A stretch of 39,524 bases of DNA, taken from NCBI GenBank assembly GCA_964453755.1, contig CAYVPL010000001.1, forward strand, positions 1-39,524, read 5' to 3'. How positions within the stretch are numbered: position 1 is the first letter of the stretch; the number at the start of each line of letters is the position of its first letter. The position numbers were made by a program, and so were the translations under genes. The notes beneath the pieces are model-generated. The model had not been told where the DNA came from. It did no database searches and saw only the letters and a program-made list of their open reading frames with translations. Shown here one piece after another: positions 1 through 39,524 of this stretch. Origin of the DNA: an uncultured Planctomycetales bacterium (GTDB lineage: Bacteria > Planctomycetota > UBA1135).

Positions 1-238
1 CCTCGCGCTGGGTCGGCTGGACCACGTCGGCCAGCGGATGTTGGCCCGCGAGCACGCTGTAGATGGAGGGATCGCCCGGCGCCGGCATGCGGTCGAAGGA
101 GATCGAAAGGTGCGCCTGCGGATCGAGGTCCACGAGCAGGACGCGCAGGCCGGATTCGGCCAGGGCCGCGCCGAGGTTCATGCAGGAGGTGGTTTTTCCA
201 ACCCCTCCCTTCTGGTTGATGACGGCAAGGATCCGCAC
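1..238 (-). CDS. parA: ParA/Soj/MinD-family partition ATPase, N-terminal fragment (gene runs off the left edge)
   Basis: Reverse-strand translation from the GTG at 238 gives VRILAVINQKGGVGKTTSCMNLGAALAESGLRVLLVDLDPQAH..., which carries the deviant Walker A KGGxGKT. It is absent from the ORF track because there is no stop in the window. Confidence 0.85.
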   Translation of the reverse strand, partial: MRILAVINQKGGVGKTTSCMNLGAALAESGLRVLLVDLDPQAHLSISFDRMPAPGDPSIYSVLAGQHPLADVVQPTQRE

Positions 239-256
239 GGGGGGCAGACTGCCAGA

Positions 257-1198
257 TCAGGCGTCCAGGAACAAGCAGGAAGCGGAATTACCAGTTGCCG
301 ATCTTGTGGCCTGGCACCACCTCTCCCAAGCCGCCGGGTCGGCCGGCAGGCCGATGCGCAGTTGGGCTGCCGCGTGAAGCAGGCTGTAACCCGCCTCCTG
401 GGGTCCGCCGGCCGGGCGCAGCGCCTGATAAAGCTGGTGCCAGCGGGCCCTGCGGATCCCGGCATGGTTGTCCAGGCAGCGCTCGGCGCTGGCCCGGAAC
501 TCGCTCAGGCCGCGGCGCACGGTGCGCTCCATCCGCGCCCAGGAACCGAGCAGGCTCGAGTCCACCTCCTGGCCGAGCTGCTTGAGCCGCGCGAGTTCGG
601 CCGCCCAGAGGGCGTCGGTCTGCTCGAGTGCGGCGGCGAGTTCGCCGGACAATTCCGGGCGGTACATCTCGGCGTGGGCGCGCTCCTGCGCCAGCATCTC
701 TTCCGGCTGCAGGCCGAGCTCGGCGAGCGCGCGGCGCTGATGCGGACCCAGCCAGACGATGCGCGGCTCTTCGACTTCCGGAGCGGCCGCGCGATCCTCC
801 GCCGTCGCGATGCGCGCCTGCAGGCCGGGGATCAGGCGCGGCCACAACTCGAGCGCGGCGGCGGTGAGGCTGGCGCCCGGCGCGGGCAGAAAATCATTCA
901 CCATTTTCGCCAGGCCCTCGGCCGGCGTCACCATGTCGCGGATCGCGGCCGCCAGCATGGCGCGCTCGCGCTCGTCGCGAAAGACGCCCTGATGCGGCGC
1001 CGGCAGGCCGAGCGGGTCCCCGTAGGCGTTCTGCACGCGCAGCAGCAGGTCTTCGTCGCGCAGCAGGCTCTCGTCGAGCGCGAGGATCACGCGCTGCGCC
1101 GCGCCGGCGCGCGCGCAGGCGCGCAGCAGTCGGTTGAAAGTGAGAAGGCGTCCGCCGGCGAATCCGGGCGCGGCGCGCACCACCCAGGCGGCGCTCAT
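257..1198 (-). CDS. Hypothetical protein (313 aa) with a BshC-C-terminal-like region
   Basis: The ATG at 1198 overlaps the pyrF stop (ATGA). The stop lies 19 nt upstream of the parA start. The tail (QEVDSSLLGSWARMERTV...ALRPAGGPQEAGYSLL) resembles the C-terminal domain of BshC-type cysteine ligases, but the N-terminal Rossmann part is absent. The 496-aa form in the track is an Arg-rich shadow extension through pyrF. Confidence 0.55.
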   Translation of the reverse strand: MSAAWVVRAAPGFAGGRLLTFNRLLRACARAGAAQRVILALDESLLRDEDLLLRVQNAYGDPLGLPAPHQGVFRDERERAMLAAAIRDMVTPAEGLAKMVNDFLPAPGASLTAAALELWPRLIPGLQARIATAEDRAAAPEVEEPRIVWLGPHQRRALAELGLQPEEMLAQERAHAEMYRPELSGELAAALEQTDALWAAELARLKQLGQEVDSSLLGSWARMERTVRRGLSEFRASAERCLDNHAGIRRARWHQLYQALRPAGGPQEAGYSLLHAAAQLRIGLPADPAAWERWCQATRSATGNSASCLFLDA

Positions 1199-2106
1199 CG
1201 CGGCGCCGCGCGCAGTTGCGCCAGATCGGCGCACATCTCCGCGAGCGCGGCTTCGGTGCGCGCTTCCCACGTGCTGAGATGGGCGAGATCGGCGCGCGCG
1301 TGCGCGTGCAGCACCGAGCGGCTGGCGGTCACGAGCGCGCCGTGGCCGCGCGCGTCGAAGGCCGGCGCGAGCCCGGCGGCCGTTCCGCCCTGCGCGCCGT
1401 AGCCCGGCAGCAGCAGCGGCGCGTGCGGCATCAGCGCGCGGAAGCGCGCGAGTTCGCCGGGCCGCGTCGCGCCGATCACCGCGCCCGCGGCGCTCCAGCC
1501 GCTCGGGCCGCGCAGCGGTTCGCCCCACGAGGCAACCTGGCGCGCGACGACTTCGGCCAGCGGCGGCGCGCCGTGATCCTGAAACAGGCCGGCGCCGGGG
1601 TTCGAGGTCTTCACCAGGAAGAAGATGCCGGCTTGCGCCGCGCGCGCGGCGTCGAGGAAGGGCGCGCAGGCGTCCTCGCCCAGATAGGGATTGACGGTCA
1701 GCGCGTCGCTGCGCGGCAGCGCCTCGTGATGGCCGCCGGACAACCACGCGTCCGCGTAGGCTTCGGCGGTGCTGCCGATGTCGCCGCGTTTGGCGTCCAT
1801 CACGACGAGCAGGCCGAGCTCGTGCGCGCGCTCGACGGCGTCGGCCAACGCTGCGATCCCGGGCGGGCCGAGGCGCTCGAAGAATGCTGCCTGCGGCTTC
1901 ACGGCTGCGGCGCGCGGCGCAATGACCGGCAGCAGCGCGCGGTGATAGTCCTGCAGCGCCGCGGCCGCGGCGCCGGCCGAGCCGCCGAGCGCGCGGCTCT
2001 TGAACGGCTCCGGCAGCTGGTCGAGGCGCGGATCCAGGCCGACCATCGCCGGGCTGCGCTTCGCGTCCACGGCTGCGAACAGGCGCTCGGCGAATCCCTG
2101 CTTCAT
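1195..2106 (-). CDS. pyrF: Orotidine-5'-phosphate decarboxylase, type 2
   Basis: 303 aa with MVGLDPR and VVMDAKRGDIGST motifs. The length and layout are typical of long-form PyrF. Confidence 0.9.
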   Translation of the reverse strand: MKQGFAERLFAAVDAKRSPAMVGLDPRLDQLPEPFKSRALGGSAGAAAAALQDYHRALLPVIAPRAAAVKPQAAFFERLGPPGIAALADAVERAHELGLLVVMDAKRGDIGSTAEAYADAWLSGGHHEALPRSDALTVNPYLGEDACAPFLDAARAAQAGIFFLVKTSNPGAGLFQDHGAPPLAEVVARQVASWGEPLRGPSGWSAAGAVIGATRPGELARFRALMPHAPLLLPGYGAQGGTAAGLAPAFDARGHGALVTASRSVLHAHARADLAHLSTWEARTEAALAEMCADLAQLRAAPR

Positions 2107-2130
2107 CGCGCCGGAAGAATAGCGCGGCGC

Positions 2131-3300
2131 TCAGACCTGCAGCGCGTCCGGCGCCAGACGCACCAGCAGGTCGTCGAGGAAGAGCAGGCCGCGCGGCGTC
2201 GCGCGCGTGCGGCGGTCCGCGCCGGCGCCGACCGTCTCCAACATTCCTTCTTCATGCAGCGCGCGCCAGGCGGGCGCGCAGTCCGCCGTCTGAGGGCTGA
2301 GGCCGGTGCGCGCGAGCAGGCGCGCGTGTGACACCCCCTCTTCGCGCAGGCGCAGGCCCATCATCAGATTGTCGAAGAGGACGGTCGGCGCGGCGGTGCG
2401 CTCGCGCTCGGCTGCCGGGTCGGAGCCCGCGGCGAGCGCCGCCTCGTAGGCGTCGGGCCGCTCGAGGTTTTTGCGCCGCTCGCCGTGGCGCCACGATGCG
2501 GCGCCCGCGCCGATGCCGACGTAGTCGAGCGAGCGCCAGTAGGCGAGATTGTGGAGCGAAGCTTCGCCGGCGCGCGCGAAGGCGCTGACTTCGTAGGCGC
2601 CGAAGCCGCGCTCGGCGGTGAGCGCCGCGGTGGCTTCGAAGAGTTCGCGGCAGCGCTGGCTCTCCTCTCCCGTCCAACGGCCGGCGTCGCGCAGGCGCGT
2701 GAGCGCGGTGCCGGGCTCGTAGGAGAGTTCGTAGCAGGAGACGTGCTCCGGCTGCCAGGACAGAACTTCGCTCAGGTCCTGGCGCCAGACTGCGGGGTCT
2801 TGGCCCGGGAAGGCGAAAATGAGATCGCAGTTGACGCGGCGGAAGCCGGCGGCGCGGGCGTTGTCGAAGGCCCGGCGCGCGCCGGCCGCGTCGTGCACGC
2901 GGTCGTAGGCCTGCAGCACGTCCGCCTGCAGCGACTGCACGCCGATCGAAACGCGCGTCACGCCGCCGGCGGCGCAGGCCGCGGCGCGCGCGGGATCGAA
3001 GGATTCCGGATTGGCCTCGAGCGTGACTTCGCGCGCGCTGGCGCGGAAGCCGGTGATCGCGTCGAGCTCCCCGAGCAGTCGCGTCAGCTCCGGCGCCGGC
3101 AGAAATGAGGGCGTGCCGCCGCCGAAGAACACCGTCTGCGGACGCAGGCCGGCGGCGCGCAGCCGCGCCTCGCTCAGCAGCGCGTCCACGTGGCGCGCAA
3201 GATTCTGTCCGGTCCAGGCGTAGGAATTGAAGTCGCAGTAGCGGCACTTCTTCACGCAGAAGGGCAAGTGCACGTACAGCGAGACGCCGTCGTCGGACAA
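2131..3300 (-). CDS. hemW: Radical-SAM heme chaperone HemW / oxygen-independent coproporphyrinogen oxidase-like protein
   Basis: Contains LYVHLPFCVKKCRYCDFNS (CxxxCxxC), GGGTPS and a HemN_C-like tail. I prefer the TTG start at 3300 (MSDDGVSLYVHLPFC), which matches the usual HemW N-terminus. The ATG at 3444 or the track start at 3588 would overlap the sigma gene by 92-236 nt. Confidence 0.8.
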   Translation of the reverse strand: MSDDGVSLYVHLPFCVKKCRYCDFNSYAWTGQNLARHVDALLSEARLRAAGLRPQTVFFGGGTPSFLPAPELTRLLGELDAITGFRASAREVTLEANPESFDPARAAACAAGGVTRVSIGVQSLQADVLQAYDRVHDAAGARRAFDNARAAGFRRVNCDLIFAFPGQDPAVWRQDLSEVLSWQPEHVSCYELSYEPGTALTRLRDAGRWTGEESQRCRELFEATAALTAERGFGAYEVSAFARAGEASLHNLAYWRSLDYVGIGAGAASWRHGERRKNLERPDAYEAALAAGSDPAAERERTAAPTVLFDNLMMGLRLREEGVSHARLLARTGLSPQTADCAPAWRALHEEGMLETVGAGADRRTRATPRGLLFLDDLLVRLAPDALQV

Positions 3301-3352
3301 CGCGCCGGGCGGAACCGCCGCCGCGGCGAGGGCATCGCGGATGCCCGTGAGA

Positions 3353-4186
3353 TCAGGCGGGGCGGCGTCGGGCTTCGTCGGCCTTGCCGCGTCCGGCGCC
3401 GGGCAGGATGCGCTCGGCGGGTTGTCCTTCGACGACGTAGGCATGGAGCTTGCGAAGCGCGTGAGTCTCGAGTTGACGCACCCGCTCGCGCGAGATTCCG
3501 AGCGCCTCGGAGATGTTCTCGAGGGTCGAAGCCTCCGCGTCGTCGAGGCCGTAGCGCATGCGCAGCACGGAGGCCTCGAGCGGGTCAATGAGGTCCAGGA
3601 TATCGCGCAGCGTCGCCAGCGCGTCTTCCTGCATCACGATGTCGTCCGGCGTACGGCTGTCGCGGTTGGTGTCCTCGTCGTGCCGCTCCAAGCCTTGCAG
3701 CAGTTCGGGCGCCATCACTCCTCCCCCATCCTGCGCAATGAGCGTCTGCTCCACCATCTTCCGATTGGATTTGGAAAGCTTGAGGCGCTGCGCGATTTCA
3801 TCCTGCGAGGGCCGGCGGCCGAATTCGTGCAGCAACAGCTCGGAAGTGCGGTGCCACTTCGTGATGATTTCGACCATGTACGAAGGCACGCGCACCGTCT
3901 TGACATGATTGATCAAGGCGCGGCGGATCGTCTGCTGAATCCACCAGGTGGCGTAGGTGGAGAAGCGGAACCCGGCCTCCGGGTCGAATTTCTCCGTCCC
4001 CTTGAGCAGGCCGAGGTTGCCCTCCGCGATCAGGTCCGGCAGCGCCAAGCCGCGGCCGCGGAAGCGCTTGGCGATGGACACCACCAAACGCAGGTTGGCG
4101 CGGATCATGCGCTCGCGCGCCGCCTCGTCGCCCGCGCGGATCAGTCTTCCCAGCGCCACCTCGTCGGCAGCGGTGAGCAGAGGCAC
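3353..4186 (-). CDS. Sigma-70 family RNA polymerase sigma factor (regions 1.2-4, no region 1.1)
   Basis: Contains [19 protein letters not shown] (region 2) and a region 4 helix-turn-helix ([27 protein letters not shown]). The GTG at 4186 is the only canonical start, but the conserved region 1.2 continues upstream, so the true start may be at 4234 or 4264 (see findings). Confidence 0.9.
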
Positions 4187-4348
4187 CTCGTCGATCTCAC
4201 GCAGGTACGTCTCGAGGCAGCGGTCCGAAGCGATGGGCGTTCTCCGAGAGTGGTGGCAACACAGCCGCGATGGCGACCGTTCAGGGGGTGTGACTCTTTC
4301 GGCTGCACTTGGGTTCCGCTTGAATGCCCAAAATGCAACTTCCTAGTC

Positions 4349-4377
4349 TTGCCGGGTGCGCAAAAGTGCCCTAAGTA
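4349..4377 (+). promoter_or_regulatory. Candidate sigma-70-type promoter for parB (TTGCCG-17 nt-TAAGTA)
   Basis: A hexamer pair with 17-nt spacing lies in the only sizeable lower-GC intergenic region (4187-4508), about 130 nt upstream of the parB ATG. This rests on pattern match only. Confidence 0.2.
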
Positions 4378-4508
4378 CTTACGCCGCAAAGGGTTAGAGA
4401 ATGGACCGCTGCTGAACAATGCCCCAGACTTGTGGCTTGCGGGCCCCCCGCCGATCCTCCCTCGCTGGATTCCGCGTAATTTCGGCGCTAGTGTGGAGTC
4501 ATCTCAAC

Positions 4509-5411
4509 ATGACGCAGCCCCGCAAGCTTGGTCGAGGACTCGGATCACTTCTGGCCGCAAGACACGGACAGGAGGCCGAGGTGGTGGACTCCGATGGCCG
4601 GATCTGGGCCCCGTTGGAGGACTTGAGTCCGAGCAGCGAACAGCCTCGACGCGACCTGGACCGCCAGATTGAGAGCCTGGCGGAGTCGCTTCGGCGGCAC
4701 GGCATGATGCAGCCCATCATCGTGACCAAGCTTCCAGGAGGTCGCTGGGAGATCCTGGCCGGCGAGCGCCGTTGGAGGGCGGCGAAACTGGCTGGGATGA
4801 AGAATGTGCCCATCCTCGAGCGTGCTGCTCCTGCTGACCGGGGTGAGCGCCTGGAGTTGGCCCTCATTGAGAACATCCAGCGCGAGGATCTGAATCCCAT
4901 TGAGCGCGCCCAAGCCTGCCAGCGGTTGATTGCGGAGCATGGCTACACCCAGGAGCACGTGGCGGAGCGCTTGGGCTATCAGCGGTCAACCGTGGCGAAC
5001 CTGGTGCGACTTCTGGACCTGCCCTCGGAGCTGCAGGACGATGTTTCACGTGAAACACTGACCGCAGGACACGCGCGTGCCCTCCTGCAACTTCAGGGAA
5101 ACCCGCTTCAGGCTGAGGCTCGCAAGCGGATGATCGCCGAGAACCTCTCCGTGCGCCAGGCTGAGGAGCTCTGCAAGGCTTGGGCGGCCCATGGGGCTGA
5201 GCCCAAGCACCGCGCACGGCCGCGGAAGCCGTCATGGGTGGCCGATCTTCAGGAGAAGACCTCCCGTGCCTTAGGGGTGCGGACCGAGATCGCCCTGCTG
5301 GCGCGCGGTGGGGGCAAACTCATCCTCCACTTCCAAGACCTGGACCAACTCGACCGCCTGACGCGGGAACTGGGCGGCCCCTCCGAGGCCGAAGAATTGC
5401 TCGAAGGCTAG
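4509..5411 (+). CDS. parB: Chromosome partitioning protein ParB/Spo0J
   Basis: 300 aa from the ATG at 4509. Contains KLGRGLGSLL, the GERRWRAAKLAG arginine patch and a helix-turn-helix (TQEHVAERLGYQRSTVANLVRLL). Confidence 0.92.
   Translation: MTQPRKLGRGLGSLLAARHGQEAEVVDSDGRIWAPLEDLSPSSEQPRRDLDRQIESLAESLRRHGMMQPIIVTKLPGGRWEILAGERRWRAAKLAGMKNVPILERAAPADRGERLELALIENIQREDLNPIERAQACQRLIAEHGYTQEHVAERLGYQRSTVANLVRLLDLPSELQDDVSRETLTAGHARALLQLQGNPLQAEARKRMIAENLSVRQAEELCKAWAAHGAEPKHRARPRKPSWVADLQEKTSRALGVRTEIALLARGGGKLILHFQDLDQLDRLTRELGGPSEAEELLEG
5042..5057. other. parS: parS centromere-like site, perfect palindrome TGTTTCACGTGAAACA
   Basis: Exact match to the canonical 16-bp parS consensus TGTTNCACGTGAAACA. 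It lies inside parB, encoding DDVSRETL. Confidence 0.85.
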
Positions 5412-5424
5412 TTCTGAAAAGGCT

Positions 5425-6354
5425 TTAGAGCGCTCGGGCGCTGACCACCTTCACCGTCGCCGAGGGCCCCGCGGCTTCCAAGGCGGCCTTCAGCGGTGCT
5501 AAGCCCTCCAGCACTTTTGCCAGAACCGTGGCCTGTCCGTCCAACTGGAACAGGTCCATCAGCAGCAGTTGAACCGCGCCCGGGTCCTGAGCGCCGAACT
5601 GCCCAGGGAGCTGCAGAATGCCGATCGTGCCTTCCTCATGGAAGAGGCCGTACGGCCGCTCCACCAGGATGGTCGGCGGCGCCTCAGCACCCTCTGCCAC
5701 TTCGATCTTCGTGAGGTTCATGGTCAGGCCGGTCGTACCCAGAAGGCGCGCGGACTGATCATTCATGCGTCCAGCTTCGACCCAACTCAGGAAGGCCGCG
5801 GTTCCGACCGGGCACTGCTCCTCGTAGAGGCCAGCGACAATCGTGTAAGTCGTTTCTGCGCCTAGACTTACGACGATTTCGACTTTCCTCCCGGTGGGCT
5901 CCGGGCTGACGAATTCCTTGGGCAGAGCGCCCGCTCCGGAGTCCTCCAATTGACGGAGGAGGAAGGCGGCCATGCCTTCGCGTCCGCCCGGAGTGGCGAC
6001 TCGGATCGAGTCATCCTGAGCCAGGCTTTCCAGTTCCGGCTTCAGCAGGGCCAGGGCCTCAGCGTCGCCGTCCTGCGCGGCCTGCCGCGTGGCCTCCATC
6101 ACCACCCAGGGGAAAATCCGGGGGTCCGACTTCGCCTCGCCCAGCCGCGTGCTGAGGGCGGGACTCTCCGGACCAGCCATGGCCAGCGCCCGGTACGCGT
6201 CCCAGGACTCCTCTCGCGCTCCTGCAGCCCAGTCGGCGCTGAGGTTCCGGTACGTCACGATGCCGCCGACGACGGCCACGCCCGCCAAGAGAAACCAGAC
6301 GTTTGCGCGCAGCCACGCGTAAAGGGGTGTGTCCTGAAAGGTGATCTCCGACAT
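5425..6354 (-). CDS. Membrane-anchored protein with a divergent cyclophilin-type PPIase-like C-terminal domain
   Basis: 309 aa with an N-terminal TM helix (VWFLLAGVAVVGGIV). The C-terminal ~150 aa align by eye to cyclophilins: YEEQCPVGTAAFLSWVEAG versus FDDKAPETVKNFLDYCREG, and EGTIGIL...VQLLL...LDGQATVLAKVLEGL versus RGTLAMA...AQFFI...LDG.H.VFG.V..G. Confidence 0.6.
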   Translation of the reverse strand: MSEITFQDTPLYAWLRANVWFLLAGVAVVGGIVTYRNLSADWAAGAREESWDAYRALAMAGPESPALSTRLGEAKSDPRIFPWVVMEATRQAAQDGDAEALALLKPELESLAQDDSIRVATPGGREGMAAFLLRQLEDSGAGALPKEFVSPEPTGRKVEIVVSLGAETTYTIVAGLYEEQCPVGTAAFLSWVEAGRMNDQSARLLGTTGLTMNLTKIEVAEGAEAPPTILVERPYGLFHEEGTIGILQLPGQFGAQDPGAVQLLLMDLFQLDGQATVLAKVLEGLAPLKAALEAAGPSATVKVVSARAL

Positions 6355-6450
6355 GGAAGTGCGGCCAGTCTAGCGATGCGCCGCCGACCCCGGCGTGAGA
6401 CCTCCCAAGCCCCCTGCCGTTCCTAGACTACGGTTCTCCCGCAATCATTC

Positions 6451-8433
6451 ATGACCGTCCTTCCCAAGATTCTCACCTTCTGCCTGCCGCTCGCGTTCGT
6501 GGCATGTCAGGCCACGCCGGCCATGCTCGCCAAGAAGGAGCTCGCGCCGGTTCCCGCCAGCCTCGCCGACCAGCTCCCCAGCGACACGGTGCTCTTCTTC
6601 GCGATGCCCGACGTTCCCGCCATGCGCGCGAACATGGGCAAATCCACGATGCTGAAGATGTACCGCGAGCCGGAGATGCAGGAGTTCCTCTCCGGCGGGC
6701 TCGAGCTGCTGGACGAGGCCTGGGTCGAGTTGCGCGCTCAGGCGGACATGCAGGGCATCCCGCCTTCGCTGATGAGCTGGGACAATCTGCGCTCCTTCGA
6801 GATGGGCATGGCGCTGAGAGCCGCGCCGGGGCAGGCCAATCCCTTCGACGCTCCTCCGCACATGCAGGCGCTCGCGCGCTTGAACCTCGCGCCCGGCGTG
6901 GGCGTCGTCGTCTTCGATCTGATGGTCAAGATGGGGGCGAATCACAACCTGACCGTCGAGCAAGGCCAGGGCCGCCGCACGGTGACGGTGGTGAACGAGA
7001 TGGAGGAGGGCAGCCCGCTCATCCTGAAAGTGCACGGCTACGACGACGCGGTGATGCTCGAGTTCACGTGGGGCGCGCCCGGCGCCGGACGTCTCTCTGA
7101 CAATCCCGCCTACCGGCGCGCGTGGCATCGCAATGCCATCGCCGGCACCGCCGCCTTCGGCTTCCTGCAAGTGCAGGACGTCGCCACCCTCATTCACGAC
7201 GGTCTCAGCGCCGAGGAGCCCGCCGTCGCCGAAATGATGGGCGAGTTCTTCACCAGCGTGATGCAGCCGATCGAAGCCGTGGCTTTCGCCTCGGGCTGGA
7301 ACGACGCTGGCAGCTTCACCAACGCCTCGCTCGACTTGAAGGAAAACGCCGGCGAGCTGTGGAAGAGCGCTCCCTTCGACCGCGGCCTCGCCGCGCACAT
7401 TCCGGCCGCCGCAACCAGTTTCTCGATCGCCAGCACCAACAGCGGGCCATGGATGCAAATGATGATGCGCACGCTCGACCGCGTCGGCGCCTACGTTCCG
7501 CCGGAATCGCCGATGAGCCTCAACCAGGTGCTCGCGATGAGCGTGCCTGAAGTGCACGGCTGGATTTACGGCGCGCACCGGCCCGAGTTGGACCGCGCGC
7601 TCGCCAGCTTCGGCACGGCCAGCTTCAGTTACACGGTGCCGACATCCGGCCTCTCCGCCGACAGTTACACCTTCGTGCAGCTCGCGGATCCCGAGGGCAT
7701 GAGCGCCGTGCTCGAGCAACTGATGCCGCGCCTGCGTGAAATCCTCAAGACCTCGGAGGCGCCGCTGCAACTCGAGATGCGCCGCACCAAGCGCAAGACC
7801 ACCCAGCCCGACGGCAGCGTGGTCGAATCCGCCGGGCCGGCCTACTACTGGATCGAGTTCGAGTTCCCGCCCGAAGTCGCGCAGGTCGCGGCCATCGTCG
7901 GCCAGGTCTTCAAGCCGAGCTTCGGCATCGCGCCGGAGGGCTGGCTGGTGTTCTCCATGAACAAGGATTCGGTCAGCCGGATCCTGCGCGACGGCATGGT
8001 GAAGCCCGAGCACAACATTCTCGAGAACCAGGAGGCGGCGAAGTTCCTGACCGCCGCGCACAAGGACGCGCACGCAGTCAGCTGGAGCGACCCGCGCCCG
8101 GCGGCCTCCGCCGCGCTCGGCCTCGTCAGCGGGTTCATCCCGATGCTGGGCGGAATGCTCGGCGAGAACGCCGACCAGATCCCCTTTGATCTGACAAAGT
8201 TCCCGGCGGCCGAGGTCTTCGTGCGCAACATGCGCACCGACGAAGCGGTCTCCTACGCCTGGCTCGGCGACTTCCGCAGTTCCCTCACCGGCAACTTCGG
8301 CTTCGCCGATCTCTTCAGCGTCGTCGGCGCACTCGTGTCCATCGCGCCGCCGTTCATCGGTCTCGCGCAGTCCATGGTCGAAGGCATGCCTGCGGGCGAG
8401 CTGCCGCCGGACCCCGGCATGATCGAGTTCTAG
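6451..8433 (+). CDS. Large secreted/lipoprotein of unknown function (660 aa)
   Basis: Has a signal peptide with a lipobox-like LAFVAC. The composition is protein-like (K, F, N, M, W, Y present), unlike the antisense 666-aa Arg/Gly/His-rich shadow ORF. Confidence 0.75.
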   Translation: MTVLPKILTFCLPLAFVACQATPAMLAKKELAPVPASLADQLPSDTVLFFAMPDVPAMRANMGKSTMLKMYREPEMQEFLSGGLELLDEAWVELRAQADMQGIPPSLMSWDNLRSFEMGMALRAAPGQANPFDAPPHMQALARLNLAPGVGVVVFDLMVKMGANHNLTVEQGQGRRTVTVVNEMEEGSPLILKVHGYDDAVMLEFTWGAPGAGRLSDNPAYRRAWHRNAIAGTAAFGFLQVQDVATLIHDGLSAEEPAVAEMMGEFFTSVMQPIEAVAFASGWNDAGSFTNASLDLKENAGELWKSAPFDRGLAAHIPAAATSFSIASTNSGPWMQMMMRTLDRVGAYVPPESPMSLNQVLAMSVPEVHGWIYGAHRPELDRALASFGTASFSYTVPTSGLSADSYTFVQLADPEGMSAVLEQLMPRLREILKTSEAPLQLEMRRTKRKTTQPDGSVVESAGPAYYWIEFEFPPEVAQVAAIVGQVFKPSFGIAPEGWLVFSMNKDSVSRILRDGMVKPEHNILENQEAAKFLTAAHKDAHAVSWSDPRPAASAALGLVSGFIPMLGGMLGENADQIPFDLTKFPAAEVFVRNMRTDEAVSYAWLGDFRSSLTGNFGFADLFSVVGALVSIAPPFIGLAQSMVEGMPAGELPPDPGMIEF

Positions 8434-9395
8434 TGCTGATCGCAATCCTCGCGGCGCTTCCGGCTCTCGGGTCGGCGGCGCCGCTCGCTTTCGCCGGCGC
8501 CCAGAATCCGCCCGGCGGCACAGCCGGCCCGCTGACCTGGACCGCCGAAGAATCTCTGCTGCCGATCGCGCGGCCGATTTCCCTGCTCGCGGAGTCCGAG
8601 CTGCCCAAGATCGAGGCCTGGCTCGGCGTGCCGCCTTCAGGCCCCGGCCAGTTGACCTGGGTCGCCGACCGGGCCGGCTTCGAGCGCGCGATGGGGGCAG
8701 AGGCGCCGGCTTGGTTCGCCGCCGTCACCATTCCGGCGCAGCGCCGCATCGTGATGCTGGCGGACCGCAGCAAGGGCACGGGCCAGCTCAGCGAAACCTT
8801 CCGCCATGAACTGGTGCATTGGGCCATGCTCGGCATCGGCGAGTCGGCTTGGCAGACGCTGCCGGCCTGGTTCCACGAAGGACTGGCGGAAACCTGGGCC
8901 CGCACCGATCCGCTCTCACAATTCGCCTCGCCGCTCGCCTGGCGCGCCTTTCGCGGCGGCCTCAGTCCGCTCAGTCACTATCGCGAGGGTTTCGGCCGCG
9001 AGCCCGCGGCGGCCGCCGAGGGCTACGGGCTGGCCTACGCCTTCGTCAAGCGCCTGGTGCGCATCCACGGCGACGGCATCGTCGCGCAACTGATGGCCCG
9101 GTTGCGCGCGGGGGAGAGCCTGGACCAGGCGCTGATCTCCGTCACCGGCCTGGGCCTCGTCAGCCACGAGGAAGCGCTGCGCGCCGAACTCGGCTCGCTG
9201 GGCGCGCTGCTCGGCGAGATTTATCCGCAACTCTTCCTCTTCATGGCGCTCTTCGCTCTGGCCACGACGCCGTTCGTCGTGCGCGCCCGCCGCCGCAAGC
9301 GCCGCCTCTTCGAGGAGAAGTGGGAGCGCGAAGAGCAAGCCCGGCTCGCGGAGGAGCAGGGCGGCGAGGATGATCGGTGGATTCAACCGCGGTGA
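8433..9395 (+). CDS. Putative zinc metallopeptidase (peptidase_MA_2-like), C-terminally membrane-anchored
   Basis: The GTG start overlaps the upstream stop (TAGTG). Has a signal peptide, HExxH (FRHELVHWA) followed by WFHEGLAETWA, then a TM helix (LFLFMALFALATTPFVV) and an Arg/Glu-rich tail. Confidence 0.7.
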   Translation: MLIAILAALPALGSAAPLAFAGAQNPPGGTAGPLTWTAEESLLPIARPISLLAESELPKIEAWLGVPPSGPGQLTWVADRAGFERAMGAEAPAWFAAVTIPAQRRIVMLADRSKGTGQLSETFRHELVHWAMLGIGESAWQTLPAWFHEGLAETWARTDPLSQFASPLAWRAFRGGLSPLSHYREGFGREPAAAAEGYGLAYAFVKRLVRIHGDGIVAQLMARLRAGESLDQALISVTGLGLVSHEEALRAELGSLGALLGEIYPQLFLFMALFALATTPFVVRARRRKRRLFEEKWEREEQARLAEEQGGEDDRWIQPR

Positions 9396-10150
9396 ATCCC
9401 GTGCCCGACCCCGTCCCTGCCGCGCCCGCGAAGCGGCGCAGCGCCTGGCGCCGCTTCAAGCGCAGCGCCGGCTCCGCGGCGGGACGCGCTTTGGGGCCAG
9501 TCATTGTCAAATTGCTCGCGCGCACCTGGCGCGTGCGCTTCGTGAACGCCGCGGCGCGCGACGAGCGCGACGCGCAGGGCAAACTGGCCGTTTACTCCTT
9601 CTGGCATCAGAACATTCTCGCCGCCGTCGGCACGCATCCCGGATTTCCGGTGCGCGTGCTGATCAGCCGCCACCGCGACGGCGAGACCATCGCGCAACTC
9701 GCCGAACGCCTGGGCGGCAAGACTGTGCGCGGCTCCACGCACGGCGGCGGCGCCGCGGCGCTGCGCCAAATGGTCAAACTCGCCGACGCGAGCGCGGACG
9801 GGCTCGGCTTCACGCCCGACGGCCCGCGCGGCCCGGCGCGCAGCATCGCGCCCGGCGTGATCGCGCTGGCCGCGGCCACGGGCCGCCCGCTCGTCGCGTC
9901 GGGCTTCGCCTGCTCCCGCTTCTGGCAGGCGCGCTCGTGGGATCGCATGCTGCTGCCCAAACCCTTCGCCCGGCTGGTGGTGGCCTTCGAGCGCCTGCCG
10001 GCGCCGCCGGGCGAAGCTGCGCGCCAAGGCGAGGCGCATGATCGCGCGCGCGCGCAACTCGCGCAGGCGATGAACGACGCTGCGGCGCGCGCGCGCGCCG
10101 AACTCGAGAGTTGGAGCGGCCGCCCCGCGCCGGAGATCGCGCCCTCGTGA
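9377..10150 (+). CDS. DUF374 / lysophospholipid acyltransferase-family protein
   Basis: Contains FWHQNIL...ISRHRDGE...GSTHGGGAAALR...TPDGPRGP, typical of the DUF374 family often linked to Kdo/lipid A genes. A GTG start at 9392 is equally possible. Confidence 0.75.
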   Translation: MDSTAVNPVPDPVPAAPAKRRSAWRRFKRSAGSAAGRALGPVIVKLLARTWRVRFVNAAARDERDAQGKLAVYSFWHQNILAAVGTHPGFPVRVLISRHRDGETIAQLAERLGGKTVRGSTHGGGAAALRQMVKLADASADGLGFTPDGPRGPARSIAPGVIALAAATGRPLVASGFACSRFWQARSWDRMLLPKPFARLVVAFERLPAPPGEAARQGEAHDRARAQLAQAMNDAAARARAELESWSGRPAPEIAPS

Positions 10151-11061
10151 GCGGCAGCCCTTCCGCGACTTTGGTCTTCGCGATGGATCCGCGCGGCGCC
10201 AAGGTGCTGGGCGACGCGCTGACCGCCGCCGGCTTCCGCTTCGGATCTCTTGCCCACGCGCAATGGCAGGCGCGCGGCGAAGGCGTGGTGGCAAGCCTTT
10301 ACAACAGCGGCAAATTGGTGGTGCAAGGCCCCGGCGCCGAGGCCTTCCGCGCGCGCTTCCTGCAGATGGGCATCGCCGTCGCGGGCAAGAGCCATCCGGG
10401 CGATGCCGAGTTGCCGCCCGCGGCCAACTCGCTGGGCTCCGACGAAGCCGGCAAGGGCGACACCTTCGGACCGCTGTGCGTCGTGGCCGTGGCGGTGGAC
10501 GCGGCAGCCGCCGAAGAATTGGCGCGCGCCGGCGTCGCCGACTCGAAGACACTGTCCGATGCGCGCGTGCTGGCGCTGGCCGAGCACTTCGCCGCGCGCC
10601 TGCCGCACGAGGCGCGCGTGCTGCAGCCGGCGGAATACAACGCGGCCTGGGCGGCGGCCGGCCGCAACGTCAACAAGCTGCTCGCGCAGCTGCACGTGGA
10701 CTGCCTGACGCAGCTGCACGAGCGCACCGGCTTCACGATCGCGGTGGTGGACCGCTTCGCCGCCGAATCTCCGGTGCGCGCGGCGCTGGCGAAGCGCGCG
10801 CCGAAGTTGCGCGTCACCGAGGTGCCGCGCGCCGAGCGCCATCTCGCGACCGCCGCCGCATCGGTGCTGGCGCGCGCCGCGTTCGTCGAGGGCGTCGGCA
10901 AGCTCGAGCAATTCGCCGCCACCGATCTGCCGCTGGGCAGCGGTTCGCCGGTCGGTCCCGCGCTGCGGCGCTACGTGGAGATCCACGGCGTCGCCGCGCT
11001 CGGCCAGGTCGCGAAGCTTCACTTCAAGAACGTGCAGCGCTTCATCCAGGATGTCCACTGA
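10147..11061 (+). CDS. rnhC: Ribonuclease HIII
   Basis: The GTG at 10147 overlaps the upstream stop (GTGA). An N-terminal TBP-like domain is followed by GSDEAGKGDTFGPLCVVAV...DSK..., the RNase HII/HIII catalytic motifs. Confidence 0.85.
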   Translation: MSGSPSATLVFAMDPRGAKVLGDALTAAGFRFGSLAHAQWQARGEGVVASLYNSGKLVVQGPGAEAFRARFLQMGIAVAGKSHPGDAELPPAANSLGSDEAGKGDTFGPLCVVAVAVDAAAAEELARAGVADSKTLSDARVLALAEHFAARLPHEARVLQPAEYNAAWAAAGRNVNKLLAQLHVDCLTQLHERTGFTIAVVDRFAAESPVRAALAKRAPKLRVTEVPRAERHLATAAASVLARAAFVEGVGKLEQFAATDLPLGSGSPVGPALRRYVEIHGVAALGQVAKLHFKNVQRFIQDVH

Positions 11062-11590
11062 CCGCACCCACGCCCACGGCCACGCACGGCCGGCCTTCCG
11101 CGCCCTCGGCCTGAAGATCCTCACGGTCTCCGACACGCGCGGGCGCGCCGAGGACCGCTCGGGCGACTTTCTCGAGTCCGGGCTGAGGGCCGCCGGCCAC
11201 CGCGTGCTGGAGCGGCGCATCGTGAAGGACGAGGCGGCCGAGATCCGCGCCGCGGTCCAGGCCTGGGCCGGGGAGCCGGAGGTGTTCGCGATCCTGGTCA
11301 CCGGCGGCACCGGCGTGCTGCCCCGCGACGTGACGCCGGAGGCGGTCGAGCCGCTCTATGACAAATTCCTGCCGGGCTTCGGCGAGCTGTTCCGGGCGCT
11401 GTCGTTCCAGGAGATCGGCGCGGCGGCCATCCAGTCGCGCGCCTCGGCCGGCCTGGTCGGCGGGCGGGTGGTCTTCCTGCTGCCGGGCTCAGTCAACGCC
11501 TGCCGACTGGCGCTGGAGAAGATCATCCTGCCGCAGCTCGACGCCGGTACGCCGCCCTGCTCCTTCGCCAGCCTGCTCTGCGGCGGCTAG
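11051..11590 (+). CDS. moaB: Molybdenum cofactor biosynthesis protein B (MoaB/MogA family)
   Basis: 179 aa with TVSDTR...ILVTGGTG...GR.VFLLPGSVNAC motifs. Confidence 0.85.
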   Translation: MSTDRTHAHGHARPAFRALGLKILTVSDTRGRAEDRSGDFLESGLRAAGHRVLERRIVKDEAAEIRAAVQAWAGEPEVFAILVTGGTGVLPRDVTPEAVEPLYDKFLPGFGELFRALSFQEIGAAAIQSRASAGLVGGRVVFLLPGSVNACRLALEKIILPQLDAGTPPCSFASLLCGG

Positions 11591-11982
11591 TCCGGCTTGG
11601 CCGGAGGATCGATCGGCGGCTCGGCGTTGACGATGGCCGGATCCACCGGCTGTTCGCCGGCCGCCGGCGGGGGAGCCGGCTCGGCCGGCGCCACCTGCGC
11701 CTCGGCCGGCGGCTCCTGACTGGCCGGACCGGCCGCATGATCCATGTCGCGGCGCCAGCGCGGCTCCTCGAGGCGGAAATCGGTCTGGCGGCGGATCTCG
11801 TTCACCGCCTCGTCAATGCCGGCCTCGCGCTTGAACTCGTTGACCGAGCGGCGCAGCTTCACCCACATCTGGCCGAAGTCGCGCATCAGCTTGGGCAGGT
11901 CCCCGCCGAAGAGCAGGATGCCGACGATCGCCACCACGATCAGTTCGCCCGAACTGATGAAGGCCAGCGGCGCGGGCATCAT
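11587..11982 (-). CDS. tatA: Twin-arginine translocase TatA/TatB-family subunit
   Basis: Has an N-terminal TM helix plus amphipathic helix (GELIVVAIVGILLFGGDLPKLMRDFG) and a Pro/Ala-rich tail. It lies 10 nt downstream of lptD on the same strand. Confidence 0.8.
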   Translation of the reverse strand: MMPAPLAFISSGELIVVAIVGILLFGGDLPKLMRDFGQMWVKLRRSVNEFKREAGIDEAVNEIRRQTDFRLEEPRWRRDMDHAAGPASQEPPAEAQVAPAEPAPPPAAGEQPVDPAIVNAEPPIDPPAKPD

Positions 11983-11991
11983 CCCGGCAGT

Positions 11992-14409
11992 TTACTGCCA
12001 GCGCAGGCGGGCCAATTTGCGGCTGCCGTAGGGATCGAAGAAGAAGCGCGGCGTCAGGTTGAAGTAAAGGCCCACGTCGCCGCTGGTCTGGGAGCGGCTG
12101 TAGCCGAATTCAAACAGGAAGTCGTGGCCGTAGTACTGCGCGGCGTAGTTCGTCCGCACGCCGGCGTCGCCGGAGAAGGTCCTGGACTCGCGGAAGCCCA
12201 GCGCCCAGCGCTCGGTGAAGCGCCAGCCGGCGAAGAGGGAGCCGTAGGCGAAGTCCGTCGGTGTGCCCTCGGTCTCGAAGTACTCGAGGCCGTAGCTCAA
12301 TTGCTCGCCGGGCCGCACGTTGAGGCGCGTGAAGATCTCCTGCGTGGTGCTGGCGGACACGTCGTGGCGCAGCCGACTTTCGAGGCTCACGCCTTCGAGC
12401 TGCGAGCCGGGCGCACCCGGAATCCACAGCGCGCGCAACTCGACCGGGCCGAAGCCCTCCTCGGTGATGGCGGTGGTCCAGGGCTGCGGCCCTTCCATCG
12501 GCGTCAGCACCTCGCCGGTGCTCGGGTAGTAGGGCGCCAGCAAGTCCACGTCGAGCCAGGGCTCCGTGCGCCCGGGTCCGTCGAAGAACTGGCGCAGCGA
12601 AAATTCCGCGACCTCGCCTTCTGACAATCGGTCCATCCCGTCGATGTCGGGCGGCACGAAGTCGGACTCGACCAGCTCGCGGCGCGCGCGCAGCCGCACC
12701 TGCGGCACGACGCGGTGCGACCAGCCGTCTTCCCAGCGCTTGTTAATCGCGATGCCGGCCTCGAGGAATGCCTCGGCAGTCATCTGCTCGCCGGTCTCGG
12801 CGCCCGCCGTGTCGTCCTCCCAGACGCCGCCGGTGAAGCGCGCGCCCGGACGCCAGAACATGCCCGCGCCGTGCGCCGGCAGCGCGATCTCGGTCCAGGC
12901 GCGCGCGCGGCTCCGCACCAGGGTGGGCTGATCCAGGAAGTCCACCGAGCCGGGCGGGGCCGTCAACTCGCGGTCCTGCAGGCGGATGCGCGCGACTTCG
13001 GCGCCGTACTCGACGTTCACCGCCACCTCGTCGTCGCCGCCGCCCAGCACCGGCACTCCCAGTTCGCCCACGGTCGTGGAAAATCCTTCCCACTTCGCGC
13101 GCGGCAGGTCTTCCACCGTCTGCGGCGCGGGCCCCGGCGCCTCCGGGAAGCCGCCGAAGGGCGTGGCACCGTAGTCGTCCAGCCGCGGCCGCACGCGCAG
13201 CGAGCCGTAGGAGTCCTCGTCCTGCCGCACCAGCGCAAACTCGCTGAAGACGTCCTCTTCCTCGGCCCAGTCGCGGCCAAAGAATTCCGGATCCACCAGC
13301 GGGTCGCTGGTCACGTCCAGCACGCCGTAGGCCCGCCACACGTCTGACAATTCCCAGACGTTGTCCATCCGCACCCGCCAGCGATTGTCCGTGTCGCGGC
13401 CGACCACCTTGGTCATTTTGGTCTTGTCGCTGGCCTCGTCTTCGAGGAAGAAGAGCTCCCAGTGGCCGCGGTAGCCGTCGCCTTTCAAGTCGGCCTCGGC
13501 AGCGAGCGGCAGGCCGCGCCGCGTGCTGAAGGATGGATAGAAGTTCCACTCGATGTTGGTTCCGCCAAGGCGCTCCTCGCCGCGGAAGCGCAGTTCGATG
13601 AAGCTGCCGTACTTGTCGCTGTTGCCGGCGCGTCCGCCCTGCAAGCCCAGGAAACTCTCGCCGGGCTCGAAGTCCGGCGTCGGCATCGGCAGCACGCGCC
13701 GGCCGAAGATTTCCAGCCAGCCGCGCTCGGGCTGCCACAGCAGGTTGCCGTTCGGCAGGCGCGACACGCGCACTTCGCCCAGGCGCAGGCCGTAGTGCGG
13801 ATCGTCCGCGGCGCAGGTCGTCAGCACGGCGTTGACGGCGCGCAGCGAGCCGTCGGGCAATTCTTCGAGCAGATCGGCGAAGAGCGCGAGCGGCCAGCCG
13901 TTCGGCCCGCCGGCGCCGGGCGCGAAACGGAGCTGCGCGCGCTCGAGGCTCATGCGTCCGGCGGCCGGCTGGTCGCGCAGGACGTCCGCCTGCACTTCCA
14001 GCTCCGGCGTCGTGATGCGCACGGATCCGGTGAGCACGATCTCACGAATCAAAGTCTCGTCCTCGGGCAGGCCGAGGCCGCGCAGGATTTTGCGGCTCCA
14101 CAGTCCGGGCAGCACGGTGCCGGCATCCTGGGGCAGGGGGTCCGGCACCGGCTCATCGGCGCGCGGCAGGCCCTCGGCGATGGCGGCGCGATAGCGCACC
14201 GCGTCGAGGCTGATTTCGGCCCGCTCCGCGCTCAACGTCAGATCCGGCGCGCTCAAGCGCGGACGCTCGAGCAGGTAGATGATCAGGTCGCCTTCCTCGC
14301 GCGGCGTGATCGAGTCGGCCTGAAAATTCTGCTGCTGCTGCTGCGCGGCCGGCTCCTGCGCGGGCTGGATCATCGCCGAAGCGAGCAGCAGGGCCGCGAG
14401 GGCGAGCAT
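11992..14409 (-). CDS. lptD: LPS-assembly outer-membrane protein LptD
   Basis: 805 aa from the ATG at 14409, which shares 1 nt with the upstream TAA. Has a signal peptide MLALAALLLASA. LTTCAADDPHYGL and VTSDPLVDPEFF match the LptD TSC...W and VSDPSYF regions. Ends in a C-terminal beta-barrel (...YFNLTPRFFF). Confidence 0.85.
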   Translation of the reverse strand: MLALAALLLASAMIQPAQEPAAQQQQQNFQADSITPREEGDLIIYLLERPRLSAPDLTLSAERAEISLDAVRYRAAIAEGLPRADEPVPDPLPQDAGTVLPGLWSRKILRGLGLPEDETLIREIVLTGSVRITTPELEVQADVLRDQPAAGRMSLERAQLRFAPGAGGPNGWPLALFADLLEELPDGSLRAVNAVLTTCAADDPHYGLRLGEVRVSRLPNGNLLWQPERGWLEIFGRRVLPMPTPDFEPGESFLGLQGGRAGNSDKYGSFIELRFRGEERLGGTNIEWNFYPSFSTRRGLPLAAEADLKGDGYRGHWELFFLEDEASDKTKMTKVVGRDTDNRWRVRMDNVWELSDVWRAYGVLDVTSDPLVDPEFFGRDWAEEEDVFSEFALVRQDEDSYGSLRVRPRLDDYGATPFGGFPEAPGPAPQTVEDLPRAKWEGFSTTVGELGVPVLGGGDDEVAVNVEYGAEVARIRLQDRELTAPPGSVDFLDQPTLVRSRARAWTEIALPAHGAGMFWRPGARFTGGVWEDDTAGAETGEQMTAEAFLEAGIAINKRWEDGWSHRVVPQVRLRARRELVESDFVPPDIDGMDRLSEGEVAEFSLRQFFDGPGRTEPWLDVDLLAPYYPSTGEVLTPMEGPQPWTTAITEEGFGPVELRALWIPGAPGSQLEGVSLESRLRHDVSASTTQEIFTRLNVRPGEQLSYGLEYFETEGTPTDFAYGSLFAGWRFTERWALGFRESRTFSGDAGVRTNYAAQYYGHDFLFEFGYSRSQTSGDVGLYFNLTPRFFFDPYGSRKLARLRWQ

Positions 14410-16745
14410 TACCGGGGCTCTTCGAGGCGCACGGGGCCGGATTCCAGCAGGTGCGTCTTCATGTTGTAACGCAGCCAGGTGGCCGTCAGGTCGCGGCCGT
14501 CTTCGAGCACCAGGTGCGCCGCGCGCTCCGGCGATCCGGTGAGGCGCATCCATCCGGTGGCCTCGTCCATCTCGATCTCCGCGCCTTCCGCGCTCATGCC
14601 GTCCTGCGCCAGCGAGGCGTTACCCGTCAACTTGAGAAACACGACGCGCCCCGCTTCCGTGCGCCAGTCCGCGCGCTCGCCGGCCGCGCGACCCAGCGGC
14701 GAGTCGAAGCGCGCGCGCCCCTCCGCCCAGCCGCCGATTTCGCCGATCTGCGCATTCTCCGCGGTGAGCACGTGCGTCGAGCCGTCCGTCTCCTCCAGGC
14801 GCGCGACGGCGCCGCCTTCGAGCACCAGATTCTGCGCGGCGTCCACGCCCAGCCGGCGCGCGGTGGCGGCGAAGGTGCGGCCGTCCGCCAGCGTTCCCGT
14901 GGCGCTCGGCGTGCCGAAGCGCCGCTCGAGCCACAGACCTTCCGTCGGCGACCAGCGGGCGGAGTCGGCGCTGGTCTTCAACGCGCCGTCGGCCTCGACG
15001 TCGCCCTCCAGCAGCCAGGCGCCGGTCGCGTGCTGGCGCGTGCCGGAGCGCGCGGTGAGCACGACGTCCGGTCCGGCCAGTCCCAGCGCCGCCGCGGGCA
15101 CCGTGATCTGGGGCGCACCCTCGATGCGCAGCAGTTCGGCGTCGGACTCGGCGCGGCGGAAGTCCGAGAGCGCGGTCATGCCGTCCTCCAACTCCATGCT
15201 GGCGTGCGCCGGAATGCCTTCGAGCCGGAAGCGCTCTTCGTCCAGCTGGCGCAACCGTGCCGCGCGAATGCTGATGCCGGGCGCCTTGTACTCGAGGTCG
15301 CCGTCGGCGTCGGTGCGGCGCGCGCCGTCGGGCTCGAGGCGCGACACGATGCGCACGCCTTCCACCGACCAGGGTTGCGCCTCGCGCATGCCGTGCGCCA
15401 CGAAGCCCTCGTTCATTTCGACCAGCCCGTCGCGCTGCGCGCTGAGCGCCGGCCCGCTCATTTCGCTCAGCAGCGAGTCCCGGGCGAAGAGGCGCACGCT
15501 GCCGCGCGCCTGCAGGCCTCCGTCCTCGGCGGCGGTCAGCTGATCCGCGCGCGCCAGGCCGGCCGCCGAGACGGCCACGATGTCGCCGGTCGCCTGCAGC
15601 GTCTTGCCGTCCCATCGCGCGGAGTCGGCGCTGACGGAACCGTCCGCGTCGAGCGCGAAGCAGCGGCCGTCCAGTTCCAGGATGCCGGTGAGCGGATCGA
15701 GCCGGGCCCGCTCGCGCGCGGTCGCGACCGCGAAGCGGGTGTCCCAGGGCCGCGCCGCAGCCGGGCCGAGGATGACGATCTCTGACAATGCGCCGGCCTC
15801 GTTCCAAGTCAGATCGGCATCCCCGCCTTCGAACGCGATCGCGGCGCCGGACAGGAACACCGGTCCAGCCGCGCGCGCGGCGCGCGGGCGCCAGCCGGTC
15901 GCGCCGGTCGCCTCCAGGCTCATCGCGAAGTCGCGGCTCGTGATGACGGAGGCCGGGCCGCCCGCGGTTCCGGGGAGCGCGGCGCGCACGCCGCGCGCGC
16001 CCGGCTCGAAGCTCAACTCCAGGCCGCCGTCCGCGTTGGTGACGACTTCGCCGGGCGCGTCGCTGCGGCCGCGGAACACGCGGCCCGCGGCGTCGGTCAT
16101 GCTCCACACGACTTCGCCGTTCCAGGGCTTGAAGCGCAGCCGCTTGCCGGCGGCGTCGTAGCGCAGATCGGCGGCGTCGAGCACGAGGTCTTCCGACTCC
16201 ATCCGGAAGTGGCCGGGGCAGGTCACCACCTCGCTGCGCGGATCCAGGCGGGCTTCGCCGTCGGCGGTGGCGCGCAGCGTCCGGCCGGGCGTGAAGTCAG
16301 GCAGCGTCAGCACCGGATTCGTGAGCCGCCACAGGCGCTCGAGGTCGAGGCGGATTTCGCGTTTGTCAGGCGCCAGCGGAATCCAGGCCTGCGGCGCGCG
16401 CACCGTGAAACCGCGGCCTGTGCCGGACTGCGGCGCCACGATCACCGCGTTGACGATGCGCGCGCCCGAGCCTTCCGGGCGCGGATCGTCGCCTTCCATG
16501 CGCCAGCCCGGCACGCGCGTCGCCGCGCCGCTCGCGTCCGGCTCGAGGCGGTCCGTTGTCAAAGTGACGTGGCCGGCGAAGCCGATCTCGACCGGCCCGA
16601 CGCCGGGCAGCACCTGATGGAAGCCGTCAGGAGTGGGCACGACGATCTCGGCGCGCTGCCCGAGATGCGCGGCGAAATCCGTGCCGAGCGCGAGCAGCAC
16701 CGCGCCCGCCACCGCGCCGCCGGTCCAGGCCAGGCCGCGGTTCAT
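14409..16745 (-). CDS. Giant membrane-anchored LptC/LptA (OstA)-like periplasmic protein (778 aa)
   Basis: Has an N-terminal TM anchor (LAWTGGAVAGAVLLALG) and a long beta-rich Gly/Asp/Ala repetitive body. The C-terminus LTGNASLAQDGMSAEGAEIEMD...LTATWLRY resembles the LptA LTGNAYLQQ...GDKITY motif. It sits between kdsC (ATGA overlap) and lptD, where lptC-lptA normally lie. Confidence 0.65.
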   Translation of the reverse strand: MNRGLAWTGGAVAGAVLLALGTDFAAHLGQRAEIVVPTPDGFHQVLPGVGPVEIGFAGHVTLTTDRLEPDASGAATRVPGWRMEGDDPRPEGSGARIVNAVIVAPQSGTGRGFTVRAPQAWIPLAPDKREIRLDLERLWRLTNPVLTLPDFTPGRTLRATADGEARLDPRSEVVTCPGHFRMESEDLVLDAADLRYDAAGKRLRFKPWNGEVVWSMTDAAGRVFRGRSDAPGEVVTNADGGLELSFEPGARGVRAALPGTAGGPASVITSRDFAMSLEATGATGWRPRAARAAGPVFLSGAAIAFEGGDADLTWNEAGALSEIVILGPAAARPWDTRFAVATARERARLDPLTGILELDGRCFALDADGSVSADSARWDGKTLQATGDIVAVSAAGLARADQLTAAEDGGLQARGSVRLFARDSLLSEMSGPALSAQRDGLVEMNEGFVAHGMREAQPWSVEGVRIVSRLEPDGARRTDADGDLEYKAPGISIRAARLRQLDEERFRLEGIPAHASMELEDGMTALSDFRRAESDAELLRIEGAPQITVPAAALGLAGPDVVLTARSGTRQHATGAWLLEGDVEADGALKTSADSARWSPTEGLWLERRFGTPSATGTLADGRTFAATARRLGVDAAQNLVLEGGAVARLEETDGSTHVLTAENAQIGEIGGWAEGRARFDSPLGRAAGERADWRTEAGRVVFLKLTGNASLAQDGMSAEGAEIEMDEATGWMRLTGSPERAAHLVLEDGRDLTATWLRYNMKTHLLESGPVRLEEPR

Positions 16746-17278
16746 GTGGCAAGCGCGGCGGCGCGCGCGGCCAGCAGGAGATCGCAGACTTGGCGCAGCG
16801 CGCCGGCGCCGCCGGGCGCGGCGGTCACGTAGTCGGCGCGCGCGAGAATCTCCGGCATCGCGCCGGGCGGCGCGATGCGCAGGCCGGCGCAGTCGAAGAG
16901 CGGCAGATCGGGCAGGTCGTCGCCGAAAGCCGCGACCTGCTCGCGCGCCAAGCCGTGCGCGCGCAACAGCGGCCCGGTGACGGCTGATTTGTCAGAAATG
17001 CCGAGATGCACGATCGTCAAGCCAAGCCGGGACATCCGATGGCGCACCGCCGGCGTGTCGCGCCCGCTGACGACGGCCACTTCCAGGCCGCTTTTCAGCA
17101 GCTGCACCATGCCGTAGCCGTCGTGAATGTGAAAGACCACGCTTTCCTCGCCGCCGGGGCCGAGCGTGATTTTGCCGTCGGTCCAGCAGCCGTCCACGTC
17201 GGTCAGCAGCAGCCGCACTCGCGCGGCGCGCGCGAGAAGCTCCCGGGGAAACACGGCCGCGCCGGCCGCGCCGGTCAC
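16742..17278 (-). CDS. kdsC: KDO-8-phosphate phosphatase (HAD-IIIA)
   Basis: Contains LLLTDVDGCWTDG, SGR and FGDDLPDLP motifs. The GTG start overlaps the kdsD stop (GTGA). Confidence 0.88.
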   Translation of the reverse strand: MTGAAGAAVFPRELLARAARVRLLLTDVDGCWTDGKITLGPGGEESVVFHIHDGYGMVQLLKSGLEVAVVSGRDTPAVRHRMSRLGLTIVHLGISDKSAVTGPLLRAHGLAREQVAAFGDDLPDLPLFDCAGLRIAPPGAMPEILARADYVTAAPGGAGALRQVCDLLLAARAAALAT

Positions 17279-18261
17279 AGCCGGACCTCCAGCAGATCCT
17301 GCACGTCCACCAGACCGACGACGCGGCGCGTGCCGTCCGCCACCACCGGCAATTGGTCGATGTGCGTGTCGCGCACGATGCGCAGCACGTCGCCCACCAG
17401 CATGCCGCCTTCGATGCTGCGCGGCGCGCGCGCCATGTGCAGGTCCACCGGCTCGTCGAGCGGCAGCACGCCGGAGCTGGCGAGCCGGCGCAGGTCGCCG
17501 TCGGTGAAGATCCCGCGCAGCTCGCCTTGGTCATCGATGACAATCGCGGCGCCCGGACGCCCGGGCGTGCCGGTCATGACCTGCAGCGCCGCGCGCAGCG
17601 TCGAGCCGGCGCGCAAGAGCGGCACCATCTCGCCGGTGCGCATCATTTCGCCGACGCGCATCAGCTGCTTGCCGAGCGCCCCGGCCGGATGGAAGCGCGC
17701 GAATTCCTCGCGCGTGAATTCGCGGCCCTCGAGCACCGCCATCGCCAGCGCGTCGCCGAGCCCCAGCATCATGGTGGTGCTGACGGTGGGTGAGAGGCCG
17801 AGCGGGCAGGCTTCGGGCGTGTCGCCCATCTCGATCACCACGTCGGCGTGATGGCCGAGCGGCGAGTCCGCGGTGCCGCAGATGGCGACCAGCCGCGCGC
17901 CGATCGCGCGCACCGCCGGCACCAGTTGCAGCATCTCGCGCGTGGCGCCGCTCTTCGAGAGTGCCAGCACCAGGTCTTCCGGCCGCACGCGCCCCAGATC
18001 GCCGTGCACCGCTTCGGCGGGATGCAGAAAGTGGCTGGGCGTGCCGGTGCTGGCGAAGGTGGCGGAGATCTTCTGCCCGATCAAGCCCGCCTTGCCCATG
18101 CCGCTGACGACGACGGCGCCCTTGCAGTCGAGTACCAGGCGGCAGGCGCGCTGGAAGGAATCTCCCAGGCGGCCGGTGAGGGCCTGCAGGGCCTCCGCCT
18201 CCAGGCGCAGCACCTCGAGGCCGCGGGCCAGGGCGCGATCTGGATCCAGGATCTTGGACAT
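17275..18261 (-). CDS. kdsD: Arabinose-5-phosphate isomerase (SIS + tandem CBS)
   Basis: 328 aa with VVVSGMGKAGLIGQKISATFASTGTPSHFLHPAEAVHGDLG (SIS) and a C-terminal CBS pair. Confidence 0.9.
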   Translation of the reverse strand: MSKILDPDRALARGLEVLRLEAEALQALTGRLGDSFQRACRLVLDCKGAVVVSGMGKAGLIGQKISATFASTGTPSHFLHPAEAVHGDLGRVRPEDLVLALSKSGATREMLQLVPAVRAIGARLVAICGTADSPLGHHADVVIEMGDTPEACPLGLSPTVSTTMMLGLGDALAMAVLEGREFTREEFARFHPAGALGKQLMRVGEMMRTGEMVPLLRAGSTLRAALQVMTGTPGRPGAAIVIDDQGELRGIFTDGDLRRLASSGVLPLDEPVDLHMARAPRSIEGGMLVGDVLRIVRDTHIDQLPVVADGTRRVVGLVDVQDLLEVRL

Positions 18262-18329
18262 GAAGGATGTGGCAGCGGGGCCGAGATCCTATTGTAGAGA
18301 GAAGGGCGGTGGCCCAGAATTCAGCATTC

Positions 18330-18998
18330 ATGGAACCGTTCGTCATCGCCGGGGTCATCGCGGTCGTGATCTTGGCCGTCACCGTGCACGAGTCGGCCCA
18401 CGCGCTCGTGGCCGACCGCCTCGGGGACCCGACGGCGCGGGCCCTGGGCCGGATCACCCTCAATCCGATCCCGCACATCGACCTGTTCGCGACCATCCTG
18501 CTGCCGGGATTCCTGCTGCTGATGGGCTCGCCCATCCTGTTCGGCGGGGCCAAGCCGGTGCCGGTGATTTTCGGCAACTTGCGCCACCCTTGGCGCGACA
18601 TGGCGCTGGTGGCGCTCGCGGGCCCGGTCAGCAACCTGCTCCAGGCCACTTTCTGGGCCGGACTCCTTTCTCTGCTCCTGCATTCCGGCATGTGGCAGGC
18701 CGAGTCGGCCGGAGTGAAGATTCTGCAGTGGGGCATCGTTTTCAACGTGACGCTGACCATCCTGAATTTGATGCCGATCCCCCCCCTCGACGGCTCGCGC
18801 GTCATGGCCTACGTGCTGCCGGCCGAAGCCCGCCGCGCCTACGTCTCCCTGGAGTCCTTCGGCCTGTTCCTGATCTTCGGCCTGCTGTTCTTCGTGCCGG
18901 CCTTCGGGAACCTGCTGACGGGCGGCACCGCCTTTCTCGGCAACCTGGTCGCGGATCTGACGCGCCTGCCGATCACCTGGGTGCCCTTCCGCGGGTGA
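18330..18998 (+). CDS. Site-2 protease family (M50) membrane metalloprotease
   Basis: Starts at the ATG at 18330. Contains HESAHAL (HExxH), multiple TM segments and NLMPIPPLDGSRV. Confidence 0.85.
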   Translation: MEPFVIAGVIAVVILAVTVHESAHALVADRLGDPTARALGRITLNPIPHIDLFATILLPGFLLLMGSPILFGGAKPVPVIFGNLRHPWRDMALVALAGPVSNLLQATFWAGLLSLLLHSGMWQAESAGVKILQWGIVFNVTLTILNLMPIPPLDGSRVMAYVLPAEARRAYVSLESFGLFLIFGLLFFVPAFGNLLTGGTAFLGNLVADLTRLPITWVPFRG

Positions 18999-19036
18999 TT
19001 GACTCCCGGCCCCTTGCGCGCGATCCTTCCACATCC

Positions 19037-19975
19037 ATGATCGAGCCCGCGGACCCTGAAATCCTGCCGCCCTCCCGGCCCGTGCCCGAGGCCGCGCCGG
19101 ACGCGGAGGCCGAGGACCGCCCGGACGTCGGGTTCACCATCCACCTGGAGCGGGTTTTCCACGGCCCGCTGGACCTGCTGCTCCAGCTGGTGCGCGAGAA
19201 GGAGCTGGAAATCCACGTCGTCGCGCTGACCGACGTCTGCGACGCCTACTGCCAGCACGTGCGCAGCCTGGACAGCGTGGACGTGGACGAGGCCGCGGAC
19301 TATCTGGTGATCGCCGCCACGCTGCTGGCCATCAAGAGCCGCTCGCTGCTGCCGCAGGAAGAGATCGAAACCGAGGAAGACCTCTTCGATCCCGGCGAAG
19401 AATTGGTGCAGCAGCTGCTGGCCTACAAGGAGTTGCGGCGGGTGACCGACGAAATGGCTGCGCGGCGCGACGCGCGCGCGCTGCTGCTGCCGGCCGGCGG
19501 CCGCTGGCTGGGCCGCCTGACCGAGACCGACGACGGCGAGCCTGCGCCGGCCGAGCAGGAGTTCGATCTCGGCGACGTCTCGGTCTGGGACCTCTTCCGC
19601 GTGATCGCTCAACTGGAAACTGAAACCGGCTTCCTGCGCCCGCACCGCGTGCGCCAGATGGGCCGGCCGCTGCGCGCCTACGTGGAAGAATTGTGGCTGC
19701 GCCTGCAGGAAGTGCCGTCCACGACCTGGCGCGCCCTGATGCAGGATCTGCGCGCCCGGCGCGGCGATGCGGCTTACACCCTGGTGGCCCTCCTGGAATT
19801 GGCCAAACAGCAGCAGGTGGATCTGCAGCAGGACGCGCCCTTCTCCGACGTGCAGGTGCGGCGCCTCGACGGGGCCGGCGCCCTGGCGCTGGAGGAGTTG
19901 GACGGCGCCTTCGACCAGCCGCAAGTGGGCGTCGAGGCCGAGGTTGAGGACCTGCTGGGCGAAAATCCGCTGTAG
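19037..19975 (+). CDS. scpA: Segregation and condensation protein A
   Basis: Comprises the last 312 aa of the 700-aa track ORF, from the ATG at 19037. Contains FHGPLDLLLQLVREKELEIHVVALTDVCDAY...AADYLVIAATLLAIKSRSLLP. Confidence 0.88.
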   Translation: MIEPADPEILPPSRPVPEAAPDAEAEDRPDVGFTIHLERVFHGPLDLLLQLVREKELEIHVVALTDVCDAYCQHVRSLDSVDVDEAADYLVIAATLLAIKSRSLLPQEEIETEEDLFDPGEELVQQLLAYKELRRVTDEMAARRDARALLLPAGGRWLGRLTETDDGEPAPAEQEFDLGDVSVWDLFRVIAQLETETGFLRPHRVRQMGRPLRAYVEELWLRLQEVPSTTWRALMQDLRARRGDAAYTLVALLELAKQQQVDLQQDAPFSDVQVRRLDGAGALALEELDGAFDQPQVGVEAEVEDLLGENPL

Positions 19976-20071
19976 TCGGGAAAGCGGCCCCGCGTGCCTG
20001 AGGGCTGCGCCGAACAAGTCATTCCGCCCCGGACGCGGCCCTCGCGCCCGATCTCGGCGTCGCCGGAACCC

Positions 20072-20093
20072 GCGCCTATTGACCAATAGGCGC
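20072..20093. repeat. Perfect inverted repeat GCGCCTATTG-AC-CAATAGGCGC (candidate operator)
   Basis: 10-nt arms with a 2-nt spacer in the 236-nt scpA-trxA intergenic region, about 120 nt upstream of the trxA ATG. There is no T-tract, so it is not a classical terminator. Confidence 0.45.
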
Positions 20094-20211
20094 AGAACCC
20101 GGCTCCTTGATCTCGGCCGCGATGACTCGCGCCGGGACGAAAGCACTTGTTCAGCGCAGCCTTAGAATGCCGAAAGCAGTCACAACTGCACCTCTCCAGC
20201 GAAACCCCGTC

Positions 20212-20535
20212 ATGTCCCAAGTCCTCGAAGTCACCGACACCTCCTTCGACGCTGAAGTCAAGCAGAGCAGCCTGCCCGTCCTCGTGGATTTCTGGGCGCC
20301 TTGGTGCGGCCCCTGCCGGGCCATGGGCCCGACCGTGGACAAAGTCGCGCAGGAGTTGGGCGGCAAACTGAAGGTCGTGAAGCACAACACGCAAGACCAT
20401 CCGGACACGGCTTCGACGCTCGGCGTGATGGCCATCCCCTGCTTCGTGGTCTTCAAGGGCGGCAAGGAAGTCGCCCGCCACACGGGCGGCATGGCCTACC
20501 CGCAGTTCAAGGCCTTCGTCGAATCCAACCTGTAG
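20212..20535 (+). CDS. trxA: Thioredoxin
   Basis: 107 aa from the ATG at 20212, with VLVDFWAPWCGPCR and MAIPCFVVFKGG. Confidence 0.92.
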   Translation: MSQVLEVTDTSFDAEVKQSSLPVLVDFWAPWCGPCRAMGPTVDKVAQELGGKLKVVKHNTQDHPDTASTLGVMAIPCFVVFKGGKEVARHTGGMAYPQFKAFVESNL

Positions 20536-20539
20536 TAGA

Positions 20540-21529
20540 TTGACTCTGGGCGCCCTGGGCCTGCGCCTCGTCTTCGTCGGATCGCCGCCCTTCGGGGAGC
20601 AGCCTTTTGCGGCAGTGCTGGCCTCCCGGCACGAGACCGTCGGCCTGGTGACCGCGCCGCCGGCGCGCGCCGGCCGCGGCCGCGCGCCGAGCGTGAACCC
20701 GCTGGCCGAGGAAGCGCAGCGCCGCGGCCTGGCCCTGCTCCAGCCGGAATCGGCGCGGGCGCCGGAATTTCTTGCCCAATTCGCCGCCCTGCGCCCCGAT
20801 CTCGCGCTCGTCGTGGCCTACGGCCAGATTCTGCCGCCTGCCTTTCTCGCCACGCCGCGGCTCGGCTGCGTGAATCTTCACGGCTCTCTGCTGCCGCGCT
20901 GGCGCGGCGCCAGCCCGGTGCAGGCCGCGATTCTCGCCGGCGATGCGGAGACCGGCGTCTGCCTGCAGCGCGTCGTGGCGGAATTGGACGCCGGCGCGGT
21001 GCTGGGGCGCCGCGCCACGCCGATTGCCGCCGGCGAGACGGCGCCTGAACTGCAAGCGCGGCTGGCGGAGCTGGGCGCGCGCCTGCTGCGCGAATTCCTC
21101 GACGGTCTGACGCCGGACCTTGCCGCGCTGCCGCACGGCGAAGCGCAAGATCCGGCGCGGGTCACGCACTGCCGCAAGATTCGCAAGGAGTATGCCGCCC
21201 TCGACTGGACGCGGCCCGCCGCGGAGCTCGAGCGTTTCGTGCGCGCCATGGCCGGCTGGCCGGTGGCCCGCACGCATTTGCCGGACGGCGGCGTGCTGCT
21301 GGTGCACCGCGCGCGCGCGATCGCGCCGTCGGCGAGCGCGGCGCCCGGCACTCTGCTCGAGCTCGGAGCGGAAATGCTGGTGGCCTGCGGCGAAGGCGCG
21401 CTGGCGATCCAGGAGGCCCAGCGCGAGGGGCGCGCGCGGCTGAGCGCCGCGGAGCTCGCGCGGGGCGCGCGTCTGCAGGCCGGCGAGCGGCTCGGCGTGT
21501 ATCCTGGTTCGGCCGATTCGAAGACATGA
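20540..21529 (+). CDS. fmt: Methionyl-tRNA formyltransferase
   Basis: TTG start. Contains LVFVGSPPF...[30 protein letters not shown]. Confidence 0.9.
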
Positions 21530-21999
21530 AGATCCTGATGTTGCTCGTCATTCTGGCCGCCGTCGCGGGCGGACTGTGGTATTTGCACGATCAGCACGGC
21601 CTCGGCTACATCAAACTCAGTTTCGGCGACGAGGAGGCGCCAGCGGCGGCCGCGAGCGCGCAGGGCTGGCAGCCACCCGCCATGCCCGTCGCGCAGCCGC
21701 TGGCCGTCGGCGTGGTGACGATGCGCTGGATGCAGGACGAGCGCTGGGTGCGGGGCGTGGAGAGCGGCGAAAAGGGCGTGGCGCTGATCGAACTGGCCTA
21801 TCGCGAGCACTTCGACGTCAAAGGCGATCCTTTCTTGTTTCGCGCGCGCAAGGAGGAAGCGGGGACGCTGCTCGCGCAGGCGGTGGCCGACATGACGTCG
21901 CTGAAGGAGAGCTACGCGGACAATCCCGCGGCGCTGCTGGACATCAATCCGCTGCTGCGCAAGTACGCGGATGGTCAGACCAAGACGCCGCGGCGCTGA
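21526..21999 (+). CDS. Small membrane-anchored hypothetical protein (157 aa)
   Basis: ATGA overlap with the fmt stop. Has an N-terminal TM helix ([18 protein letters not shown]) and protein-like composition. Confidence 0.6.
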
Positions 22000-22004
22000 C
22001 GAGC

Positions 22005-22820
22005 ATGGTGCTCCTCGGCTACAACTCGAACGGCTTCGCGCACCATCGGCTGGACGAAGCACTGCCCTTGCTCGCCGAATGGGGGTATCGCGCGGTGGCG
22101 ATCACGCCCGACGTCGGGCATCTGGATCCGCGTTCCAGCGCCGAGACCGAGGTGGCCGCAGTCGGCGCGCTGTGCCGACGGCTCGGATTGACGGTAGTGA
22201 TGGAAAGCGGCGCGCGCTTCACGCTCGACGCGCGGCGCAAGCACCGGCCCAATTTGCTGGAGCCGGACGATTCCTGGCGCGAGCGCCTGCGCCTGCTGCA
22301 GACCTTGCTGCGCTGGTGCCCCGCGCTCGGCGCGCGCGTGCTGTCCTTCTGGAGCGGCGCGCTGCCGCCGGGCCAGAGCGCAGCGGGCGCGCGCGATCGG
22401 CTGCGCGCCGCCGCCGACGCGCTGGCCCCGGAGGCGGCGCAGTTGGGCGTGACGCTGGCCCTCGAACCCGAGCCGGGGCATTTCATCGCCACCTTGGACG
22501 ACTACGCCGCGCTCGCCGAAGAGCGTCTGCATCTCACGCTCGACGTCGGCCATCTGCTCGTCAACGACCGCCACGATCCCGAATCCGCGGTGCGCGCGTT
22601 CGGCGCGCGCATCGCCGGCGTGCAGTTGGACGACATGATGCCCGGCGTGCACGATCACAAGGCGCCGGGCGAAGGACGCGTGGATTGGCTCGCGGTGCGC
22701 CGCGCCTGCGCCGCGCTGCCCGCGAACGTGCCGGCCTGCTTCGAACTGTCGCGCGATTCGCACCGCTTCCACGAACTGGCCCCGCGCGCCCTCGCGCACT
22801 GGCAAGGCCTGGGTGCCTGA
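22005..22820 (+). CDS. Sugar phosphate isomerase/epimerase (xylose isomerase-like TIM barrel)
   Basis: 271 aa from the ATG at 22005. Contains LGYNSNGF...[10 protein letters not shown]...LDVGH, typical of AP_endonuc_2/TIM-barrel proteins. Confidence 0.75.
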
Positions 22821-22823
22821 GCG

Positions 22824-24116
22824 ATGAACGAAATCCGGCCGTCTGCGCCGATCCAGCGCTTCACGAAGCCGATCCAGCAGTTCCTGCACGTCGAAGCGGC
22901 ATCGGGCGTGGTGCTGGCGGTCTGCGCCGCAGTCGCGTTGATCGCCGCGAATTCGCCCTGGTCGGACGCCTGGGCGCGCCTGTGGGACACGCGGCTCGTG
23001 CTGGGCGTCGGCCAGCTCGTGCTGGATTATCCGCTCTGGTACTGGATCAACGACGCTTTGATGGCGCTGTTTTTCTTTCTCGTCGGTCTCGAGATCAAGC
23101 GCGAACTCGTGCTCGGAGAATTGCGCGAGCCGTCGGCGCGCGCGCTGCCGGTGGCCGCGGCGATTGGCGGAGCCGCCGTGCCCGCGCTCATCTACCTGAC
23201 CTTTCATCATTCCGGACCTGCTTCGCGCGGCTGGGGCGTGCCGATGGCGACGGACATCGCCTTCGTGGTCGGACTGCTGGCGCTCTTTGGGCGGCGCGTG
23301 CCGCCGGCCTTGAAGCTGTTCCTGCTGTCCCTCGCCATCGTCGACGACCTGCTCGCGGTGGTGATCATCGCACTCTTCTATTCCGACGGCCTGAATGGGC
23401 AGATGCTGGGACTGGCAGGACTTTGCTTCTTCGGCATGGTCGTCATGCGCGCGGTCGGCGTGCGCGCGCTGTTGGCATACTGGATCGCCGGCGGCGCGGT
23501 CTGGCTTTGCACCTTGAAATCGGGATTGCACCCGACCGTCGCGGGCGTGGCGCTCGGCTTGCTGACCCCGGTGCGGCCGCTGCTGCCTTTGCCCGCGGTG
23601 GAGGGGCTGCTGCGCTCGACCGGGGAGCGGCTGGCCCGCGCGCGCGGCAAGGAGAAGGCGCAGTTGGTGAGCGAATCCGCCGCGTTGTTAAACGAGGCGG
23701 TTTCTCCGGTGCGCCGGTTGGAAGAGAAGCTGCACCCGTGGGTAGCCTTCGGCATCATGCCGCTGTTCGCGTTGGCCAACGCGGGCGTGCCGATCGCGGC
23801 GCATTCGCTGCTCGATCCGGTCGCCGTGGTGATCGCCGTCGCGCTGGTCGTGGGCAAGCCGCTCGGCATCCTGCTGGCGGCCGCCGCGGCGCTGCGCATC
23901 GTCGGCGGCCGTCTCCCCGAGGGCTTGAACTGGCGCATCCTGATCGCCGGATCCTGTCTTGGCGGCGTCGGCTTCACGATGTCTCTGTTCATCGCCGGCT
24001 TGGGCCTGCCCGCCGAATTCCTGGTCGCCGGCAAGTGCGGCGTCTTGTTCGGCTCGCTGGTGGCCGGCGCGTTGGGATGCTGGATGCTGTCCAGGAGCTT
24101 GCCTCGCAATGTCTGA
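22824..24116 (+). CDS. nhaA: Na+/H+ antiporter NhaA
   Basis: 430 aa with WINDALMALFFFLVGLEIKRE and ATDIAF motifs and about 12 TM segments. Confidence 0.9.
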   Translation: MNEIRPSAPIQRFTKPIQQFLHVEAASGVVLAVCAAVALIAANSPWSDAWARLWDTRLVLGVGQLVLDYPLWYWINDALMALFFFLVGLEIKRELVLGELREPSARALPVAAAIGGAAVPALIYLTFHHSGPASRGWGVPMATDIAFVVGLLALFGRRVPPALKLFLLSLAIVDDLLAVVIIALFYSDGLNGQMLGLAGLCFFGMVVMRAVGVRALLAYWIAGGAVWLCTLKSGLHPTVAGVALGLLTPVRPLLPLPAVEGLLRSTGERLARARGKEKAQLVSESAALLNEAVSPVRRLEEKLHPWVAFGIMPLFALANAGVPIAAHSLLDPVAVVIAVALVVGKPLGILLAAAAALRIVGGRLPEGLNWRILIAGSCLGGVGFTMSLFIAGLGLPAEFLVAGKCGVLFGSLVAGALGCWMLSRSLPRNV

Positions 24117-25815
24117 AGCGCACGCGCTCGGCGGACTGGCGCTGCTCTTCGGCGTCGCGGTGGCGCTGGTCGTGGTGCTGCACCGGCTGCGGCTGCCGCC
24201 CATCGCCGGCTTCCTGGTGGCCGGCGCGGTGGCCGGGCCGCAGGCGCTCGGCCTGATCGGCGAGCGCGTCGAGGTCGAACAGCTGGCGGAGCTCGGCGTG
24301 ATCGCGCTGCTGTTCGGCATCGGCCTCGAACTGCCGCTCAGCCGCGTGCAGCGCCTGTGGCGGCCGCTGCTGCTCGGCGGCGGCATGCAGATGGCGCTGA
24401 CGATGGCCGCGACCGCGGCGATCGCGCGCGCGCTGGGGCTGGAGTGGAGTCAGGCCTGGCTGGTCGGAGGCATGATCGCCGTGTCCAGCACGGCCATCGT
24501 GCTGCGCTCCCTGCAGGAAACCGGGCAAGTCGAAGCGCCGCACGGCCGCGCAACGCTCTCGATCTTGATCTTCCAAGATCTCAGCGTGGTGCCGCTGATG
24601 ATGCTGGTGCCCTTTCTGGCCGGGCGCGTGGAAGGCGCTTCCGGACTGCTCGCCAGCCTCGGGCGCGTGGCGCTGGTGCTGGCCGCAGCTCTGCTGCTGG
24701 GACGTCCGCTGGTGCGGCGCCTGCTGCGCGCGGTGGCCAAGACCAGACAGCAGAGTCTCTTCGTGCTCACTGTCCTGGCGATCTGCCTGGGCACCGCCTG
24801 GCTGGCGGGGCAAGCCGGCGTGTCGCTGGCGCTGGGCGCCTTCCTCGCCGGCATGGTGGTGGCCGAGAGCGAGTATCGCCATCAGGCCTTGTCAGACTTG
24901 ATTCCGTTCCGCGAAGCTTTCACCTCGCTGTTCTTCCTGTCCATCGGCATGCTGCTCGATCCGCGCGCGCTGGCCGCCGACTGGGCCAACACCGGCGCTC
25001 TGGCCGCGGCGATCATGGCCGGCAAGTTCGCATTGGTTCTGGCGCTGGGCGCTTGCATCCGATTGCCGTTCCGCGTCGTGCTGATGACGGCCTTCGCGCT
25101 GGCGCAGGCGGGGGAGTTCTCCTTCCTGCTGCTGGACGAAGCCAGCGGCGCCGGCTTGCTGGATCCGGCGCTCACGCAGCGCCTGCTGGCAGCCTCGATT
25201 CTGACCATGCTCGCCGCGCCCTTCATTCTGCGTTCGAGCCCCCGCGCCGTGGACGCTGCGGAGCGCTGGCGCTGGCTGACGCGCTGGTTCGCGCAGCCGG
25301 AGGCGGACGATCCGGACCAAGCCGGAGGCATGCGCGATCACGTGATCATCGGCGGCTACGGCCTCACCGGCCAGGAGTTGGCGCGCGTGCTGCAGGCGCG
25401 CGGCGTGCCGTTCGTGATCGCCGACCTCAATCCTGACAACGTGCGGCGCGCGCGCGCGGCCGGCCAGCGCGCGCTCTTCGGCGACGTCGCGAGCCCGACG
25501 GTGCTGGCGCAATTGGCTGCGGAGCACGCGCGCGAAATCGTGCTGGTGGTCAACGATCCCAACGCCGCCGAGCGGGCGATACGAGCCGTGCGCGCGATTG
25601 CGCCGCGCGCGCGCCTGGTGGTGCGCACGCCGCTCCTGGCCGACGTGGCGCCGATGCGCATGGCCGGCGCCAGCGAAGTGGTGCCGATGGAGCTCGAGAC
25701 CGCCGCCGAAGTGGTGGCGCGCATGATGCGCCATCGCGGCGCGCCCGAGACGGAAGTGCAGGAGGCGCTCAGCGAGCTGCACCGCCGCCACGGCTGCCCG
25801 AAACTGCCGGCCTAG
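24109..25815 (+). CDS. Kef-type monovalent cation:proton antiporter (CPA2) with C-terminal RCK/TrkA-N domain
   Basis: The ATG at 24109 overlaps the nhaA end by 8 nt. Contains PPIAGFLVAGAVAGP...ELGVIALLFGIGLE and a Rossmann-type segment HVIIGGYGLTGQELARVL. Confidence 0.85.
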   Translation: MSEAHALGGLALLFGVAVALVVVLHRLRLPPIAGFLVAGAVAGPQALGLIGERVEVEQLAELGVIALLFGIGLELPLSRVQRLWRPLLLGGGMQMALTMAATAAIARALGLEWSQAWLVGGMIAVSSTAIVLRSLQETGQVEAPHGRATLSILIFQDLSVVPLMMLVPFLAGRVEGASGLLASLGRVALVLAAALLLGRPLVRRLLRAVAKTRQQSLFVLTVLAICLGTAWLAGQAGVSLALGAFLAGMVVAESEYRHQALSDLIPFREAFTSLFFLSIGMLLDPRALAADWANTGALAAAIMAGKFALVLALGACIRLPFRVVLMTAFALAQAGEFSFLLLDEASGAGLLDPALTQRLLAASILTMLAAPFILRSSPRAVDAAERWRWLTRWFAQPEADDPDQAGGMRDHVIIGGYGLTGQELARVLQARGVPFVIADLNPDNVRRARAAGQRALFGDVASPTVLAQLAAEHAREIVLVVNDPNAAERAIRAVRAIAPRARLVVRTPLLADVAPMRMAGASEVVPMELETAAEVVARMMRHRGAPETEVQEALSELHRRHGCPKLPA

Positions 25816-26951
25816 ACTGCGGCGAGCGCGGCGCCGAGATCGGCGATCAGATCGTCGGCGTCTTCGATGCCCACCGACATGCGCACCAGGCCGTCGCCGA
25901 TGCCGAGCGCGGCGCGCTCCGCCGGCGCGAGCATCGCGTGCGAAGTCGCGACCGGTCGCGACATCAGGGTCTCCACGCCGCCCAGGCTGGGCGCGACGTA
26001 AGGGATTTTCACCGCGGCGAGAAAACGCTGCGCCGCGGAGCCGCCGCCGCGCAGGTCGAAGGCGAGCATGCCGCCGCAGCCGCGCAGCAGCGCATGAGCG
26101 CGCGCGTGATCGGGGTGGGAGGGCAGGCCGGGGTAATGGACCGCTGCCACCTGCGGCTGCCGCGCCAGCCATTCGGCGACGCGCTGCGCGCTGACGTTCT
26201 GGCGCTCGACGCGCAGCACCATGGTTTTGATGCCGCGCTCGAGCAGGAAACAGGCGTGAGGATCCAGCGAGGCGCCGAGGCGCCGGATGACTTTGGCCGC
26301 GCTGGCCACCAGCTCGCGTTTGCCGGCCAGCGCGCCGGCCACGAGATCGGTGTGACCGTTCAGGTACTTGGTGGCCGAATGATGAATCAAATCGAAACCG
26401 TGCGCGGCCGGCTGGAAGTTCACCGGCGAGGCGAAGGTGTTGTCAATGATGGAGACGATGCCGCGCGCGCGGCAAAAGGCGGCCACCGCCGTCAGGTCGG
26501 CGACGCGGCACAGCGGATTGGAGACGGTCTCGACCACGAAGCAGCGGGTTTCCGGGCGCATGGCTGCGGCCCAGGTCGCCGGCTGATGCGCGTCCACCAG
26601 CGTACAGGTGATGCCGTACTTGGGCAGTTCCTCGGTCAGCAGGATGTGAGTGCCGCCGTAGAGGCCCTGCGCGGCCAGCACGTGATCGCCGCCGCGGCAC
26701 AGGCCGAGCAGCGCCGCCGACATGGCCGCCATGCCGGTGGCCGCGACGACCGCGTCCTCCGCGGCTTCGAGCGCGGCGATGCGCGCGTGCAGCACCGCGT
26801 GGTTCGGCGAATTCTGATAGCGGCCGTAGGTGACTTCTGCCAGCCCGCCGGGACCGTCGTAATTGAAGGTGGCGGACTGGAAGATCGGCGTGATGACGGC
26901 GCCGGCATAGCCGGGGCGTTCCTCGCCGGCGTGCACCGCGTCGGTGGACAT
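25812..26951 (-). CDS. PLP-dependent Cys/Met-metabolism enzyme (cystathionine gamma-synthase/beta-lyase/methionine gamma-lyase family)
   Basis: 379 aa from the ATG at 26951. Contains HSATKYLNGHTD (the PLP lysine motif) and SLGGVETL. Confidence 0.85.
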   Translation of the reverse strand: MSTDAVHAGEERPGYAGAVITPIFQSATFNYDGPGGLAEVTYGRYQNSPNHAVLHARIAALEAAEDAVVAATGMAAMSAALLGLCRGGDHVLAAQGLYGGTHILLTEELPKYGITCTLVDAHQPATWAAAMRPETRCFVVETVSNPLCRVADLTAVAAFCRARGIVSIIDNTFASPVNFQPAAHGFDLIHHSATKYLNGHTDLVAGALAGKRELVASAAKVIRRLGASLDPHACFLLERGIKTMVLRVERQNVSAQRVAEWLARQPQVAAVHYPGLPSHPDHARAHALLRGCGGMLAFDLRGGGSAAQRFLAAVKIPYVAPSLGGVETLMSRPVATSHAMLAPAERAALGIGDGLVRMSVGIEDADDLIADLGAALAAV

Positions 26952-26956
26952 GCCGC

Positions 26957-28207
26957 TCACGAGCTCCTCCGCGCCGGCTCGCCGGCCGCCGCCAGAACCT
27001 CTTCCTCCGTCAGCAGGCGCTTCGAGTCCTTCGCGCGCGCCAGCACCGCGCTGATGCGCGCCTCGGTGGGCTCGATGCCGCGCTGCTCGAGAAACCAGAT
27101 CACGTTTGACTTTCCGCTCATCGGCCCGACGCTGATCTTCTGCTGCAGGCCGAAGTCGTCGGCCGGCACGCCGCTGTAGACGCGGTTCGCCAGCCAGGCG
27201 TCGCCCTTGCGGAAGGCCTTGATGACGGCGGCCGCGTGCACGCCGGTGCCGGTCTCGAAGGCGTCCTCGCCGAAGACCGGATACTCGCCGCGGATCGGCC
27301 GGCCGACCGCTTCGCTGGCGGCGCGCACGTACTCGCCGAGTTTGCGCAGATCGCGGTCGATCCAGCCGAGCAGTTTGAGATTGACCAGCAGCAGATCCAT
27401 CTCGGTGTTGCCGGCGCGTTCGCCGATGCCCAGCGCGCAGGCGTGGGCGCGTTGCGCGCCGGCCGACAGCGCCACCAGCGTGTTCACGAGGCCCAGGCCG
27501 CGGTCCCGGTGGCCGTGCCAGTCGAGGCCGACGTGCTGCGCGCGGTTCTCGATCAGCCACGTCTTCAGCCAGTGAAAGAGATTGCGCACCGCCTCCGGCG
27601 TGACGCCGCCGACGGTGTCGCAGACGCACAGGCGGTCGGCGCCCTCCTCGATGGCGGCGCCGTTCAGTTCGGCGAGAATCGCCGGCGTCGAACGCACGGT
27701 GTCTTCGGTGACGAACATCAGCGGCAGGCCGTTCTGCTTGGCGAAGCGCACGGCGGCGCGCACGTTGGCCACCATCTTGGCGAGATCCCAGTCTTCGGCG
27801 TAGGCGCGGATGGGGGAGGAGCCGATGAAGGCGCAGACCTCGATCGGCGAGCCCAGCTGCTGCGCCATCTCCGCCACCGGCTCGATGTCAGAGACCACCG
27901 TGCGGCAGGCGACGTTGGGCTTGATGCGCATGCCCTGCATCTCGCGGGCCAGCGCGTAGATGTGCTCGCGGGCGTTGCGGCCCGCGCCCGGCAGGCCGAC
28001 GTCGGCGGTGTCGATGCCGAGATCGTTCATCAGCCGCACCAAGCGCAGCTTCGCCGCGAGCGGCGGATCCTCGACCGACGGGCACTGCAGGCCGTCGCGC
28101 AGCGTCTCGTCGTCGAGCAGCACCGGCGCGGCGGGCGCGGGCAGCACGAACGGGCCGGCGCCGGCCCAATCGTGGATCAATCCCTGCTGCTGAGCGCCGC
28201 GATCCAT
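26957..28207 (-). CDS. HMGL-like 2-isopropylmalate/homocitrate/citramalate synthase-family enzyme lacking the LeuA regulatory domain
   Basis: 416 aa with DETLRDGLQ, HGHRDRGLGLVNTLVAL and GIGERAGNTEMD motifs. It has no C-terminal LeuA_dimer domain. Confidence 0.8.
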   Translation of the reverse strand: MDRGAQQQGLIHDWAGAGPFVLPAPAAPVLLDDETLRDGLQCPSVEDPPLAAKLRLVRLMNDLGIDTADVGLPGAGRNAREHIYALAREMQGMRIKPNVACRTVVSDIEPVAEMAQQLGSPIEVCAFIGSSPIRAYAEDWDLAKMVANVRAAVRFAKQNGLPLMFVTEDTVRSTPAILAELNGAAIEEGADRLCVCDTVGGVTPEAVRNLFHWLKTWLIENRAQHVGLDWHGHRDRGLGLVNTLVALSAGAQRAHACALGIGERAGNTEMDLLLVNLKLLGWIDRDLRKLGEYVRAASEAVGRPIRGEYPVFGEDAFETGTGVHAAAVIKAFRKGDAWLANRVYSGVPADDFGLQQKISVGPMSGKSNVIWFLEQRGIEPTEARISAVLARAKDSKRLLTEEEVLAAAGEPARRSS

Positions 28208-28231
28208 CTGCGGCGATTATAGAATCTCCAC

Positions 28232-28984
28232 ATGTTCGTACGGAGCGACATGTTCATGATCACCTGCGCCGCGCGCACGGGCAGCACCATGCTCGTGAAG
28301 CTGCTCCGGTGCCATCCGTCGCTTCTGGTGCACGGCGAAGTCTGGGGCGATCGCATGGCGAGCCTGACCGGGCCGATCGGCAAGCGCATCCTCGAAGATC
28401 CGGCAGTGGGCGAAGAAATTGCGCGCGAGCGCTTCACCCGGCCGGAGAAAGTGCTCTACAAGTATTTTCTGCATTCGCCCGGCAAGAAGGCGGTCGGTTT
28501 CAAACTCAAGTACGACGAGATGACCCAACCGCGCTGGCACGAGGTGCGCGGCCTGGTCGAGCGCGACCAGGATCTGAAAATTCTCTTCCTGCACCGCGAG
28601 AACCTGCTCGAGCGCTACGTCTCCCACCAAGTGGTGATGAAGCAGACCGGAGTGACCAACGTGAAGGCGGGGGCGGCGGTGCCGCCGGTGAAACCCTTCA
28701 AGGTGGACGTCAAAGACTGCCTCGCCGACGTGGTCGAGACCCGCCGGCGCACCGCCGAGTTCAAGCGCAGCTTCGCCGGGCACCGCGCCATCGAGACCAC
28801 CTACGAGCGGCTGGTCCGCGCCCCGCAAGCAGAGAGCGACCTGCTGTTCGCCTTTCTCGGCGTGGATGCCGCGCCGGTCGAGATGGGCACGGAAAAAATC
28901 GTGCGCGCCCCGCTGCAGGAGCTGGTCCTCAACTTCGCCGAGGTCGAGCGCGCGCTGCAGGATCACGGCTGCATGGCGGTCTGA
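28232..28984 (+). CDS. Sulfotransferase (Stf0-like family)
   Basis: Has an N-terminal PAPS 5'-phosphosulfate-binding loop (ITCAARTGSTMLVKLL) and a LHRENLLERYVS 3'-phosphate-type motif. Alternative ATG starts lie at 28250 and 28256. Confidence 0.75.
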   Translation: MFVRSDMFMITCAARTGSTMLVKLLRCHPSLLVHGEVWGDRMASLTGPIGKRILEDPAVGEEIARERFTRPEKVLYKYFLHSPGKKAVGFKLKYDEMTQPRWHEVRGLVERDQDLKILFLHRENLLERYVSHQVVMKQTGVTNVKAGAAVPPVKPFKVDVKDCLADVVETRRRTAEFKRSFAGHRAIETTYERLVRAPQAESDLLFAFLGVDAAPVEMGTEKIVRAPLQELVLNFAEVERALQDHGCMAV

Positions 28985-28988
28985 CACC

Positions 28989-29549
28989 ATGAGCGCCGCC
29001 GCCCTCGACGTCCGCGAAACTTCCCTGCCCGGCGTGCTGCTGCTCGCGCCGCGCACGTTTCGCGACGCGCGCGGCTCGTTCTGGGAAGGATTTCAGGCCG
29101 AGCGCTACGCCGCCGCCGGGCTGCCGGGCCCCTTCGTGCAGGACAACTTTTCGCGCTCCACGCGCGGCGTGCTGCGCGGCCTGCACTTCCAGGATCCGCG
29201 CCCGCAGGGCAAACTGGCCTTCGTGCTGGAAGGCGCAGTCTGGGACGTGGCCGTGGACATCCGCCCCGACTCGCCGCGCTGCGGCCAGCACTTCGGCGTC
29301 GAACTCTCCGCCGCCAACGGCCTGCAGTTGTGGATCCCGCCCGGATTCGCGCACGGCTTCCAGGTGATTTCGCCCGAGGCGCTGTTCGCCTACAAGTGCA
29401 CCGAGCGCTACGTGCCCGAGGCCGACGCCGGCATTCGCTGGGACGACCCGCAACTGGCGATTCCCTGGCCTCTGCCCGCTCCGGTGCTGTCCGCCAAGGA
29501 CGCCGCCCTGCCGACGCTGGCGGAGTGGGCCGCGCGTCGGCGAAGATAG
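28989..29549 (+). CDS. rfbC: dTDP-4-dehydrorhamnose 3,5-epimerase
   Basis: 186 aa with RGSFWE...RGLHFQ...KLAFVLEGAVWDVAVDIR...GFAHGF. Confidence 0.92.
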   Translation: MSAAALDVRETSLPGVLLLAPRTFRDARGSFWEGFQAERYAAAGLPGPFVQDNFSRSTRGVLRGLHFQDPRPQGKLAFVLEGAVWDVAVDIRPDSPRCGQHFGVELSAANGLQLWIPPGFAHGFQVISPEALFAYKCTERYVPEADAGIRWDDPQLAIPWPLPAPVLSAKDAALPTLAEWAARRRR

Positions 29550-29553
29550 ACGG

Positions 29554-30438
29554 GTGCGCGTTCTCCTCGTCGGCCGCGATGGCCAGGTTGGCACCGAGTT
29601 GCGCCGCACGGCCCCGGCGGGCTTCGAGATCCGCGCGCCGGGCCTGGACGAGCTCGATCTGACCCGACCGGAAGAGGTGCGCGCGCTGATCCGCGGCTAC
29701 CGGCCGGAGTTGATTCTCAGCGCTGCAGCCTTCACCGCGGTGGACCGCGCCGAGGCCGAGCCCGCGCTGGCGCGCGCGCTCAACGCCGACGCCCCCGCGC
29801 TGCTGGCCGCCGAAGCCGCCCGGCTCGGCGCTGGAATCATTCACTATTCCACGGATTACGTCTACGACGGCTCGAAGCGCGGCCCCTGGCAGGAGGGCGA
29901 CGCGCCCGCGCCGCTCGGCGTCTACGGCGCGAGCAAGCTGGCCGGCGACGAGGCGGTGCTCGGCGCGGGCGCGCGCGCCGTGGTGTTGCGCACTTCGTGG
30001 GTCTACGCCGCGCACGGCCACAATTTCGTGCGCACCATGCTGCGCCTGGGGCGCGAGCAGGAGCGCTTGCGCGTCGTCGCCGACCAGATCGGCAATCCGA
30101 CCTGGGCGCGCGAACTGGCGCGCGCATCCTGGATCGTCGCGGGCCGCGGCCTCGAGCCGGGCGGCTTGTTCCACGCCGCGGGCGCCGGCGCCGTCAGTTG
30201 GCACGGCTTCGCCGAACGCATCTTTGCGCTCGCGCGGGAGCGGCGCCTGGGCGCCGACCTGCGCGTGCGCGCGGTGGATCCGATCGCCAGCGTCGAATGG
30301 CCGACCCCGGCGCGGCGCCCGGCGAACTCCACGCTCGACTGCGCGCGCCTCGCGCGCGAGCACGGCGCGCGCCTGCCCGCCTGGGAAGTCTCCCTGGCCG
30401 CCTGTCTGGACGAATTGGACGGAGCCGCGGGGGCCTGA
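29554..30438 (+). CDS. rfbD: dTDP-4-dehydrorhamnose reductase
   Basis: GTG start. Contains LLVGRDGQVG, STDYVYDG and YGASKLAGD motifs. Confidence 0.9.
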   Translation: MRVLLVGRDGQVGTELRRTAPAGFEIRAPGLDELDLTRPEEVRALIRGYRPELILSAAAFTAVDRAEAEPALARALNADAPALLAAEAARLGAGIIHYSTDYVYDGSKRGPWQEGDAPAPLGVYGASKLAGDEAVLGAGARAVVLRTSWVYAAHGHNFVRTMLRLGREQERLRVVADQIGNPTWARELARASWIVAGRGLEPGGLFHAAGAGAVSWHGFAERIFALARERRLGADLRVRAVDPIASVEWPTPARRPANSTLDCARLAREHGARLPAWEVSLAACLDELDGAAGA

Positions 30439-30439
30439 T

Positions 30440-32677
30440 TTGTTGAACCGCACCCGCGCCCTCTGGCAGAAAGCGCGCCATCTCGACCGCGACCTCAAGG
30501 AACAGGGCGCCACGGGCGCGCAGCGGCTGGCGCTGCTGGCGCAGAAAGCGCGCGCCGTGCTGATCCCGCCGGGCACGCGCCGCTTCCGGTTCTACAGCGC
30601 GATCGGCCGGCCGCTGGCGCGCCCGCTGCTGGCCTGGACGCACCATCAGCGCCACGGCAACGTGCCGCTGTGGAATCGCTGGCGCGAATTCGCGCCGGCT
30701 GCCGGCGAGATCGGCGCGCAGGAAGTCCTGGCTTTCCCGGAGTGCGCGGCGCCGCGCTGCACGATTCTGGTGCCGGTCTACGGCAAGTGGCGGCACACTT
30801 ACACCTGCCTGCGCTCGATTCTGCGCAACTCCAGCGGAGTCAGCTACGAAGTCATCGTGCTCGACGACTGCTCGCCCGACGAGACGGCGCAGCTCGCGCA
30901 AGTGGTGACCGGCGTTCGCTTCCTGCGCCACGCCGAGAACCTGGGCTTCTTGCGCAATTGCAACGCCGGCGCGCGCGCCGCCCGCGGCAGCACGCTACTT
31001 CTGCTCAACAACGACACCAGCGTCGAGCCCGGCTGGCTCGAAGCATTGCACGAGGCTCTCGACGCGGATCCGCAGGTCGGCATGGTCGGGGCCAAGTTGC
31101 TGGATCCGCGCGGCCGTCTGCAGGAAGCCGGCGGCATCGTGTGGCAGGACGGCAGCGGCTGGAACTACGGGCGCGGCGGCGACCCTGCCGCGTCGGAGTT
31201 CGACTATCTCAAGGAAGTCGATTACTGCTCCGGAGCCTGCCTGCTGCTGCCGACGGAACTGTGGCGTCAACTCGGCGGCTTCGACGAGCGCTACGCTCCG
31301 GCCTACTACGAAGACACCGACCTGGCCTTCGCCGTGCGCGCGGCCGGGCGCAAGGTCGTCTATCAACCGCGCGCGGCGGTCGTCCATCTCGAAGGGATCT
31401 CGCACGGCACCGACGTCGGCTCCGGGATGAAGCGCTATCAGGAGATCAACCGCCTGAAGTTCACGGACAAATGGCGCGCCGTGCTCGAAGCCGAGCACAG
31501 CGCCGGACCCGCCGACGTCTTCCGCGCCCGCGATCGCAGCCAGCACAAGGCTCACGTCGCGGTCGTGGATCACACCCTGCCCGCCTGGGACGCCGACGCC
31601 GGCTCGCGCCTGACCTGGATGTACCTGCGCCTGCTGGTCGCCGAAGGATGTCAAGTCAGCTTCCTGCCGATGAACCTCTTCGCCGCGCAGCCCTACGCGC
31701 GCAAGTTGCAGGATCTCGGCGTCGAAGTGCTGTGCGGACACGCCCACGGGCCGCAGCACCGGCTCTGGCTGGCGCGCCACGGCCGCGAGTTGGACGCCGT
31801 CTATCTGCACCGCCCGCACGTGGCCGAGGCCTATCTCTCGCACGTCCAGGAGCACGCCCCGCAAGCGCGCCTGGTCTACCAATGCCACGACCTGCACCAT
31901 CTGCGCGAGCAGCGCCGGCACGAAGCCGAAGGCGGGCGCGGCGCGGGCAGCGAGGCGGCGCAGTGGCGCAAAATGGAAGAGCGCGTGCTCGCCGCGGCGC
32001 AAGTGATCCACACGCCGAGCACCTACGAGCGTGAGTGGATCGCGCGGCAGTTCCCCGGCAAGACCGTGCGCGACGTGCCGATCTACTTCTGGGAGCGCGT
32101 GCCGCTCGACGGCCGTCCGGCGGACGGCGGCGATCTGACCGGGCGCTCGGCCGGCGACATGCTTTTCGTCGGCGGCTTCCGCCATCCGCCGAACGAGGCC
32201 GCCGTGCTGTGGTTCGCGCGCGAAGTTCTGCCGCGGGTGCGCGAGCTGGCGCCGAACGCGCGGCTGCTGCTGGCCGGCGCCCATCCGACGCCGGCGGTGC
32301 AGGCACTCCCCGCGGACAGCGTTCTCATCTTGGGCCGGCTCAGCGACGAGCAGCTGGCCGCGGCCTATCGGTCGGCGCGCATCGCCGTCGTGCCGATGGT
32401 GTGGGGCGCCGGCGTCAAAGGAAAGCTGATCGAGGCGCTGGCCTGGGGCTTGCCGGTCGCGTGCACGCCGATCGGGGCAGAAGGGGTCGCGGGCATCGAA
32501 TCGGCGGCGTCCATCGGCGCCAGCCCGGAGGAATTGGCAGTCGCTAGTGCGGCGCTGCTGCAGGACGACGCGCAGTGGCGCGCCCGGCGCCAAGCCGGCC
32601 TGGAACTCGTGGCCCGCTCCTTCTCGGCGCAGCGCGCCCGCGAAATTGTCAGACTCGATCTTGCCCGCCGCGCATGA
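30440..32677 (+). CDS. Bifunctional glycosyltransferase (N-terminal GT2 rhamnosyltransferase-like domain + C-terminal GT4/GT1 domain)
   Basis: The TTG start is 1 nt after the rfbD stop, giving 745 aa. GT2 motifs: ILVPVYGKW...VIVLDDCSPDET...LLLNNDT...YEDTDL. GT4 motifs: FVGGFRHPPN...GAGVKGKLIEALAWGLPVACT. Confidence 0.85.
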   Translation: MLNRTRALWQKARHLDRDLKEQGATGAQRLALLAQKARAVLIPPGTRRFRFYSAIGRPLARPLLAWTHHQRHGNVPLWNRWREFAPAAGEIGAQEVLAFPECAAPRCTILVPVYGKWRHTYTCLRSILRNSSGVSYEVIVLDDCSPDETAQLAQVVTGVRFLRHAENLGFLRNCNAGARAARGSTLLLLNNDTSVEPGWLEALHEALDADPQVGMVGAKLLDPRGRLQEAGGIVWQDGSGWNYGRGGDPAASEFDYLKEVDYCSGACLLLPTELWRQLGGFDERYAPAYYEDTDLAFAVRAAGRKVVYQPRAAVVHLEGISHGTDVGSGMKRYQEINRLKFTDKWRAVLEAEHSAGPADVFRARDRSQHKAHVAVVDHTLPAWDADAGSRLTWMYLRLLVAEGCQVSFLPMNLFAAQPYARKLQDLGVEVLCGHAHGPQHRLWLARHGRELDAVYLHRPHVAEAYLSHVQEHAPQARLVYQCHDLHHLREQRRHEAEGGRGAGSEAAQWRKMEERVLAAAQVIHTPSTYEREWIARQFPGKTVRDVPIYFWERVPLDGRPADGGDLTGRSAGDMLFVGGFRHPPNEAAVLWFAREVLPRVRELAPNARLLLAGAHPTPAVQALPADSVLILGRLSDEQLAAAYRSARIAVVPMVWGAGVKGKLIEALAWGLPVACTPIGAEGVAGIESAASIGASPEELAVASAALLQDDAQWRARRQAGLELVARSFSAQRAREIVRLDLARRA

Positions 32678-33543
32678 CGCACGCTCCGCATCCGCCCGCC
32701 GCGCCGGCGCCGCGTTTCACGACGCGGCCGGTGTGCGTGCACTTCCACGTGTTCAAGAACGCGGGCACCACGCTCGACGGCGCGCTGCGGCGCGAGTTCG
32801 GCATCGCCTTCGCCGAGTTCGACGGGCCGCGCGCCAACTACGTGCTCGAGCACGACGAGTTCCGCGCCTTCGTCGAGACGCGTCCGGCGCTCCGCGCCGT
32901 CTCCAGCCATCAAGTCCGCTTTCCGCTGCCCGCCATCTACGACGTGCGCTGGCGCCCGCTCCTGCTGATCCGCCATCCGCTCGACCGCGCGCTCTCGGCC
33001 TACAGCTTCCACCGCCGCGCCCGCACGCGCAGCGCCTCGGCGCTGCAGGCCAAGAAGTCGGATCTGCGCGGCTACGTGCGCTGGATGCTGGACCTCGGAC
33101 CGGTCAGCCTGATCTGCAATTTCCAGACGACCTTTCTCTCCACCGGGCCCGGCACCGGCAAGCGGCCCGTACTGGCCGCCGCCTGCGCTCGCCTGCGCGA
33201 AGCCGCGCTGGCCGGCACCGTCGAGCGCTTCGGCGAAAGCCTGCTCTGCGCCGAGCGCAATCTGGCGGCCGATTTCCCGGGACTCGATTTGTCCAATCAC
33301 TCCCGCAACGTCACGCGCGAGCGCCGCGGCCGCCTCGAGGAGCGCCTCGCGCAATTGCGCGCCAAATTAAGCGCGGATCTGCACGCCGAACTCGAGCGCC
33401 GCAATGAACTCGATTTCGCCCTGCACCAGGAAGCCGCGCGCGAACTCGACGGGCGCCTGCAGCGGCTCGGCGACGATCTCCAGCCGGCCTTCGAGGACTT
33501 CCGCGCGCGGTGCGCCGCGCGCGAGGCGGCCGCGGCGCGATGA
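32674..33543 (+). CDS. Sulfotransferase (family-2-like)
   Basis: ATGA overlap with the upstream stop. FHVFKNAGTTL matches the HxPKxGGT PAPS loop, and IRHPLDRALSAYSF matches the RDPxxRxxSxY 3'-phosphate motif. Confidence 0.7.
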   Translation: MTHAPHPPAAPAPRFTTRPVCVHFHVFKNAGTTLDGALRREFGIAFAEFDGPRANYVLEHDEFRAFVETRPALRAVSSHQVRFPLPAIYDVRWRPLLLIRHPLDRALSAYSFHRRARTRSASALQAKKSDLRGYVRWMLDLGPVSLICNFQTTFLSTGPGTGKRPVLAAACARLREAALAGTVERFGESLLCAERNLAADFPGLDLSNHSRNVTRERRGRLEERLAQLRAKLSADLHAELERRNELDFALHQEAARELDGRLQRLGDDLQPAFEDFRARCAAREAAAAR

Positions 33544-34610
33544 GCGGAGCGGCTCCGGTGATCGTGTGCGTGATCGGCATGCACCGCAGCGGCACTTCGC
33601 TGTTGGCGCGCCTGCTCAACATCGCCGGCGTCGAACTCGGCGCAGCCGCCAGTCTCGCGCGCGCCGCGGACGACAATCCGCGCGGCTTCTGGGAGCACGA
33701 GGGCCTGCGCGAAATCAACGACGAGTTGCTGCGCGCCTTCGGCGGCTCGTGGATGAATCCGCCCGAGCTGCCGGAAGGCTGGGCGCAGGATCCGCGGGTG
33801 GCGCCGCTGCGCGCGCGCGCCCGGGAGTTGGTGGCCCGCGAGTTCGGCGGCCGCGCGCTGTGGGGATTCAAGGATCCGCGCACGACCTTGCTGGCGGATT
33901 TTTGGCGCGACATCCTGCCCGGCCGCATCGCCTGGATCGTGGCGCTGCGCAATCCGCTGGAGGTCGCGGATTCCCTCAAGCGGCGCGACGGCTTCCCCTC
34001 GGTGCTGTCCGAGGACTTGTGGAACGCCTACACGCGAGCCGCCTTCCGCAACGCGCCCGCGGCCGAGCGCGCAATCGTTCACTTCGAGCGCCTGCTCAGC
34101 GAACCCGCGGCCGAAGTCGAGCGCTTGATCCGGACCCTGCGCCTGCCGATCCCGCCGCCCGGCCCGGAGGCCGCCGCCCGGATGCGGGAAGAAGCCGCCC
34201 GGGACCTGCGTCATCACAGTCACGGATTGGACGAAATACGCGGTTCCGAGGAACTGCGCCCGGACACCTGCGAGCTCTACCTCCGGCTGTGGAACGGAGG
34301 GGACGTGGGCCAGCTCCTGGCGCAGCCCGAGGTCGGCTTCGGTCGCGCCTTCAAGGATCTGCTCGCGGATTTCGCCCGGCTCAAGAGCGAGCAGGACCTG
34401 ATGCGCACCGCACTGACCGATCGTGAACTGCAGGCTGAGGAAGCGCTGCGCGAAGTGGCGCGCACGCAGCGCGAGGCCACCGAGTGGCGGGACGAGGCGC
34501 TGCAACTGCGTTCCGAGGTCGGCCTGCTCAAGCAGCGCACGGAATACCGGCTCGGCGAGCGCCTGCGGCGCGTGTGGCGCCGGCTGCGCGGACGCGCCCC
34601 GCAGTCCTAG
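33540..34610 (+). CDS. Sulfotransferase (family-3-like) with a C-terminal coiled-coil extension
   Basis: ATGA overlap. Contains VIGMHRSGTSLLARLL (PAPS loop), FKDPRTTLL and ALRNPLEVADSL. The last ~80 aa are heptad-like and charged (LKSEQDLMRTALTDRELQAEEALREVARTQREATEWRDEALQLRSEVGLLKQ). Confidence 0.75.
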   Translation: MSGAAPVIVCVIGMHRSGTSLLARLLNIAGVELGAAASLARAADDNPRGFWEHEGLREINDELLRAFGGSWMNPPELPEGWAQDPRVAPLRARARELVAREFGGRALWGFKDPRTTLLADFWRDILPGRIAWIVALRNPLEVADSLKRRDGFPSVLSEDLWNAYTRAAFRNAPAAERAIVHFERLLSEPAAEVERLIRTLRLPIPPPGPEAAARMREEAARDLRHHSHGLDEIRGSEELRPDTCELYLRLWNGGDVGQLLAQPEVGFGRAFKDLLADFARLKSEQDLMRTALTDRELQAEEALREVARTQREATEWRDEALQLRSEVGLLKQRTEYRLGERLRRVWRRLRGRAPQS

Positions 34611-34621
34611 AATCCCGCGGC

Positions 34622-35410
34622 ATGCGGATCCGCGAGCAGGTCGGGGCGATCCTGCGGCGCCGGGTCCTGATCGGCGCCTTTCTCAGCGTGGATCTGCGCC
34701 TGAAGTACCGGCGCTCCTCGCTGGGCTTCCTGTGGTCTCTGCTGAATCCGCTGCTGATGCTGACGGTGATGGCGGCGGCCTTCAGCTTCGTCTTCGACCG
34801 CGGCAGCGGCCAGGGCTCCTTCGCGCTGCACCTCTTTGCCTGCCTGCTGCCCTGGCAGGCGCTGACCGCTTCGGTGGAGCAGGGCGGGCGCTCGCTGGTG
34901 AAGGGCGAGAACCTCCTGCTGCAGTATCCGCTGCCCAAACTGCTGCTGCCGCTGCGGCGCACGCTGTTCGCATTCGTCGAATACTTCTTCGCGCTGCTCG
35001 CCCTCGGCCTGGTCGCGGGCTTCATCGGCTTCCGCCCGAGCTGGGCCCTGCTGTGGCTGCCGGTCGGCGTGCTGCTGCTCTTTCTGTTCGCGCTCGGCCT
35101 GGCCTCGGTGGCGGCGGTGGTCACGGTCTACTTCCGCGACGCGGTGCACCTGCTCGGCGTCACGCTGCGCGCCTGGTTCTATCTCACGCCGGTGATCATT
35201 CCTTATACGGCGCTGCCGGAATCGGTGCGCCAGTGGGCCGAACTCAATCCGGCCTACCATCTGATCAAGATCTTCGACGACGTGATCAACCTGGGCGTCG
35301 CGCCCGACGCGCGCACCCTGCTCATCTCCGCCGCCTGCGCCCTGGCCATGCTGAGCCTCGGCCTGTGGGTGGTTGCCAAGTTCGAGCACAAGCTCGTGTT
35401 CCGCCTGTGA
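34622..35410 (+). CDS. wzm: ABC-2 type polysaccharide export permease
   Basis: 262 aa with DLRLKYRRSSLGFLWSLLNPLL, the signature start of Wzm/TagG/KpsM permeases, and six TM segments. Confidence 0.88.
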   Translation: MRIREQVGAILRRRVLIGAFLSVDLRLKYRRSSLGFLWSLLNPLLMLTVMAAAFSFVFDRGSGQGSFALHLFACLLPWQALTASVEQGGRSLVKGENLLLQYPLPKLLLPLRRTLFAFVEYFFALLALGLVAGFIGFRPSWALLWLPVGVLLLFLFALGLASVAAVVTVYFRDAVHLLGVTLRAWFYLTPVIIPYTALPESVRQWAELNPAYHLIKIFDDVINLGVAPDARTLLISAACALAMLSLGLWVVAKFEHKLVFRL

Positions 35411-36150
35411 GCGCCGACCTCGGCATCCAGTTGCGCGAGGTCAGCCTGACCTACCGCTTGTACTCCAACAAGCGGCCGAGCCTGAAGGCTTCGCTGGTGT
35501 CGGCGCTGCGCGGCGGCAAGGACGAGTTCCGCGATCTGCCGGCGCTGCGCGACGTCAACCTGAGCATTCAGCCGGGAGAGCGCGTCGGCATCGTCGGCCG
35601 CAACGGCGCGGGCAAGACCTCGCTGCTGCGGCTGCTGGCCGGAATTTTTCCGCCGACGGCCGGCGTCGTCGAGGTGAAGGGCTTCGTCGTGCCGCTGTTC
35701 CGCCTCGGCCTCGGCTTCGAGCCGGAGCTGACGGGCGAGGAGAACCTGATCCAGGCCGGCGCGCTGCTGGACATCCCCGCCGCCACCATGCGCGCGCGCG
35801 CCGACGCGGTCTTCGAGTTCGCCGAGATCGGCCGCTTCCGGCACACGCCGCTCAAGTACTACTCGCGCGGCATGGCCACGCGGCTGTCCTTCGCCACCGC
35901 CTGCGAGGTGGATCCGCAGATCCTGCTGCTGGACGAGGTCTTCGGCGGCGGCGACATGTCCTTCCGCGAGAAGGCGGTGAAGCGCATGCAGGAGTTGATT
36001 CTGCGCACGCCGATCGTGGTGATGGTCTCGCACAATCTCGAGACGGTGCAGGACATCACCAATCGCGTGCTGTGGCTCGACGATGGCCAGGTGCGCATGG
36101 ACGGCCCGCCCGGCGAGGTGATCCCCGCCTATGAAGCCGCCTGCGCCTGA
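35407..36150 (+). CDS. wzt: Polysaccharide export ABC transporter ATP-binding protein (short form, no C-terminal carbohydrate-binding domain)
   Basis: GTGA overlap. Contains Walker A (GRNGAGKTSLLRLL), the signature YSRGMATRL and Walker B (LLLDEV). At 247 aa it is the nucleotide-binding domain only. Confidence 0.88.
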   Translation: MSADLGIQLREVSLTYRLYSNKRPSLKASLVSALRGGKDEFRDLPALRDVNLSIQPGERVGIVGRNGAGKTSLLRLLAGIFPPTAGVVEVKGFVVPLFRLGLGFEPELTGEENLIQAGALLDIPAATMRARADAVFEFAEIGRFRHTPLKYYSRGMATRLSFATACEVDPQILLLDEVFGGGDMSFREKAVKRMQELILRTPIVVMVSHNLETVQDITNRVLWLDDGQVRMDGPPGEVIPAYEAACA

Positions 36151-36946
36151 GCTCGCGGTTTCCCTGGTCTCCCACGCGCCCGACTTCGCGGTGCTCGAGC
36201 GCACGCTGGCGGCGCTGGAGCGCGCGGCGGCCCATGCTCGCGCCGCCGGCGCGCTCGCCGGACACCATCTCACGATCGTGGATCACGGCCCGGGCACGGA
36301 GCACGCCGCGCGCCTGCGGGCGACCGGCGCGCGCCTGCTCGAACCGGGGCACAACCGCGGCTTCGGCGCCGGCCACAATCAGGCGCTGCGCGGCGCAACG
36401 GCCGAGTTCGCGCTGATCCTGAACCCCGACGCGGTGATGGCGGAGGACGCGCTGACCGCCGGCCTCGCCTTCCTGCGCGCGCATCCGGACGTCGTGCTGG
36501 CCGCGCCGCAGGTGGACACCGGCCCCGGCGGGCCGCGGCACTTGTGCAAGCGCGAGCCGGATCCCTGGACGCTCTTCGTGCGCGGCTTCGGCCCGGCCTG
36601 GCTGCGCCGCCGCTGCCGCGCGCGCCTCGAGCGTTACGCGCTGGCCGATCTGGATCCGGAACTCGAACGTCTCGACGTCCCGCTGGCGAGCGGCAGTTTC
36701 ATGCTCCTGCGCACGGCCGCCTTCCACGTGGTGGGCGGATTCGACGAGCGCTTCTTCCTCTACTTCGAGGACTTCGACCTCTGCCGGCGCCTGCGCGCGG
36801 CCGGCGGCCGCATCGGCTACGCGCCGCAGATGATCATTTCCCATTACGCCGGCGGGGCAGCGCGCAAAGGCGGCCCGCACCGGCGCCTGTTCCTCGCGTC
36901 GGCCTGGAAATATTTCCGCCGCTACGGTTTCCGGCCACCCGGCTAG
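36131..36946 (+). CDS. GT2 glycosyltransferase (WbbL/rhamnosyltransferase-like)
   Basis: 20-nt overlap with wzt. Contains VSLVSHAP...GHNRGFGAGHNQAL...LNPD...FFLYFEDFDLCRR. Confidence 0.8.
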   Translation: MKPPAPELAVSLVSHAPDFAVLERTLAALERAAAHARAAGALAGHHLTIVDHGPGTEHAARLRATGARLLEPGHNRGFGAGHNQALRGATAEFALILNPDAVMAEDALTAGLAFLRAHPDVVLAAPQVDTGPGGPRHLCKREPDPWTLFVRGFGPAWLRRRCRARLERYALADLDPELERLDVPLASGSFMLLRTAAFHVVGGFDERFFLYFEDFDLCRRLRAAGGRIGYAPQMIISHYAGGAARKGGPHRRLFLASAWKYFRRYGFRPPG

Positions 36947-36955
36947 ACTGCCGGG

Positions 36956-38083
36956 ATGCGGCCGCTTTCCTTCCTCATTCCCGCCGCGGCTCTGCTCCTC
37001 GCCGCCTGCGGCGGGTCCTCGGCGCAGCCGGCGCCGGAGCGGGCAATGACCGGCGTGCTCGACGGCTTCCATCCCGCCGCCGTCGCCTTCGCCGCGCAGG
37101 TGAGCCGCGAGTTCGAGGACAACGAGCTCGATCCGGAGGAGTTGCGCCGCTGCAGCGGCTTCGCCCAGTTGTTGGCCGCCTCGCAGAAAGTCGCGAAGGA
37201 CTTCCCGGTCGCCGAGGCGGACCAGGAACACCTGGCCTACTTCGCGCTGTGCCTCGGCAGCGTGCGCGAGAAGCCGGAGGCGTGGGCGTTGCGACAGCAC
37301 GCGGATCCGGGCAGCGGAGGCGGGGCGCTCGCCAGTCTGGACCTGCCGCCGGACCAAACCGGCTCGGCGACCTTCCTGGTGCGCATCGCGCCGGATCCGA
37401 AGAAGGGATGGAAGTTGGCCAGTTGGCCGCCGCGCCGGCGCGAAGCCTTCCAACCCTATCCTCCGGACAGTCCGCGCCTGCACCTGCAGTCTTGGGCCGC
37501 CGGCTCGGTGCCGCCGGACGTGCAGGAGCGCTTCCGCAAGCAATTCGGCTCCGAGATTCCCGCGGACTCCGCGTATGCGGAGGTCGAGTGGCAGCGCGTC
37601 GTGGTTCACCACTCTCTGATGGCGAACGCGGAAGGCGCTGATCCTTGGCAGCGGCTGAAGCTGACCGTGCAAGACGTGCTGATCCCGATGCGCGTTCAAG
37701 ACGATGCCGGATTGCCCGCCGAGCCTCTGGTGATTCTGGCCGGCCCCGACGTGCCCTCTTCCCTGGTCTTGGGAGTGCTGGAATCGCTGGCCCAACCGAA
37801 AACGCGCTGGCCGCAGATCTGGATCGGCCTGCCCGGCGAGATGCTGGACCGTTGTTTCCTCTTGGACCAGCGTCCCGCTTGGGAGGCCAGCGCCGGGGAC
37901 GTGATCCTGAACCTCGGCGGCAGCGAAGACGAATGGGCCGCGGCCCTCGCCGGCAGCGCCGCGGGCGGAGCCGTCGGCCTGCGCATCGATCCCGCCCTGC
38001 CGGCCTCAGCCCTGTTCGCCGATCTCGAGAGCCTGCAGCAGCGCAAGCTGGCCCGGATCTTCATCGCCCTGCCGGCGCCCTGA
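36956..38083 (+). CDS. Lipoprotein of unknown function (375 aa)
   Basis: Has a signal peptide with a lipobox (LLLAAC). It starts 9 nt after the GT2 gene. Its composition is protein-like, whereas the antisense 579-aa ORF is Arg/Gly-rich shadow. Confidence 0.7.
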   Translation: MRPLSFLIPAAALLLAACGGSSAQPAPERAMTGVLDGFHPAAVAFAAQVSREFEDNELDPEELRRCSGFAQLLAASQKVAKDFPVAEADQEHLAYFALCLGSVREKPEAWALRQHADPGSGGGALASLDLPPDQTGSATFLVRIAPDPKKGWKLASWPPRRREAFQPYPPDSPRLHLQSWAAGSVPPDVQERFRKQFGSEIPADSAYAEVEWQRVVVHHSLMANAEGADPWQRLKLTVQDVLIPMRVQDDAGLPAEPLVILAGPDVPSSLVLGVLESLAQPKTRWPQIWIGLPGEMLDRCFLLDQRPAWEASAGDVILNLGGSEDEWAAALAGSAAGGAVGLRIDPALPASALFADLESLQQRKLARIFIALPAP

Positions 38084-38085
38084 GC

Positions 38086-38595
38086 ATGAAGGCCGCTTGC
38101 TCAGTTCTGCTGGCCGCCGCGCTGCTGCCGGCCTGCAGCGAGCAACGGGCGCTGCGCACGGAGCATCCGGCACAGTTGGTCGAAGATCTTGCCCGCAGCC
38201 TGATCGGTCCGGCCCGCGACTGGCTGGAGGAGGAGCAGTCGCGTGAGGAAGACCTCACCCTGGGCCACCCCTCCAGCGCCGAAATCTCCAGCCACGCCAT
38301 CAACTTCATGCGCCTGGTGGATCACGCGCGCGGCCGCCTGGAGCCGCAGCTGCCGTCCGGGACGCGCGGCGTGCCGGTGCCGGCGAGTTTGAGCAACAAC
38401 TTGCGCATCCTCGCCGCCAGCCTCGGCGCGGCAGCGCCTGAGGAAGTCACTGCCGCCGAAGAATCGCGCACGCCCAACTCCGCGCGCGTGCGCTTGACGA
38501 TTGCTCCCGCGGATCAGGAAGTCCGCTTCTGGATCTTCACTCTCGAGCGCCGCGACGAGATCTGGCGCTTCACGGCCGCGCCGCGCCGCGGATAG
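38086..38595 (+). CDS. Small lipoprotein of unknown function (169 aa)
   Basis: The ATG at 38086 is 2 nt after the upstream stop. Has a lipobox (ALLPAC). Confidence 0.65.
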   Translation: MKAACSVLLAAALLPACSEQRALRTEHPAQLVEDLARSLIGPARDWLEEEQSREEDLTLGHPSSAEISSHAINFMRLVDHARGRLEPQLPSGTRGVPVPASLSNNLRILAASLGAAAPEEVTAAEESRTPNSARVRLTIAPADQEVRFWIFTLERRDEIWRFTAAPRRG

Positions 38596-38604
38596 CATTC
38601 CCCA

Positions 38605-39524
38605 ATGCCGGCAGTCCGCCGTCGAGAGTCGCGCAGCCTCGTGCTCCAGGCCCTGAAGGCCTGGCTGCAGAAGCCCGACGGCGGCCCGCTGCGCCTCGAC
38701 GGCATGCACCCCGCCGACGTCGCGGACGTGCTGTGGCTGGACTTGGACGACGAGGATTCCCGCCGCATCTTCCGCGCCCTCCCGGAGGAAGAGTCCGCCG
38801 CGGTGCTGGAAGAAACCGATCCGCGTTATCAATCCGTGCTGCTCGGCGGCGCCGATCCGCAGTGGATCGGCCGTCTCGTCGGCCGCCTGCCCTCCGACGA
38901 CGCCACCGACGTGGTCGCGCAGCTGCCGGAGGAAGTGCGCGGCGAAGTCATGTGCTTCGTCACGCCGGAGGACGCGGCCGAGATCCGCCACCTCGCCGAG
39001 TACGCGCCAGACACCGCCGGCGGCATCATGACCACCAACTTTCTCACCGCGCGCGCGGACGAGAAGGTCGGCGACGTGCTCAAGCGCATCAAGCGCGACG
39101 AGGGCGAGGCCGAGACGGTCTACGTCGTCTACGTGGTGGACGGGCGCGGCGCGCTGCAGGGCGTGGTGTCCACGCGCGAATTGTTGGAAGCGGGCATCCA
39201 CCAGGATCTGCACGACATCATGAATCCGGACGTCATCCACGCCAAAGTGGACGACGACCGCGAGGAAGTGGCGCGCCGCCTCCTGCACTACAACCTCACG
39301 ATGATCCCGGTGGTGGACGCGCGCGGCCTGATCGTCGGCCTCATCACCGGCGACGACGCGCTGGAAGTGCTCGAGCGCGAGGGCTCGGAAGACGCGCTGC
39401 TGCTGGCCGGCGCCGGCGTCCATTCCGACCTGGCCGATTCCGCCGTCGCCAAAGTGCTGCGCCGCGCGCCGATGCTGGTGGTTCCGGTGGTGGCCGGCCT
39501 GCTGATCTCCAAAATCGTCCACAC
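38605..39524 (+). CDS. mgtE: Magnesium transporter MgtE, N-terminal ~306 aa (gene runs off the right edge)
   Basis: My own translation from the ATG at 38605 gives ...HPADVADVL...LPSDDATDVV...DTAGGIMTT...CBS pair (VYVVDGRGALQGVVSTRELL; IPVVDARGLIVGLITGDDALEVLE), then the first TM segment. It is absent from the ORF track because there is no stop in the window. Confidence 0.88.
   Translation, partial: MPAVRRRESRSLVLQALKAWLQKPDGGPLRLDGMHPADVADVLWLDLDDEDSRRIFRALPEEESAAVLEETDPRYQSVLLGGADPQWIGRLVGRLPSDDATDVVAQLPEEVRGEVMCFVTPEDAAEIRHLAEYAPDTAGGIMTTNFLTARADEKVGDVLKRIKRDEGEAETVYVVYVVDGRGALQGVVSTRELLEAGIHQDLHDIMNPDVIHAKVDDDREEVARRLLHYNLTMIPVVDARGLIVGLITGDDALEVLEREGSEDALLLAGAGVHSDLADSAVAKVLRRAPMLVVPVVAGLLISKIVH

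Follow-up and report, generated by a model that had tools for sequence, protein, structure and literature searches.

The slot directly after the Kdo genes kdsD and kdsC, in the genome of an uncultured planctomycete, holds one gene for a 778-aa protein, here called X, which is very likely the LptC and the LptA of its host made as one polypeptide, and which probably forms a one-piece, fixed-length LPS bridge across the periplasm to the adjoining LptD-like protein. The evidence consists of the conserved gene order with its overlaps, the Lpt fold predicted for the N-terminal, middle and C-terminal parts of X, the lack of any other LptA or LptC candidate in the genome and in the sampled genomes of its order, and ORFs of relatives in which X-like and LptD-like parts are fused. 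The gene lies in a 39,524-nucleotide stretch of one contig (the window) from a MAG that is 80% complete, with 388 contigs and 73% G+C.

In E. coli the corresponding slot is taken by two proteins of ~190 aa with an unknown LptA copy number, LptC (YrbK, 191 aa; PF06835, TIGR04409; PDB 3MY2, 4B54 and 6MIT chain C) and LptA (YhbN, 185 aa; PF03968, TIGR03002; PDB 2R19 and 2R1A), whereas X is one chain, whose stoichiometry and length are genetically fixed. LptA is a small, soluble, single-domain periplasmic protein of ~160-185 aa, and X, multi-unit and probably anchored, does not have an LptA-type architecture; the role presumed for both is to form the periplasmic part of the LptB2FGC-A-DE bridge.

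Gene order and the LptD-like neighbour

The genes are read from the minus strand in the order kdsD-kdsC-X-lptD-like-tatA/B (Table 1). The overlaps of 4, 4 and 1 nt that the first-pass annotation had claimed could be read directly from the sequence: the kdsD/kdsC junction (CTGTGACC) shares GTGA, the kdsC/X junction (ACATGAAC) shares ATGA, and at the X/lptD-like junction (CGGTAATGCTC) a single A is common to TAA and ATG (TAATG). A scan for promoters and terminators found no minus-strand terminator inside the string. The identities proposed for the first two genes also stood in NCBIfam and Pfam, with 274 bits against TIGR00393 (cut-off 204) and matches to PF01380 and PF00571 for kdsD, and 136 bits against TIGR01670 (cut-off 107) for kdsC. 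The TatA/TatB-family gene, which starts 9 nt past the stop of the lptD-like gene, matched TIGR01410 (E 1e-7) and PF02416 (16 bits), each under its own cut-off, and its position is kept in all homologous contigs. The same holds for the whole order kdsD-kdsC-X-LptD-like-TatA, down to 46% identity; the adjacency of X and lptD noted at first is thus conserved, and in some relatives the two are fused.

Table 1. Features of the gene string, with positions in the window
Feature	Position	Strand	Basis or remark
kdsD, arabinose-5-phosphate isomerase (SIS + 2 CBS)	17275..18261	-	First gene of the string; TIGR00393, PF01380, PF00571
kdsC, Kdo-8-phosphate phosphatase	16742..17278	-	TIGR01670
X, 778-aa single-chain LptC-LptA-type protein	14409..16745	-	Probable N-terminal anchor and continuous beta-jellyroll body, ~5 Lpt units (estimate); AF2, Foldseek
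N-terminal hydrophobic helix of X, aa 5-27	16665..16733	-	AF2 model helix, hydropathy, conservation
LptC-like first module of X, aa ~90-220	16086..16478	-	Fragment Foldseek; Pfam LptC in G315/G318; hhalign to G097 LptC
Middle LptA/OstA-like units of X, aa 332-549	15099..15752	-	hhalign of the planctomycete OstA-unit profile
C-terminal LptA/OstA unit of X, aa 654-768	14442..14786	-	PF03968, hhalign; ends at the stop overlapping the lptD-like start
Divergent LptD-like outer-membrane protein, 805 aa from ATG at 14409	11992..14409	-	Family profile; PF04453 of homologues
TatA/TatB-family gene	11587..11982	-	Directly downstream of the lptD-like gene; TIGR01410, PF02416, below cut-off

Because the protein encoded downstream of X has no Pfam match itself, its identity as LptD needed profile-level evidence. 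The profile of its family matched LptD alone in the PDB (E 1.4e-3), PF04453, the LptD barrel, was found in 5 of 18 homologues (best E 8.3e-7), and its N-terminus (aa 48-154) gave a weak match to an OstA profile (57%, hhalign). Judged by these profiles, the gene probably encodes a very divergent LptD, and the protein carries its own signal peptide (MLALAALLLASAMIQPAQEP). X is therefore followed by an lptD-like gene, whereas lptC-lptA of E. coli is followed by lptB.

Probable anchor, predicted fold and units of X

Full-length homologues of X share 45-85% identity and are all 775-788 aa long, and a deep search placed the family in 43 representative clusters; a chance ORF in a 73% G+C genome was rejected on these grounds. 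A pattern-based search for related loci returned two. The first-pass annotation had described X as an N-terminal TM anchor with a long beta-rich body, and an all-beta AF2 model (pLDDT 82.8, ~65 strands) with a predicted helix near the N-terminus agrees with this description. The helix is Ala/Gly-rich and of modest hydropathy (Kyte-Doolittle 1.5), spans aa 6-27 in the model, contains the family-invariant residues W7, G9, A19 and D23-F24-A25, and lines up, in a co-linear alignment, with the TM helix in the LptC-OstA4 protein of another planctomycete, G097. It is probably a signal-anchor resembling the transmembrane helix of LptC, which likewise precedes a beta-jellyroll, although, being moderately hydrophobic, it could instead be a signal peptide that is cleaved; we infer that X is membrane-anchored rather than cleaved.

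In Foldseek searches, the full model matched LptA (2r1a, chain 2r1a_C) at probability 1.0 with a TMt of 0.73 and an rmsd of 2.8, and LptH and LptC (3my2, 6mit_C) at probability 1.0; 2r19 and 4uu4 were further matches in the searches with this model and with a fragment. A separate model of the N-terminal fragment aa 40-345 (306 aa, pLDDT 80.7) found E. coli LptC as its best match (4b54_B, probability 1.0, TMt 0.68) and aligned to LptA 2r19_A with an rmsd of 2.6, and its non-Lpt matches had probabilities of at most 0.2. For the full model and the fragment alike, matches at a probability of at least 0.9 were Lpt proteins alone (LptC, LptA, LptH and LptD), AsmA and TamB not being among them, indicating that the predicted model has the Lpt beta-jellyroll, of 16 antiparallel strands in LptA, that had been proposed for it.

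Profile comparisons place Lpt units along the chain. PF06835, the LptC model, has no match in X itself; in two family members of the same size, the LptC region lies at aa ~95-200, where G315 scored 20.8 bits at aa 150-196 (21.5 bits with neighbours) and G318 16.4 bits at aa 95-200, against a cut-off of 21. Residues ~90-220 of X are, moreover, co-linear with the LptC domain of the G097 protein (hhalign). At the other end, PF03968 (LptD_N/OstA) matched aa 679-731 with 20.5 bits against a cut-off of 20.4, covering half of the model, and its match is confined to the C-terminus, while TIGR03002 gave 11.9 bits, below its cut-off of 71.7; the curated LptC and LptA HMMs thus fail on the divergent X save for one borderline match. 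A planctomycete OstA-unit profile was built from PF03968 matches in genomes, a small planctomycete LptA having yielded just four proteins as a homologue query. With hhalign it aligned to X at aa 654-768 (96.5%, E 7e-10), aa 332-454 (89%) and aa 420-549 (79%), and positions 414-513 of the X profile were matched by a small canonical LptA that belongs to another family. Among PDB sequences, no match to the X-family profile reached E<=10. Of the C-terminal motif described earlier, LTGNASL is present at aa 706-712, but the part given as 'G..I.Y' reads GAEIEM, with M for Y.

The earlier proposal of several OstA-type units, perhaps four or five, agrees with these alignments, and we estimate that X comprises about five units, within a range of 4-6. 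This estimate rests on ~65 strands in the model against 16 per LptA, on ~680 structured residues, where an LptA takes up 125-140 aligned columns, and on comparison with the G097 protein. Comparison of the X profile with itself gave off-diagonals at ~93-115, 163-184, 226-272 and 380-400 aa (probabilities 85-98%), which were not used for the count because the offsets lie near multiples of ~23 aa, the length of one beta-hairpin.

The remaining Lpt pathway and alternative readings

The genome also contains lpxC, lptB (331 bits, cut-off 240), lptF and lptG. The last two lie together on contig C346, and both they and lptB are on contigs other than that of X, in line with the first-pass remark that lptB and lptFG are not adjacent; LptE gave a sub-threshold match. 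X is the sole PF03968 match in the genome, PF06835 has no match among its ORFs, and when the ORFs of all six frames were searched with an OstA HMM specific to the phylum, nothing emerged beyond X and the N-terminus of the LptD-like protein. PF03968 was likewise absent from all 15 further genomes sampled in the order, 13 of them at least 90% complete, and all LptC matches within the order fall in frames of 689-1772 aa. Separate lptA and lptC genes, which it had been suggested should be sought elsewhere, are therefore not detectable in this 80% complete MAG or in the sampled genomes of the order.

We consider it unlikely that X, while having the Lpt fold, carries another cargo, such as surface lipoproteins or another glycolipid, or acts structurally as an envelope tether or spacer. 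There is a precedent in Borrelia, which lacks LPS yet retains LptB2FGCAD homologues, for which surface lipoprotein or other glycolipid cargo has been proposed (10.1101/2022.12.21.521298). The sub-threshold LptE and the strong divergence of the LptD-like protein would fit such a role, LPS being a putative cargo of X. However, X is translationally coupled to the Kdo genes, lpxC, lptB and lptFG are present, and neither the genome nor the sampled order offers a second candidate for an LPS bridge.

Somewhat less probable still is the idea that X is an over-long LptC-type anchor working with a separate soluble LptA, either encoded in the 20% of the genome that the MAG lacks or too divergent to detect. 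The fragmented assembly leaves room for this, and in this lineage the Lpt proteins have diverged so far that neither LptD nor LptC of the genome is recognised by Pfam; the well-covered genomes of the order without any PF03968 match and the empty search with the phylum-specific HMM nevertheless speak against it, and the best LptA-like element is the C-terminal unit of X itself. In relatives, moreover, the LptA-like unit is covalently joined to LptD, leaving no room for a free LptA.

Very improbable is a reading of X as a phospholipid transporter with a beta-taco like that of AsmA, TamB or YhdP, or as an unrelated repeat protein rich in beta-strands, with a chance OstA match: ApoB100, LPD-3, OspA and Rhs/teneurin do appear among the Foldseek matches, at low TM-score or low probability, and the PF03968 match lies exactly at its cut-off, but AsmA, TamB and YhdP are absent among the matches listed, Pfam found no AsmA/DUF490-type match in X, the small-domain matches at probability 1.0 are all LptA, LptH or LptC (TMt 0.5-0.73), and profiles and gene order independently favour Lpt, so that an AsmA/TamB-like identity was rejected. 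AsmA-like/YhdP/TamB proteins and LetB share with X the concept of a long lipid groove or tunnel protein, single-chain or stacked, that spans the periplasm; these proteins consist of beta-taco or MCE rings, carry phospholipid and lack an Lpt-type ABC motor, whereas the fold of X is not matched to theirs among the Foldseek matches listed.

Fused forms in related planctomycetes

A long-chain LptC-OstA architecture is already visible in domain databases for other planctomycetes. The slot after kdsD-kdsC holds a 655-aa protein with LptC and three OstA domains in G169 and a protein of ~849-869 aa with a TM helix, LptC and 4-5 OstA units in G097 (four OstA by Pfam), at Pfam E values of 1e-23 to 1e-36, and X-like proteins of 901-1064 aa elsewhere. 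The G169 and G097 proteins share with X both the slot and the succession of parts, from TM helix through LptC module to tandem OstA units, but they are recognised outright by Pfam, whereas X is not and represents a short, highly divergent family of one lineage. The X profile aligned co-linearly but weakly with the G097 protein (52-59% probability), and its alignment with the G169 protein was not significant. The next gene in G169 is not lptD but encodes a HEAT-repeat/GDPD protein, and the first large downstream ORF in G097 (339 aa) has no Pfam match. Literature searches turned up no publication that describes fused or tandem LptC/LptA in Planctomycetes.

In three further relatives (G096, G208 and G201), X-like and LptD-like parts occur in a single ORF of 1768-1984 aa. 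That of G096, 1768 aa long, comes after kdsD-kdsC; a match to the LptD-like family covers its residues 999-1735 (99.3%, E 1.6e-20), its C-terminal ~770 aa thus being homologous to the LptD-like protein of the window, and its junction is continuous, with no internal signal peptide. The X profile was co-linear with its N-terminal half, at a non-significant E of 0.016. All three fused ORFs are preceded by a kdsC-sized gene, which has a Pfam HAD phosphatase match in G096 and no Pfam match in G201. Compared with these chains, that of the window is cut exactly at the LptA/LptD joint, where TAATG lies, and its LptD-like part has gained a signal peptide of its own. The occurrence of such fusions in three relatives argues for direct docking of X onto LptD.

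On the reading that we favour, X as LptC and LptA in one chain, the N-terminal helix would anchor X in the inner membrane beside LptB2FG encoded elsewhere, and the first beta-jellyroll would be the LptC module. About four more OstA/LptA-type jellyrolls, arranged head-to-tail, would form a continuous rod with a lipid-binding groove, and the last unit would dock edge-to-edge onto the jellyroll at the N-terminus of the LptD-like barrel, whose gene comes next and is translationally coupled. LPS made with Kdo from kdsD and kdsC would then be pushed along a fixed-length slide to the outer membrane, with X, perhaps very roughly 15-20 nm long, contacting LptFG at one end and LptD at the other.

In surveys, the Lpt system of planctomycetes has been called 'largely reduced' (PMC8871954), a description that we attribute to parts that are present but fused and too divergent for standard models. 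More tentatively, and with slightly less than even confidence, we propose that the whole LPS conduit is genetically hard-wired in this planctomycete order and exists in two natural states: a one-chain state, as in the three relatives with fused ORFs, comprising inner-membrane anchor, ~6 jellyrolls and LptD barrel, and the two-chain state of the window, in which the barrel has been separated. If this is true, there would be no free, exchangeable LptA, the bridge would be permanent rather than transient, and the number of units would serve as a molecular ruler of how far apart the two membranes lie. Pairs of split and fused forms also mark the position of the LptA-LptD joint. For the Lpt system of E. 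coli, the number of LptA copies per bridge, and whether the bridge is stable or transiently assembled, are open questions. A lineage with one covalent bridge of fixed unit number would be a natural experiment on both, and a stronger one where, in close relatives, the bridge is fused to the LptD barrel.

The kdsD-to-tat gene string

The kdsD, kdsC, 778-aa, LptD-like and TatA/TatB-family genes follow one another on the minus strand of the window. The overlaps of 4, 4 and 1 nt that the first-pass annotation had placed between the first four genes were confirmed by reading the sequence directly at the junctions (GTGA for kdsD/kdsC, ATGA for kdsC/778-aa gene and TAATG for 778-aa/LptD-like genes), and a terminator scan of the window found no minus-strand terminator-like site inside the string. 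The gene order was identical in homologue contigs down to 46% identity, so that the 778-aa gene is kept beside the LptD-like gene, as had been expected. All of the homologous contigs inspected (L004-L009) had the TatA/TatB-family gene in this place too; it is unusual for an LPS-export operon to be linked to a Tat component.

Coordinates of the features discussed (L, loci; C, contigs; G, other sampled Planctomycetota genomes; f49, a family)
Feature	Position	Strand	Remark
kdsD	17275-18261	-	passes NCBIfam subfamily cut-off
kdsC	16742-17278	-	passes NCBIfam subfamily cut-off
778-aa protein	14409-16745	-	ORF with full-length homologues
PAAALGLxG motif of 778-aa protein	15072-15101	-	aa 549-558
LptD-like, 805 aa	11992-14409	-	signal peptide; family profile points to LptD
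TatA/TatB-family gene	11587-11982	-	starts 9 nt after LptD-like stop
lptB	C176:1484-3696 (lptB region)	-	same genome
LptE (PF04390) match	C369:386-745	+	same genome, locus L077
Fused ORF, G096 (same order)	L076 5628-10934		1768-aa single ORF at 778-aa + LptD-like slot
Fused ORF, G208 (same order)	L074 2661-8249		1862-aa single ORF at 778-aa + LptD-like slot
Fused ORF, G201 (another family)	L075 5810-11764		1984-aa single ORF at 778-aa + LptD-like slot
LptA-like, f49	L031 6719-7312	-	~195 aa
LptA-like, f49	L032 6333-6920	-	~195 aa

Long ORFs come cheaply in this window because its G+C content is 64-74%. Eleven close homologues (45-85% identity), all of 775-788 aa, aligned end to end with the 778-aa protein, and a search of 1.8 billion representatives returned 43 clusters, nearly all of 750-830 aa. 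Judged by sequence conservation, the frame is a genuine gene despite the high G+C.

Fold and order of parts of the 778-aa protein

The AlphaFold2 model, built from an 11-sequence alignment (mean pLDDT 82.8), has a single N-terminal helix (aa 6-27) followed by ~65 beta strands, with no other helices called. Foldseek searches of the PDB bore out the Lpt beta-jellyroll first suggested: small-domain matches at probability 1.0 were E. coli LptA (2r1a; TMt 0.73, rmsd 2.8 Å, 141 columns), P. aeruginosa LptH and LptC (3my2, 6mit chain C), and full-length LptD chains ranked first by E-value; matches to Rhs, teneurin, OspA and ApoB had low probability or low TM-score. Residues 40-345 were modelled apart to ask whether the Lpt fold is limited to one end (pLDDT 80.7); their best match was E. 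coli LptC (4b54_B; probability 1.0, TMt 0.68), next came LptA (2r19_A; rmsd 2.6 Å), then LptH and LptC within LptB2FGC, and all non-Lpt matches had a probability of at most 0.2. The nearly invariant PAAALGLxG motif in the beta body could be a hinge or partner contact; it holds the rod's only short helix (aa 551-554) and equals the N-terminal anchor in hydrophobicity (Kyte-Doolittle 1.5).

Pfam gave a single match, to LptD_N/OstA (PF03968; aa 679-731, 20.5 bits, cut-off 20.4), and the NCBIfam LptA model failed (11.9 bits versus a cut-off of 71.7). An OstA-unit profile derived from 19 PF03968 units found in other Planctomycetota matched the profile of the 778-aa family at 654-768 (96.5%, E 7e-10), 332-454 (89%) and 420-549 (79%), and more weakly at 288-381 and 557-675. 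In two same-family genomes, members that are 774 and 796 aa long (E ~1e-139 to this profile) carry Pfam LptC matches at aa 95-200 and 150-196, one reaching the cut-off and one below it. The profile is also co-linear, at 52-59% probability, with the LptC-OstA fusion protein of G097, from TM helix through LptC domain to first OstA unit. Taken together, the fold, Pfam and profile evidence gives the order anchor, LptC module (aa ~90-220) and several OstA units, the last of them C-terminal.

The unit count is an estimate, not taken from model coordinates: the strands, at 16 per LptA, give ~4 units, and ~680 structured residues, at 125-140 aligned columns per LptA, give ~5. The G097 protein, 849 aa from its TM helix, accommodates LptC and four Pfam-recognised OstA units, with room for a possible fifth in a 108-aa gap. 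Self-alignment repeats were discarded as a counter, their offsets being multiples of one hairpin. Of the four or five OstA-type units originally suggested, the presence of several is supported, and their number is estimated at about five (range 4-6). In a Borrelia pathway model, LptC, LptA and LptD-N together measure ~18.5 nm and each extra larger LptA adds ~6 nm (preprint 10.1101/2022.12.21.521298); by analogy, a span of very roughly 15-20 nm might be expected for the 778-aa protein by itself. The suggested link to a wide periplasm would be reasonable for Planctomycetota.

Other Lpt components and alternative readings

Pfam found no match in the 805-aa LptD-like protein. Its family comprises 35 homologues, several labelled Planctomycetota; in the PDB the family profile matched LptD chains and nothing else (E 1.4e-3), and the LptD barrel (PF04453) was matched in 5 of 18 members (best 8.3e-7). 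Its N-terminus resembles an OstA unit in profile alignment (57% probability), and besides the 778-aa frame it is the only ORF in the genome touched by the OstA HMM. On this profile evidence it is probably a divergent LptD; planctomycete LptD was found only via two-step BLAST by Speth et al. 2012 (PMC3422733).

The source genome, a MAG of 2.83 Mb and 80% completeness, carries lpxC, lptB (331 bits, cut-off 240) and lptF/lptG. As had been noted, lptB and lptFG are not adjacent to the 778-aa gene; the ORF immediately upstream of lptB resembles signal peptidase I (lepB), lepA is nearby, and no lptC/lptA-like gene adjoins lptB. A sub-threshold LptE match (17.4 bits, cut-off 23) covers model positions 5-116 of 118 within a 225-aa open frame, which may be a divergent LptE. 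When separate lptA and lptC genes were sought, the 778-aa protein was the sole PF03968 match in the genome and LptC (PF06835) had no match, leaving no other detectable candidate for either. All LptC matches in 61 genomes of the order sit in open frames of 689-1772 aa.

The 778-aa protein is probably a covalent LptC-(LptA)n slide, which would have its anchor at LptB2FGC and dock on LptD at its other end. There is a small chance that it has the Lpt fold and serves another cargo or a structural role. Slighter still is the chance of an over-long LptC working with an undetected free LptA: none of 15 other sampled genomes of the order, 13 of them at least 90% complete, had PF03968 at E≤0.01, and therefore the 80% completeness of the MAG is not the explanation for the lack of a second LptA. 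A non-Lpt beta protein is very improbable, as no AsmA, TamB or YhdP structure was among the Foldseek matches listed for the full protein or aa 40-345.

Fused and multi-unit forms in Planctomycetota

Among the three genomes with a fused ORF, preceding kdsD and kdsC were confirmed for G096 only; small ORFs come before the frame in G201 and G208. The G096 ORF unites a rod like the 778-aa protein with an LptD-like barrel. Residues 999-1735 of the G096 ORF align with the window's LptD-like family (676 columns, 99.3%, E 1.6e-20), and towards its N-terminus it carries a TM helix and matches LptC weakly. Across the junction, the frame passes directly from an OstA-like C-terminal motif to the N-terminus of the LptD-like part; neither a stop nor a signal peptide intervenes. 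Because this is one continuous frame, the C-terminal end of the 778-aa protein and the N-terminal end of the LptD-like protein are predicted to be physical neighbours, which is classical gene-fusion evidence and favours the direct hand-over to LptD proposed earlier. The fused G096 chain would run from inner-membrane anchor to outer-membrane barrel. The window has the chain divided at the fusion joint, and the LptD-like barrel has its own signal peptide; members of the family share this split arrangement.

In other parts of the phylum, kdsC is followed by genes for similar proteins of 901-1064 aa, with an LptD-like gene next in line, and, in other families, by genes for proteins with Pfam LptC and three or four LptD_N units (655 aa, E 1e-23; 869 aa, E 2e-36). 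Across 301 sampled genomes, PF03968 matches were mostly in frames of 630-1215 aa, often in sets of 3-5 with a spacing of ~140 aa; small LptA-like ORFs (~200 aa), such as those of family f49, were in the minority. The small canonical f49 proteins (PF03968, E 2e-7) are encoded beside a type II/IV secretion ATPase gene, not kds genes. Literature searches yielded no account of fused or tandem LptC/LptA proteins from Planctomycetes, and one survey calls the planctomycete Lpt system 'largely reduced' (PMC8871954); the LptC-OstA architecture is already known insofar as Pfam recognises it outright in some planctomycete families. Because long multi-unit frames predominate in the sample and occupy the post-kdsC slot in other families too, the probable single-chain bridge is a widespread planctomycete trait, of which the 778-aa protein is the shortest and most divergent form. 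The pair that it forms with the LptD-like protein is of particular value as a natural two-gene equivalent of the fused inner-to-outer-membrane chains.

Follow-up and report, generated by a model that had tools for sequence, protein, structure and literature searches.

A conserved planctomycete operon predicted to make a sulfated, rhamnose-containing glycan, with a candidate chain-capping sulfotransferase

Nine tightly packed, co-directional genes on the + strand of an uncultured planctomycete (28232-36946; Table 1) form a conserved operon, with support from a third-position GC frame plot, Pfam and conserved synteny. From sequence comparison and structural models, the operon probably directs the cytoplasmic assembly of a sulfated polysaccharide that contains L-rhamnose; a Wzm/Wzt ABC transporter would export the polymer, and one of the operon's sulfotransferases, g6, would sulfate its growing end. 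The DNA analyzed here, called the window, is the whole 39,524-nucleotide stretch; its source organism is represented by a MAG contig, which is placed in Planctomycetota by its nearest GTDB loci. An earlier note on this DNA had proposed a rhamnose-linked glycan locus that depends on an ABC transporter and contains three PAPS-type sulfotransferases, and every in silico test that was run supports it. The note had also found no characterized cluster with this architecture, which still stands as far as checked. The locus type is uncharacterized, but it is widespread.

Table 1. Features of the operon and of the genes that follow it.
Feature	Position (nt)	Strand	Remarks
g1, sulfotransferase, NodH-like (COG4424-type)	28232..28984	+	250 aa; Pfam Sulfotransfer_3, NodH profile match
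g2, RmlC, dTDP-4-dehydrorhamnose 3,5-epimerase	28989..29549	+	PF00908, 1.3e-65, full-length match
g3, RmlD, dTDP-4-dehydrorhamnose reductase	29554..30438	+	PF04321, 1.5e-94, full-length match
g4, GT2 + GT4 two-module glycosyltransferase, predicted polymerase	30440..32677	+	745 aa, TTG start
g5, carbohydrate sulfotransferase, HS2ST-like (Sulfotransfer_2-type)	32674..33543	+	289 aa; core gene
g6, Sulfotransfer_3 + coiled-coil-type helix, candidate chain-capping enzyme	33540..34610	+	core gene
g6, Sulfotransfer_3 domain	33540-34322	+	residues 1-261
g6, coiled-coil-type helix	34344-34589	+	residues 269-350; AF2 single helix, 82 residues
g7, Wzm, ABC-2 permease	34622..35410	+	ABC2_membrane (PF01061), 1e-14
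g8, Wzt, ATP-binding subunit	35407..36150	+	247 aa; ABC_tran (PF00005), 5.3e-22
g9, single-module GT2, predicted primer/adaptor (rhamnosyl)transferase	36131..36946	+	GT2-like (PF13641), 1.6e-10
g10, predicted lipoprotein	36956-38083	+	signal peptide + lipobox Cys
g11, predicted lipoprotein	38086-38595	+	signal peptide + lipobox Cys
mgtE	38605 to contig end	+	third gene downstream of g9

The nine-gene run, as first drawn, is recovered by the GC3 frame plot and by a codon-usage gene call. Its genes are separated by gaps of 4, 4, 1 and 11 nt, or joined by ATGA overlaps (g4/g5 and g5/g6) and a GTGA overlap (g7/g8). These are the kinds of junction that had been described, except that Wzt and g9 overlap by 20 nt. 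Nor does the packing stop at 36946, where the operon had been taken to end; the co-directional run continues through g10, g11 and mgtE, with gaps of 9, 2 and 9 nt, to the end of the contig. Whether g10 and g11 are operon members is doubtful. Neither has a Pfam or NCBIfam match, and among relatives they are present, duplicated or absent (missing in the locus L009). Protein lengths of 289, 356 and 262 aa are identical in independent gene calls of public assemblies; other gene callers start g1 at 28256, giving 242 aa. A mechanical ORF at 35373-36134 was rejected as lying in the wrong frame (no Pfam match), and Wzt is read in the frame of Table 1 instead.

The loop motifs ARTGST, KNAGTT and HRSGTS are all present in the window's proteins, and the PAPS-binding residues of the 5'-PSB and 3'-PB motifs are invariant or nearly so in the families of g1, g5 and g6. 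With both motifs kept, and with matches by Pfam, profile and fold, the three PAPS-loop proteins are predicted to be sulfotransferases, as had been thought. They do not, however, represent three different families. Here, two Pfam families and three lineages are found: g1 and g6 both match Sulfotransfer_3 (1.5e-8 and 1.1e-8, respectively) and show a distant relationship to each other (hhalign probability 88%), while g5 is separate.

The first of these, g1, had been called Stf0-like. It is better described as NodH-like than as Stf0 proper; its family profile matches PDB 9vki, “LPS sulfotransferase NodH,” with E 9.5e-13, compared to 1.4e-3 for Stf0 (1tex), and a Pfam scan of g1 gives no match to PF09037. 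R15, G17 and S18, with R122 and S131, are nearly invariant in its family. The family-2-like assignment of g5 is borne out by its model (pLDDT 92.5), although its Sulfotransfer_2 score is sub-threshold (5.8e-4; 20.5 bits, under the 22-bit cut-off). This AF2 model has a heparan-sulfate 2-O-sulfotransferase-like fold, with 4ndz/3f5f as the best Foldseek matches (probability 1.0, TM 0.54). Residues H25, K28, G31, S77, H79, R100 and S108 are invariant. Pfam bears out g6 as family-3-like, and the best Foldseek matches to its model are TPST, CurM-ST, Stf1 and Stf9. Conserved in g6 are MxRSGTS (GMHRSGTS in nearly all members), WE, KD(PR), R137 and S145. Such proteins are not scarce. The g5 family holds 869 clusters at 50% identity (E <= 1e-30), and for marine Vibrio, capsules that contain rhamnose and are sulfated have been published, with three sulfotransferases and predicted clusters of the ABC-transporter kind (PMC11641403); the rarity ascribed to sulfated bacterial polysaccharides was overstated.

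Comparison with planctomycete relatives divides the three sulfotransferases. The core g4-g5-g6-Wzm-Wzt-g9 is kept in the loci L001, L004, L007, L009 and L012-L014, down to 43% identity in g5 (89% in L001, 74% in L004, 53% in L007, 43% in L009). The gene for g1 is found in L001 and is missing from L004, L007 and L009. Two sulfotransferases are counted in L004 and three in L007, where the third is of Sulfotransfer_1 type; gene spacing suggests three in L013 and L014 as well. Thus, the number three holds for the window, but not the view of three equivalent decorators: g5 and g6 are a fixed pair, and g1, judged from these comparisons, is a variable accessory that differs between strains.

The partner of this pair is g4, whose description as a 745-aa GT2+GT4 protein is confirmed by Pfam (GT2, 5e-22, residues 105-320; GT4-type Glyco_trans_1_4, 2.4e-21, residues 574-736). 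Of 80 species loci, drawn from different phyla, 50 contain the pair g4+g5. Outside the window's lineage, the g6-like and g4-like parts are a single ORF in every case (18/18), arranged as sulfotransferase, a heptad-rich coiled-coil spacer whose length varies, GT2 and GT4; g4 shares 36-46% identity with the C-terminal portion of these fusions. A Dyella protein from an O-antigen locus, in which the order is methyltransferase, spacer, GT2, GT4, is also similar: over 668 aa, its C-terminal portion and g4 share 40% identity. By homology, g6 is the detached arm of the sulfotransferase/coiled-coil/polymerase fusion seen in other phyla.

The predicted structure of g6 fits such an arm. Its AF2 model (a monomer, pLDDT 91.9) has one single helix after the catalytic domain, which as a coiled coil is short (82 residues). 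One heptad register runs throughout, with 65% hydrophobic residues at positions a/d, compared to 29% elsewhere. The tail is basic and amphipathic (muH 0.6-0.7); the final 31 residues include ten Arg/Lys and three Asp/Glu.

In the ABC-transporter glycan pathway, a coiled coil is a marker of terminating enzymes (PMC11231755). Systems of the WbdD-WbdA/WbbB type use a multi-module cytoplasmic polymerase together with a coiled coil that carries a catalytic domain at its distal end; in the split form, the terminator bears a membrane-binding helix at its C-terminus as well (PMC11231755). Terminator and polymerase are split in WbdD-WbdA of E. coli O9a and Klebsiella O3, a form that g6 and g4 reproduce. 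Terminator, coiled coil and polymerase are fused in Klebsiella O12 WbbB and O7 ORF6, a form reproduced by the g6/g4 homologs in 18 species. Because the fusions have the layout of these known terminator-ruler-polymerase enzymes, the window is read as the split form. By analogy, g6 resembles, in shape and in placement, the enzymes that usually cap chains of this kind and determine how long they grow. Because g5 and g6 are the fixed core pair, and g6 the detached arm of the fusion, a more specific role can be proposed for g6 than for a general decorator. Its distal domain, however, is a PAPS-type sulfotransferase, not a methyltransferase, kinase or Kdo transferase, and has no sequence similarity to the WbdD/WbbB catalytic domains; its capping role is only predicted.

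The transporter counsels caution. Permease g7 has multiple TM-like segments and matches NCBIfam galactan_ABC_perm and KpsM, both below cut-off, while g8 matches Wzt/RfbE (2.2e-60) and also TagH. In the published prototypes, the cap that controls export is accompanied by a C-terminal module on Wzt (PMC11231755). No such carbohydrate-binding module is found in the window's Wzt or in that of any planctomycete relative, and for this reason capping by g6 is rated as only plausible. This same feature speaks for another reading, possible although not favored, in which g1, g5 and g6 are all in-chain decorators that produce a regiospecific pattern. The helix of g6 would then do no more than support oligomerization and keep the enzyme on the membrane close to the polymerase, and the stoichiometry of transporter and polymerase would determine chain length, as it does in Klebsiella O2a. 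Export in Klebsiella O1 and O2a, which is CBM-less, needs no length-determining cap (PMC11231755), and the number of sulfotransferases among relatives varies as a set of decorations might. Yet a catalytic domain set far from the polymerase across a coiled coil of variable length is the layout of a terminator (PMC11231755). That layout is kept in the 18 fusions across phyla, and the Dyella homolog, with a methyltransferase in the same N-terminal slot and a Wzt_C transporter, is a classical capped system.

With g6 taken as the capping enzyme, the pathway may be outlined. The glycan would most likely be built on undecaprenyl phosphate. RmlC and RmlD are proposed to complete dTDP-L-rhamnose; g9 would prime the chain, and g4 would act as a two-site polymerase. 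The HS2ST-like g5 would use PAPS to sulfate the polymer. In complex with g4 at the membrane, g6 would most likely sulfate the growing non-reducing end at a set distance, in the manner of WbdD with WbdA, and g1 would be an optional third sulfotransferase. The locus's enzymes, g4 included, have no TM segments, which places assembly and sulfation where PAPS is available. The role of g9 draws on a match to the rhamnosyltransferase model TIGR01556 (7e-7, below cut-off) and on its occurrence at the same position in relatives; g9-like genes 34-47% identical are found in the Marinobacter and L063 loci.

It would be surprising if one or more of the three sulfotransferase-fold proteins served another acceptor (lipid A/core, a small molecule or a protein), used another donor or were an inactive scaffold. 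Acceptor specificity cannot be read from sequence; g5 falls under its Pfam cut-off, and the O-antigen cluster of Aeromonas salmonicida has a sulfotransferase-domain gene with no sulfate reported in the O-antigen (PMC4483657). Against this stand the conserved PAPS-binding residues of all three families, the translational overlap of the sulfotransferase genes with their neighbors, the placement of g5 directly after the polymerase gene in 16 species, and the covalent fusion of g6 in 18. Further, in four species (D. ruminis, a Bryobacteraceae MAG, Marinobacter albus and a Methylococcaceae MAG) g5 homologs have an APS kinase next to them or nearby; the M. albus locus also contains another sulfotransferase and a gene resembling sodium:sulfate symporters.

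When almost all of the remaining called genes in the window were scanned with Pfam, no rmlA/B, initiating transferase, waaL, OPX/PCP or PAPS genes were found, as the earlier note had said. In L004, rmlA and rmlB adjoin the operon, and in L009 a WecA-family gene lies two genes away. The locus is rhamnose-linked through RmlC and RmlD, but the suggested rhamnan is not established; because g4 joins one inverting-type GT2 to one retaining-type GT4 module, a heteropolymer is equally possible. As for its destination, the product is unlikely, but not very unlikely, to be something other than an LPS O-antigen: capsule-like, an exopolysaccharide or a glycan on another acceptor (protein or glycolipid). 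Where sulfated bacterial glycans with ABC-transporter clusters have been published, they are capsules (PMC11641403), the M. albus locus encodes capsule-associated WcbI and LicD domains, and waaL is missing from the window. Conversely, the window holds LPS genes (KdsD, KdsC and an LptD_N-like protein) and no KpsD/E/C/S-type capsule export or linker genes, and the closest characterizable context, that of Dyella, resembles a typical O-antigen locus of the ABC-transporter kind, containing rmlBACD and a Wzt with the Wzt_C module.

Several known systems resemble the operon in part. Rhizobial NodH and LpsS and mycobacterial Stf0/Stf1 share its PAPS-binding motifs, g1 being similar to NodH 9vki and g6 in fold to Stf1 and Stf9. 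These are stand-alone enzymes whose acceptors are Nod factor, LPS or trehalose glycolipids, and none is known to lie inside a Wzm/Wzt operon or to be joined to a coiled coil. The synechan (xss) cluster of Synechocystis reportedly makes a sulfated exopolysaccharide with dedicated sulfotransferases, but is said to be plasmid-borne, to follow a Wzx/Wzy-type pathway and to use other enzymes.

The logic of capping by sulfation has a precedent in mammalian matriglycan, where the HNK-1 sulfotransferase sulfates the terminal sugar of a chain made by the dual-GT polymerase LARGE1, causing termination (PMC9746966). This, however, is a eukaryotic Golgi system that is homologous in the sulfotransferase fold only and that lacks both ABC export and the coupling through a coiled-coil ruler. 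The capsule of Vibrio sp. KMM 8419 is a chemically proven sulfated polysaccharide that contains L-rhamnose, and its predicted cluster includes genes for dTDP-Rha, for an ABC transporter and for three sulfotransferases; there too, no functions are assigned to the enzymes (PMC11641403). It differs in its 80-gene capsule region, KpsMT-type export, cysNDC inside the cluster and glycosyltransferases RgpF, WbbL and GT61, and no sulfotransferase/coiled-coil protein is described (PMC11641403). Similar in gene content is the uncharacterized, Xanthomonadales-type locus of Dyella sp. 2YAF14 (L083), which shares the GT2-GT4 protein, a g5-like sulfotransferase, Wzm/Wzt and rmlCD. It differs in having the methyltransferase and spacer on its polymerase, Wzt_C, rmlA and rmlB, and no g6-like gene. 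From this context, g4 is predicted to be an O-antigen-type polymerase. A further likeness is that the Dyella locus adjoins a Cys/Met PLP-enzyme gene.

The G+C content of the window is about 70%, and many false frames clutter its raw lists of open reading frames. An unbroken series of plus-strand genes from 28232 to the contig end emerges both from a third-position GC frame plot and from a codon-usage gene caller trained on this region; inspection of start codons fixed the coordinates listed below. The nine packed, co-directional genes of the earlier note (g1 to g9) are real and joined as it described (g7 and g8, for example, by a GTGA overlap), except that the overlap of g8 and g9 is 20 nt. 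The operon interval given there, 28232-36946, stops short, however, of the end of the packed run, which also takes in two predicted lipoprotein genes (g10 and g11) and mgtE. A mechanical ORF at 35373-36134 was rejected in favor of the g8 frame, being out of frame and without a family match. Products of 289, 356 and 262 aa also appear in public gene calls from other assemblies of the same organism.

Features of the window, with coordinates and strand
Feature	Coordinates	Strand	Remark
Sigma-70 gene	3353-4186	-	in low-G+C stretch
parB-like gene	4581-5411	+	in low-G+C stretch
Gene without Pfam match	5425-6354	-	in low-G+C stretch
Gene without Pfam match	6451-8433	+	660-aa product; in low-G+C stretch
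805-aa protein	11992-14409	-	LPS-related block (11992-18261); no family match
778-aa protein	14409-16745	-	LPS-related block; weak LptD_N/LptA match only
KdsC-like HAD phosphatase	16742-17278	-	LPS-related block
KdsD (SIS+CBS)	17275-18261	-	LPS-related block
g1	28232-28984	+	NodH-like sulfotransferase
g2	28989-29549	+	RmlC
g3	29554-30438	+	RmlD
g4	30440-32677	+	GT2+GT4; TTG start, 745 aa
g5	32674-33543	+	HS2ST-like sulfotransferase
g6	33540-34610	+	Sulfotransfer_3 domain and helix
g7	34622-35410	+	Wzm
g8	35407-36150	+	Wzt
g9	36131-36946	+	GT2; 271 aa
g10	36956-38083	+	predicted lipoprotein
g11	38086-38595	+	predicted lipoprotein
mgtE	38605 onward	+	runs off contig end

Across 27500-39524, a consensus promoter scan finds no promoter-like sites, and a consensus terminator scan finds terminator-like sites no more numerous than in shuffles. 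Because these scans are uninformative, the operon limits are drawn from spacing and synteny only. Upstream, and divergent from the operon, lie genes for an HMGL-like synthase and a Cys/Met PLP enzyme. The gap between the HMGL-like gene and g1 (window 28181-28255) is only 24-75 nt, depending on the start codons chosen, and no sigma-70-like promoter is found in it; either promoter and coding start overlap here, or promoters in this lineage follow other signals.

The operon had been read as a glycan pathway of the Wzm/Wzt type, and this reading is supported. Here, g7 matches PF01061 (1e-14) and g8 matches PF00005 (5.3e-22), so that an ABC-2 permease and an ATP-binding subunit of the Wzm/Wzt/TagGH type adjoin each other. 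Against NCBIfam, g8 scores both as Wzt/RfbE (2.2e-60) and as TagH (6.3e-39), each below the equivalog cut-off. In Pfam, g4 has a GT2 domain at residues 105-320 and a GT4-type domain at 574-736. Membrane segments are absent from g1-g6 and g9, and no Pfam scan of the window returns a flippase, polymerase or co-polymerase family of the Wzx/Wzy/Wzz type. The Wzt protein (247 aa) consists of ABC_tran only; a C-terminal carbohydrate-binding module was not found. Wzt likewise has no C-terminal extension in the planctomycete relatives L001, L004, L007, L012 and L013, and in L009 and L014 the extension is at most 11-14 residues.

Two rhamnose genes are present, with Pfam matches of g2 to RmlC (1.3e-65) and of g3 to RmlD (1.5e-94). 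RmlA and RmlB were not found in the window; in L004, rmlA and rmlB are directly upstream. The earlier note had also listed what the window lacks, and Pfam scans of nearly all called genes agree, finding no genes for PAPS synthesis, RmlA/B, an initiating transferase, WaaL or OPX/PCP proteins. (In L009, a Glycos_transf_4 gene of the WecA family is two genes away from the module.) The word "rhamnan" for the polymer is another matter. It is not established, g4 pairing one inverting-type with one retaining-type GT module, a pairing compatible with a rhamnose-hexose copolymer. The second glycosyltransferase, g9, is a GT2 with a weak rhamnosyltransferase signal in NCBIfam. PDB searches with g4 and g9 give generic GT2 matches or none, from which donor and linkage are not readable.

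Three of the nine genes encode predicted sulfotransferases. The first, g1, matches Sulfotransfer_3 in Pfam (1.5e-8). Its family profile finds PDB entry 9vki, "LPS sulfotransferase NodH", at 9.5e-13, and the Stf0 structure 1tex only at 1.4e-3; no match of g1 to PF09037 (Stf0) appears at E <= 0.01, while a few distant g1 homologs do carry that domain. Thus, g1 is NodH-like within the same clan, and not an Stf0 protein in the strict sense. In the family alignment, R15, G17, S18, R122 and S131 are nearly invariant.

For g5 and g6, single-sequence PDB searches return nothing useful, and the family profile of g5 gives only sub-significant hints of HS6ST/HS2ST. The models say more, AlphaFold and Foldseek together yielding a sulfotransferase fold for both proteins. 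The assignment of g5 to family 2 is borderline by sequence, where it scores 20.5 bits against Sulfotransfer_2 (PF03567), under the Pfam cut-off of 22. However, the sole significant Foldseek match of its model (pLDDT 92.5) is heparan sulfate 2-O-sulfotransferase (4ndz/3f5f; probability 1.0, TM 0.54), a Sulfotransfer_2 member, and this predicted fold supports a Sulfotransfer_2-type enzyme. The third protein, g6, matches Sulfotransfer_3 (1.1e-8), and the top 22 Foldseek matches of its model (pLDDT 91.9) are all sulfotransferases, including TPST, CurM-ST, Stf1 and Stf9.

All three proteins keep the residues expected to bind PAPS, in a 5'-phosphosulfate loop and a 3'-phosphate R...S motif. The two motifs are seen in the g5 family as K28, G31, T32, R100 and S108, invariant or nearly so. 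Conserved in the g6 family are MxRSGTS (almost always as GMHRSGTS), KDPR, R137 and S145, with R16-S20, R137 and S145 invariant in the alignment. Profile-profile comparison finds a remote relationship between g1 and g6 (probability 88%) and sets g5 apart; therefore, the "three different families" of the earlier note are three lineages but only two Pfam families, g1 and g6 both falling in Sulfotransfer_3.

The nearest GTDB genomes with the locus are Planctomycetales/Planctomycetota MAGs. The order g4-g5-g6-Wzm-Wzt-g9 is kept in relatives whose g5 is 89%, 74-75%, 52-58% and down to 43% identical, and the closer of these also have flanking genes in common with the window. The ends of the operon differ. 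In L004, rmlB and rmlA stand where g1 stands in the window; L007 has GSCFA, MBOAT and an additional Sulfotransfer_1 gene at the operon end, a set that L013 and L014 probably share, judged by gene spacing; and L009 has a sulfatase and an MBOAT gene close by. With a conserved block and variable ends, g5 and g6 therefore belong to the core, and g1 is one of several interchangeable accessories. Surface-glycan loci usually look like this, with a conserved engine and variable decoration.

The two lipoprotein genes that closely follow g9, g10 and g11, are doubtful members of the system; they have no Pfam or NCBIfam match, and their occurrence differs among relatives. In the 89% relative (L001, 14280-17243) there is an additional 87-aa gene, as well as a second g10 paralog, 41% identical; g10 is missing in L012, and L014 passes straight from g9 to mgtE.

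The module is spread well beyond Planctomycetota. The g5 family comprises 869 clusters (50% identity) at E <= 1e-30, and 3,492 at E <= 1e-10. Among the best 80 GTDB loci by g5 match, 50 have a full-length GT2-GT4 gene of the g4 type no more than 10 kb away (in 16 it immediately precedes the g5-like gene), 27 have a g6-like sulfotransferase, and 12 have a detectable Wzt. Among the taxa represented are Halieaceae, Congregibacter, Marinobacter, Microbulbifer, Dyella, Okeania, Trichodesmium, Chthoniobacterales and Acidobacteria. In four species, the g5 homolog has an APS kinase as a direct or close neighbor (Desulforamulus ruminis, a Bryobacteraceae MAG, Marinobacter albus and a Methylococcaceae MAG), and the M. 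albus locus adds a sodium:sulfate-symporter-like gene, a further sulfotransferase, rmlCD and a g9-like GT2. Such neighbors tie the g5 family to both activated sulfate and rhamnose on evidence from outside the window.

Two of these loci deserve description. That of the cultured M. albus M216 (L084, 4130-20145) is a "sulfation island" with genes for a g9-like GT2, RmlD, RmlC, a 1,124-aa sulfotransferase-spacer-GT2-GT4 fusion, a g5-like sulfotransferase, WcbI, a LicD-domain protein, a Sulfotransfer_1 protein, the APS kinase and a CitMHS / sodium:sulfate-symporter-like transporter; Wzm/Wzt was not detected within 10 kb. In the Firmicute D. ruminis (L010/L011, CP002780.1, 10001-20118), the g5 homolog adjoins a 968-aa methyltransferase-GT4-GT2 protein, with the APS kinase, three more methyltransferases and rmlABCD, and this looks like the locus of a sulfated, methylated rhamnose glycan in a Gram-positive organism. 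Both sulfotransferase families also occur inside much larger multidomain proteins (for example, P0263, P0282, P0340, P0368 and P0382; P0130 and P0135), the g5-like domain at either end of proteins of 870-1,450 aa, the g6-like domain elsewhere fused to GT2 or methyltransferase domains.

The architecture of g6 points to a more specific function. In the predicted monomer, the sulfotransferase domain (residues 1-261) is followed by one continuous helix (269-350). A single heptad register runs over all 82 residues of this helix, with 65% hydrophobic residues at a/d against 29% elsewhere, and the last ~20 residues of g6 form a strongly basic amphipathic segment. From these features of the model, we infer that g6 may assemble as an oligomeric coiled coil.

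Outside the planctomycete lineage, wherever a g6-like sequence precedes a g4-like one (18 of 18 loci), the two form a single ORF of ~1,020-1,240 aa. Here, g6 aligns to the N-terminal part, sometimes right through its helix; g4 residues ~90 to 741 align C-terminally at 36-46% identity; and the spacers between are heptad-rich and of variable length. The separate window proteins g6 and g4 presumably interact. A study of Klebsiella O4/O7 describes a coiled-coil protein with a terminating enzyme at its distal end as the marker of chain-terminating systems in the ABC-transporter pathway; polymerase and coiled-coil protein may be one polypeptide, as in WbbB and O7 ORF6, or two, as in WbdD with WbdA (PMC11231755). 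Thus, by the layout of g6, the 18 fusions and this published marker, the window encodes a split sulfotransferase / coiled-coil / polymerase machine.

A Dyella locus offers an instructive comparison. In Dyella sp. 2YAF14 (L083, 2916-14426), the same polymerase, 40% identical over 668 aa, carries an N-terminal methyltransferase and a spacer in a 1,112-aa protein. The locus, of the classical capped O-antigen type, also has rmlBACD, a g5-like sulfotransferase, Wzm, and a Wzt bearing Wzt_C, the carbohydrate-binding module. A Cys/Met PLP-enzyme gene adjoins both this locus and the window operon. Horizontal transfer from Xanthomonadales was considered for this common neighbor and rejected, the two being only 39% identical; the likeness is probably coincidence.

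We consider it probable that the operon works, as a whole, by the following scheme. RmlC and RmlD would finish dTDP-L-rhamnose; g9 would prime a lipid-linked acceptor; the two GT modules of g4 would polymerise the chain; g5 and g6, plus g1 in this strain, would transfer sulfate from PAPS in the cytoplasm; and Wzm/Wzt would export the finished chain.

A more specific role for g6, to which we give somewhat less than equal weight, would be to cap the chain at its non-reducing end and to contribute to the control of its length. In its favor are the layout, the fusions, their variable spacers and the methyltransferase that occupies the same slot in Dyella. Against it is the Wzt of the planctomycete lineage, in which a cap-binding module is missing. 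Among the prototypes, such a module goes with a cap that controls export, whereas CBM-less systems, Klebsiella O2a and O1 among them, do not depend on a cap (PMC11231755). Wzt-like ATPases near fusions in Halieaceae (L027, 14001-15215; L077, 15600-16766) have C-terminal extensions of ~140-150 aa that do not match Pfam Wzt_C; these could be an undescribed cap-binding module, and they speak neither for nor against a cap-reading transporter in the fused systems.

We put forward tentatively, with doubt outweighing conviction, the proposal that the sulfate itself is a chain-terminating cap, g6 and its fused homologs being the PAPS-dependent counterpart of WbdD/WbbB. The coiled coil would act as a ruler that fixes how far the sulfotransferase stands from the GT2-GT4 polymerase, and only chains of a given length would be "sulfate-stopped". 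With the WbdD/WbbB-type class, g6 shares a catalytic domain plus helix, and the g6/g4 homologs share the terminator-polymerase fusion; the cap-reading Wzt module of that class, however, is not present in the window Wzt. A eukaryotic precedent for sulfation as a chain stop is HNK-1ST, whose substrate is the chain made by LARGE1, a dual glycosyltransferase (PMC9746966), much as is proposed here for g6 and g4.

The earlier interpretation was right in outline and needed refining in detail. As for novelty, the pathway and the enzyme superfamilies are already known. Related work on sulfated rhamnose-containing capsules reportedly exists for Cobetia. Marine Vibrio make such capsules from predicted ABC-transporter clusters with several sulfotransferases, whose roles are unassigned (PMC11641403), and MAG surveys record sulfotransferase genes in some Planctomycetes at the level of presence or absence (PMC9723792). 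The literature searched yielded no description of this module or of a planctomycete sulfated glycan locus, and no paper in it ties a sulfotransferase with a coiled coil to the termination of chains in bacteria. A bioinformatic census of terminators (Mann, Kimber and Whitfield, 2019, Glycobiology 29:822) is said to have reported "new chemistries", and may have anticipated sulfotransferase terminators. Three aspects appear to be uncharacterised: that the terminator slot of a GT2-GT4 polymerase is occupied by a sulfotransferase, that this arrangement has a split form alongside a CBM-less transporter, and that Planctomycetota carry it.

If the proposal is true, g6 would be, within the literature searched, the first case of bacterial glycan chain-length control by sulfation. 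PAPS sulfation would join the few capping reactions (methyl, phosphomethyl, Kdo) known from bacterial ABC-transporter pathways, the planctomycete transporter would serve a capped system without having a module to read the cap, and bacteria would provide a testable parallel to HNK-1ST/LARGE1. The question can be put to experiment now, since the fused form has cultured carriers (Marinobacter albus M216, Congregibacter variabilis IMCC43200). The polymerase-sulfotransferase module is found in Halieaceae, Marinobacter, Microbulbifer, Dyella, filamentous cyanobacteria, Verrucomicrobia and Planctomycetota; therefore, bacterial sulfated surface glycans may far outnumber the chemically studied cases. 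This, if true, would bear on carbon and sulfur cycling in sea and soil, and on why so many bacteria carry sulfatases. Planctomycetes are known to consume sulfated polysaccharides of algae; a conserved locus on the chromosome with which they build a sulfated polysaccharide themselves would add a new aspect to the biology of their cell envelope. The enzymes of the module are also candidates for making defined sulfated polysaccharides.

The rest of the window holds, further upstream, genes for Na+/H+ antiporters, a formyltransferase, thioredoxin and ScpA, and an LPS-related block; tRNA genes and Rfam families were not found in the window. From KdsD, KdsC and the weak LptD_N match in that block it follows that the organism has Kdo/LPS, and the 778-aa and 805-aa proteins may be divergent Lpt components. 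The G+C content dips to 0.64-0.67 at window 3000-8500, against ~0.70-0.75 elsewhere, over the four genes that open the table.
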